Shown here piece by piece: positions 1-64,000 of a stretch of 64,000 nucleotides of DNA. A model generated the notes under the pieces. It did not search any database and was not told the origin of the DNA. It saw only the letters and a list, made by a program, of their open reading frames with translations. The translations under genes were made by a program, and so were the position numbers. The DNA is from Gnetum montanum (Eukaryota > Plantae > Gnetophyta). The DNA lies in contig MNCI01002568.1 in NCBI GenBank assembly GCA_015680685.1, positions 642,258-706,257 of the forward strand, given 5' to 3'. Numbering within the stretch: the stretch's first letter is position 1; each line of letters opens with the position of its first letter.

Positions 1-2849
1 GTATGGTGATGAAAAGGATTTCTTGATGCCAAGATTATTGCAAAAGGTTTTGGTTTCCGCGCTACTAAATTGTGGCCCGTTGTCTTTCACAATAGTCATT
101 GGAAGACCAAACGTTCTTACTATGTTATCCAAGATAAAGTGGAAAACCTGTTGAGAGGTAGTTTTTCTTAGGGGAATAGCCTCCACCCACTTTGTAATGT
201 ATTCGATTGTGGTAATTATGAAGCTATGTCCTACGGAAGACTTAGGTGTGAGGACCCTATGATGTCTGGTCCCCATCGTTGGAATGGCCATGTAATCTAC
301 GTAGGATGTAACTTAGTAGGTGATACGTGTATGAGATTTGATTGGCATTGACATACATCAAACATCCTAACTTTGGCTAGGAAATCTCGTTTGATGCAAG
401 GCTAGTAGTACCCTAGGTGTCTGATTTTTTCCGTCATAGCCCTAGGGGCTATGTGTTCTCCACATAGTCCCTCATGGACTTTGTTAAAAATTTTCTATGC
501 TTCTTCCCCACTAATGAAAGTTAATAATATCCCATCAAAGGAGTGTTTGCATAAGGCATTATCTCCTATGAGGACAAACTACCAGGCTCACTTTTGGATT
601 GCATCGTTTTGAACAGAAGTCAAGCCATGTGAGGGTTCGTTGTGTTGAAGGTAAACCTTAATATTTGCATACCATTCTTGGATGTTTGTTACACTTACAA
701 ATGCAATATGCGTTGCTTGAGTAATAGGATCTGTGCATTCTATTATCAAAGTGGGCAAAGTGGCAAACAAGTGACATGGCATATTCAATGCTAACATGGC
801 TAATGCATCTACTATGGTGTTTTCATTGCGAGGTACATGTTGAATGTCCAATGTTGCAAACTATTTTAACAAAATCTTAGCTAGATTGCAATAAGGGTGC
901 AAGTGTGAAGCCTTGCAAGCATAGACTTCAGTGATCTGGTTGACAACTAATTGCAAATCGCCTTAGATTGTCAAATGTTGAATCTTTAGCTCTTGGGCTA
1001 CTAAGGAGTCCTTGATACTTTGCTATGTTGTTCATACAAAGGAATGTAAAGAAATATGCAAAGGGTTGAATTTCCCTAGAGGGAAATGTAATAATTGTAG
1101 TGATGCTTCCACCTTGGATGGTTGCAACACCATCAAAATGTAAACTCACTTCAAAATCCGATGGCACAGAGTTTAGGCTATTGATGTGTTCATCTGGGAA
1201 TTCGGGTTCTATTATTGCTTGATCGTCAATAGGTGAAGTTGTAAGCTATGTGGCTATTTTTTGAACCTTTTTTGATGATTGAGCTACATAATGTAAATCA
1301 AATTCCACCATTATAGCTTTCCATCGGGCTATCCTACTACTCTCGTACAAGTTTGTTGTGATAGCCCAAAGTATATTGCTCTTGCATATGATGTTGACCT
1401 TGCTCTGAATTAGGTAATGTCTTCACTTTTTAAAGAAAATACTAGGGTGAGACAATATTTTTCTACCTCGTTGTATTTTTCCTCATAAGCTATTAATGCA
1501 TGGCTTAGGTAGTAGATTGGAATTTCAAACCCATTGTCTCTTTTTTGACAAAGCAACGTAGCAATAGATGTGTCTAAAGTGGCAAGGTAGAAATAGAAAG
1601 GCTTATCACTCTATGGGGGGTAAATAGTTGGTAGATGCAAAAGCTCTTTATTTAGGTTATCAAAGGCTTATTGAAATTGATCTATCCACTCAAAGTTAAT
1701 CCCCTTTTCAAGTAGGTGTTGCATGGGGTGTAGCTTATCTGTCAACCTTGAGATAAAACCTTTTGATAAACTATACTCTGCCTCGCAACCCGTGTAGCTA
1801 TTTAAGGTTTGTAGGTAGTGCTAAGTTGATGATGATCATCACTTTATCAAGGTCCACTCATATTCCTATTTCTAATACTATGAAACCTAGCATGCATCTA
1901 GTTTTAACTCTGAAAACACATTTCTTAGGGTTGAGGCATAGGTCATTCCTCTAACAATGTTGGAGGACTATATTGAAATCATTGGGATGATCTGTAGCTT
2001 CTTTAGACTTGATAGCTATATCATCCATGTAATCATTCAACCTCTCCAAAAGGTAGTCACTAAAAATATATGTCATCACTCGTTGATAAGTTAATCTGGC
2101 ATTCTTTAGTCCAAAAGGCATCATTTTATAACAAAACATTTCCCAAGGGGTCATGAAAGTGGTTGAAAAATGATGCTTTGGGTTTATATGGATCTGGTTA
2201 TAGCCTAAAAACCCATCCATGAAGGACAGTAAGGCATGACCAGCCATAGTGTCTATGAGTTGATCAATTTTTGGTAATGGGAAATCATCCTTAATTGTTC
2301 CTTTAATCAAATCTCGAGAGTCTATACAAATTTGTATACCTCCCATTTTCTTAGAAACTATAATGATGTTTGACACCCATTCTGAGTAGTCAACCGCATG
2401 GATGAAACTAGCTTGATAAAGCTTGGTGATTTCATCATGTATAGCTAGTGCAATCTCTGGTTTGATCTTGTGAGCCTTTTGCTTGACTTCCTTGACACGT
2501 GGGTCTAAGATGATGTTGTGTTGTATGAGTCATGGTTCTAGGCCCGACATGTTATTGTATGACCATGCAAACACTTTAATGTTGTCATGGAGAACTTTGG
2601 AAATGTTTTGGTGTACCTATGGATGTAACAAGGAGCTAACTTTCAAGGTCTTTGTTTCACCTCTGATGGTAGTTACGGGGATTTTAGTGAGAGGGTCCTC
2701 AGTTACAGTCCAAGCCTATAAGTCTAAGGCTTGGACCAGATGTTCAGGCCAACCTAGGGATGTTTCCAGGGATGCTACAATGTTGTGAGAGGATAACTCA
2801 AAGTCTACCAATTCTTGGTTCAAGCATCTTGTGAACTTGTTGTAGGCCC
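1..2849 (-). pseudogene. pol: Element A pol remnant: RT, RNase H, additional (archaeal-type) RNase H, integrase
   Basis: RT motifs ICIDSRDL, DDFPLPKIDQLID, SFMDGFLGYNQI, MPFGLKNA, YMDD (ORF 1951-2376). aRH motifs LHFDG, NNIAKYQG, HVPRNENTIVDALA. Integrase core motifs TKWVEAIPL and DNGPQF at 1-270. Many stops. Confidence 0.95.
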
Positions 2850-2876
2850 CTGTTAAGGTTAAAGGAAAACAAAGAT
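2850..2876 (-). promoter_or_regulatory. Candidate 3' splice acceptor directly upstream of the RT-coding region
   Basis: Minus strand reads CTTTGTTTTCCTTTAACCTTAACAG|G with AG at 2851-2850. The equivalent in C is TTTTAACCTTGACAA|G near 26547. Confidence 0.5.
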
Positions 2877-2999
2877 CACCATGCATAGTAATTTTTTTTG
2901 GGTGGACCTATCACAACAAGCAAATAAACCAAGTCAAGTGATACCTGTTTGAAGCAACAACATGTAATATAAATCAATGATGCAACATAAGATAATTTC

Positions 3000-3210
3000 T
3001 AGTTTAAGGTATTAGCTGACCACAATAGCATAATAGTTTGGTTTAAAACACAACATGAATGTTAAAATTGTCATTTTAAGGTCATGGAGGACCATCACTG
3101 GTCCAAAATGTGAGATGAATGTTATAAATTGTCAGCTTGAGGTCATGGTAGACTGTCATATGGACTTCACTATAGGTTAAGATTGCTAGTTTAAGTTCTT
3201 TGTAGACCAA
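3000..3210. repeat. Degenerate repeat array upstream of RT in A (core TAGTTTAAGGTC)
   Basis: About four or five degenerate copies such as ttttaaggtcatggaggacc and ctagtttaagttctttgtagacc; homologous to 26722-27142. Confidence 0.6.
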
Positions 3211-3250
3211 TTTTAAAATTTGCAAATGTGGCATGAAAAATGTTTTTTGG

Positions 3251-3391
3251 TGGGCCCACTTACTACGTTGGGAATGAGTGCTACGCTATAGCAGGATTGC
3301 ACTACAATAGTGCTACACTACCGCAGTGTCCCGCTTTAATCAGGATATGAAAATGACAAGTTTGTTTTACCGCATCAGCTATAAATAGGGG
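3251..3391 (+). promoter_or_regulatory. Putative promoter of the antisense gene in A
   Basis: TGGGCCCAC at 3251 and TATAAATA at 3380-3387, 145 bp before the ATG at 3525. Both are conserved in C (27161, 27292). Confidence 0.6.
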
Positions 3392-3524
3392 ATTACCCCT
3401 TGGTAAACCTATCATTTTCATTGTCAAAGCCCAGAGCCCATACGTAGAGCATAGCATGGTCAAATAGAAAGAGAGCAAACAAGCATAGCGTAGCAGCTAA
3501 TACTACTGATTTGCAAACAAGGTA

Positions 3525-6500
3525 ATGGTGCACAAAGGTGAACGTAAGCATCAGGGATTGGCCAAAGTTGATGAGGTGAAGAACACCCTAGGGTGCTTGT
3601 CCAAGGCATGCGTTGAAGTGCGACAAGAGACTCAGTCAGCTTAGTAAGTCATTATGCCACCCTTGCTTCCATTATGTGATGCATCAGGTTAGGTTTCCAT
3701 TGTCATTACTGCTGTCATTTTATCATCACTATTTTTATTGTCATTTCGCGCCGCTACACCATGGTTGTCACTATTTGGCCATGATGGCTATATGGTTACT
3801 ACGCTACAGCTGCATGTCGTACTGCTCTGACTACCATTGTTAAAAATGGAGACTGTGTTATTGCAGGGGTTTAATCGATTTTGGGTGGCATAGCACATGT
3901 TTGGCATAGTGTACCATTCTTAGGGGGGTTTGTTTATTTGCATAGTTTTTACAGCATTGTGATACATGCTTGGCATGACATAGAATAGGATATTTCATGC
4001 AATAGGGTAGGATCAGGGCAATGAGGGCACTGTGACTTCCTTTTTACTTATGTTGTTAACGTTGTAACATTTTTTTGTTGCTATTATGCTGCGTTGTTAT
4101 GTTGTCAAGCCCTTGGGGTGTTATGTTGGTCATCTATTATGTTGCTATGCTATCAAACTTGTAATGCTACTATGTTGTTAAGTTCATTACACTATCAAAT
4201 TTGCTATGTTGCAATGCCTATTATAGTAATATGTTCATTATATTGTTACATGTCTGCTTGCGCCTGTTCATTTATTGCATGTTGTGCATTCATCTCGTTA
4301 TGCTGTGCGTAGTGCAATCATTACCCTTATGCAGAAGTGTAACTGTTACGCTACATGTCTGTTATGTTGTGCTATATATTATGCAACTATATTGTGGGGT
4401 GCACCCACTATTGTTACATTGCATGGGCCTTAACTGCTACATTATGCTACATGTAACACTTTTTTACAGTGCATGTAATGTTTAACTCAGTCTTATGGCA
4501 AGGACTCACTGATTCATGCTAAAGGAGAATTTGTAAGTAAAGGATTACACTGTGTTTCATGTAAATAGAGGGTCACACTACGCTATATGCAAACAAAAGG
4601 TTATGGTATGCTTCATCAGTGATCATCACTTGAACACAGTGCTAACGTTTGATACTTTGCCATGCAAGGTCATGTTAAATCTTGTTTTGATTGTCCTTAA
4701 ACTTATAAGATTCCTATGCTGCCTCGGTGAACCTATGGCCAATGTCCCTTCTCCCCATGCACATGTGTGGTAGTAGGCGGTCTAGTTTCGGGAGGGAGCA
4801 CATGACTTCCTACAGTTCCTCCTCTACCATTTAAGTATGATCGTGTGGTCACACCTATTTTCCTAGATAGCTGTTGTACTTGCAGAGACGTTGTTACTTG
4901 GGGGAAACTGAGGCATTTTGAAGTTTTTGGCCAATGGGTCAATCAGGGGTAAAGGGGCAGGAAGCTCCAACTAGCATCCAAGAGGGTTGAGAAGCTTAAG
5001 TTGGATTTGGGACATGCCTAAGTACAAATGCTATCATTTATACAACACGCTATTTGTTGCCCATCACATGGGCACTTGCTTTCAGAACCCACTTGGAACC
5101 ATTTACTATGGCAGTGGGTAAGTCTTGTGAAGGTATCTTAACATATTGCATGATTCACGTTATGCTAGATAGAGATTCTTATAGTATTCTTGTATATTAC
5201 TAGGTTTTACATTGACGAAGGCAATCTTCACGGTAATATGGATGCATTGGCAGTGGCCTAGACAGCTCTGCAAGAGTTTTCTTCCACCGAGAACATGTGT
5301 GCCAGTGTGATAAAACAACTTGCATTTGACTTCAAAACCTATCCAACTAGGTATTCCAAATTTTATGGAAAGTGTAAGAAATTTGGTTGGTTGGATAACG
5401 AATAGACATTGCACTAATCGATTACCGTCAAAGATGTTCTAATGGAACTCCCACCATTTCCTATGCTATTCAAACCTAGTATGTTAGACCATGGATTTAT
5501 TCTTGTGTTTTCAAGTGATGATGTTCTTTCATTTTGTTTTGCTAACTCCCATTCTTTTTTTATTTGTTAACTATCGCAGTAGCCAGGGAATCCTAAGAGG
5601 TCATTGTGGTCACCTCTGGGCATGATGATACCAACCTCTTCTTCAAGTATGGGGAGGTGGAGGAGATGTAGCATTGGCTTTGCCATGGGGCCCCAACCAC
5701 CATTGTTCATAACATTCAAGAGATAGGGCTCATGGAATTATTTCTAGCTATAAACCCAAATGTCCCAGCTATGGAAATGCTTTCCCTAGTCAATTCCTTC
5801 ACCGAGAAGGCTGACCACTTCTACACATGTGTTCATAATGTGCGAATGATGTTTGAAATTAATGACCAACTATTTTTAGACCTTTTTAGTGTCCCTTTTG
5901 ATGGTCTCCCTGTATGAGAAAAATATAAGAAATATTTGAACCATCAAGGGGACATTGAGGAATGGCTGGGGATGGCTAAGGACCGAAAGGGGATTTACAT
6001 CCACATGGTCAAGCTGGCAGTGGCTGAAACAATTTATCTTGTCTTCTGTGCCCATGCTTTCTCAAAGCTACTCTTCCAAGGGGAAATCCTTTGAGTGGAG
6101 TAGGCTTGGATAATGAAGGAGGTCATGGAAGAAGGAACCCATTATAACTAGGCCTAGTACCTTTTTAAAGGCTTATGTGTTGAAATGGTCAAAGCTTCAT
6201 GAGAAGCTTGAGTCCCATTTCAATGTGCATTACACCTTCTTTTTAGCTTACCTTTGATGCTTTGTGAAATTTCTGGTAGTCCATGATAATGGTGCATGGG
6301 TACTGCAAGATCATAACTAGATATCAAAGCCATAGATCTACCAGGATTTTTGCACCACCCGATCCCAAGAACCCCAAAAAGCCATAGATCTACCAGGATC
6401 TACTCCACTCAATAATGATGAGGGATTGGGTGGCATGCCCCTTTTGTGGTTGGGACAGCATGGGAGAAGCACCCCCCATCAGCACAAGTAATGTGTTAAG

Positions 6501-8341
6501 GTGGGAACACCTTATTGCAAAGATTGTAAAGACCAGGCTACAACATAAGAAGTCTCATCCTGTTGAAGAGACTCCTCGCACAAATGAAAAGAGGGGGAAG
6601 AAGTTGTGAATCAAAGTTTGCAAAGTGCAGCCCCAAGTTGGTGAGTATAATAAAATTATTTTTGTTAGCGTAGCACTTGTTATGCTATGCTACGCTATAC
6701 AGTGTCATGCAACGTAGTGCTTGTTTCAAGTTGAAATATCCTGCTAACTACGATCATGTTTTATTAGAAGAATAAAAAGAAGAGGAAGAGGAAGAGGAAG
6801 TAATTTTTTCCCCTGAAGTAGGGGTGCCTACGGAAGAGGAGGAGGAAGAGGCCCTAGCTATGGAATAAGAGGCCCCTACCAATGACCCCTTTGTAGAATG
6901 TGCTTCAGTGCTTGAAGGGAAGATGAGTGTTGAGGATGCTACCACACTTCTGGGCCAGCTGAAAAGAGAGGGGCTACAATTAGATGCTAGTGAGTTTGAC
7001 CAATTTCTTGATAGTTTCTTGATGAGCAATCCCCTCGCTATCCCCCCTAAGGATTTTCTGGATAGGAGCTTTCCACTATCATGTCATTTTTCATCAACTC
7101 TATTGTTATCCCCTCTACCATGGCCAGCATGTTTTATTGTGCAGCGGACACCACTATTGATGCCCTTGACCCTTCTTCCTCAATCCGTCTCTGACCTTGG
7201 ATTGAGATCCTCGACAAGTTTACCTTCATGGAGGGGGTGGTTGATGATATGATTGATCGCTTGAAGTATATTGATCCTAAGACTAGTATGCTACAATTTC
7301 TATGCTAGGCATTTGTAATTATTAGCTTTTCTTTTGTCACTGTGACTAACATTCTTCCATACATGGCATCCTCCCGCCTCAAGTGGGACCCTCGGCAGAC
7401 TATCAAGGTCAACGTCGTGCCTGAAATTCCGTCAAAGGTGACTAAGGTACCTCACCACATTTATGATGAAATGAGTAAATTTGCATTGTACTCAGCATGC
7501 TCCTTATGGGAGTGTAGGCATGTGAACAAAGACCTTTGGAAGAGGGTACAGAAATTCAAGAAAGAGAAGACTAACCTAACTGCAGAGGTGGAGGATCTCT
7601 ACTCTAGTAATGAGTTTCTGTTGGCTCACAACACCCATGATGGTAGTTGGTGTATGGCTATGATTGACTATGCTAAATACTAGACAATTGTATGGAACAA
7701 TAATGAGGCTAGTCATGAAATTATTGAACAACGCATGTAGATGGACCTCCTAACATAGAAGAACCAAGAATGGAAAGACTACAGTGTAAAGATTTACAAA
7801 TGGGGATAGGCACATAAGAACCATAAACATATGTATAAGATGGAAAGTGTCACCTATTATAAGCAGTACCGGGATGCTGTTGTTGAAGCGTGTATCCTTA
7901 GGGTATTTCTTGACGTCATTGGTGTTTTTGGTGCTTATGAGAGGTTCATGCAACTAATGACGATAAGTGAGTCTCTTGAAAGGGAGGTGACCCTACCTAC
8001 CAAGGAGACCACCACCATTACATTTTTCCTAGGACCACCTAGATGGATAGTCATGGAAAAGGGAAAGGTTGCAGCAAGCACTGATCTAGGAGAGGTGAAT
8101 TGGGGCAACCTCACTAAGGAGGAGATCTTGTGATGTCTCATGGCCAGCATGGATCGGATGCCCCTCGAAATGGACATGGGGCCATCTCGGGTTAGTCACC
8201 TTTTGTTATGTTATGGTTTATTTTTGTAAAATCCTTTATTGTAGTTTGAATCATTGTTTTATTTTCTACTTTATGCATAATCTGAATGAAGATGCAGGAC
8301 CTAGTAGGACAAGAGACGGTGATGGAAATGAAGACCCATAA
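3525..8341 (+). pseudogene. Antisense multi-exon accessory gene of element A (unknown protein with acidic linker and C-terminal coiled-coil-like region)
   Basis: Exon 1 is 3525-3643, then GTAAGT. Further donors at 5118, 6641, 7286, 8191; acceptors at 5203 and 6767. ORF pieces 5732-5917, 6415-6609, 6908-7252, 7342-7683 and 7831-8133 have homologous sequence in C, and several also in D and G. Confidence 0.82.
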
Positions 8342-8504
8342 CGTGATGACCAAAAATTTTATTTCTTGCTTTGAATTTGATTGATTTGTAAACATTATTG
8401 ATTAAGATTGAGTGGAGAATGAATGCGAAATAATCTATTTCATTTCAATTAACGTGTTTCATTTAATTTTTTATCTTTTTGGGCTCTTTGAAAGCCTCTC
8501 ATTT

Positions 8505-8720
8505 TAGTTTAAGGTCATTCATGGCCATTGCTTAATGATGACTTTCTTTCTTTTTTCTTGTTATTGCTTCGGGGTAGTGAATTTGCCAATTCTAGGCCAT
8601 GGTGGGCCATGATGAGTAGTTTAAGGCCATTTCTGGCCATGTCTAGGTTTAGGCCATTTTGGGCTGTATGTGAGGTGATAATAAAGAAAATTACCAATTT
8701 TAGGCCTTAGTGGGCCATTT
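8505..8720. repeat. Short tandem array between gag-PR stop and antisense gene end in A
   Basis: Repeated TAGTTTAAGG(T/C)CATT..GGCCAT units; homologous to 32420-32625. Confidence 0.65.
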
Positions 8721-8903
8721 AGTGCTGCAAACAATGGACATAATGTAAACAATGTAAACAACGAAGAGGATGCTAGCATAAACAATGAATACAAAGTAAA
8801 CAATGTAATTGTGACATTGATGTAAGTAGTAATCTTGATGCAAGTAGTGGAGTAATTACGCAAATGCAAACGACGATCATTCTCACAATTTCTTCTTAAG
8901 CCA

Positions 8904-11900
8904 TCATGGGCTTGGTGATGCGTATGGCCGGGAGGTTTTGTTATGATACTCCTCTATGTCATCATTTACTACCTGAAAGGGTAGCTTAGTCCATGTTGTT
9001 TCTTTGTTTGGGCTAGTTTTGACTTGTTTAGGCATTTCAGTTTCAACAGGGGTTTGGTTTTTAGAGATTTTGATCTCTGAACCTTGCTCCATTCCTACAT
9101 TGTTTAAGGCTCAGGTAGCCACTTCATCGCCATGAATTACCACTTCCCCTCCTACATAGGGTAAGTGGATTTCCTGGTGTATTGGTGAGGAAACAACCCT
9201 TAACTAGGCCAACCATGACCTCCCCAAGATCAAGTTGAACCTAGGCATCTCCTCTACCACTATGAACACCACGCTTGTGGGGAGTTGGTCCCCTTCCACA
9301 AAGTTGATATGTACAGTTTCTTTTACTAGCATACGTGCCCCATTAAATGATTTTAAGTAGGAAGTCATCATGGACTTGATTTAATCGACCAAGCCCAATT
9401 TGTCCACTATGGGAAAGGGGATGACATTAGTAGTAGCCTCATCATCAACATGTACCCTTTGGATCTTGTACTGACCAACCTGAATTGTGATGAACATAGG
9501 TGCCATCATCACCTGACCCTTTTCAAGGTCATCCTTAATGGACTCATCATGGAATGTTAACTGGGCTAGCCATGGTTCCTTGGCCATAGAGGCAAGCATG
9601 ATAGCATGGATCACTTTCTCCTTTGCTGACATGTTTTCATCAACTAGTATGGATGTTAACATGCGAACCATGACTTCTTAGTGTGTAGTGGATGTCATTA
9701 CCAAGTTATACAAGCTCAAAGTTGTGTTTTTCTATTTTAGAGCCTATTTAACTTAGGTGAGGGTGCTGAAAAGATCCTACCTACCATCTTGTCTGTTACC
9801 CTTTTCCTCCTCCATTCAGCCTAGGAGATGAATCTCCCAAGGAGGGGCAACTTCAGGTTGAGGACTATGGTTTCTTGGGTGGGACAGTAGCAATTGCTTC
9901 TATGGCATTATCAATTGCTAACGATGAGGGGACCATGCGCATCAAGGATAAGGGGGTAGGCTTGGGGGGACCTAAGGTAGTACGTTCCCTAGCCATCTTG
10001 TCTGCCAAACTCTCTTCCCATTTTTTTGAACAAGGAGGCTGTGGTGCTGCTTTCATTGCTTGGCTTTGCATGGTAGAAGTGCTTATTTTTTTTGGCACCT
10101 TAATAGTGAATGGTGTCTGTGGTGCTAGCGTAGGTGGTATAGTTCTGAGCACAAAGGGTGTAGGGGTGGATGTCTAAGGAGGGACCTTGAGGAGAAATAG
10201 TTATCATTATGTGATTTTTATCATTATAGGGGTTGCTGCATTTCGAAGAGGGACATGCACCATGAATGGTTGTTGTGGTGGTTTTGGGTTTCCATCAATG
10301 CCAACGACATTAATTATGTACCCTGCATTTTTGGTTTTTAGGAGGTCCTTGTAAATGTGCATTAACTAGTTTTTAGGGTGAATAGGACTACTTTTGTCCA
10401 GGACCAACTTGCCCTGATCGATCATGTGTTGGATATCGTCTTTCAACACTAGACAGTAGTCCATATCATGACCACACAGTTGATGATAGTCACAGAAACA
10501 TTTGAGCCTAAATTTCTTAGGAACTAATGACTCATTGGGCATGGCTAAGGAGGGGTTCCTAAGAAGTTTGCAATACCATTTATGTCATTTAATTACTTGC
10601 TCTGACATCCTTTTGTACTATATATACCCAACTCCCAATAGTTTCTTCAAAAGTTCTAAAGGCTTAACAGGTAAAGGGGTGTATTTGGAGTGATCCTTGC
10701 ACTCAAAGTTGGATTTAGGCTAGGTTGACACTTCAGGTATTGATGTTGAGGATTGACCAGCATTACTTGAGCCAGATGTGGTATTAGCAAGCTCCGTGGC
10801 TGCCTTTTTGTTGTTGCTCTTGTTAGGTTTGGCCTCGTTACCCATAGCAACCACCGTGACTGTTGCAGCCTTGCCCTTCTCTTTGTCTTTCTTATGGTGT
10901 GCATTTTTGTATGTGACATAAGCTAAGTATTTACTAGCCTTGGTTGCATCTTGGATGCTCTTGGTCTAAGTGAAAGCTTGACTGAGGGAGCACGGGGCTA
11001 AGTAGTAAAGCTTTGACTTGATAAAATTGTTTACTACCCTCTTAAAAATGGCCAATAGGTGGGCCTCAGTGATAGGCTCATGTATTTCATTCAAAGTGGC
11101 ATTCCACCACAATATGAATCTTTGCACAAAATCAAGTGGGTCTTGCTTGATGCTCATCAGTTGGTCTAGCGTGACCTCTAGTTTTAAGTTATACTTGAAG
11201 CAAGTCATGAACAAACTCAGCAGCTCCAAAGTTGAGATGGAGGCATGTGGGAGTGCATGTTACTAGTCTAAAGTATTTCCTATCAAGGACATGGAAAATA
11301 CGCGGATGATAGTGTGTGGCCATTACTACAATAATATAGATTCAGATCTAAACATTACCAAATGTGCGTTGGGATCACCTTGCCTGTTGTATTTTGTAAA
11401 TTAGGGGAGTGGCATCCCATGGGTTAACATAAGCATGGGAACGGCCAAGCTAATGGGATCATCATGGTAAAAGTCCATGACCTATACCATGTCAAAATTG
11501 ATAGCTTTGAGGTGTTTGATTTCCTCAGTAAGGATCTAGATAAGTTGAAAAACTTGATCCAGACCTGGTGACATTGTAGATGGTTGCGGGGCTGCTTGAG
11601 TAGCCATCATATGCATCGATGGGAGTTGCAGTGTAGGCGTAGCAGCCTGGCCCATGGGGGGTGCTATTGGTTTGACTCCTGCGGATGGTGTTGCTTGGGC
11701 CATCCACCACCCAATGGGTGGTGCCGTTGATGCAGTGACCATTGGTGGGACTATGGGGTTGATAGGTTGCCCAGTTGGTGGGATGGCCCATAGCCTTGCA
11801 CTAGGTTGTGCTACATGTGGAAGTGGGTGTACTTGGGGTTGCATGTAGTATGATACCTAAGAGGGTTGGGCCATAGGTAAGGAAGGGGTTGGCACCCACC

Positions 11901-12675
11901 ATGTAGTTGAGACTGGGTTAGCCACTGGTGGTGGGATAGGTGTAGAAGAAGGACCAAAGGTGAAGCTTGCATGTGACTAAGATGCAGGAAAAGTATGGAT
12001 GTATGGTAGAATAGCCATGATGGATGTTGGGTACACTACTAAGGTAGACTGAGAACGAAGTATGACTAGGAATGAAGCTGAAGGGCCCCCTTGCTAGTGC
12101 ATAGAAGGTATGGGATGACTAGACACGGCTAACAAAGGTGCAAATTGTAACAGGGTTGTGGTAACCACAAAGGGAGAAGAAGCAAAGAGCGGGTTAGACT
12201 GAAAGATAGCAATAGGCAAGATGACTATAGCATAGGTTTAGCCACCACCGTCAGAGTGGGAGTCCAATTCTTCCTATCCATCTTGGAATGCTTCGTTGTA
12301 GTGGAACACTGTGTCTCATTCCTTGGACCTACTAACTCACATCAACTGGTCCAAGACCCATTGATATTATTTAGTTAATGGGATGAAGATGTTAAGGGTA
12401 GGGATGAACTCCCTTCCATTTCGGTGGAGGAACTTGAAGTTACAATTGTCTTCGAGTTCCTAATGGTCCAAGGGTAGATTTACTTGGAATTTTTGGCAGA
12501 GGAAGTCATATTGCTCTACGTCTTATGTCAAGCGCTTTGGTGATAGGTGTTGCAATCTAAGGGATTGGCATGGTGTTAGCACCAGGCTAAGTGGCCGCTT
12601 AGGACCTATTACATTTTGGATTGAGTAGGGAACCTCTATATTTGAGGTGGTGGCAATAGTGGTTGTAGGAATCAT
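8904..12675 (-). pseudogene. gag: Element A gag-protease remnant
   Basis: Capsid-like FTKYNRQGDPNAHL and FKYNLK segments, knuckle CDYHQLCGHDMDYC near 10450-10500, protease RVHVDDEATTNVIP (ORF 9381-9671). The start position is approximate. Confidence 0.88.
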
Positions 12676-13000
12676 CTTTCGTCGTAAGTTGAAAACTGTA
12701 AAAGAGAGAAAACATGTAACTGGATGTGCTAGGGAGAAGCATCAGGAGTGCTACGCTAGGCGGTTTTCTATGTCACACAAGGTGCATGTAGCATGGGGTA
12801 GTAAATAGGTTAAACACGGTAAGATGAACAATCAATTGGAGGCTTTAGTCCTACCAGGTCCCAAAGGAATTGTTGTTGCAATTGGTCTACACCACACAGT
12901 GTGTAGACAACCACAATGGTGTCACGTCTATGCTAGTAGGTGATGGGGTATAGACTACATGTAGCATTACCTATGATACGTAGAAAGGGCACAAAAGGGC

Positions 13001-13016
13001 CATTCTTCTAGCACCA
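13001..13016 (-). promoter_or_regulatory. PBS of A, degenerate tRNA-Asn type
   Basis: Plus strand CATTCTTCTAGCACCA, similar to the plant tRNA-Asn 3' end CCCTCCTTCTAGCGCCA as I recall it; adjacent to the LTR. Confidence 0.7.
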
Positions 13017-13021
13017 AAAAC

Positions 13022-15220
13022 TATAGCGATCGAAAAAATTAGTGGCTATAACACCAAGAGGTCACTAGGCATATAGCCTAACCCCATATTTGTGCGAGGG
13101 TCGTGTTAAATGTAAACAGATGTGGGGTACCTTGAATGATCTGGTCGATTAGACAGGGACTTAAGCAGTGTACAATAACCTTTCGTAAATGTTGGTTTTA
13201 AGGCTGTTATATGCACATTGAGTGATAAGCGATGAACATAAATTGATTGAAAATAATGCAAAACATAAAAATAACAAAAAAATGAAATAAGTTTAGGTAA
13301 GGAAGTGCACCACCCTAAGATTGGGAATCTGATCTTTGCTAAAATGAAAGAGGTGTATAACATATGGCGGTGGGAACAAGAACAACTTGTAATGAAGTAG
13401 TATGGTCATAGTTCCTCAAACTGCTATTAATAGCTTGCTAATAGGGACCCTCTACTTGCCAATCTCCTTGCCAAAGTTAATCACTAGAGAGCTGAAATGC
13501 CAAGATCTCAACAAAAAAAAAGGCAACCACCAAAGAAATAATTGCCAAAAGCCAACAATGCCAAAGTTGATTGAATGCTCCAAGCCAACAATGCCAAAAG
13601 CCAACCCCATTGGAATGCTCCCAAAAGTCAACCTCTTGAACATTGTTCATTGAGGTATTTATAAAGTTAGATGTGGAAGAGAAACATGGTTTGAGTGCCA
13701 TGTGTCCTGGGTCCCATAAAGTGCAGACATGACTATGTCGTGCTACTGTGCAATGATGAAAACTACTATGCTTGTGACCATACCATTCATGCTACATGTG
13801 CTAAAGTCCAGTGAGCTACTATACTTTTGTAAAGAAAACTGCCAATCAGTAAATGCAAAGTGGAGCTTGTGCTCTAAGACTGTGTCTTCCCTACTCTTGC
13901 GAGTAGGGTCAAGCATAGGGACAACTTTGGGGATGGTTAGGGGGTGCAAAACAAGGCAAACTTGTTGATTTCGCCTATTGGAGAGGTGTTGGGATGAGAA
14001 TAACCATTGCCAACCAGTTCTATAGCTAATCGAAGATGTCTTGAGACTGCTACGCGAGTGTTACACTGTTTATTCTCTCCAACGTATGTAGCATAAATAC
14101 CCGCATCCTACGCTATGCTACGCTATGTAGCATCGTGTAGTGTAGCCACTGGTCTTAAATGAAATCTTTCTTATAAGCCAAAAATACCTGTCTGAGGCAT
14201 TGTTAGGCAAGTGACTGTAGCCCTGTATTTCATGCTGAAAGGTCTTAGGACCTGCTGAGTTCATCTTTGGGACACTTTGGTGTTTTGCATCCCTGCTATG
14301 TTGTGCTACGTTGCGTAGTGTAGTGCAGCATAGCAGCCAATATGACATGCATCCTCACCTAGTTTTACAATGCTTTGTCAAGATACCGTGCTTGAAGCTT
14401 GAGGGTGGAGTGAGACAACTAGTTTTGGAGGCCAAAATGTGGCCAAGTGCAATCTTCTTGCTAAAACCTCTTAGCAGAGGGCCTTCGTGTGTTCTATCCT
14501 TTCTATGCTATGCTATGCTACATAGCATAGCACAATGTAACACCCAGCTTGGCTTCAATTCTAACTTAATCTTGCAAACATTTTGTTGTAGGATGTCAAT
14601 CATGTCCTAGCGTGTCAATGAAGAAAACCTATCGGTTGAAAACTAGGCAAATGTTCCTACTCCATCAAAGCCATTTGACTGGGAGCATTGTAAGAGTGTA
14701 TCCCTACTATGTTGTGCTAGGATGTGTAGCATAGCATAGCGTAGTGCTTAAGTGAAGAGGACCTCTGATGATATTTGCTAGATTTTTGCTATGTCACTTT
14801 GCTCGTGCATCAAGGATGAAGTGGGGTAGATTTTCTGAAGGGTTGAGTTATCATCAATGTGCATCTGCAATACTTGTTTAGTCTTCTCGAGGCCTACTAC
14901 ACTCTACAGTGTAGCATAGCATAGCAGGTTTCTTCAGTTAGAAAACTTGCCAAACTATTTAGCTCATCCTGAACACTTTTGGTAGCTCCTAACATGGTCT
15001 CTGGGTAGACCATCAACCGGGCCAAGTACCAAGCTGGGCATGCTAGAGAGTTTAATAGGTTTATCAGCTAGGGTGATAGAAAACTTGTCAGACTATATAG
15101 TCTACTTTCAGTGCCTACATTATCTGGATGGTGCATCGTGATGCTACACTTGTGAAAATCCTTGCCCAAATTTCAAAACTCTATTGAAGCATTAGGGTTC
15201 TAAAATTTTATGGTGTTTCA
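13022..15220 (-). repeat. 5' LTR of element A (about 2.2 kb)
   Basis: Collinear similarity to the C LTRs at both ends, minus-strand TATA near 13657, GCTAC/GTAGC motif clusters. Confidence 0.85.
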
Positions 15221-16620
15221 CCTAGGTTTTGCTGTAATCAATGAGAATTTTTATAACTTCTTCTATGCTAAAATACATGTTAGGAATCTCATACCACATT
15301 ATGAATCTCATGCTAAGCATTAGTATGAAATTATACACTAGGAATGAAAAGAATACATCCCATCATCCTATGACAATATCTCCTTAACTGACTTAAATGC
15401 ACACATGTTGATACAACTCATAGATGTCAAAGAGTGAAGTAAGAAGATTAGTTTGGGTGGACATCAATAAGAGCAAGATGAATTTGAGACTAAACAAGAG
15501 TTAGATATCTTCATTAGGAGCCTATTCCAATAATTGGTTTCCTAAACAACTATCCCTAGTTTTACATCCCCTACATCATCTATGGAATAGATATCTCAAC
15601 CCTCTTCTCCTCATATTCATCCCACTATGTTTGGATCAACACCTATTATTTCCATGCATCAGGCTTAGCCTATGCCTCAATTAGCCTCCTTGTTCTAATC
15701 CATGCCCTTTACAACAAAACCTCACCCTATGCAACCAACACCAGTGGTGTTTGCCACATTCTATCCCTTCTCCATCCTAGTGGGGCCCTCAGTGGGACCC
15801 CAAACTACATAAGCATCTCATACTCCCTTTTCTCAATTTATCCCTCAGATTCCAATGCAAACTTCCTTCTCATTGTTTAGCCCTCTTATGACCATAATCA
15901 TCCAACCTCTTCCATCATTGTCCTTATCCATTGCACCACCTCAAACCTCCCAACTCCCCCTACAACCATTCGTACAAAGCCCAAAACCCATTAGAATGCT
16001 CCAAGGCTTGGATTAGGCCTTCCAAATGGTCCAAGACCTTACTGAAGAGCTATACAAGCTCAAAGCTTTTACCTTGTAGATGGTCAAAATAATGGACTTC
16101 AACCAAGATGATCCCATTAGTTCCACCATCCTCCAAATTACTCTTCCTTTGAGCATTCCCATTCCCTAATTCACTAAATACAATGACAAGGTTAATCCCA
16201 ACACACATCTCACTACCTTCCATTCTAAGTGCTTGTTATTACAAGCTTGACCTCGTACTATCATGTGCATCTTCCCTATGTCTATCACTGGGAAAGCCTT
16301 GGATTGGGACTATGTGTTACTTAGGGGGTCCATTGCTTCATTAGAGGACTCTATTTCACAATTCATCAATTATTTTAAGTATAACTTGAGACCTAACAAA
16401 ATCCTTGATTAATTGATAAAAACAAAATAGGTGCCTCTTGAACCTATCCACAAGTTCATTCAATGATGGAATGCTCTCCTTAATAAGATTTCTAAGTTTA
16501 TAGTTGAAACTCATCTTCTAGCCATTTTCAAGGGGGTGTTCAATGACTTTATTAAGTTCAAAATTTATTACCTAGACCCATAATCTCTTAGCAAGGCTTT
16601 CTCTCAAACAAAGAACATAT
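15221..16620 (+). pseudogene. gag: Element D gag, N-terminal part
   Basis: Translates to FYNFFYAKI, QDDPISST, FTKYNDKVNPNTHL and FKYNLRP, matching G (YNFIYVKI, QDDPIDPS, LTKYNGEGDLNTHL). Confidence 0.85.
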
Positions 16621-16773
16621 ATGTTATGTGAAACGTATTGTAATCTTTAAATAATTTAATTGAAGATAGCTAGTTTTCTTGTTTTTCTAGCAAATAAATT
16701 TGTATTTGCATGATATCTAGAGTTAGTATGTTGAAGGTGCTTTAATTGTGGAGTGAACCTACTCCAGTGTTAT

Positions 16774-16785
16774 TGGCATCAAAGC
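16774..16785 (+). promoter_or_regulatory. PBS of B (tRNA-iMet type)
   Basis: TGGCATCAAAGC versus consensus TGGTATCAGAGC, directly after the LTR remnant. Confidence 0.8.
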
Positions 16786-16834
16786 CTAGTTTTATTGTTT
16801 CTTGGATTTTGGTTGAGGATTTTGTCAATTTCAA

Positions 16835-19800
16835 ATGGTGCCCAAGAAGAAATAGGTGCAAGCTCTAAATCATGACATCGAGAGCATGAAGTCAACCTTC
16901 CAGATGATGGTTGCTCAATTAGATGAAATTAGTGTGAATGTGGACAAACAAGCCAATCCTATCCATATCCAGACATGTGGAGGTGAAGAGCCTATACATT
17001 CAGCTAAAGAAGTTTCATAGCTAGATGGAGAAGGAGTAGATGAAGAGGAAGATCAATCTAGCTATGGGAGTGTAGAAAATCATCAGCCAAGGATTCCAAT
17101 GGAAGGGAATCCTATTTCTCATATAATAATTCCAAGGGCTCTGGTGGTGCTCAATACTTCTTCAAGCAAGCTTGACGATGAAGATGAGGCAAGGCTTGCT
17201 AGAGCATTCAAAAATGCTTCAAGACTTCCATATGTAGAGTTGAAGACTTTCAATGGTGTAGATGGCACCAATGCTTTTGCAAGTTGGTTGAAGGAACTTG
17301 AGAAGCATTTCTATTGGAAGAGGTACCAAATAACTTACAAGTACCTATTTCTGAATCCATATTAGAAGATATGACTTCTACATGGTGGGAAAAGGAGTTC
17401 CAAGGTTATGAAAGATGAAATTGTCAACCTATTAAATATTGGAATTTGATGAAATATAGGTTGAAAAGGAAATTTGAATAGCCTCATCAAAGACAAGAAA
17501 TCATTATGAAGTTGAAATTCCTAAGGTAAGATGACAAGGATGGCAAAGAGTATGAGCAAGCTTCAATCTTTTAGGAGGTCTCAAAATGATGTACTAGAAA
17601 GAGTTTTCCTTTTATGAGCCACAAACATTTGATGAGGCTTATGATTTGGCACACAAAGCTAAGAAGAAATTAGGTGGATTTGGAAATAGGAGCAAACAAA
17701 CTTCTAAGGGGAAGGAGAAGGGATCTAGATCTAATAAGGGATCCAAATCCAAATTTCAATACAAAGAGGATAGCTAAGATAAGAAGAATAAAGTAGGTGA
17801 TGAGAAGGATAAAATCAAGAACGACCTAAGCAAGGAAGGCAATGGAAAAGGTAGCAGCTCATCAAAATTTCAAAGCTTCACTTATGGAGAATGGGAACAT
17901 AAGCAATGGGAATGTCCACTTCACAAGGTAGCCAAGGGTAAATATGTGCAAACCATAGAGGTGGAGGAGACATCAAGCCAAGCCCTTCAAAGAGGTAATC
18001 CTAATACTCCAAAATTTGGGAATTTTTTTGAATTAAATTCTTGTGGATTCATGGGGAATGTAAATAGAGAAGATCATCCTAATAGGGAATTGTTGTTTTA
18101 GATTGGGGCTAGTTGTTTGCTTAGTATGGAATGGATTCATATTTTGATTGATGGGGAAGCCTAAGAAAATGCTATTTCTTCTAAGATATTTACTAAATTT
18201 GGTTTGGTAACTCATCCTCATCCAAGACCTTATAAGGTGCATTGGTTATCTAAAGGTTTTTCCCAAGAGCTGAGGGAACAATGTACTTTGAAATTTAAAA
18301 TTGAAAGTTTTCATGATGTTGTGAGGTATGATGTGCTTCTAATAGATTCTGTTGATGTAATTCTTTATAGACCTTGGAATTTTGAAAATATTGCTCAATT
18401 TGATGGAGCAAGAAATGTGTGGAGTGTTGTTAGACTTGATGGAGTACATGATTTAATTCTTATGATAGCTAAACAAATGAGATAATAGAGCTTACTTAAT
18501 GCTTCCTTAATCCTTCTAGGAGAGAGGAAATATATTAAGGAATATAATGAAACTGGTTTTGATTTTTTTGTTATGATAACAGTTGCTACTAACTATGATG
18601 ATGCATAGGTTGAACTTCCTAAAGGTTTTCTAAGCTTGAAGGAGAAATTTTCCAAAGTGTTTAAGGGGGAATTAGATGGACTACCATTGATGAAGAATGT
18701 ACAACACCAAATTGACTTCATTCTTGGTGCTACCATTCCAAATGAGAGAGCTTACCAGATGGTACCAAATCAGAGGATTGAATTGCAAAGGCAAGTAGAG
18801 GTTATACTTTCAAATGGCTTTGTGAGGAAATTCATTTCACCTTGTGCAATTCCAGCTGTGCTAGTTCCAAAGAAGGATAGTGATGAATGGAAGATGTGCA
18901 TTGATTCTAGGGTAGTGAACAAGATAACAATGAGTTACAAGTTTTCTATTCCAAGAATGGATGGTATCCTTGATGTCCTTTTCAATGTTAAAATTTTTAA
19001 CAAAATTGATTTAAAGAGTGGGTACCATCAAATAAGAATCAGGCCTGGTGATGGGTGGAAGATAGCTTTCAAAACATTGAATGGATCGTTCGAGTGATTG
19101 GTGATGCCATTTGGGCTCATGAATGCACATACTACATTCATGAGGCTGATGCATGATGTATTGAAGGACTTGGTTGGTAAGTGTTGTACTATCTTTTTGA
19201 TGATATTTTAGTGTTTATCTCTAATGAGGAAGAGCTCTTGAATCACTGAAGGATGGTGTACCTTAAGTTAGAGGGAGGCATAGTTGATGATCAACATGAA
19301 GAAAAGTTATTTCTTCAAAAGGGAAATCACATATTTGGGGCATGTGGTTTCTAAAAATTAGATTTCGATTAAAGCTACCAAGGTGAAGGCTATAAGGGAT
19401 TGGCCAACACCTAAGAATGTTAGGAAGGTAAGATTATTCCTTGGTTTAGTAGGTTTTTATAGATAATTCATAAAAACCTTTAGTGGTATTTTGTGCCTTA
19501 TGTTTGCTTTGTTGAAGAAAAATAAGGAATTTAGGTGGGATAACAAAAATCAAGGGATCTTTGACTTGTTGAAATTAATGATTACTAGTGAATTAATGCT
19601 TGTACTTCTAGATTTTCATAAGCTTTTTCATGTAGAGGTGTATCCAAGTGGACTTACCATTGGTGGGGTACTCTCACGAGAAGGTAGGTTTGTTACTTTC
19701 ATTTCTAAAAAATTGAATGAGTCAAGACAAAATTATAGTATATATGAGAAGGATTTGTACACTGTTCCTTAAGAAACTAAGAATTGGAGGCATTACTTGT

Positions 19801-20039
19801 TGCCCAAAGAATTCACTTTGATGATGAACCACAAATCACTTCAATTTCTAAACTCATAAAAGACATTGAGTGCAAAGCACATGAAGTGGGTTGCATACTT
19901 ACAAGATTTTAATTTTTTGTTGAAGCATAAAAGTGGGAAAGCCAATGTGGTAGCTGATGCATTATTTAGGGTGCATGTGGTAAATTTCAGTGTACCTCAT
20001 GTGGAAGGTATGAATGATTTTTCTTCTTTATATGAGCAT
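16835..20039 (+). pseudogene. Element B gag-PR-RT-RNase H remnant
   Basis: HPHPRPYKVHWL (CRM-type), QHQIDFILGA, SPCAIPAVLVPKKD, KIDLKSGYHQIRI, HKSGKANVVADAL. Confidence 0.93.
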
Positions 20040-21959
20040 TGTAGCAACTGAAAACGTCAGTGGCTGGAACACTAAGAGGTTGCCAGGTGAACAGTTTAAT
20101 CGTAAATCTGTGCAAGGACCGTGCTGGAGAGAAATGGAAATGAGGCACCCTAAATGGTCTGGTTGATCAAACAGGGACTTAATCAGTGTATCTTAACCTT
20201 TTGTAAACATTTTTTTTGGAAGCAAGACACATGAAGTAAATCAACTATCAACAAAAGTAAAATGGTGAAAATAATGCAAAAACAACGATGATAGTAAGCG
20301 AATAGCAAAATAGACTTGGTTGAGAGAGTGCACCACCCAAAAGGTCATGGATTTGATCCTTTTACCTTGCTAAAAAGTGTAGAATAGGTTATGCAGCATA
20401 GAAGAGGCACAACTTACATTGCATAGTATAGTCATAGGTCTTCTACTTACTACTTTGTTCGCTAAGATGCCAAAATGCTTGACTTGCAAAGGCATGTTTG
20501 GAGCCAACTAGAGAACTCAAAGGTAACTAGAATGCTCAAAATGTCAACTATGCTCTCTAAAAGACAAATTAAAAGCCAACTGCACCAAAAAGCTAAATTT
20601 TTTACCAACAAAGCCAATTAGCCAACCTGCCAACCAATTTTTTACCAACAACCCAAATTTTTTTGCCAACCTCCCGAGCATTGTTTTCTAGGGTATTTAT
20701 AGGGCCAGGAGCAAGAGAGAAATGTGGTTTGGATGCCAGGTGTCTTGGGCCCCCACAAGGTGCTAACATGTCCATACCGTGTAGGTGTGCGATGCTGGAT
20801 ACGAACTTTGTTACACTATAGCCATACTACTGAAACCGCATGTGCCAAAATATAGTGTGCCATCAATGAAAGAAAAATGGAGCCTATGCTCTAGGACTAC
20901 ATCTTCCCTGCTCTTATGAGCAAGGTCAAGCATAGGAACAATTTTTTTGGAGTTAACCAGGGGTATGCAAAATGAAGTAAAATTTTTGATTTTTCCAAGG
21001 AGATGTTAGAGTGAGAAATATTGTTTCCAACAAGTTCTAGAGCTACCTAAAGATTTCTTGATGCTTCCATGCTAGTGTTGCACTACTCAGGCTATTGAGG
21101 ACATTGGTGTAGTGTAAGTAGCTTCTTGCTATGCTATGCTATACTACGCAGCGTAGCATAGCGTAGCCACTGGTCTTGACAGAAATTTGCATAGGAACCG
21201 AAAGCATTGGTGTGGGGCTTGGTCAGGAAAAATACTGCAACTTTTGTCCTTCATGCTGAGAATCTTTTGAACTTGCTAAATTCATGTTTTGAACATATCT
21301 AATTTTTTTACATTTTTGCTACGTTGTGCTATGCTATGTAGTGTAGCATAGTGCAGCAGCCATTGTATCATGCTTCCTTGTTCAATTTGACATCTTTCTA
21401 GAAAGAAACTTTGCTCAAGACCTTAGGGTTAAGTGGGATAAATAGTTTGGAGGCTGAAGCGTTGCCAAAGTGCAATCTTGTTGTTGGAGTCATTTGGCAA
21501 AGGGGGGCCTTCATGTGCTTCCTTTGCTATGTTGCATAGCGTAGCATAGCATAGCACCTTGTGTTGAATCCTGACTTGTCTTGTAATCATTTTGTCAATT
21601 TACATTTGGATGCTTAAGTGATTATATTTCAAGGCTTTCTACACTACACAATGTAGCATAGTGTAGCAAACGTTTTCACTAGAAAACTTTCCAAACTATT
21701 TTTCTCATCCTGAACACTTTTGACAACTCCTAGCATGGTCTCTGGGTAGACTGTTAGCTAGGTCAATTGTCTAGTCGAGCAGGCTGCAGAGTCCAGCAGG
21801 CCTGTCAACTCTGGAGACAGAGAACTTACTAGACTGGATAGTCTATCCTTGGTGCCCACTATTCTGTCGGCTCATCATGATGTTGCACTTGTGGAAATCC
21901 TTACCCAAATTCCAAGACTCTGCTAAAGCATGAGGGTCCTAAAAATTTATGGTATTTCA
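20040..21959 (-). repeat. 3' LTR of element C (1920 bp)
   Basis: Direct repeat of 36579-38466; 13 mismatches in a hand-aligned 120 bp sample (20881-21000), about 89% identity. Confidence 0.95.
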
Positions 21960-21973
21960 TTGGCCCCTCTTTG
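21960..21973 (-). promoter_or_regulatory. Polypurine tract of C
   Basis: Minus strand CAAAGAGGGGCCAA directly before the TG of the 3' LTR. Confidence 0.8.
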
Positions 21974-23344
21974 TTCACATCTGGAGGATCTGCCCAAGAG
22001 ACGTCAACAAAGAATACGAAACATCATGAAGGATAATATGCCAACATTGCTTTCCGATGGTCACTCAGATGTTGCTTTACTATTCTTGGGAGTATAAAGA
22101 TAGTTGTGCAGGAAAAGGGGAAAAAGGGTGGACTTGAGGAAATAGGTTCAGGAAAAGGAAAGATGAAATGAGCACAATCCCTCATCGGAGTGCTTGTAAG
22201 GGAATCAGCACACGTGGGCATCTTTCTATTGCTAGCTTCTAACCTCTTGTTGGAATGCTTAAATATGATCATTTGTGAAACAGCTAGTGTGCCATTTTTT
22301 TGGGCACATGCTCATTTTTTTAGCTCTTTTTCTCATTTATGCTTTTGCGCTTTTCTTTTGCTATTTATCCATGTTCACTTGCAAACAAGCTTGTTTTTGT
22401 AGGATAGGTGTTTCCTCCCCAGGATGAGTTGTGTTACATCCATGTGGGGTTTTGACCTACCTATAGATACTTCCCATGCGGCGAGCTATGTTATGCACAT
22501 CATGAACTTTGAGGTTGAGCATATGGGAGGGCTTTGCATACATTGAGAAAGCTTGTAAAAGAGATGTGAAAATGGAAACTACAGGTGTAGAAAAAAAGAC
22601 GATGAAGGTTAAGGGGAAGGGTAGGATGTGCACTCCCAAGTAGCTAAGCTAGTTAGAATGATCACCTTGGAATGATGTAGTGTCCTATTCTCTTGCAAAA
22701 TGCATCCTTGATTGATGCCATCTTGGCCCATATCCTACAAGCGCAACAGAAAGCAGACCATAGAAATGTAACCATGAAATGAAGTTAGGCAAAGGTCTTA
22801 ATACATCACCGAAGTGGTAGAAATTGTTGTTGAGACATGCAACGTCCAAAGAAAAAAGGCCAGTAGTAGTTCTGGTAGCGGCAGACTGAAGGGGCCAGCA
22901 CTAAGGGAGCTTGGAGTTGTGGCAATGCGAGTGCGTAGGAGTCCCCGCCCAAGGCGAACATCATGCAGTTTAGTTGTAAGGTGAGAATCATAACAACTAA
23001 ATGTCTTTTGAGCTCAAATGATGATGAGGGTTGGAGGGTAGCAACTTTGTGGCTAGGCCACAATAGTGTTGTGACTCCAGCAGTAGGCACTGACATTGGA
23101 AACTACTGCTAGGGTGATGGGATGTGGTAGCAGTAGCTTCGAAAGTTTAGCAAGATGTCAGATGACATCTTTGGACGATTAGCAAGATGCCAGGGGTAGT
23201 GGCATTGCATATGTTCCAAAGGATGTTCTCTTATCATCGTGAACTGCATTATGGAACTACAACACCCCACCCCTTGTTAGCTCTATGCATGCTCACTTGT
23301 TTGTAGGGTCATGGATGCAAGCTAGGAACGTTGTGCCATGAACC

Positions 23345-23670
23345 CAGTTTAAGGTCCTGGTAGACCATCAGATGTACTAGTTTAAGGTCCTAGTAGACAG
23401 CAATGTGCTAGTTTAGGATCCTAGCAAATCATTGTGCTAGTTTAAGGTCCTAGCAGACTGATGTGTGCTAATTTAAGGTCCTAGCAGATCGCTGTGCTAG
23501 TTTAATGTCCTAGCAGATCACTGTGCTAGTTTATCATCATAGCGAATGTTGGATGAGCTAGTTTAAGGTCGTAGCAGATCATCTGTGCTAATTTTACATG
23601 ATAGCAGATAGTCTGTGCCAGTTTATAGTCATGGCGGACTATTTGTGCTAGTTTATAGTCATAGCAGACT
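23345..23670. repeat. Tandem array of about 10-11 units of 32-34 bp downstream of C integrase
   Basis: Consensus near GTGCTAGTTTAAGGTCCTAGCAGATCACT. Confidence 0.92.
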
Positions 23671-23694
23671 ATGGATGCTTACCTTGCTTTTGCA

Positions 23695-26548
23695 TTAGAT
23701 GTAGTATGGCTTGAGGTACAAGTGGTTCACGGGATTTGCAAACTCTTTGCCATCCATGCCTGCTAGTTTGAAGGCTCTGTTCTCATATGCTTTTGAGACT
23801 ATGAATGGACCTTCCCATTTTTTTGAAAACTTGTTTGTATGCTCATGAATAGCTTTGAGAACTAGGTCCCCTTTTTTGATTGGCCATCAGTTTCTATTAA
23901 AATGATGTTTTTTTCATTTATTGTCTTGGTACCGTTCAATGCGACCAAGTGTTTGTGCATGCTCCTCCTCTATGGAATCACCATTGTTGGAATGGCCATG
24001 TGATTTGTGTAGGGTGCAACTCAGTAGGTGAAACATGTATAATATTTGCATGACATTGGCATGTATCACACATCTTGAATATAGCAAAGCAATCTTGTTC
24101 CATGCAAGGCCAATAATACCCTAGGCATTTGATTTTAGCTGCCATGGCCCTAGGAGCTATGTGTCCTCCACATAGTCCTTTGTGGACTTTGTTAATGAAT
24201 TTTTGTGCCTCTTTCCCTCCAACACAAGTTAGCAATATCTCATCAAAGGAGCGTTTGCATAAGGTATTATCTCCTATGAGGACATACTATCATTCTCATT
24301 TTCGGATTACATCCTTTTGTGTGGATATCAAGGTGTGTGGGGGTTCACTATGTTGAAGGTAGGCTTTAACATTAGCGTACCACTCTTGGGAATCGGTAGA
24401 ACTTAAGGAGGCAACATGTACCACTTGAGTGGCAGGCTCTATGCATTTTACTATCGAAGTAGGTAAAGTTACAAACAGGTGTGGCGGAACATGTAATGCT
24501 AGCGTGGCTAAGGCATATGCTATGGTGTTCTCATTGCATGGCACATGATATCTATCATTGTGAACTATTTCAACAAGTTTTTGGCCAAATAACAATAAGG
24601 CTATAAATGTGAAGCTTTACAAGAATATATTTCAGTGATCTGGTTGACGAAAAGTTGAGAATCACCTCGGATTACCAAATGCTGGATCTTTAATCGCTGG
24701 GCTACTTAAAGACCCCTAAGGAATCCTTTGTACTCAGCTACATTATTTGTATAAAGAAATGTAAAATGGTAAGAAAAAGGTTAAATGTCCCTCGAGGGGA
24801 ATGTGATGATGATGGCAGCACTACTACCTCGCGTGGTTGAGGCACCGTAGAAGTTCAAAGTGGCCTCAAAGTGCAATGGCATAGGGTTGATGTTGTTAAC
24901 ATGTTAGTCAAGGAATTCTGGTTCTATGGTTGCCTGATCATCGACTGGTGAGGTCGTGAGCTACATAGCTGTTGCTTGTCCTTTCATCGATGATTGGGCT
25001 ACATAGTGTAAGTCGAATTCCACCATTATAGCTTTCCATTGGACTATCTTGCTACTTTCATATAAGTTGTTCATGATAGCCCAAAGTACATTGCTCTTGC
25101 ATATAATGTTAACTTGGCTATAGAATAGGTAGTGTCTCCACTTTTTTAGTGCAAATACTAGGGCAAGACAATTCCTTTCCACTTCGTTGTATTTTTCTTC
25201 GTAGGCTATCAATGCATGCCTCAAGTAATAAGTTGGGATTTCAAAGCCATCCTCTCTTTTTTGGCATAACAATGCTATGATACACGTGTCTGAGGTGGCA
25301 AGATAGATGTAGAAAGGCTTATCCCTCTGTGGTGGGTAAAAGATTGGGAGGTGTAAAAGCTCTTTCTTCAAGTCATCGAAGGCTTTTTGACATTGTGTTG
25401 TCCACTCAAAGTTAACCCCCTTCTTTAGTAAGTGTTGCATGGGGTGTAACCTGTCGATCAACTTTGCTATAAACCTTCTAATAAACTATACTCTACCTTG
25501 CAACCCACACAATTCTTTAAGGTTCGTAGGGGGTGCTAGGTTAGCGATGGCCTTAACTTTGTCAGGGTCCACTCGTATTCCAGCCTCCGATACTACAAAC
25601 CCTAACATGCGTCTAGTTTTAACACTAAAAACACATTTCTTTGGATTGATACACAAGTCATGCCTATGACAATGCTTGAGAACTACATCTAGATCATTTG
25701 GATGATCAATAGCCATCTTAGACTTGACTGCTATGTCATCCACATAATCATTTAGTCTCTTTAGGATGTAGTCGTTGAATATGTACATCATGGCTCATTG
25801 ATAGGTTGCTCCAGCGTTTTTGAGATCGAAGGGCATCATACTGTAACAAAAGGTTCCCCAAGGGGTCATAAAAGTAGTTATCAATTGATGCTCTGGATTG
25901 ATGTGAATTTGATTGTAACTTAAGAACCCATCCATAAAGGATAATAAAGCATGACCAACCATAGTGTTAATAAGTTGGTCAATACTTGGCAATGAGAAGT
26001 CATCCTTAATTGTTTCTTTGTTCAGATCTCGGAAGTCTATACAGATTCATATACCTCCCATTTTCTTAGAGACCATAATGATGTTTGATACCCAGTGAAT
26101 GAAGCCTTCTTGGTATAGCTTGGTGATTTCGTCACATATGGCTAGTGCGATTTCTAGTTTAATTTTTTGAGCTGTTTGCTTAACTAGTTTGATACGCGGG
26201 TCTAGGACAATGTTATGTTGTATTAGCCGTGGTTCTAAGCCTGGCATGTCATTATAGGACCATGTGAACACTTTGACGTTGTCTTGGAGGACTTTAAATA
26301 CCTCCTTTTGCATTTTTTGATCTAGGAGGAAGCTAGGTTTTAGTGTCCTTATTTTCCCCCTAGATGTCATCATAGGTGCTTTGATGAGAGGGTCCTTCAT
26401 CATGTCCTTGACCTCTAAGTCTAAGGCTTGGACTAGATGTTTGGGCCAATCTAGGGACATTTCCAGCGATGCTATAGTGTCATCAGTGGATGATTCGTAG
26501 TCTATTGACTCTAAGTTTAGATGTCTTACAAGCTTTCCATGAGGACTT
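23695..26548 (-). pseudogene. pol: Element C pol remnant (RT-RH-aRH-INT) with the integrase core deleted
   Basis: ORFs 26047-26553, 25795-25992, 25486-25791 (YVDD), 24961-25461 (RH), 24296-24595 (aRH end), 23978-24235 (HHCC); ends WEGPFIV...LKPYYI*. Confidence 0.95.
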
Positions 26549-26721
26549 GTCAAGGTTAAAAGTGAATGTAGATCATGCTACATGGCCATTTTGTTCAACC
26601 TACCACAATAAGAAAAATCCAAGTTAAGTGATACCTTTTTGTAGCAATAGCACGTAATAAACATTTGAAAAGCAACAATGAAACATGAAATAATTGACAA
26701 CTATTTGGCCAAGTTTGCAAG

Positions 26722-27142
26722 TTACCAGTTTAAGGTCTTGGTGGACTATGAATGGGTTTGAATATGCAAGGGACATTAACTTTGCCATTTTAAGGTCATG
26801 GTGGACCATATTATTGTGAAATCTATTTTAAAATACAAAATGGATACTAAGGCTTCCAATTTAAGGTCATGGAAGACCGTACTCATGCTACAGTGTACAT
26901 CAAAATGTGAATCGAGGTTGCTAGTTTAAGGTCTTAGTAGACTGTTAATGGGTGGAGTTTAAAAGTTAAGGTCACTAGTTTAAGGTCTTTGTGGACTGTT
27001 AATGGGTAAGCTTTGTAAAGGTAAGGTCACTAGTTTAAGGTCTTTGTGGACTGTTGCGGGTAGGCTTTGTACGGGTCACTAGTTTAAGGTCTTTGTAGAT
27101 CGTTGCCAGTAGGCTTTGTAAAGGTAGGTTACTAATTCAAGG
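26722..27142. repeat. Repeat array upstream of RT in C
   Basis: About eight copies of (C)TAGTTTAAGGTC(T/A)T(G/T)GTGGAC with 35-70 bp spacing. Confidence 0.85.
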
Positions 27143-27160
27143 TGGGATGAAATTTTTGGT

Positions 27161-27304
27161 TGGGCCCACCTGTTATGTTCCAAACAATGATGCTATGCTA
27201 TGGCGAGATTATGACACAATAGTGCTATGCTATATGGGCATCCCACATTACTTAGAGTGTGAAAATGACAAGCTCTTTTCACCATGTTGGCTATAAATAG
27301 GGGT
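27161..27304 (+). promoter_or_regulatory. Putative promoter of the antisense gene in C
   Basis: TGGGCCCAC at 27161, TATAAATA at 27292-27299, ATG at 27435. Confidence 0.6.
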
Positions 27305-27434
27305 TTTACCCATGGTAAAGTTGTCGTTTTCATTGTCAAAGCATAGAGCCCACATCCAAAGCATAGCGTGGTCATGTCAAGAGAAAGCAAAGTAGTGTAG
27401 CATAGCAATTGACAGAGAATTTTTGAGTGAGATA

Positions 27435-30400
27435 ATGACACCTAAAGACAAATGCAAGCACCAAGGACTTGTTAAGGTGGATGAGGTCAAGGACACTTTG
27501 TAGCGCCTGTCCAAGGTGTGTATTGAAGTGCGAAAGGAGACTTTGTCTACTTGGTAAGTTTCTATGCCGCCTTTTTTTTAGGCTACAATAATCATTATCG
27601 TGATGAAATACATGTCTTTTGCCATTATTTTGGTTGTCATTTTGGCCGCTACGCTGTCGCTTTGCTGGTTGGCCACAGAAGCTATACGAACATTACACTA
27701 CAACTACATGCAGTATTGCCTCGACTACCATTGTTGCAACTACCTTGTTGTAGGGGTTTGGGTGATTCTGTATAGCTTAGCGCAGGGTTAGCGTAGCATA
27801 CCACCCTCAAGAGGGTTTGGCCATCTACGAGATTTAACAGCGTGACACGTGTTTAATGTAGTGTAGCGTGAGTTATTTTGTATGGTAGAAATATGGTTGA
27901 GACGACTTTAGCATAGTGAATTCTATCTTTTCTAAATTTTGTAATTTTTTTATTATGCTATAATGGTGGTGTTGTAAGGTCTTTAGGTTTGTCGCATTGC
28001 TATGCTATTGAATCTGAAACACTGCTACGTTGCTGAATTTGTTTCTATTAAGTTTTCTATGTTTGCTATGTTGCCATACCTGTCATAGTAAATATGTTGA
28101 TTATGTTGTTATATTGTTGCACCTCTATCTATTCTTGTTCATTTGCTACATCACGTGTCATGTGTTTGCATCTAAGTGTTGTTACATTGTGCGAGGCTTG
28201 ATGACTATGCTACGCTACGACTATCGTGTTGCTACGTGGCCTATGATTTTTTTTTGTTTTTTGTTAGAGAGAGATTTGCAACTGGGAGATCATGCTACGC
28301 TACATGCAAAGAAAGTTTCATGCTACGCTATATGTAATCAGAGGGTTATGCTACGCTACATGTAAACTTCACTCATACACTATGCTAACATTTGATTCTT
28401 CATTGTGCAAGGTCACGTTGAAGCCCATTTTGATTGTCCTAGAGATCATGAATGTCCTATGCTGCCTTAGCGAACCGATGGCCAATGTTCCTCCTCCCCA
28501 TGCATGTGTGGGGTGGTAGGTGGTATGGTTTTGAGAGGGTGCACAAGACTTCCTATAGTTCCTCCTCTGCCATTTTAGTGTGATTTTTTGGTCACACCTA
28601 TAAGTGGAGATAGCAATCGCAATCATAGAAACCCTGTTACCTAGGGCAAATCAAGGCATTCTGAAATTTTTAATCGATGGGTCAATCAGGGGTGATCAAG
28701 CAAAAGGTTCCAACCAACATCCAAAATGCTTGAGATACTTAGGTTGAATCTAAGAGATGCCTAAGTATAAGTGCTATCACTTATACAACACGTTATTCAT
28801 TGCCCGTCACATGGGCACCTACTTTCAGAACCCACCTGGAACTGTTTATTATGTCAACAAGTGAGTTCTATGAAGGTATTTTATTATGTCATGTAATCCA
28901 TGCTACGCTAGACACAAGTACTAATAGTTTATATATATATAATTTTTTTTTGTATTGCTAGGTTTTTTATTGATAGGAGTGGTCTCCATAGTGATACAGA
29001 TGCCTTAGTGTTGGCATTGATGGCCCTACAGGAGTTTTCCTCTATAGGGAATGTGCACACCAGTGTAATAGGCCAATTTGGGGATGAGTTCAAAACCTAT
29101 CTAACCTATTATTACCAAATTTATAGGAAGTGTAAAGAAGTTAATTAGTTGGATAGGAAGTGGTCATCCCTTAGGATGCTCACTGTTGAAGAAGTGTTGG
29201 TGGATCTCCCACCATTTCCTGTGCTCATTTTTTAAACTCTTTTTTTAACCTTCATTTGTTTGCTAACTTTTTTCTTTTATTTTGCAAACCATTTTAGTTG
29301 CAAGGAAATCCCAAGAGGTGACTGTGATCACCTCCAAATGCAATGAAACCAACCTCTTTTTCAAGCATGGGAAGGTGGAGGAGACTTAGTGATGGCTCTG
29401 CAATGGGGCCCCAACCATGCTTGTCCACAATCTTCAGGAGGTTGGGCTCATGGACCTATTTTTGGCCATCAACCTAAATGTCTCGCCTACTGAAATGCTT
29501 TCCCTAGCCAAATCTTTCTTCGAGAAAATGGACTGCTTCCACACGTGTGTTTATGGTGTGTGAGTGGTGTTTGAAATCAATGACCAATTGTAAATGGATC
29601 TTTTTGATGTCCCTTATGATGGTCTCCCTATGAAAGAAAAATCTAAGAAAGATTCAAACCATCAGGGGGACATTGAGGAGTGGCTATGGGTTGTAAAGGA
29701 CTAAAAGGGTATCTACAGTGAGAAGGTTAGGCTATGGGTGGCCAAAATAATTTACTCGGTCTTCCATGCCCATACCTTCCCCAAGCTATGCTCCCAAGGA
29801 AAAATCCTTGAAATTGAGTAGGCTTGGATAATGAGGTATGTCATGGAAGAGGGGACTCATTAAAATTGGGCCAAACACCTTAGCAAATGCTTGCAAGCTG
29901 AAATGGTCAAACTTCTTGAAAATATTGTCTCGTTTCAATGTGCATCATGCCTTCTTCATAGCCTACCTTCAGCATTTTGCGGAATTCTTGGTAGTTCATG
30001 AGAATGGGGTCTAGGTACTACAAGATCGTAACCATATTTTCAAGTTGTGGATTTGCCAAGTCTTTCATACCACCCAATCTTAGGACACCCCAGAAGCTGT
30101 TGGGGAATCATTTTCAATGACGACCAGGGATCAAATGGCATGTAACTTTTGGGCACAGGACAGTGTGGGAGAGGCACCCCCCGTTACCACCAGCAGTGTG
30201 ACAAGGGGGGAATGCCTCATTGCAAAGATAGTGACAACTAAGTTTCAATGCAAGATATCCCTCCTAGCCAAGGACCCTCCCCGCACAAATGAGGAACGAG
30301 GAAAGAAGCTGCGGCTCAACCTTCATAGAGTGTAGCCTCTGATTAGTAAGTGTTTTTTTCCAACATTCGCTATGCTGTGTTATGCTAGGTAGCGTTGCAC

Positions 30401-32232
30401 AGCGTAGCATCTACTTTGAGTTGGTATAATTTTCTTACTACGACTATGTTTTATTAGCAGAGGAAGAAGAGGAAGAAGGGGAAGAAGAGGTGGTGGCCCC
30501 TACAATGGGGATGACTAGCGAAAATGAAGAGGCTCCTACCAAAGAGGAAAGGGACCCGATCGATAAGGAAGGGGCCCCTACTACAGAAGAAAGGACCTTG
30601 GCAGGTGAGGAAGAGGCCCTTACCAATGAAGAGGAGGCCCCTGCCGATGAGGAGGAGGCCCCTGCCGATGAGAAGGAAGCCCTTGCCGATGAGGAGGAAG
30701 CCCCTGCCAACGAAGAAAAGGGCCTAGCCAATGAGGAAGAGGCTCCGAATAATTAGCAAGAGGCCCCTGCTAATGATCCTTTCACGGAGAGTAGTTCAGT
30801 ACCGGAGGGACACATGAGCATCAAGGACACTGCTACATTATTAGGTTAGCTGGAAGGAGAGGAGCTCCATTTTGATGCTGGTGAGTTTGACCATATATTT
30901 GATAGTGTGCCAATGGGCAACCCCCCTGCTATCACCCTTGAGGTTTTGCTGGGTAGGAGCTTTACACTGTCATTTATGTTGTTCATCAACTTTACTATGG
31001 TTCCTATCCACTGTGGCTAACACATTTTACCATCTAGCTAACACCACTATTGATACCTCTGGCTTGTCCTTGATCCACCTGTGACCATGGACCAAGACCC
31101 TTGACAAATTTACTTTCATGGATAAGATGGTTGACGACATGATCGACCATCTAAGGTAGATCAATCCAGAAGTGGGTAAGTCAAAGCTACTATACTAAAC
31201 TCTCTAAATTATTGTTTCCTCACTATGCTACTATGACTAATGCCTTTCTATGTGCGATTGATAGCCTCTTGTCTCAAGTGGGATCCTAAGTGAGTGGTTG
31301 AGGTCGACGCTGTGCTTGAATTCCCACTAGAGGTAACTGAAGTACCTTGTCGCATATACGACGAAGCAAGCCAATGTGTATTGTACTCGACATGCTCTTT
31401 GTGGGAATGTAGGCATGTGAATGAAGACCTATGGAAGTGGGTAGAGAGGCTTGAGAAGGAGAAGGCCAACCTGACTACCGAGGTTGGAGATCTCCAATCC
31501 AAGAACGAAATTCTATTGGCTTGAGACACTAACGATGGTAGTTGGTGCATGGCCATCATTAACTATGCAAGGTATTGGATGTTCGTGTGACACAAAAATG
31601 AGGCCACTCATGAAATAATAGAACAATGCATGCAAATGGACCTACAAGCCCAAAAGAACCAAAACTGTAAGGACTACAGTGCAAAAGTTTCCGAGTGGGG
31701 GCAAGCACAAAAAAATCATAAACATATGTATAAACTAGAACATGCCACCTTCCGTAAACAATATTGAGATGCCTTTTTCAAGTTGCATAGTTATGAGGTA
31801 TTCTTTGATGTTATTGGTGCTTTTGGGGCTTACGACAGGTTTATGCAACAAGTCAGTGAATCTCCTAAAAGGAAAATGACCTTTCCCATGGATGAGACCA
31901 CCACTGCCACCTTTTCTCTAGGTCCACTGAGATGGATAGCCATAGAAAAGGAGAAAGTTGCAGCAAGCACTAATCTAGAAAACAAGAATTGAGCCGATAT
32001 TATGAAAGATGAGATCTTGCAACACCTTGTGGCAGGCATGGATTAGATACCCCCTGAAACAAATGTGGGGCTATCTCAGGTTAGTCATTTTTTGGTGTTG
32101 TGATAATTTATTTTATTCAAGTCTTTATTATAGCTTTAACTGACCATTTCATTTTTTCCTGTGGTATAGAATCCAGCTGAAAACACAAGACCTAATGAGG
32201 CAGGGGATGATGGAATGGGAAAAGGGTCATAA
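27435..32232 (+). pseudogene. Antisense multi-exon accessory gene of element C
   Basis: Exon 1 is 27435-27553 (119 nt, same as A), then GTAAGT. Donors at 28861, 30346, 31176, 32080; acceptors at 28961 and 30457; stop TAA at 32230-32232. Confidence 0.82.
30520..30780 (+). repeat. In-frame 21-bp tandem repeat encoding EEAPADE-like acidic units
   Basis: About 12 units of GAGGAGGCCCCTGCCGATGAG-like sequence (ORF 30490-30756). Confidence 0.9.
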
Positions 32233-32419
32233 CGTAGCAGCAAAGAATTTTATTTGGATTCTTGCAAAGAATGTTATAAAGATTATTAATTAATATTTTA
32301 AATGAAAAAAATGGAATATGAAGAGAATTGTTTCATTTTAGTTTATGTGTTGTGTTTATTTTTATTTTATTCTTTATCTTTTTTTTATTCATTAAACTCC
32401 TTGGGAGCACCTCATTTTT

Positions 32420-32625
32420 GTTTTAGGTCATTTCGGGCTATAACAATAGTTTAAGGCCATTCCAGGCCATTGCTAGTTTTAGGCCATTTCGGGCCATCGC
32501 TAGTTTTAGGCCATTTGGGGCCATCGCATGATGGTAAAGAAACTTTTTGCCAGTTTTAGGCATTAGTGGGCCATTGGTTGATGGTAAAGAAAAATTTTGC
32601 CAATTTTAGGCCTTAGTGGGCTGTG
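32420..32625. repeat. 27-bp tandem array after the gag-PR stop in C
   Basis: TAGTTTTAGGCCATTTCGGGCCATCGC-like units. Confidence 0.8.
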
Positions 32626-32806
32626 GCATGATGTAAACAGTGGATGTGATGTGAACAGTTTAAAGAATGAGGCATACACTTAGTGTAAACAAACAAATAT
32701 GGAATAGACAAAGAATAAATGTATGATAAGTGTTAGTCGTGTCAGAAGCAATGGAGTAGTTATGATATGCAAGTAATGATCATCCTCATAGCTACTTTCT
32801 AACCCA

Positions 32807-35800
32807 TCATGGGCTCGGTGATGTGTAAGGTTGAGGGTCTTTGTTGCAGTATTCTTCTATATCATTATCTACCACTTGAAAAGGTAATTCGGCCCACGTA
32901 GTTTCGTTTTCTATGTCGACGTTTTGGGCCAACTCATTTGCCAAACAAGTAGCTTTGGTGGAGATAGGCATTTCATTCTCAGTAGTTATTACTTCTGAAC
33001 CCTGCTCCATGTCAACATTGTTTATTACTTGAGTGGAAACTTCATCACCATAGATCATCACCTCCCTACCCACATAAGGTAGGTGGATATCTTGATGTAT
33101 GGGTGAAGAGACAACCCTAAGTTGGGCTAACGACGACCTCGCCAAGATCAAGTTAAACCTAGGAACCTCTTCTACCATGATGAATGTTGCACTTGTGTGG
33201 GCAACTGGTCCCCTACCACAAAGTTAATGTGGGTAGTCCCCTTTACCACCACCTACACTTTGTTGAACGACTTCAAACATGAGGTTGTCATGGGTTTGAT
33301 TTGATCCACTAAACCCAGTTTTTCCACTATGGGAAAGGGGATGACATTTGTAGTAGCCCCATCATCAACATGTACTCTTTAGATCTTATGTTGACTAATT
33401 CAAATCGTGATGAATAGGGGTGTTGTTGTTTCCTGGTCCTTCTCAAGGTCATCCTTGATGGACTCATCACAAAACGTCAACTGAGCTAGCCACAGTTCTT
33501 CGAGCGTAGAAGGAAGCATAATAGCATGGATTGCTTTCTCCTCTACCGGCATGTTTTTGTTAACCGGTATTGATGTTAACATGTGAACCATGGCCTTGTA
33601 GTGTGTAGTGGAGGTTATTACCAAGTCATACAGGCTTAAGGTTGTATTCTTTTGTTTTAAAGCCTATTTGACCTGAGTAAGGGTGTTTATAAGGTCTTGT
33701 TCATTTTCTTGTTTTTTGTTGCCCTTCTCCTCCTCCATTCATCCTAGGAGACAAATCTCTCAGGGAGGAGTAGCTTCAAGTTTAGGGCTAGATCTTCTTT
33801 GGTGGGATGCAATGATTTTGTGGGTGTAGTGGTGTCAACTATTGATGATGAGGGGGGTGTAGACATGAAGGACGAGGGAGTAGGCTTGGGGGGACCTGGG
33901 CCAGTATGTTCCTTGGTTGTTTCTTCCGTCAAATGCTCTTCCCATTTCTTTGAATGGGAAGGCTATAGTGCCATCTTAGATTGGCTTTGTGTGATGGGGG
34001 TAGTTGATTGTTTTGGCCCCCTAATGATAAATGGTGTTTGTGGTGTTAGCCTAGATGGTGATATAGTTTTGAATATGAAGGGTGCAGGGGAAAATGTCTG
34101 AGGGGGAACCTTGAGGACGAATGGCTATTGTGGCATCTTTTTTGCAATTGTTGATGTTGCTACGCTACATTGAGGCACATGAACCTCAAACAACTACTGT
34201 GGTAATTCTGGGTTACTGTCTACACCAATCATGTTGATAATGTACTCCGTGTTGTTAGCATTGATATGGTCCTCGTAGACATGCATGGATTGATTTTTGG
34301 GGCAGACAGGGTTACTTTCATCCATAACTAACTTTCCTTGATCAATCATCCATTGGATGTCATCTTTTAATGCTAGATAGTAATCTTTTTCATGACCACA
34401 AAGTTGATGGTAATCATAGAACTGCTCCAGCCTGAAGTTCTTAGGAACTAGTGGCTCATTGGGCATAGACAAGAAGGGGTTCTTAAGGAGCTTGTAGTAC
34501 CATTGATGTTGTTTGGTTGCCTCCTTAGACATCTACTTATGTTGGATGTACCCAACCCCCAACAATTTCTTTAGAAGTTTTGAAGGCTTGACAGGTAATG
34601 GGGTATATTTGGAATGATCTTTATGCTCGAAGTTGGGTTTAGGCTGGGTTGATGCCTTTGGTGTTGACATGGAGGGTTTGGCATCGTTACTTGAGCTAGG
34701 CGTGGGGTTGGTTGATGTTGTGGCTACCTTTTTGTTATTTTTGTTGTTGGACTTTTCCTCATTTTCCATGATGGCTACCATGGCCATTACGGCTTTGCCC
34801 TTTTCTTTGTGTTTTTTGGTATATGCAATTTTGTATGCAACATAGGCTGGGTCTTTAATGGCCTCAGCTGCATCTTGGATGCTCTTCGTCTAGGCAAAAT
34901 CCTAATTGAGAGAGCATGGGACTAAGTAGTATAGCTTGGATTTGATAAAATAATTCACCATGCCTTTGAAGATGGCCAACAAATGGGCCTCCGCTATAGG
35001 CTCACAGATCTCATTCAAGGTAGCCCTCCACCACTGTATAAACTTTTTCACTGACTCTAGCGGGTCTTGCTTTATGCCCATCAACTGATCCAGCATGACT
35101 TTGGGCTTCAAGTTATACTTAAAGTGGGTCACGAATTGGGTCAGCAACTCCTCCATTGTTGAGATGGAGACGTGCAGGAGCGTGTGGTATCAGTCTAAAG
35201 CTTTGCCCGTCAGAGACATAGCAAAGACATGAATAATAGTGTGTAGCCACTACTACAAAAACAATGATTCAGATCTAAACATAACTAAATGTGCATTAGG
35301 ATCACTCTCTCTATTGTATTTTGTGAAGTGGGGGAGTGGCATCCCAGGGGGTAACATGAGCATTGGAATGGCGGGGCTGATGCGATCATCATGGTAGAAA
35401 TCCATGACCTGCACTATGTCAAAATTGTCAACTTTGAGATGTTTAATATCTTCTATGAGGGTCTGGATAAGTTGGAACACTTGGTCCAAACCCAAAGATA
35501 ATGTAGACGGTTGTGGGGTTGCAGGGGCAACCATTGTTGGTGGCATAGTAAGGATAGCAGCCTGGCTCATAAGGGGCGTCATTGGGGCTACCCTTGCGAA
35601 GGGTGTTACTTCTGAAGTCCACCACCCAGTGGGTGGTGTTGTTGGAGTAGTGGCCATTGGTGGTGTTGTAGGGTTAGTCATTTGCATGATTGATGGGATG
35701 GGCCACAGTCTCATGCTTGGTTGTGACACTTGTGGAACCTGGTATTCTTGGTGGTAAGGGTAATTTTGCATCTAGGAAGGTTGCGAAATAGGGAGTGAAG

Positions 35801-36527
35801 TGGCTAGGGTCCACTACATGGTTGGGGTAGGGCCTACCGCTGATGGTGGAATAGGTGGAGACGATGGAATAGGAGTGAAGACTCCATGCAGCTATGAAGT
35901 AGACACGGTGTGCACATAGGGCAACATAGTTGTGACTGATGCTTGGTACAAGGATGGGAAAGAATGAGAAGGAAGAGTGCTTGGGAATGAAACTGAGGGT
36001 GCAGAATGGTTGCCCATGGTTGATGAAAATGTAGATTGTGGTGGAGTCGTTGTAGTCATAAAAGAGGCAAACGCAAAAAGCAGGTTTGACCAGAAGACCA
36101 TGGTGGGAGGGATGATCATAGGGTAAGTCTGGCCACCACCCTCGGATTGGGAGTCTAGGTCTTCCTGCCCGTCTTGGAACACCTCATCATAATGGGATGC
36201 CATGTCCTACTCCCTAAACTTATTGACTTGCATCAGCTAGTTGAACATCCACTGATATGTTTCTGCCATGGGGATGGTAACGTCAAGGGTAGGGATAAAC
36301 TCCCTCCCATTCCGATGAAGGAACTCAAAGTTGCATTTGTCCTTGAGTTCTTAGTGATCTAGGGGAAGATTTTCCTAGATCTTTGCATAGAGGAAGTTGT
36401 AATGCTTTGCGTCTTGTGCTAAGAACTCAGGTGATAAATGTTGGATCCTAAGAGCCTAGCGTGGCACCAACACTAGGCTAGGTGGCCGCTCAACACCCAT
36501 GGTGCTTTGAGCCACGAAAGGAACCTC
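32807..36527 (-). pseudogene. gag: Element C gag-protease remnant
   Basis: ORFs 35253-35771 (FTKYNRESDPNAHL), 34902-35156, 34194-34532 (YDYHQLCGHEKDYY), protease RVHVDDGATTNVIP near 33340-33380, and 32807-33178. A single N at 36528 marks an assembly junction. Confidence 0.9.
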
Positions 36528-36555
36528 NTAAGATGCAAAAGGGGCACCAAAAAGG

Positions 36556-36572
36556 CCCTCCTTCTAGTGCCA
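36556..36572 (-). promoter_or_regulatory. PBS of C complementary to the tRNA-Asn 3' end
   Basis: Plus strand CCCTCCTTCTAGTGCCA, one mismatch to CCCTCCTTCTAGCGCCA (tRNA sequence from memory). Confidence 0.82.
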
Positions 36573-36578
36573 AAAATC

Positions 36579-38466
36579 TGTGAACAGTTTAACCCCAAAT
36601 CTGTGCAAGGGCCATGCTGGAGAGAAACGGAAACGAGGTGCCTTGAATGGTCTGGTTGATCAGATAGGGGCTTAATTGATGTATCTTAACCTTTCATAAA
36701 CGTTTGTTTCAGAAGCGAGACATGTGAAGTAAATCGACGATTGAAAAAAGTAAAATGGTGAAAATAATGCAAAAACAACAATGATAGTAAGTGAATAGAA
36801 AAATAGACTTGGGTGAGAGAGTGCACCATCCCAAAGGTCATGGATTTGATCCTTTTGCCTTGCTAAAAAGTGTACAATAGGTTATGCAACACAAAAGAGG
36901 CACAGCTTACACAGAATAGTATAGTCATAGGTCTTCTGCTTGCTACTCTATTCGCTAAGATGCCAAAATGCTCCACTTACAAAGGGATTTTTGGAGCCAA
37001 CTAGAGAACTTAAAGGTAACCAAAATGCTCAAAATGCCAACTATGCTCTCCAAAAGCCAACTTAAAAGAAAACTACACCAAAAAGACAACTTTTTTTCCA
37101 ATGAAGCCAATTAGCCAACCTTCCAACCAATTTTTTGCCAACATCCCAAATTTTTTTGCCAACCTCCCAAGCATTTTTTGCCAGCGTATTTATAGGGCTA
37201 GGAGCAGGAGAGAAACATGGTTTGGATACCATGTGTCCTGGGCCCCTACAAGGTGCTAACATGTCCATACCATGTAGGTGTGTGATGCTGGATGTGAACT
37301 TTGTTACGCTATGAGCATACTATTGCAATTGCATGTGCCAAAATCTAGTGTGCCATCAATGTAAGAAAAATGGAGCCTATGCTCCATGACTACATCTTCC
37401 CTCCTCTTACGAGCAGGGTCAATCATAGGAACAATTTTTTGGGAGTTAACTAGGGGTATGAAAAATGAAGTTAAATTGCTGATTTTGCCAAGGAGATGCC
37501 AAAGTGAGAAAGATTATTGCCAACAAGTTCTAGAGCTACCCGAAGATGTCTTACTGCTTCCATGCCAGTGTTGCACTACTCACACTGTTGAGCACATTGG
37601 TGTAGCATAAGTAGCTGCTTGCTACATTGTGCTACTCTACGTAGCGTAGCATAGCGTAGCCACTAGTCTTGATAGAAATTTGCATAGGAGCTAAAAGCTT
37701 TGGTGTGGGGCTTGGTCAGGCAAACTACTGCAACTTTTTTCCTTCATGTCAAGAATCCTTTGAACTTGCTGAATTCATGTTTGGAAAATTTCTATTTTTT
37801 TTACATTGTTCCTATGTTGTGCTATGCTATGTAGTGTAGCACAGCATAGCAGCCAATGTATCATGCTTCCTTGTTCAATCTACCATCTTTCTAGCAAGAA
37901 ACTTTGCTCAAGACCTAAGGGTTAAGTGGGACAAACAGTTTGGAGGCCGAAGCATTGCCAAAGTGCAATCTTGTTGTTGGAGTCATTTGGCAAAAGGGGA
38001 CCTTTGTGCATTGCCTTTGCTATGCTGTGCTATGCTACATAGCATAGCATAGCATAGCACCTTGTGTTGACTGAAGCCTGACTTGTCTTGCAATCATTTT
38101 GTTAATTCACATTTGGACACTTGAGTGGTTATCTTTGAAGGCTTGCTACATTGCATAGTGTAGCATAGCATAGTAAACATTTTCACTAAAAAAATTGCCG
38201 AACTATTTTCCTCATCTTGAACACTTTTGACAAATCCTAGCATGGTCTCTAGGTAGACTATCAGCCGAGTCAATTGTCTAGTTGAGCAAGCTGCAAAGTC
38301 CAATGGGCCTGTCAGCTCTAGAGATAGAAAACTTGCTAGACTAGATAATCTATCCTTGGTGTCCACTGTTCTGTCAGCTCATCATGATGCTGCACATGTG
38401 AAAATCCTTGCCCAAATTCCAAGACTCTACTGAAGCATGAGGGTCCCAAAATTTTATGGTGTTTCA
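36579..38466 (-). repeat. 5' LTR of element C
   Basis: Direct repeat of 20040-21959, lacking about 46 bp next to the PBS. Confidence 0.95.
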
Positions 38467-38471
38467 AGCAT

Positions 38472-39870
38472 GATATTGATTTTGGATAGGTTTTGAGAAG
38501 CCTCAAAGAGTTGTTGATGAAGAGGATAGATCAATGGAGGGATTATCATATTCAAGATGAACAATTATTTAAGAATGGAAAGTTATGCATTTCAAATTGT
38601 GATTTTAGAAAGAAAGTTTTTTTGAAAAGCATTGTAGTGGCATGGAAAGTTACATGGGCAAGGATAAAACATTGGAACTTATGGGTAGGCATCATTTTTG
38701 GCCTAGTATGACAACAGAAGTCTCAAAATTTGTGAAGGAGTGATTAACATGATATTGCTAATTTTCAAGGATCCATGGGAAAGTATGTTAATGGACTTTG
38801 TGAGTGGCATTCCAAAGATCAAGAGTGGAAATGATGCAATTTTTTATTATTGTGGATAGGTTCTCCAAGATGGTACATTTTATTCCATGCAAGAAGATGA
38901 GTGATGCCTCTCATGTTGCAAATTTTTTTTTCTAGCATGTTGTGAAGTTGTGTGGTATTCCTTTGAATATTGTTAATGATTGAGACTCCAAGTTTACAAG
39001 TCATATTTGGAGGTCCCTTTTGAAGATTTTAAGAACAAAGTTGAATTTTTCTTGTGCATATCATTCACAACTTGATGGCCAAATGGAGGTGGTGAATAAA
39101 TCCTTGCTAAATATATTGAGATGTTTGTGTGATGGACAACAAAATAGGTGGAAAACCTTGTTGTGTCATGCTAAATTTTCCTATAATAGTGCTTTTCATG
39201 TTGCAATTGGCAAAAGCCCATTTGAGGTAAACTATAGATTCTATCCAAATATGGTGGACACTTTGTAGAGCTTTGATGGTGAAGCTCAAATTAGCATTGA
39301 TTTTGTGCAAGAGATGAGAGATCTCCATGCACAAGTAAAATCAAATCTTAAGAAGAAGGTTGAAGAGTGAGTCCTCAAGAGGAATGAGGATAAGTAAAAG
39401 CCTAATTTTGCTATTGGTGACTTGGTTTGGGTGCACTTGAAGATGAAACAGTTGAGAAGAGTTAACTTCTTCAAATTGAAGGCTAAGAAGATTGGGCCTT
39501 TCAAAATCAAGGCTAAAATTAATGATTATGCTTTTGAGATTGATTTACCAAATGATGTCCGCATGTCTTTTGTGTTTAATATTTTAGATCTTGTGCACTA
39601 TCATGGACCAACTAATGAGAAGACCATATAGGAAAACATCAATGAGTTGAAGGAGGCTATTGATTAATCCAAGTGTTCAATGGAGAAGAAGGCAATCGTA
39701 CTTAAGGAAGGGAAGCTTCTAGCATTCAAGGAGTCAAGAGGCATGAATATTTGATCCATTAGGAGGATCAATCTACTAATGATGTTGTATGGATCCATGA
39801 GAGCAAACTTGTTGAGTGGGGAATCACTTCTACCCCTACTCCCTTGTTCACATGAGTTTACTTTTTGAAG
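38472..39870 (+). pseudogene. Element B integrase with a C-terminal chromodomain-like segment
   Basis: [42 protein letters not shown], then EYLIH*EDQSTNDVVWIHES near 39745-39805. Confidence 0.88.
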
Positions 39871-39881
39871 GGTGGGAGAGC

Positions 39882-40885
39882 TAATGTAGAAACACCTTTT
39901 TCGATTCCCTTGTGCTTGTCCTACAAGTTGTTTTTGCAGGTTTCATGCTTGGAGAAGACTTGAACATGTGTGTTCCATTTTTATATGTGTCTTTGTGTTG
40001 AATTTTTATGATGAATATTCTTGGATGTTTTTGGCATGTTTGAAGGTGTTTTGGCTTATTTTAATGAGTTCAAGAGGTTCTAGGATCTATGGGGACTTGT
40101 TGAAAGACATTCGGAGGCTTCCAGCATCAAAATGAACACTTTTATTTTTGGCACCTTTAGGATAAACATCTCTGCAAATAGAAAAATGTCTTTCCTAAAG
40201 TGAAGATGTCTCCCACCCATAGAAGACATCTACAAAAAATAGCATATGTCTCTCCTAAGAACAAAGCTCTCATAGGAGATGTCTAAATGATACCAAAGAA
40301 ATCTATGCTAGTGAAGAAGAAAAGCTTAGACGTGGCATTTCGATTGGGAAACATCCAAACAACTTTAGCTCTATGTGGAAAACATCTATGGAGGAAAATA
40401 GAAAGCTTCCTAGGGTTTTGGATCTATATAATTATGTATTTCTTCATCTATAAGGAAGGAGGAGAGCTTGTATGCAAGGAGAACTAGGCAAGAGATACTG
40501 GGTGAGCACATTGGGTGAGTGCAATAGGTGATTGCAACTCCAAGATCAGCTTGTGGTGTGTTAATCTATGCATTCTATTCTCTTATATCTCACTTGTCAG
40601 TTGAGATCTCAGTCTTGGATTGTAGAAGCAATTTCTCTTGGTTGTGTCATGCATTAAGAACAACCATTGTGTGATTGTAGAGCCTTATGCTCTATAATAT
40701 TGCTTGAGTGTGATAGGTTTATGGATGCTTGTGGGTTATGTAAACCCTATTGTAATCTTTGAATAATTTAATTGAAGATAACCAGTTTTTATGTTTTTCT
40801 AGCAAACAAATTTTCTTTGCATAATATCTAGAGTTATTGTGTTGAAGGTGATTTAATTATGGAGTGAACTTGCCCCATGCTTTCA
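39882..40885 (+). repeat. 3' LTR of element B (about 1 kb)
   Basis: Follows purine tract GAAGGGTGGGAGAG; the last 150 bp match 16623-16772; ends CA. The start may be 39882 or 39885. Confidence 0.85.
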
Positions 40886-42438
40886 ATCTAGTTAGCCCCC
40901 AAGACCAATCCATGCAAGTATACAAAGATCCATTGAATGCACATAATAGCCCTTACACAATAGTAGCATTTAATATTAGCAATCGATCAAGACCTACCAG
41001 GGAGTCATTCATGATTTGGGTATCTCCTTGAGATAAAAGGGGCCCTTCAACTTCATCAAGTTCAAGGACTCATTTTTTAGTAAGGATACCATCACCTTCA
41101 TCTCCCATGAAAAAATTCATCATCAAATTGCTCCCTTCCACTACCATTAAGCCCACAACCCATGCTGATCAATGCCCTCCTATAGTGGCCAATGCAACAA
41201 CCTCCTCGTAGCCCAATAATAAGAAGTCATCAACCAAGCAACATAAGAAGCATGTCCCCAAGCCTAATACTTAAGACAAAAAGTAGATGAAGGTGTGGAA
41301 GGAATTGGTCCACAAAATTCCACACCTATTTTAATGATCCCCATGAGCTCCAATGCTCGAATTGCTTTAACTAGTTAAGTAAGCGAGGATTGCAAACCAC
41401 AAGAGAAGGGAAAGGGAACTAAGCCAAAAATGCTAAAGCATGAAGTTTGAATCTTGGGTAGAATGGAGAAAGTTAAAGGTAATAAGAACAAAAAAATAGC
41501 AAACAATGACAAGAATTTCCTCAATGCCATGGACCAGGTGAAACTCTCCTTTAAGCAAAACAATACCTCCTTGAGCCTGTATGACCTAGTAATGACCTTC
41601 TTTGCTTACCATGAAGGCTTAGTAAGGATGTTGACTTCAATTCCTAAGAGCGGGGACATTCCTATGAATGAAAAATCCATTCACATAGTAATGGTGCCAT
41701 CTTTGCCTAGGGAAGAAACAAAGTCAAATACCCTAGTGTTTTGCGATAGTGAGATAATGACCAATCCCTAGGATGGTGAGATAACAAGGGCACCTTTCTT
41801 TATAAACATAAGGATTTGGCAAAATAAAATACATAGGGTACACATTGATTATAGGGTAGCAACCAATGTAAAACCTTTTATGGTTGTTAAACAACTAGGC
41901 CTAGTAGAACACATGCAAAGCACTCATACTTCTACTCTCAAACCCTTCAATGGATCACAATTAGTAATGAAGGGTTCTATTTCTTTAGACTTTGTAGTAG
42001 TGAAATAATTCCCCACATTTGCCAACTTTGTAGTGGTGGAAGAGATGCCAAGATTTAATCTAATCCTAGGTAGGCCTTGGTTAGCTCAATTATGAGTAGT
42101 TTTCTCTCCCATTTATCAAAGAATTTCACCTACATAATGAAGAGGATGAAATAATCATACATGGAGATAGTGCGGTCCCTTTATCAATCAAAAACATTGA
42201 TGTGGAACAAGGGTTCGAAGTGGAGATTCAAGAAAAAAATCTTACTATCAAGAGCAAAGTTAAGAGGCCTAACAAAGTAGACCAAGAAAAAATTGAAAAA
42301 AACCAAACCATAAATGCAATGTGGGAAGAGCTCCCATTTAATGTTGTCAATGAGGGAAATAGGGAGTACATGATTGTGCAATAGAGGTTGTATGTTTTTC
42401 CTAATCTTTTGAAGATTAGAAAAGAATTACACAATTGA
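40886..42438 (+). pseudogene. Element D gag C-terminus and protease
   Basis: QDQSMQVYKDPLN, KQNNTSLSLYDLVMT, RVHIDY, EEMPRFNLILGRPWLAQL, WEELPFNVVNEG; stop near 42438. Confidence 0.88.
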
Positions 42439-43199
42439 GTACATCTTTTGCTTGCTAAATCCTATCTTAATACTGAGTGGGCTTTTCTTTTTATTTTTAT
42501 TTCATATCCTAGTTTCAACCTTTTGTTTACATGTATCATTTTGCTTCACCATGCTCTGCCTTATTTTAGTCTTATTATAAGTACTTAGCCTTGTGTGTAC
42601 ACGTTTGCATAATTTTTTTTAATTTATGCTCTTTCATGATTTGTCTTTTATGCTTTCCTTTAAAAAACATGAAAACATCATAAAAATTTTAAAACATAAA
42701 AAATCTATAAAAATTATTAAAACATAAAAACTCATAAAAATTAGCTATGGCCTATCAAGGCCTTAAACTAGCGATGTAGCATAGCCTTTTTCCCTACCTC
42801 ATTATAGCCCATTACACTATCTTTTATACTTTGGTTTGCTTAATTGCTTTATGTGTACATTTTCTTACAAATTTTTGCTTTATAGCCTTACACTTAAAGT
42901 ACATAGCCTTTATTATACAAATAAAACATAGAATACATACAAATACATGAAAATAAAAATACTTAAAAAATATATGAATATGCAACATTAACATATTATA
43001 GCCAAAGTGTCCATACCCAATATCCGTAGTCACACAGTGTGATGAAAAATTAACCATGATAACAAAAATAAATGAAAGTTTAATAGACATAGTTGCACTT
43101 TGCAATGGTAAAATAAATAATAATAAACTATCTCATGGCCTACAATGACTATGAATAGCCAATAAAAATAACATCAACACCATAGTTAAAATAACTAGA

Positions 43200-44260
43200 A
43201 ATGTGATAAGATTGATATGCCTAAGGAAAAACTAGAGGAGGAGGAACATGATCACCATCATGACGATTAGGGTCTTTGCCATTACCTAATGCCTCCACCA
43301 CAATAAGAATATAAAATAAAAAATTAATTAGTAGCCAGTATAGCCAAAATATAATCATAAAAACAAAACAAAAAAAAGTATAACCTAAGCTAAAAAATAT
43401 TTGAAATAAAAACTCTAAAACAAGCCTCTAAAGACTCTAGAGGAAGGTCCTCTAGGAAAAATCTTAGAATACCAACCTCTAAATGGTAAAAAAAAAATCT
43501 ACTCTTCACTCATATTAGCCTAGTCTATTTCTCTAAGTTTTACACCTATTAAGATGTTTCTCTTCTCAACATCTGTCCACTTAGGGGATTCTCGAGAAAA
43601 TGAGGTAGTAGTAGCCTCTCTAGAAGTTGTATTGATCTATGAAGTAGGGGAATCAAACACTACTAGAGAGCCTTCAAACAGATTTAAGACATCCTCTACT
43701 TTTATTCCCTACATAAACATATGAAGCTTTCAACTCTTCACAACCTCCTATAGCCACTTGAGGTAGCTTTCCTTTTTTGCCTTGTATTGTCACTTGTGGT
43801 CCTTTTGTTTCTTACTCCATTTAACAATCCAAGCACATTGATCCCTCCAATCTCTAAGCTTATTCATTGATAAATCCTTCTATATGTCCTTTCTAGCATT
43901 GCTCCTAGTGAGAGTAACCTTGCCATGGATGGCACCCTATTATCACAACCACTTAATTTCCTTAGTATGCAAAGAGTCTCTATTGAATACACAAGCATCT
44001 ATAAAGTCCTTGCAATCTCTAAGGTCTCTGATTTTAGCTACCTACCACTTGTTTACAAAGCCACAACATTTTCCCATAGGAATTCATTGGAGCATTGGCA
44101 CTCCCAATAAGTCTTAGCACATGAGAGGGCAGACTTAGTAACCCCTTCATACAACCTTTGTGGAACATTTTCCACATCAGGTGGCAATGTAGGAAACTCA
44201 TCAAGTGCAATGTCATGCTCAAGATCCCATCTAACCTTGGACACTACAATAACCATAGTA

Positions 44261-44296
<36 letters not shown>

Positions 44297-46796
44297 TACA
44301 CATAAAAAGTAACAAGAAACAAAAGTAATCAAGAACATTTTAAACTATTAAAATCATGTAGTTGTAAAACATAGAAATCCATAAAAATATAAAGCAAAAT
44401 ATAAAAAAATATATGAATGATAAAACACTCAAGTAAAAATAGGCTAACTATTCTTACCAACATCGGGACCTATTTGTTGCAACTGACCAGCCATGTCTTC
44501 TATCATGCTTTGCATAAACTTAGTCTTGTCTAGAACCTCAGCCCATCATTTCAAACAAAACATGGAGGTGGATGCCTCCAAAAGAGTTTCAAGAACTCCA
44601 AAAAGTATAGCCATTAACATAATTAAACAATCAAAAGAAACTAAATGTTTACATAAAACTATAAAATAAAATGCATGAACCAAAATGAAAAATTATCTAG
44701 AGGACAATGTGGGATGTCAATAGGAGGTTTATCATCAAACGTCAAATCTTCAAGTATAGCACCTAGGGCATCCAATGCTTCATCCTCTTACTATCTTAGT
44801 GCTTCCTCTTCTTAACATCTTGCTCTTCCTTAGCCTCTGCTTGTGTTGCCAATTCCTTTTGCTTCCCTATAGAATTGCAAAAGCAAAATGTAGGATAAGT
44901 TAGCAAATTTTGTGTAAAAAAATATAATAACATTAGTATATAACATCACAACATAAAAATATATGTAAGATGACATAAGAAATAAAATTAAACCAAAATT
45001 CATATAAAACATACTTGAAACAGTATGATGTGCCTTGCCAAACCTAAGGGATATCTTCTTCCTTGATGGTTATTTAACAATAGGAATTGTTTCTTCAACT
45101 AGTGGCCTTTTCAACTTTGTCTTGGCTACATCGTCAACCACTACACATAACTCTTTGGCTCTCTTAGCATTCCCACAAGCAATATGGGATTCATTCCCCA
45201 TGTTGTTAAGGAAAGAACAATGTGCACCACTAAATTTCTTAGTGGTAATTAATAGTGATTCTCCAACACTTTTAACTAGTGGGTCTTGAACCTACATAAC
45301 TAGAACAATGTGTTTGACCTAAGGCTTGGAAAATTAGAAGGGATCATAACTCATCTATTTTTCATCCTTTTTACCACTAGTAATTCCATAAACCTTTTTT
45401 GATAAGCAACAAAAAATGCAAAGTGCATGTGGCATGTCATATCAAGATTATTGAGGAATTTTTGAAACTCCTCCTATAGCTCAAATACCAAGTATGTATC
45501 CTAGTTGAATTTAGTATCCTTTATGAGGACCTTCTTCATGGTCCAAGCCTACCAAATACCAAGGATCTTCTTTTGTGATAGAGACAAGGGAAATGCTCTA
45601 GAGTAGAATAAAGAATACATATCATTGACCTCCATGACCACACACTGATCTAAGGTCAACCCTCCACTAGCATGAGAATTAAGTCACTTCTCAACCTCCT
45701 CTCTATGGCTCACCTCTTTCCCTATTCTTGTGCAAACCTTGATGTCATTACAAGGTTCATCTATGAGATCACTAAATATGAATTCATTGATGCTCAAGGT
45801 AATAGGAACACTGTGAACATAAGAGATGAGTTTTGTTTTAGTTCTTTGTCAAAGTAATTAATTACATTTATTATCTCTATAGTAAGCATTGATGGACTAG
45901 GAAGCATAAATAAATAAAGAAAACCTACATCAATGATCCTTTGCTAGATCTCCCTAGATGCCTTGCTTGCCAACCACTCCTACAATGAGTCAACTTCATC
46001 CTACTTGAGAATGAGATTCTCCTCCTCACATCTTGAGGTGATTATGATAATGGTAGGTTTAGGCATAAGGCCTACAACCCAAAGCAAATAGCCCATTAGC
46101 CTTTGGTATGAGTAAATCATACAAATCCAAAAAAATAATAAATAAAAATTAAATTTATGATCACACAATTAAAACCAATTGACCAATTAAAGCCAAAGTA
46201 GCCATAAAACAACACAACTAGAAAATGTTGACATCACATGAACAAAAAAACGTTTTACATACTTGGCTTAGGCAAGAGAAGAACCCTAGAAACCACAAGT
46301 GCATATATGCCCAAGTCTAGGAGATTCCACTAAGTATGAGTAGTTCTAGTGGCCAAACACTTGTGGTAGACTTGAGAAAATCATGAAGTATATCTACTAA
46401 AGTCATCCTTTAGTTGTTGCAACATTACAAGTTTCATAGCTGGGCCTTGTTCAAAAACTTCCAAGGTTGTATCTATCAAAGGTAGGGCTTGGTTACTTTT
46501 GATCAATCCTCTATCATGCATCCTATACTTGCAACATGAAAACAAATAATTGTTAGAGCCAAATAGCCTAATGAAAATAAGAACCAAACAAAAAATTAGG
46601 ATGGAACTTATGCTTACAAAAGGTATAGGGTGCCTAGAGGATTCTATAACAAACTATTGATCTAGGGGCCTACCATTAAGGTCATGTTGACATTATACTA
46701 AATGAACTCAAGCATGTTCCAAATCTAGGATAACTTGCACGTCCCTAGTGTGTATGAATCATCATGCCAATCACCTTCTACTCAAGTGCTAGGATT
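43200..46796 (-). pseudogene. Antisense accessory gene of element D, continuing at 51748-51938
   Basis: VRWDLEHDIALDEFPTLPPDVENVPQRLY...YWEC matches A LKWDPRQTIKVNVVPEIPSKVTKVPHHIY...LWEC. Donors at 46617, 45014, 44457. The 3' boundary is approximate. Confidence 0.78.
44262..44290. repeat. (TG)14 microsatellite inside a predicted intron of the D antisense gene
   Basis: Read directly from the sequence. Confidence 0.97.
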
Positions 46797-47855
46797 TGTG
46801 AACCTTTTGATGTGTCCAAAAGGTTAAGTAAAATGGAGTCAAAGGTTATTTGTATGACTATGTGGTTATTATGTTTGTAGGACTTAGTACATGGGAAACC
46901 AAGATGAGTTGAAGAGGAAAAGGAATGAAATGTTTAGAGATCAAAGGAGGAGGCCATTCACATGATCTTTAAATGAACATGCAAGAATTTCAATGAACAT
47001 GGACAAGGAACAATAAATTCAACAAACAAAGAAAGTGGAAGAAAGACATCTCTAGGAAATAGCAGATGTCTTGGCAAAATTGGAGTAATCTCAAGTAAAG
47101 ATGTCTTCAATAAATAGTAGATGTCTTTTCTAGGAAAAGACATCATCATCACAAAAATATGTCTTTACTAAATGAAGGTTAGTACCAGAAAGACATCTTC
47201 CACAAAACAAAGATGTCTTCTAGAAATGAGACTTTAGAAAGATGTCTTTCATGAAACAAAGACATCTTCCCAAAATTTAAGTCAAGTTCAAAGAGATGTC
47301 TCAAGCATGAAGAAGACATCTCTAATGACTATTGGCTAGACATTGCACAAGTTTTGAGATGGATTTCGAAACACAATAGCTATAAAAAGATTTGATATGC
47401 ACTGGAAAATATGCAAGCATTGTTATATTCATTGTACAATCATTTGTAATAATTGAATTCTCTATTTCTCTTCATTGTCTTATCATTTTAGCATTGTAAA
47501 GTGTGCTATACCTAATTGTACAAGGATAAGAAAACTAAGTTGCAATTATTCATTGCAATTTTTGTTCTTGTTGCCCTATGGGGTCGATGTGTTTGAGCTT
47601 GTCTAGATCCTATAGGATTGAGTTTTTGGTGCTACGATACAAGACTCTAGTGTAAAGCTCAAGATTATAAAGGTTTTAGAAGCCTTAAAACCACATTTAA
47701 GAGCAACAAAGTCTAGAGGTGTTCTTGCAATCTATCCTCTAAGTATGGGCTACCAAAGTTGAGCAGCCACGTTAAATTTGGTGTATGTGCTTTGTTTATT
47801 TAAGTTTTATTTTGGGAAACTTATTCATCACCCATTCTAAGTTCAATGATCCACA
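46797..47855 (+). repeat. 5' LTR of element E
   Basis: Direct repeat of 50507-51747, shorter by two internal segments. Confidence 0.92.
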
Positions 47856-47910
47856 AGTGGTATCAAAGCTTGGTATTCTTCTCTATCATCTTCTACTTCA
47901 ATAGTGAATA

Positions 47911-48700
47911 ATGGAGGGGACATCTTACAAAAATTCATCCATGTTTAACAAATTTGATGTCATCTATTGGAAAGCTAAAATGTAAAGGTTCTTCGAATTG
48001 GTGGAGTTTGAAGTATGGGAGTTAATTTTGAAAGGCAATGCTCCACTTGTTGATGATACCATTGGCATCATTAAGGCTCACAACATATGGTCTCAAGAGG
48101 AAAAGGATAATTTCATGTTTGATTCAAAAAAAAAAAATTATATTGTGCATTAAATAAATTTGAATTTAATATGGTAGCAAAGATGTAAAACGGCCAAAGA
48201 AATTTGGCAAACTTTAGAAGCTACTTATGAAGGAACCTCTAGTGTTAAATAATCAAAATTGTTATTTTTACAAATTGAATATGATAAACTCAAAATGAGA
48301 GAACGTGAGAAAATCAAAGATTTTTTAGAGCTAATGATATTGTTATAGCAATTAGAGGAATAGGAAAGGATCTACCTGAAAGTAATGTAATTATCAAAAT
48401 GATCAAAACTCTTCAACTAGAGTTTTGACCTAAGGTCACAGCCATGGAGGAAATTAAAGATTCCTCAACTTTGAAATTTAAGGAAATTCAAAGTATTCTT
48501 ATTTCCTATGAAATGAATCTCATAAGCAAAGGAGTGATTTAGGAAAGATCTATTACTCTAAAGAATGCCTCCAAGGAGAAGGAGGCCAATGAGCAGGATG
48601 AGAGAAATGAAGATGAGATTGCTCTTCCCTCACAATTCAAGATTCAAGAAGAAACTCCTAAAAATCAACCAAAAAATTTAGATGAAGAAACACATGAAAA
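47911..48700 (+). pseudogene. gag: Copia (SIRE-type) gag remnant of E
   Basis: MEGTSYKNSSMFNKFDVIYWKAKM*RFFELVEFEVWELI, AKEIWQTLEATYEGTSSVK, PKVTAMEE. Confidence 0.82.
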
Positions 48701-50506
48701 TGTAAGCTTAAGCTCAAGCTCAAGCATAGTAAGGTTTGATAATTTTGATCATAAGGATAATATTTTATTTGTGTGTAAAAATTATGGTAGTAAGCAAGCT
48801 CTTAGCTATGATGATCAAAGTAGGATTACTGCTTGATCTATCAAAAAAGCTTTGGTAAGGAAATTGTGCAAGTACCAACAAGTGAGAATGAAGGGAAGTG
48901 AAGCCTTGAAAATAATGCAAAAAGTGATCAAGAGTTCTATCATGAGAAACATGAACAAATAGAGACATCACATACACAATCTAATGAAAGAGAACCTAAG
49001 CATGATGAGGTACTTCATGATAGGGGACCTCACCTCAAACTCCATTAATCTTCTCTTCTCATTGGCAAGCAAGGTAAGTCAAGGTAAGTCTTTATCTCTT
49101 TGCTTGCTAGTTAATAAGTATAGTGTTTGAGAAGTTCAAAATTATCTATGCCATTTTAGATAAAAATGGTGGAATAAGTGTCTAGAGCATTTCTTACATT
49201 CATTCAAGATATTGATATAATTGGTTTTGTGAATATTTATAATAACACTCATAATAAATTCTCTTGGATCTTCATCTTATAGTAATTTTAGTTTGATTTC
49301 TTATCTTGCATTCAATCTTGCTTAATTAGAACTTCTTGTAATGATCTGATCTTAAGCTCATGTCCTTTGGAATATTTTTGATACTTATAAAATAAGATAG
49401 ATCCCTAAAAATTTTGTCAATATTATGGTTTGGAGATACTAGTCTCCACATTGGATCTAAATAAGTGAACTTCAGCTGAAACACTTTGATAATTTAAAGG
49501 CCCAAGAAAAGCTCCACATGTGTAGGGAGAGCCTACTCCTCATTATTCATCTTCATCTTAGAGGACACCGATGTAGGGAGAGTCTTCAAGATGTATTTTT
49601 TAAGTGGATAACTATGTCTTAAATTTGTGTTCTTAATATCCTATGGTAAAAATAAAGTATATGAATATCAACTTAGTTATCTATCAACATGGGTTGTGTT
49701 GTGTTTGTTGTATTGCTTTCTACAAAACCTTATATATGCCTTGTTCCATATCCTTTTGTTAATATCAAAGATTTGTTTTTGGGAGATACAGTCTTAATGA
49801 GGCACCTAGATAGAATGCTTATTCTTATTTTATCTATCTTTGTTCTTTGGCATCAAACTTATGTGTAGCTTCTATGTTTTGAATTAAAAAGAGCAAACCT
49901 CAATGTATCTTTAGTCCTCCTATTTGATATTCAATCATAAGATAAATCAAGAAGTACCTATTTTTGTAAAGAAACTAATTGATATTATGAGCAAGACATG
50001 ATAATTTTCTTGTGTATGCATCTTTGATTAAATCATCCATTGAATAGTTTGAATTTGATCTTTAGCATGGTTGATTTCATGTTGGAAATTGCTATATTCT
50101 CCTTATTATACAAATATTCTCTCTTTTGCTAATGGTTATCAAGATGAAGAATATTTAACTATTAAAAGAACCATGTACTACTAATGACTTATCGTTTTAG
50201 AGACAAAATACTTACTCTTCAACATACACACTTCACTTCATGCTTTAAGGTTGAATATCACTTCGAAGATTTGGATCAATTCTTGATAATTCAAGGAGAC
50301 CCCTTCATGGAACTTTTTGCTAGAAAATTTATTCTCTTACTTCACTAGATATATATTATCTAAAAATTATTGATCTATTTGTTAATCAATATTATGTCCT
50401 TTATCCTTTTTTGTTGCTATTCAAAAATGGTGATAGTAGTATGGTTATATTTTATGATTACTAACTCATTTTCTTAAGTTTTGAACATCACCAAAAAGAG
50501 GAAGAT

Positions 50507-51747
50507 TGTGAACCTTTTGGTGTGTTCAAAATGTTAAGTAAAATGGAGTCAAAGGTCGTTTGCATGGGTGTGTTATTATTGTGTTTATAGAACTTTGTAC
50601 ATGGAAAACCAAGATGAACTAAAGAGGACAAGGAACAAAATGTTTAGAGCTCAAAGGAGAAGGTCATTCACATGGTCTTCAAACAAACATGAAAGAATTT
50701 CAAAGAATGTGAACAAGCACCAAATATTGTAGAAGAAAAGTTATCATTATCAAAGCACATGGAAGATCAAGGCTATGGACAAGGAATGATGAATTCAAAA
50801 GACCAAGAAAGTGGAAGGAAAGCATCTCTAGGAAATAGTAGATGTCTTGGTAGAATTGGAGTAATCTTAGGCAAAGACGTCTTCAAGAAATAGTAGATGT
50901 TTTTCTCTAGGAAAAGACATCTTCATCATAGAAAAAAATCTTCATTGAATGAAGGCTAGTACCAAAAATATGTCTTTCATAAAACAAAGACATCTTCTAG
51001 AATGAAGACTCTAGAAAGGTATCTTTCATGAAATAAAGACATCTTTCCAAAATTAAAGGTAAGTTTAGAGAGATGTCTCAAGCATGAAGAAGATGTTTCC
51101 CGTGTCTGTTAATGACCATTAGCTAGCCATTGTAGAAGTTCCAAGATGGACTTAGAAATATGGTAGCTATACAAAGACTTGATGTGCATTGTTGTATTCA
51201 TTGTACAGTCATTATTTGTAATCATTTAATTCTCTATTACTCCTCATTTTCTGATCATTTTCACATTTTAAAGTGTGTTGTACCTAATTGTACAAGGATC
51301 AGAAAATTGAGTTGCAATTATCCCTTGTAATTCTTATTCTTGTTGTCCTACAAGGTTGATGTGCTTGAGCTTGTCAAGATCCTATGGAATTGAGTTGTTG
51401 GTGCTGCGATACAACACTCTAGTGATGAGCTTAAGATTGTAAAGGCTATGGAGGCCTTGAAACCACATTTTCAAGCCTGATGAGACCTTGCAGGGTTGAG
51501 TGATTGGTGCTATGGTACAACACTCCAAAGTAGGGCTTGAAGACTATATATGGTGTGGATCCTTCAATCACATTTTGAGAGCAACAAAGTCTAGAGGTAT
51601 GCTTATGATCTACCCTCCAAGTGTGAACTACCCAAGTTGGGGAACCACATTAAATTTATTGTATGTGCTTTGTTTTTTTTAGTTTTATTTTGGGGAACTT
51701 ATTCATCCACCCTCCCCCATCCTCCTTTCTAAGTTCAATGATCCACA
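50507..51747 (+). repeat. 3' LTR of element E
   Basis: Follows the PPT; ends AAGTTCAATGATCCACA like the 5' LTR. Confidence 0.92.
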
Positions 51748-51938
51748 AGGTCATCCATCATGAACTTGGTAATATGACTAGAAATTCCTAATAAAATAGT
51801 CTCTGCTATAAGGGTTGTATTGTTACTGATCAACTATGACCACATGATCACATTAAAGTTCTCAAGTAAGTATGCTAGGAACATTTTGGTCCTAGGCCTG
51901 GATTGTAAAGAGCCATGATCAAGAAACATGTTGAAAGG
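51748..51938 (-). pseudogene. Further fragment of the D antisense gene
   Basis: FNVIMWS*LISNNTTLIAETILLGISSHITKFMMD aligns with A LSMIVWSHLFS*IAVVLAETLLLGGN*GILKFLAN (about 4830-4935). Confidence 0.7.
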
Positions 51939-53727
51939 TGATGAGTCGCAATATCAGGACCACGATATCGAAGCCTACCAAGCGATATCAGACACCCAAT
52001 ATTAAAACTTGTCTTATTGCCTATAAATAAGAGATCGAGGTTCTTGGTTTGGTAGTTAGTCTCTTAGTTCCTTACCCAAACTCTTGCAATTTTTCCTTTC
52101 CAGAGTTAGAATTATTTCTGAGTGCCTGCAATAGGAGTCATAAAGTGAACAGATCTTTATTCTAGCATTGTGTACCTAAGCACACCTTGTGTCTAGAAAT
52201 AAAGACAAACTTTGTGATAAACCTTGCAACATTCAGAATAGCTTATTTATTGTATTTAATGTTATTTATAGTTAGTTCACGCTTTCATTAGTTAATTGAT
52301 GTATTTTTATAGAGTTACTAATCTTCAACAAGTAAGCACAATCTGTACGACCACTTCGAGCATACATGGAACACTTGGTAACCTAGTAATGACTAGCATT
52401 TGGTAACCCCAGTAGTGTTACATTGGTTTAGAATGTGTCTGACAAGTGGGAATGGATGTTGGTGTTAGGACTAGCTTGATTAGTTAAATTAAATTAGTTA
52501 CTCACTTATTCATTTCTCCACTTTAAGCACCAGGAACATAAAACATAAAAAACCATAAAAATCACATACCTTAGGTTTACTTAACCATACAATCGTGCCA
52601 TATATGTAAGCTTGGGAAGATAATGATCACATAACCCATCCTTGTTCTATGAAGGTGCATAAGCACTTAGTCCTTGGAGTTCGACCGAATCGCACATAAA
52701 TGCTCGTATTCGTATGGTTGGGCATAGGAGTACCTCACTGCTCATCATTGGCACTGTTGCCAGGGACTTTGTTGTTTGTGCACTGATTAGAACTTAGGAA
52801 ATCTTTCCATCATTGGAATGAACCCTTAGGGTTAGTTATTTTACAATCATAAAAAAGAGAGTATTTCACACTAAATAATCAATCATGTCTCCTTCTTCTT
52901 CTGAGAGTGCTTCATCATCTAGGTCTAACATCATGAACAATCAAAGGTGAAGCGTACAGGATAATCCAATAGCACCCCAAAAAATTTTCTTAGTATACAT
53001 CCATCCTAATGAGTATATCCCAGACTTTACCTTTATCCTCCACCAAAATGAACAACTGTGTTGGTGGGATTTAGACAGTAACATAGTGTTACCCCCCAAT
53101 CACTCAATCCCAAGCATGCTTCTTCATGCTCTCACATGAATCGGTATGCAACACTTACAATTGGGGTACATTATGCATAAACAAGATTCAAGAGATTATT
53201 GACATACGTAGGCACAACATCAAAGGGACCTACAACAGGAAAGACATTACAAATCTATGAAGGGAAAGTGGTCTCACGATGTCCTGTATGTCATAAGTGA
53301 AAAAGAGGGTGGTGAACTTACCTTGAGAGGTTTTCCACATAAAAATGTTCCTCTTATTAACTTTGGTCAAGGAGTTATGTATCAGAATTTTCACTCAACC
53401 ATTCATAACCTAGGTTCTGATACCAATGGACACAAAGGATCTGAAAAAAGAACATGAACACATGATGACGATGGACATTATGATTGTAACTGCAATAAAG
53501 GCCATGACCACCAAAGAGAAAGTGATAGACACCATCATGGGGCCAATCCTCCTTTCTCTTTACCTTCATCATCTCCTTCCCCCTCTCCTTCGAGATCTGA
53601 ACATAGTCACAAAGGGAAAGGCCATGAGGACAATGGTAAGCGAAATAGAGATCATAGAAAAAATAGTCGAGAAAGGGGACAAGAACATTCCAGGGAAACA
53701 CATCATGAAAAAAGGAAGAGTAGGGAA
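51939..53727 (+). mobile_element. Element F: 5' part of an LTR element with an Athila-type tRNA-Asp PBS, interrupted by G
   Basis: Candidate LTR 51939-52747 with inverted termini TGATGAG...CTCATCA and TATAAATA near 52022; PBS TGGCACTGTTGCCAGGGA at 52749-52766. No second LTR lies in the window. Confidence 0.78.
52885..53727 (+). pseudogene. Decayed first ORF of F (probable gag N-terminus) ending in a Ser/Pro then Arg/His/Glu-rich tract
   Basis: ATG at 52885 is in frame with ORF 53257-53457 and continues to SPSPSPSRSEHSHKGKGHEDNGKRNRDHRK; several internal stops. Confidence 0.5.
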
Positions 53728-54989
53728 TGAAACATCACTAATTTTGACCTAGAACTTTGAAATGAAATTACTCAAGCCATTTTGAGCATTCGGGAGGCAA
53801 AATTTGACTAAGGCATAGAACTCACGCCCAACTTGCTCACCTCATCAAGCTAGCTTACCCTCAGCATGAGTAACTACAATAACTTTAGGATCAAGTCAAA
53901 AATGGTCAAATATAAAGGTGCAAGCTATCCTTAATGGCTGCTAATGACCACTCTAAGCATCAGCATTCAAAGACTCAAATTTCAAGTCAAAAAGTGCAAG
54001 TTTTTGCACTCACGCTATCACTCAAGTTGCCAGCGTGAGTGGAGCATGAGCAACCTTCAGAGCCCAAAATTGAGTTAAAATGATCTAATTTTCAAAGTGC
54101 AAGTCATCCTCAGGGATCATTATTAGCAACTTCAGATTTTAGCCTCTAGAATTCCAGAGTTCAAGTCCAAAAATTGTAGGTTTTTGCAGCTCACATTGTG
54201 GTCACACTGTAGCTAACGCTGCACTCATGCTGGCAATATGAGTTCCCAAAGGTGGCATCACACATGTCACTTTCAACCTCAGTTTCTAATTTTTAGATCA
54301 CTCTCAAGGTCAACCATAGTCAGACAACAGTTGCACTTAAGAATCAAGCTTCAAAAATCAAAATTTGGAGTGAAATGCATCATTTTCAAGTCACTCACGC
54401 TGAGGTCACGCTAAGGACACACTGGTAGCGTGGGTGCAACATGAGCATGCTGAAGAAACGCCAGAACAAAATCAACTAACGTTGGAAACTCTCATCAAAT
54501 AGCCATAGAACCACTCAAATCTTCATCCTATAGTAATCAATTCAGAGATCCAGAAGTTTCAATTGAGCCAAAGTCAATTTGTCTTGTTGTACAATACCAT
54601 TTCATTGTAAATTTTCATCATTTGTAATCTTGTCAAGCTCTTATGCTCAAGATTGTATCTACTTCCATGAGCGTACACTAGCTTGGGTAAGCTAACTCAC
54701 GATGTAAGATACAATGCACCTGGTCAAAAACATAGCTTGCCCGCACATGTCCAACTCACATAAAGTTGTCCATCAGACACATGTCACATGATTCGTTTTC
54801 CTCTCATCTCTCAAATATTGATTCCATCCATGAATTCCATGCCCAAACCTGGCCAAACTCTATAAATACCATGTCAATTCACATAAATAAGGTTGGCAAT
54901 TTTGAAGGTTGACAGCTTAGAGAACATAGACCAGCAATCCTTGGATGCTTAGGCACACTTGACTCCTAGCATCCAAGCACTTCTAAAAC

Positions 54990-55218
54990 NNNNNNNNNNN
55001 NNNNNNNNNNNNNNNNNNNNNNNNNNNNNNNNNNNNNNNNNNNNNNNNNNNNNNNNNNNNNNNNNNNNNNNNNNNNNNNNNNNNNNNNNNNNNNNNNNNN
55101 NNNNNNNNNNNNNNNNNNNNNNNNNNNNNNNNNNNNNNNNNNNNNNNNNNNNNNNNNNNNNNNNNNNNNNNNNNNNNNNNNNNNNNNNNNNNNNNNNNNN
55201 NNNNNNNNNNNNNNNNNN
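54990..55218. other. Assembly gap of 229 N
   Basis: Run of n characters. Confidence 1.
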
Positions 55219-55569
55219 CTTATGTTAATCAAGATTGAAAATCTACACAGCGGGTGCTTTAAACTCTGTAACTCCACCATCAAAACCCAAAACAACATAC
55301 ACATGCTGACAGTCTACCAAGTAACATTCCACCACCACCATCGACTGTCCACATTGACATGCTAGTTTTGATAGCGTGTTAATGTTCAGCTTGACTTACC
55401 CACCTAATACCTCATGCTACAGTTAACTCACTTTGTAGCTATACATCTTTTGTCAGTCACACTACAGTTAACTCATGTTGCAGCTATTCACACTGTTTGT
55501 CACATTGTAGTTGCTCATGCTGCAGTTGCTCACATTCAACTCACCTAGCCCAGTTTACTCACGTTCACT

Positions 55570-58500
55570 ATGGAATCCTCCCAAATTAACCTAGTGACAC
55601 TGTTGATCTCTAACTTTAGGGCTAAAACCTCAAACCCTGTGACTACTATGAAATCTATAACTGTTATTGAATAGATAAATCCCCAAGGCCCTACGTGCCA
55701 GTCACTTAGGCTATAGGGAAAAGACCCTACCTATGCAACTCTTACACCCGAACAGTATAACTTCATCTATGTCAAGATCCAAGCCAACTTGCCTATCGAT
55801 CGTGTAGAGAGGGAAGCGAAACGAGATTATGAACATATCCACAAAGGAGGTCGTGAGTTCGTCCCCTTAGCATTTGATATAATCTATCTTTTTGAACATC
55901 ATCATACACTTATATCCTAGCTACTAATGGCAAGAAGTCAAGCCTTACAGCCACCTCCAATAGAGCCTCAGGGTGGAGATGAGGAAGATGACTTCGTAGC
56001 CCAATCTGAACATGGGGATTTGTACCATACTATCAGTCCCCATGCCCATACAAACTCATCATTCCAACCCTTCCTGGAAGAGACCATACTTCCACCTTTA
56101 TCCATGAACGCTTGACCACCAGCTTCTCTAGAGGAAATGCCCACTTCCATTCCCATCTTCTCCAGGCTCAACATTCAATCTGACAAGTCCATTCCCATCA
56201 TACCTCCACAAATACAATCTCAACAAGCCCCTCTTCAAGCTAATGTAGGTTTAATTGTTCAACCTCAGGTAATTGAGATGTCATCTATCATACCAACATC
56301 TAAAACCATCCATTATGTACCACAAGTGCAAATCCAAAAAGCATCATTAATTACTTCAACCCAACACGTTTAGGGTGTTACTTCACAACCTGTGGTTGGG
56401 TAGTGGGTTCCACCAGCTATTTAGCAAAAATTGTCTACTCACTACAATGTACCACACCCCGTAGTCTCAACCTCGAATGTCCTTCCACCATAACAAACTA
56501 CAGTCCATCAACCTCTCTTTCCACAAACGATGCAACAATTGAATCATTATCAACCACCACTAACTCAACCCACTGGTCTACCTACCACCCAAGAGTGGGC
56601 AAACACAAAAAAAATGATGCACTCATTGGCAGAAGAATTAAAATGCCTCAAAACTATGAACACTGAGGAAGTCAAGGTACTGGATTTCTATCAAGATGAT
56701 CCAATCGACCCCTCAGTTTCATCATTAACCTTGTCAAAGGGAGTTTCATTATCCCTGCTAACCAAGTATAATGGAGAGGGGGATCTAAACACTCACCTAG
56801 TAACATTTCGAATAGAATGTCTATTGCTTCAAGCATGGCCTCATGTAATTCTATGTGTGTTTGTTATGTCCTTAATGTAAAAAGCCCTAGACTGGTACCG
56901 AGCTTTACCCCGTAGCTCCATATCTTCTTTAGAGGACTTGTTGCACCAGTTTGTCATCCATTTCAAATACAATCTAAAGCTTGAGGCCACATTAGATAAC
57001 TTGATTTAGATTAAACAAGCGCTATTAGAGCCAGCACAAAAATTTATCCAAAGGTGGAGTGTAGCCTTGAATGAACTTCACGAACCCATCCTGGAAACAT
57101 ATCTACTTGCCATCCTTAAGACGGCCATGAATGACTTTATTAAGTTAAAGCTTTATAATTTGAAAGCCCACACATTAAGCCAAGAATTTTTGCAAATTAA
57201 GGACATAGATGAGGTGGCACAAATAAGCAATGACCCAGCCTACTCAACCTTTAAGAGCCAACATACGAGGAAGGATAAGTCCAAAACGACAGTAGCAGCG
57301 ATAGCAGAGACAACCTGACCTAACCATCTAGGATAAAAGGGAAAACAACCTGCTATGCCAAATGACTTTGAAAGAAACACACCCGCACCTACACTCGAAG
57401 CTTCCTCAAATAGAAACACCAACATAAGTCATGCCCACACATTTAAAAGAAACGACCCCACTCAATATACACCCCTGCCTATGAAGCCTTCACAATTGCT
57501 TGATTAACTTTTAAAGGTCGGGTTAATCAAACATAACAAAATGTCTCCCACAGCATCTCAAAAACATAATAGATTCTATGAGTTGACCAAAAACCCAGCC
57601 TTAGCAACAGCCAATGAACCCCCCATTCCAAGAGGCTTTAGATTGGGTAGGTTTTGTGAATATCACCAAAAGTGTGGTCATGGGACTGATTACTGTTTCA
57701 CCTTGAAACAGGATATACAACGCATGATTGATAGGGGTGAAGTGGTATTCAATGATGCAAACCCAGTAAAATCCCAAAACCAACCTATGGGGGTCTTCAA
57801 GGATCCTCTCAATACTAGTGATGCACCATATGTAATTAATACTATCCATGTGGAGAACAGACAGGACGTCCCACAAAAACCTTCTGTGATTCATAGGCCT
57901 TCGAAAAGCACACCTGCCCCAACATCCCCTCAAACCCCTCTCATCATACACACATCTCCTGCACCACAAAAACCATTCATCATCCATGTACCTCCTTCTA
58001 TTGCAGCAACAACCACACCATCTGAAATCTGACCCATTCCCTTTGTGATCCGGGTGCCAAAACATCCTAACACACAACCCACCTTCATTTCTCCACAAGC
58101 TTTGTGAGAGCATCTTACTGATAGACTAACAAGAGAGCACCTAGGAAAAGAAAACCATCAGCACAAATTAGGACCACCAAAGCCCACATCATTAAATGTT
58201 ATTCCCATGAGTTCATTCATTAATGAGCCTAGTACAAGTTATCAAAACAAAGATAATGTCGTGGGTTGTGTGCCGATCCCAGCACCCCCAGTTACTAACA
58301 CAAAAATTCCTCCATGAGAAACATGAATGCTGGGTCAAATGGACCAAGTCTCCATAGATAAGGGTATTCCAAATGGTAAAGACCTAGCAAGCACATTGAC
58401 TCAAGTTACACAAGCCTTAAAACAAAATAATACTTCTTTAAGTCTGTATGACCTAGTAATGACTTCACCCGTACATCGGGAAGCTCTCGTGTGGATGCTG

Positions 58501-59331
58501 ACTTCAATTCCTATTAGTGAGGACCTTCCTCCAGATGAACCATCCATTTAGGTAGTATTTTCCTTGCAACCTCAGAAATCAAAGACTATGTCCCTATAAT
58601 TTCATGCTAAGGACATTAAGCTAGATGAGAAAATAGGAGAAGTCACCACAACCCCTATGTTCATAACAATATAGGTCAATCATTTCAAGATATGTAGGGT
58701 GCATGTTAATGACAGTGCAGCAACAAACGTAATACCTTTTCTCGTCATCGAAAAACTGGGACTTACTAAACAAATACAACCCATGATAACTTCTTTCCTA
58801 AAATCCTTCAATGGTTCCCATGTTGGGGTGAAAGGTATGATTACCTTAGATTTCATAGCCGGGGACTAGTTCCCCATGTCAACTAAATTCGTAGTGGTTG
58901 ATGAAATGCTAGGATTTAACTTGATGCTAGGACATCCTTGGCTAGCTCAACTTAGAGTCGTATCCTCACCAATCCATCAGGAGATCCACCTACCTTATGA
59001 GGGGGGTGAAATCATCATACGTGGGGATACAATAGTATCACTCACTTCCTCACACCCTGAGGTAGATCAAGAGTCAGAAATTGAGTTCATTCAACCTAAG
59101 CAAGGAACTATGAGCATACCTCAAGATATGAACCCAATGTCAACTTACAATCCTACTAAAACTGAGGAAGCACCACACAACACAAACATAGGAGTCATTT
59201 CTACTAATGTCTCTTGGTTAGAATTACCCTTTGACATCACCAATGAAGGGGAAGGTGAGTATAAAATCATACCTACATGCCCAACCCCACATGTTAAGCT
59301 ACAAAGGATCAAGAGGCAACTCAACAACTAG
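55570..59331 (+). pseudogene. gag: Element G gag-protease remnant
   Basis: LTKYNGEGDLNTHL, knuckle FCEYHQKCGHGTDYC, RVHVNDSAATNVIP, FNLMLGHPWLAQL; stop at 59331. Confidence 0.9.
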
Positions 59332-59352
59332 AGTGAATCACCAAACATCCGG

Positions 59353-59590
59353 ATTGACGTTAAACTAGCAATCATCTGGTATGACGTTAAACTACCAATG
59401 AACGTCCACAATGACGTTAAACTAGCCACGATAAAAAACAGCTGGTTCCTTTTACAAGCCTTCTAAAACTGTTATTTCTTTTGGCCCACTATGGCATAAA
59501 ATTGATAATCCTTCTTTCTTTAACAACAAATGCAATAGTCCACCATGACTTTAAACTAATGTGCATAGCCCAAAATGGCTTTAAACTAGG
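59353..59590. repeat. Repeats after the G gag-PR stop (GACGTTAAACTAGC-like)
   Basis: Three copies at 59353-59430 and two variants at 59545-59590; reverse complement of the A/C array core. Confidence 0.65.
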
Positions 59591-59897
59591 ATTCAATACA
59601 TCACAAGTTTGCAAACATTCACTACGTTATGTCAAATTTTAGTTGTAGTCTCAATCTATGCCTTCTTGTTACCTTCTTCTTTTGCAAGTGTTGATTTACA
59701 TTTTGTTCCCTCATTTTACATTTGGCTACATGCATATGTTCGCGATACTACTTGAAAAGGAAAATAAAAAAATTGATACATCAATATGGTAGGAAAATTC
59801 CAACACGTTATGCCATAACTAAGTCCATGTTATTACATTTTTCAACCATATGTTTCCATCAAACATTCAAAAATCCAAAACATTTAATAGCTAAAGT

Positions 59898-62407
59898 CTA
59901 ATTAACAATAAACTCATGGAGGGGGCTGGTCCCCAAGATCCTCCTCATCACCTGCTCTTGTCCCACTGGGGCTAGCTCCATCATTAGCATGTTCCTACAA
60001 TAGGGCAAAAAACAAAAAAGTAGGTAAGAGCAGTAAAGAAAATCATAAATGCAAAACTAGGAAGACAGTAACACTAACAATGAAAACAACAAAACCATAC
60101 AAAAAATAAATGCCATAATAAAACACTCACAAGTGAGGAAGGTCCTAAGTTAGCCTCCAAACATCGTAGTATCTCTGTCTCAGGCACATTTGCCCAATCC
60201 TTCTCTAGGCCAAGATCAATGCTAGCTAAGGTTTTACCCTTGTCTACCGATGTCCAGGTAGGACATTCAAGAGAGAACATGCTTGTCGAAGCCTCCCCGG
60301 AGGCAGTAACAATGCTTCTCTTGGGAGATCCCTCCACCTTGGTACACTCAACAAACCTGTCATAAGCAGAACACAAGATTAACCCATCAATGAACATCTA
60401 AATCTAGTGATGTTCAACTGACTCCTCCTTTAACCATTTCTTATATTGATGCTTGTGGTCCTTTTGGGCTTGGCCCCACTTTCGTACCTTAGCGGCAAAG
60501 GACTTCCAATCATGACATTTTTTGTTCAACAAATCCATCTATGCCTTTTCCTCAGCTAGATCTCGTGTAGCCTGCACTTTGCTATTCAAAATCGGCTAGT
60601 AGCGTGCATAGGTAATTTTAGATGTGAGCCAAGTGCTATCACTAGAAAGTCTTGCAGCAACAAGATTGTAACGGGATTGGAGATCCCTTTTCATCTCCCT
60701 CTCCTTCGCTAGTGCTTCCTTCAATGAATGAACCTTGTCCCATAAATACTCAACCGAATGCCTACAAGTCCAAAGCAACTTGGCGTTCTGTATGACACAA
60801 CCAGAAACTGCATCATACACATTTCTTGGGACTTGCTCAATATTCCCTGGTAGTTCAGGGAGAGCATCAATGTGAGTAGCTTCAGAAGGATCCCACTGGA
60901 GCTTGGCGCCTACAGGTGTAGGCACCACACACATGAATAACCTAAAATAAAATGAATGCAAAGAAAAATAAAACCATACACTTAGCATAATAAGCAATAT
61001 ACACATACCTAGTTCTGGGTGAGCTTCTTGTAGGCGAGTGACCACATCATTAGTGATGCCCTTAACAAAGTCCATTTTTCTAGGCATCTCAGGCCATGGC
61101 CTTAACTGGTTAGTCGATGTGGGACAAGTAGGGGAGGTCACCTCAATCAGAACCTGTGATCCTGACACCTCTGTATGCCTCAAAAATCTCAACATCTACC
61201 TCTAATGCTAGAAATAATCAAAGACAACACATGAAAATTAAAGGGTACAAAAACATGGATTACGCTAAAAGGGAACATACCAAAAAGCCCTTTGCTATTT
61301 ATCTTGGGTGGATCACCAAGCTACAAAGATCCATCAAAGAAGGCATCGAAGAAACCTCTTTCATCACTTGAATGCCTAAGTGCATCCAAAGCCTCTGCAA
61401 GCTTCATCACCATGATGTTTGTCACATCCTCCTCTTGCGAGGCAAGAGGTTCTTCAATCATTTCTTCTCTTTCCTTTACCTCTTCCTCTGGCCCTATGAC
61501 AACCACTTCAAGATCAACCATTGAGACCAAAGTCTCTCTCTCTCTCTCAGGACTTTCCTCTGATAATTCCAGAATCTTAGAGTTAGTGTAACATGGTATA
61601 TATAACATACATGCCAAAAAATAGCAAATAGAAAATAATAATAATAAATATATAACAATAAAATAAGATACTAACCTTCCACTGGCAGTACAAATTGAAT
61701 CTTCTTTGCTCTTGGTGGTATCACATTAGGAGCAAGTTCCCTTGGATGTTCTTTCATCTTCACCTTCATCTTGGACTTTCCAATAGTCTCACCAATCAAA
61801 CGTTTATCCCTTTCAATAGACGTGCACAACCTAGGTGGTTCTAATCCCAAGCTATCATGGGAATGATGGGAACAGCTGACCGCACCTCCACTAGTAACTA
61901 ATATTGATTCCTCAATGTCTTCCAGTGGGTCTTGGGATCTAGTGGTGCTAAATAAATGGTGAATCCAGGGGTGGGAAAATTCTGAACAATCCCTCAAAAT
62001 ATAGTGGTTATCATCATAAACTACTAGGAACTCAGCAAACCTATGTAGGTATCCCATGAAGAAAGCAAATGTAAAATGAGATTTAGCATGGATGTTTGAA
62101 CATAAGCTAATGATCTCCCCATGAAAACTAGATTGAAGAAACTGTGAGAAGTTGTAGCACATGCCTATCTCTAAAACTGCACACATGACATGTGCAGACT
62201 CAATCCCAAGGTTTCTTCCTTGAGAAAGAGATTTGGGGAATGCCCGTGCCTAGAAGAGAGGATACAAGAAGTTCAACTCCATTGATCAAGTATCATTTCT
62301 CATGGCAAAGCCCTTAGGACCCTGAGACACACCTAACCACTACTCAAGCTCTCTTATGACCTGGCCCTCTTTTGTCACTTTATCTATAGTCACCATGGCA
62401 CCATCCA
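59898..62407 (-). pseudogene. Antisense accessory gene of element G (3' half)
   Basis: ORFs 61671-62186, 61321-61617, 60596-61195 (LQWDPSEATHIDALPELPGNIEQVPRNVYD), 60074-60397. Donors at 61675, 61008, 60130. Confidence 0.82.
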
Positions 62408-64000
62408 TGGGCACCACTGAAAATGAACACCAAAAGATCTCCGGAGAGATACAGCTGACCTTGCCTTCATGTGAGGGAAAGCTAGAAAAATGAAGGTAGA
62501 GTGCCTTGGATGGTCTGCACGCAAATCAACCAAGGACTTCCTTGAGCATACACTATGACCTACGCTATGGTTATTGCCACAAAATGTAAAATGGAGAGCG
62601 TAATGCAATGAAATGTAAACGTGAAATATATCATGTAAGCGTAAAGAGAATGTATGTAGAAACGTGCAATAAAATGGGATAATGAAAACAATGAACCAGA
62701 ACAGTACAAAAGAAGGAAAAAATGAAACTGTGTTGTATTAATTAACAAGATGTGCACCAGTCAAAACGTAGTTGCGTTTCTGGATTGCAAGTCAGACGTT
62801 AAGCTTTGATGTGAGGTGTTTGAAGGTGCTGGGAATCACGTGCGTCCAAGCTTAGGATTACTGGTTTTCCTTCTTCAAATTACCAACTCTGTTTATGTCA
62901 ATGAATAGGGTATTTATACATTTTGCTAGGCTCAAGAGTAGGATTCATGAATGAGGTCAATGGTTGTGAGATGAGAGAAAAATGGATCGTCTGATAGGTG
63001 TTCGATGTACAGCTATGTGTGAACTGGATGCATGTAGGAAGACTATGTTCTAGACCAGATACACTGTATCTTACAATTTTTATTGATTTACATTACACTC
63101 ATGCATACAATTTTAAGCATAAGATCTTGACAAGCACACAAATGTTGCAAATTTACAATAAAATGATTGTGTACAACAAGAGATCTTGATTCTGGTTCGC
63201 TTGGAACTTCTCGATCCATGAACTAGCTACTGCAGGGTGCTGACATGAGTGGTCCTATGGCTTTTTGAGATGTTTTTTCTTCATCAAGGTTGCTAGCATG
63301 ACTTGATCTTGTCCTAGCATGTCTTCAGTGTGTGTCTAGAGTGCTTTTATTCAGGCTCACACTGCCAGCGTGAGATGGGTGTGACCTCAGCGTGACCCTA
63401 GTGTGAGCAAGCTGGGATGGTACATTTTACACCAAATCTTGATCTTTGAGACTTGTCTCTCAAGTGTAACTGCTACCTAACCTTGGGGATGACCTACATG
63501 CTGAATCTGAGCATGTTTATGCCTTAATCCAAGTCATTTTGCCAACTCATGCTAGACTCACGCTGCCAGCATGAGCTGGGCGTGACTCCAGCGTGACCTC
63601 AGTGTGAGTGCTAAAAATGGTGTATTTTTGGACCTGAAATTAGAATTCTGAGGGTTGGAACCTAGAGAAATCATTAGTAGACCTCGAGGGGACCTTCTAC
63701 CCTCAAAATCATGCCATTTTAACACTGTTTTAATTTACTCACGCTGAACTCACACTGTACTCATGCTGCCAACATGACCTCAGCGTGAGTTCATGCCTTA
63801 ACCAAATTTTTGTTCTCCAAAAGTACAAACAACTCTGATTTGTTCTTGTTTTGAACTATTAGGCTGAAATTTGGGATGTTTCATTGGTGCCTCTTTGTTG
63901 ACGTCTGAAGGAATTCACCCAAGAGGCATCAACAAAGAAGTACAAAACACCATGATCAACTTGGCATCAAGCATTGTCCGTTGGCCCCTGGCTGGATGTC
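62408..64000 (-). mobile_element. Element H: 3' LTR (about 62408-63883), PPT and 3' UTR of a further Tat-like copy running off the right edge
   Basis: GATGTTTCA|TTGGTGCCTCTTTG at 63883 parallels C at 21959, and 63884-64000 resembles 21960-22075. The left boundary is approximate. Confidence 0.82.

Follow-up and report, generated by a model that had tools for sequence, protein, structure and literature searches.

Antisense accessory genes that lie 3′ of pol are already known from Retand, Grande, and TatIII elements and from fungal elements with the brtn gene. The brtn gene is reportedly spliced; HBZ of HTLV-1 is spliced. According to the portions of PMC7264820 drawn on here, the antisense accessory gene of Retand/Grande/RIRE2 (Tat VI) and of gymnosperm TatIII is conserved family-wide, and gene23 of Grande is driven by a promoter of its own, its product being nuclear. 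A second, archaeal-type RNase H (aRH) defines the Tat clade, and in Ogre (Tat IV) elements GAG-PROT and RT are separated by an intron, which a fraction of the RNAs lose by splicing (both from sections of PMC6317226). No description of a many-intron gene between protease (PR) and RT was found in the literature searched (full text, without supplements).

The window analyzed here, a 64-kb stretch of Gnetum montanum DNA, was found to contain four decayed copies (A, C, D, and G) of a plant retrotransposon, each of which carries an antisense gene. In this sample of four copies from one window of one genome, the gene was located directly behind gag-protease, in the same place and direction, in all four copies, and ahead of RT in both copies that could be tested (A and C), pol being visible only there. 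The copies and their parts are as follows.

20040–38466, minus strand: complete element C, with LTRs at 38466–36581 and 21959–20040, gag-PR, antisense gene, and pol
27435–32232, plus strand: antisense gene of C, exon set the same as in A
13020–15220, minus strand: 5′ LTR of A, ends approximate, with a primer-binding-site-like sequence behind it
8885–12600, minus strand: gag-protease frame of A, decayed, ends approximate, tail to tail with the antisense gene
1–2908, minus strand: pol of A without protease (RT, RH, aRH, and integrase), running off the window
43200–46817, minus strand: antisense gene of D, covering the 3′ portion of exon 2 and all that follows, with the last exon uncertain
51753–51881, minus strand: D antisense gene, 5′ portion of exon 2 (E 8e-6)
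40880–42420, plus strand: end of gag and protease of D, the 5′ part of gag being at 15300–16620
59914–62450, minus strand: antisense gene of G, from within exon 4 as far as the stop
55900–59330, plus strand: gag-protease of G, start approximate

Copy C is a single insertion with the layout LTR, gag-PR, antisense gene, RT-RH-aRH-INT, LTR; it is bounded by TG..CA LTRs, which are 87% identical to each other, and by a 5-bp target duplication (AGCAT). The gap from PR to RT measures ~6 kb in A and C and contains the antisense gene, an interruption of the element that was absent from the preliminary description of this DNA. The two parts of the D gene are split apart by an inserted copia-like element, the 5′ part of the G gene has been replaced by a different LTR-like sequence, and all four gene copies are pseudogenes today. 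From four diverged lineages within 64 kb, the family is probably abundant in the G. montanum genome.

The host element displays (i) the TG..CA LTRs, target duplication, and gag-PR-RT-RH-INT order of Ty3/gypsy elements; (ii) the aRH of the Tat clade (PF13456, E 1.9e-10 in A and 1.1e-11 in C); and (iii) two features of the Ogre/Retand group, namely the placement of aRH between RH and INT and the fusion of PR to gag. The Pfam match to protease was weak (E 0.062 in A and another at 0.14, both below the cut-off), and gag was matched in G at E 0.003. The nearest RH match was just 42% identical, and a piece of RT was 44% identical to the same protein. The element is most like Ogre in its gag-fused protease, separate RT-RH-aRH-INT frame, 5-bp target duplication, tandem repeats, and large size (compared with parts of PMC6317226 and PMC4408406). 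It differs in that the Ogre spacer averages 274 bp and is without a gene (same part of PMC6317226), whereas here the spacer is ~6 kb with a many-exon antisense gene, and in that the Ogre PMD-coiled-coil ORF is 5′ and sense (section of PMC4408406), while the gene here is antisense and PMD was unmatched. The antisense ORFs of Retand, Grande, and TatIII are found downstream of pol, before the 3′ LTR, rather than between PR and RT. The Retand/TatIII extra genes are described as ORFs, with the word intron absent from the main text of PMC11963269, and mostly carry TRP28 or PMD; the gene here has 7–8 predicted introns and matches neither domain. TatIII also places aRH after integrase (in the part of PMC6317226 used), unlike the position between RH and INT found here. 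More distantly, brtn of the Botrytis elements Boty/BcGypsy1 is likewise an extra antisense gene in a Ty3/gypsy element (excerpts of PMC7264820 and PMC4227169), but it belongs to a fungal chromovirus and lies 3′ of pol. HBZ and other retroviral antisense genes share the character of an antisense accessory gene with a nuclear regulatory role (portion of PMC11963269), but HBZ is short, is driven from the 3′ LTR, overlaps no gag-pol gap, and is unrelated in sequence.

The structure of the antisense gene was modeled in copy A. The preliminary description had proposed eight or more exons and roughly 1000 aa, and a predicted model of 8–9 exons (eight supported and one inferred of 61 nt) with about 1,090 codons fits the sequence tests. 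Its features are listed below.

3251–3387, plus strand: putative promoter, with TGGGCCC at 3251 and TATAAATA at 3380
3525–3643, plus strand: exon 1, from the ATG, 119 nt, ending in phase 2 (A-C pN/pS 0.23 over 38 codons)
3867–3927, plus strand: inferred micro-exon of 61 nt, acceptor good, donor weak
4669–5117, plus strand: exon 2, ending after NPLGT, with an AAG acceptor and CTAAC 27 nt upstream
5204–5478, plus strand: exon 3
5580–6640, plus strand: exon 4, with the largest conserved block, a basic stretch after it, and two frame breaks
6768–7061, plus strand: exon 5, acidic, lengthened in C by 21-nt repeats
7145–7285, plus strand: exon 6, preceded in A by a defective donor
7370–8190, plus strand: exon 7, the KWDP exon, with a heptad-repeat stretch, acceptor defective in A
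8279–8341, plus strand: last exon, with the stop, acceptor defective in A

The micro-exon was placed because exon 1 ends in phase 2 and cannot be spliced directly to the conserved phase-0 acceptor at 4668; it is weakly supported (18 codons, pN/pS 0.57, weak donor GTTTG). The last exon is under little constraint, with an A-C pN/pS of 1.08. Both promoter motifs have counterparts in C (TGGGCCC at 27161 and TATA at 27292), so that A and C have the TATA box in common, and the TATA motif reads TATTTATA on the opposite strand. We take these motifs to be a TATA box and a site II/TCP element (TGGGCCC), with a candidate function in transcription of the gene.

The splice signals were examined in all copies. 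Exon 1, counted from its ATG up to GTAAGT, proved to be 119 nt long in both A (3525–3643) and C (27435–27553), as previously proposed, and all 16 of the donors reported earlier (14 named plus the two of exon 1) are GT, including those of intron 2 (A 5118, C 28861, and D 46617), intron 4 (A 6641, C 30346, D 45014, and G 61675), intron 6 (A 7286, C 31176, D 44457, and G 61008), and intron 7 (A 8191, C 32080, and G 60130). Fifteen of these 16 match at least 3 of 4 further consensus letters, the exception being A 7286 with 2 matches, and sequences this close to the donor consensus occur in the background at 0.45% of positions across the window and at 0.51% within the gene regions. The account of the introns as short and T-rich was borne out: introns 2–7 span 83–214 nt, with GT at the start of 18 and YAG at the end of 17 of 20 intron copies, and contain 40–41% T versus 25–27% in the exons. 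The branch-like CTAAC at 6744 lies 24 nt ahead of the acceptor of A intron 4, and CTRAY was detected 12–60 nt before the intron end in 15 of the 24 intron copies listed. The predicted introns present the signals of U2 spliceosomal introns, with GT donor, YAG acceptor, U-rich body, and branch-like CTRAY. Defects were also observed, at three sites in A (the intron 5 donor and the intron 6 and 7 acceptors), at the intron 3 donor of C (gone through a 37-nt deletion), and at the intron 5 donor of D (AT); intron 7 of D was not located.

Comparison between copies qualified two of the earlier statements. Intron positions, described as conserved, were exactly so at introns 3, 5, and 6, but were off by 1–5 codons at introns 2, 4, and 7. 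Protein similarity stops at the exon borders for D and G as described, but not for A versus C, in which the introns are also 63% alike; A and C are therefore one line of evidence. Two further conserved introns, not previously reported, were recognized at A 5479–5579 and A 7062–7144. The intron phases agree in each copy scored, including D and G, which share only about 30% protein identity with A. Of the 10 testable donors of D and G, 8 are in the right phase and no more than a few codons away from the homologous position (binomial ~1e-8 for a window of ±6 codons, with two donors that were new to this analysis located by eye).

The exon dN/dS comparison suggested in the preliminary description gave a value of 0.25 for A-C (about 0.25–0.26), indicative of purifying selection. 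The A-C pN/pS was 0.39 (95% CI 0.35–0.44) over 1,007 codons and ranged from 0.39 to 0.68 across all six copy pairs, with non-coding controls at a pN/pS of 0.69–0.76 and a dN/dS of 0.59–0.74. Constraint on the antisense gene is looser than that on pol (dN/dS 0.14) and gag-PR (0.17). Indels numbered 2.5 per kb in exons versus 20 per kb in introns, and synonymous sites are near saturation in comparisons with D and G (pS 0.71–0.85). The other reading frames had more stops and a pN/pS of 0.79, 1.04, 0.70, 0.50, and 1.10 versus 0.38, and were rejected.

No homologue, family, or fold was found for the antisense gene family. Homologues of exon 4 were sought among 245 candidate longer proteins and homologues through the exon 7 alignment among 1,704 candidates, with none found in either set; the exon 4 profile, when compared with 1.84 billion representatives, returned two matches, which were rejected as repeat proteins scoring by summed repeats. 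None of 12 whole-frame translations matched Pfam, and the 19 exon pieces (decayed), searched at E up to 10, left TRP28 (PF04195), PMD (PF10536), and Athila ORF-1 (PF03078) unmatched and gave only sub-threshold rows (DUF7745 at E 2.9, not significant); given the decay of the pieces, a distant link to these families may still exist. Our assumption that exon 4 resembles PMD/Transposase_32-type motifs found no support in Pfam and was dropped. A PDB sequence search gave a single weak row for each of two queries, the ESM Atlas gave no usable match for two natural ORFs (Matrixin rows at 0.85, below the useful range), AlphaFold2 models from 5-row alignments were unusable (mean pLDDT 42.8 and 41.8), and Foldseek gave no viral match at E 0.001. 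Related loci were found neither in metagenome contigs nor in viral contigs, no internal repeat was detected between the exon blocks (hhalign probability at most 1.2), and bacterial promoter and tRNA scans were irrelevant or empty. A heptad pattern was present at the same place of exon 7 in A, C, and G.

Overall, these results make it probable that these Tat-type Ty3/gypsy elements carry a selected protein gene on the opposite strand between gag-PR and RT, likely with its own promoter, seven or eight introns, and a likely regulatory product of ~1,090 residues. Full-length sense RNA would be copied, and the spliceosome would very probably ignore the introns of the opposite strand; unread in the copied sense RNA, they would be inherited by new copies. 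This role of the antisense orientation in intron survival would follow from established retroelement biology. Pol requires a separate message, as gag-PR ends some 6 kb short of RT. There is perhaps an even chance that a minority of sense RNAs is spliced, in an Ogre-like manner, over the whole cassette to an acceptor-like site before RT, while a divergent internal promoter is a rather unlikely source of this message. A search of the sense strand identified an acceptor-like TAG/GT at 2908, ahead of RT and common to A and C; the splicing step is so far without a donor because A, C, and G share no strong sense-strand donor, and the RNA reads revealed no joint across the spacer. Tentatively, the protein, with its globular blocks, basic patch, acidic tract, and coiled coil, may aid expression of the element in the nucleus, a role parallel to that suggested for the PMD/coiled-coil and TRP28 accessory proteins.

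Splicing of the antisense gene is deduced from its sequence, and the exons might instead be read without removal of these introns, or the splice-like signals might have arisen by chance, or be relics, in AT-rich stretches that divide separate small ORFs. No splice joint was found in raw RNA reads of the same species label (six runs in seven mappings, ~2 or 26% of each run), and two groups of reads extend into intron sequence (X1, 9 of 9 at 5575; X6, n = 3, before 7145). The reads were few and from diverged relatives, mostly <90% alike, with none 99% alike to A. Four reads of group X4 were without GT at the intron 6 donor, with five letters visible past the donor and neither side fitting clearly, and the strands of X1 were mixed and uncalibrated (gag/pol mostly first mate minus, 5556–5687 mostly plus, 7404–7799 mostly minus). 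We consider unspliced exons or chance signals highly improbable given the near-consensus state of 15 of 16 named donors against a background of 0.5%, the 17 of 20 YAG ends, the matching phases that flank every D and G intron, and the lack of starts and stops belonging to the exons themselves.

Multiple introns combined with acidic and coiled-coil regions typify the genes of hosts and of DNA transposons. The antisense gene has this make-up, and could be a real spliced gene captured from the host, or left over from a Mutator/CACTA DNA transposon, that inserted into an ancestral element, where it is a mere passenger or serves its own ends and plays no role in retrotransposition. Its looser constraint (0.26 versus 0.17 for gag and 0.14 for pol) is in keeping with this, as is the relationship of the PMD of Tat extra ORFs to Mutator PMDs (section of PMC4408406). 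A passenger of this type is nonetheless unlikely, as selection persisted along element lineages diverged to synonymous saturation, the site is identical in all four copies, A and C share no terminal inverted repeat among the 25 longest pairs listed for each, and no transposase or host family was matched. Capture is the likely origin of the gene and as such is compatible with a selected accessory gene. An envelope-like or movement-type membrane protein appears still less likely than a passenger. An env-like nature has been discussed for the extra ORFs of Tat elements (part of PMC4408406), exon 7 encodes a coiled coil, and exon 2 opens with a hydrophobic stretch of 19 residues (mean hydropathy 2.42 in A and 2.04 in C); but no other stretch reaches 2.0, a peak of 1.95 in A exon 7 is absent in C and G, the N-terminus is charged with no signal peptide by eye, and methylation-driven decay would raise the number of hydrophobic codons. 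The acidic tract and basic patch better suit a nuclear protein.

We cautiously suggest, at somewhat less than even confidence, that these elements represent an undescribed Tat branch with a three-part genome of gag-protease, a nested, host-like opposite-strand gene of 8–9 exons, and pol with its own message, in which the nested gene would found a new and needed protein family (e.g., for escaping host silencing) and its introns would have been inherited through reverse transcription over the time that synonymous sites needed to saturate. A many-intron gene in the gag-pol gap would (i) provide a route for retroelements to keep and spread intact intron-bearing genes; and (ii) force an unusual way of making Pol. 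Furthermore, the antisense gene would offer a testable candidate for the function of Tat accessory proteins.

The window was found to be made up of decayed plant LTR retrotransposons nested in one another, and self-comparison identified four related elements (A, C, D, and G). In A and C, which lie on the minus strand, Pfam gave the order 5′ LTR, gag-protease, a multi-exon antisense gene (plus strand), reverse transcriptase (RT), RNase H (RH), a second, archaeal-type RNase H (aRH), and integrase. In D and G, which lie on the plus strand, the antisense gene (minus strand) is directly behind gag-protease, with pol and the gene's 5′ exons cut off where later insertions intervene or the window ends. 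C is one complete insertion (20040-38466), with TG..CA LTRs 87% identical to each other and an AGCAT target duplication at both ends. The presence of aRH indicates that the A/C-type elements are Tat; the closest RH found was only 42% identical. Ogre and Retand have the same domain order (PMC6317226). Position, conserved motifs, and weak Pfam matches (E 0.062 and 0.14) suggest that the gag-linked domain is a protease (PR), and the gag-PR frame ends ~6 kb short of RT. About 60 to 90 residues behind the protease, just ahead of the gag-PR stop, all four copies have a W-x-x-L-P-F-x-V-x-N..E-Y-like motif, which in G, and in neither A nor C, contains a perfect sense donor (59255):

8890-9000, minus strand, motif of A
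32800-32900, minus strand, motif of C
42320-42400, plus strand, motif of D
59225-59330, plus strand, motif of G

Nesting was repeated at one spot, with A in the leader (15220-15300) of D, to which it is related, and C in element B in D. Element B, a second and unrelated Ty3/gypsy (16623-20039 and 38472-40877; its LTR ends match at 87% over 144 nt), is split by C and sits in the gag of D. Exon 2 of D is interrupted by a copia-like element (46796-51749; LTRs ~80% alike) with a gag-like frame (47900-48600), an AT-rich interior beyond, and no obvious pol. Further LTR-like insertions lie (i) in 51929-55000, where a primer-binding-site-like sequence near 52749 precedes a decayed frame (~52886-53750) holding a low-complexity His/Arg/Ser-rich stretch; and (ii) in 62700-64000, in the opposite direction, truncating the 5′ exons of G. 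A short repeat motif, core TTTAAGGYC with variants, was seen on both sides of the antisense cassette, with arrays in C ahead of pol and behind it; these repeats may be a trace of cassette or pol movement, or a packaging or spacing signal:

3075
8508
8620
23348-23562
26729-27083
32450
42759
59358-59578

The preliminary description had placed spliceosomal introns at conserved positions in the antisense gene, and the splice signals bear this out. GT was present at all 16 donors named there, 15 of which fit at least three of four further consensus letters (versus ~0.5% of background positions), and exon 1 measures 119 nt, as claimed, in both A and C, the only copies from which it is known. The introns are indeed short (83-214 nt) and keep their borders across 20 copies of introns 2 to 7 (GT start in 18, YAG end in 17), and they are T-rich (40-41% T versus 25-27% in exons). 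Two further shared introns, absent from that description, were found at A 5479-5579 and A 7062-7144, and for introns 2 to 7 the phase is identical on both sides in every copy. With A and C 63% alike in their introns as well, the real test of splice-site conservation comes from D and G, in which the exon proteins show 28-42% identity to A or to one another: of 10 testable donors, 8 were in phase and no more than a few codons from the homologous position (p ~1e-8). Donor position is exact for introns 3, 5, and 6, as is the intron 6 acceptor in C, D, and G. Between the end of exon 1 (phase 2) and the conserved acceptor at 4668 (phase 0) there is a phase mismatch, from which we infer an intervening 61-nt exon, tentatively placed at A 3867-3927 (C 27754-27814). 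The model spans ~1,090 codons in A and ~1,150 in C, whose acidic exon is enlarged by ~8 in-frame 21-nt repeats (30526-30776) that A lacks. On this evidence the antisense gene with its splice signals is a real feature, and its introns are predicted.

The exons also proved to be under constraint, with an A-C pN/pS of 0.39 (95% CI 0.35-0.44) and dN/dS of 0.25 over 1,007 codons, and mismatches of 0.26/0.19/0.40 by codon position. The remaining five copy pairs gave pN/pS of 0.55-0.68 with synonymous sites close to saturation, and five alternative frames over identical columns gave 0.50-1.10 with more stops. By one method, dN/dS was 0.59-0.74 for non-coding controls (LTR pairs, intron 1), 0.14 for pol, 0.17 for gag-PR, and 0.26 for the gene. 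Indels numbered 8 in 3,254 aligned exon columns versus 26 in 1,303 intron columns. The last exon displayed no A-C constraint (pN/pS 1.08, 20 codons). All copies of the gene are dead; TAG makes up 51 of the 82 stops, CpG is depleted, and A further has a frame broken at two points and three splice sites that are defective.

Stops per codons scored in the antisense gene
A: 29/1,076
C: 30/1,127
G: 8/681
D: 15/380

Raw RNA reads labelled as the same species were mapped at 80% likeness, giving four counts each for 1-13100 (899, 346, 139, and 47) and 4500-8450 (119, 13, 40, and 46). None reached 99% likeness and the majority were below 90%, so the reads derive from other copies; relatives carrying these exons are thus present and transcribed at low levels. 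Among these reads from diverged copies no splice joint was found in either interval, and read-through into intron sequence was seen in 9 of 9 reads of run X1 at 5575 and three of run X6 ahead of 7145. At the intron 6 donor, GT was missing from four reads of run X4, which showed just five letters beyond it. Splicing thus stands as a prediction from the sequence.

The predicted protein has conserved blocks in exons 2 to 4 as well as a basic patch and an acidic tract; in A, C, and G, exon 7 carries a heptad pattern at matching positions. The sole hydrophobic stretch above 2.0 lies at the start of exon 2. Pfam, profile, sequence, and structure searches with decayed single exons found no relative, family, or fold; given such queries and libraries thin in spliced plant transposon genes, this result reflects distance from known families, not an absence of relatives. 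Grande gene23 and the PMD-coiled-coil or TRP28 ORFs offer an analogy on which a nuclear regulatory role may be proposed.

The antisense gene would work like one of the Retand-type accessory genes and sits at the Ogre intron position, yet in tests of position and domains it matches neither. An antisense gene of fungal Boty, brtn, is reportedly spliced. The antisense accessory genes of Retand, Grande, RIRE2, TatIII, and Boty all lie between pol and the 3′ LTR (PMC7264820, PMC11963269, PMC4408406); brtn is also cited in PMC4227169, PMC8365987, and the latter's preprint. In the REXdb survey (PMC6317226), extra ORFs were sorted into just two classes, upstream (5′) or downstream (3′) of the polyprotein. 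Full-text searches of the main texts of openly available papers turned up no description of an antisense gene with many introns lying between protease and RT.

The gene is head to head with pol, ~500 bp apart, and tail to tail with gag-PR. A and C have in common a TGGGCCC motif and a putative TATA box ~145 nt ahead of the ATG, so the gene is probably driven by its own promoter. For the pol message, splicing over the whole cassette is given an even chance. An acceptor-like TAG|GT with a U-rich tract lies just ahead of RT in both A (2908) and C (26600), but no strong sense donor common to A, C, and G was found. In Ogre, a 274-bp gap between gag-PR and RT is bridged by splicing in a subset of RNAs (PMC6317226). 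An internal divergent promoter would be a less likely source of the pol message. The full-length sense RNA would be the template copied by the element; there the gene's introns would stand as reverse complements and hence be left unspliced, so that, being antisense, they would be inherited through copying.
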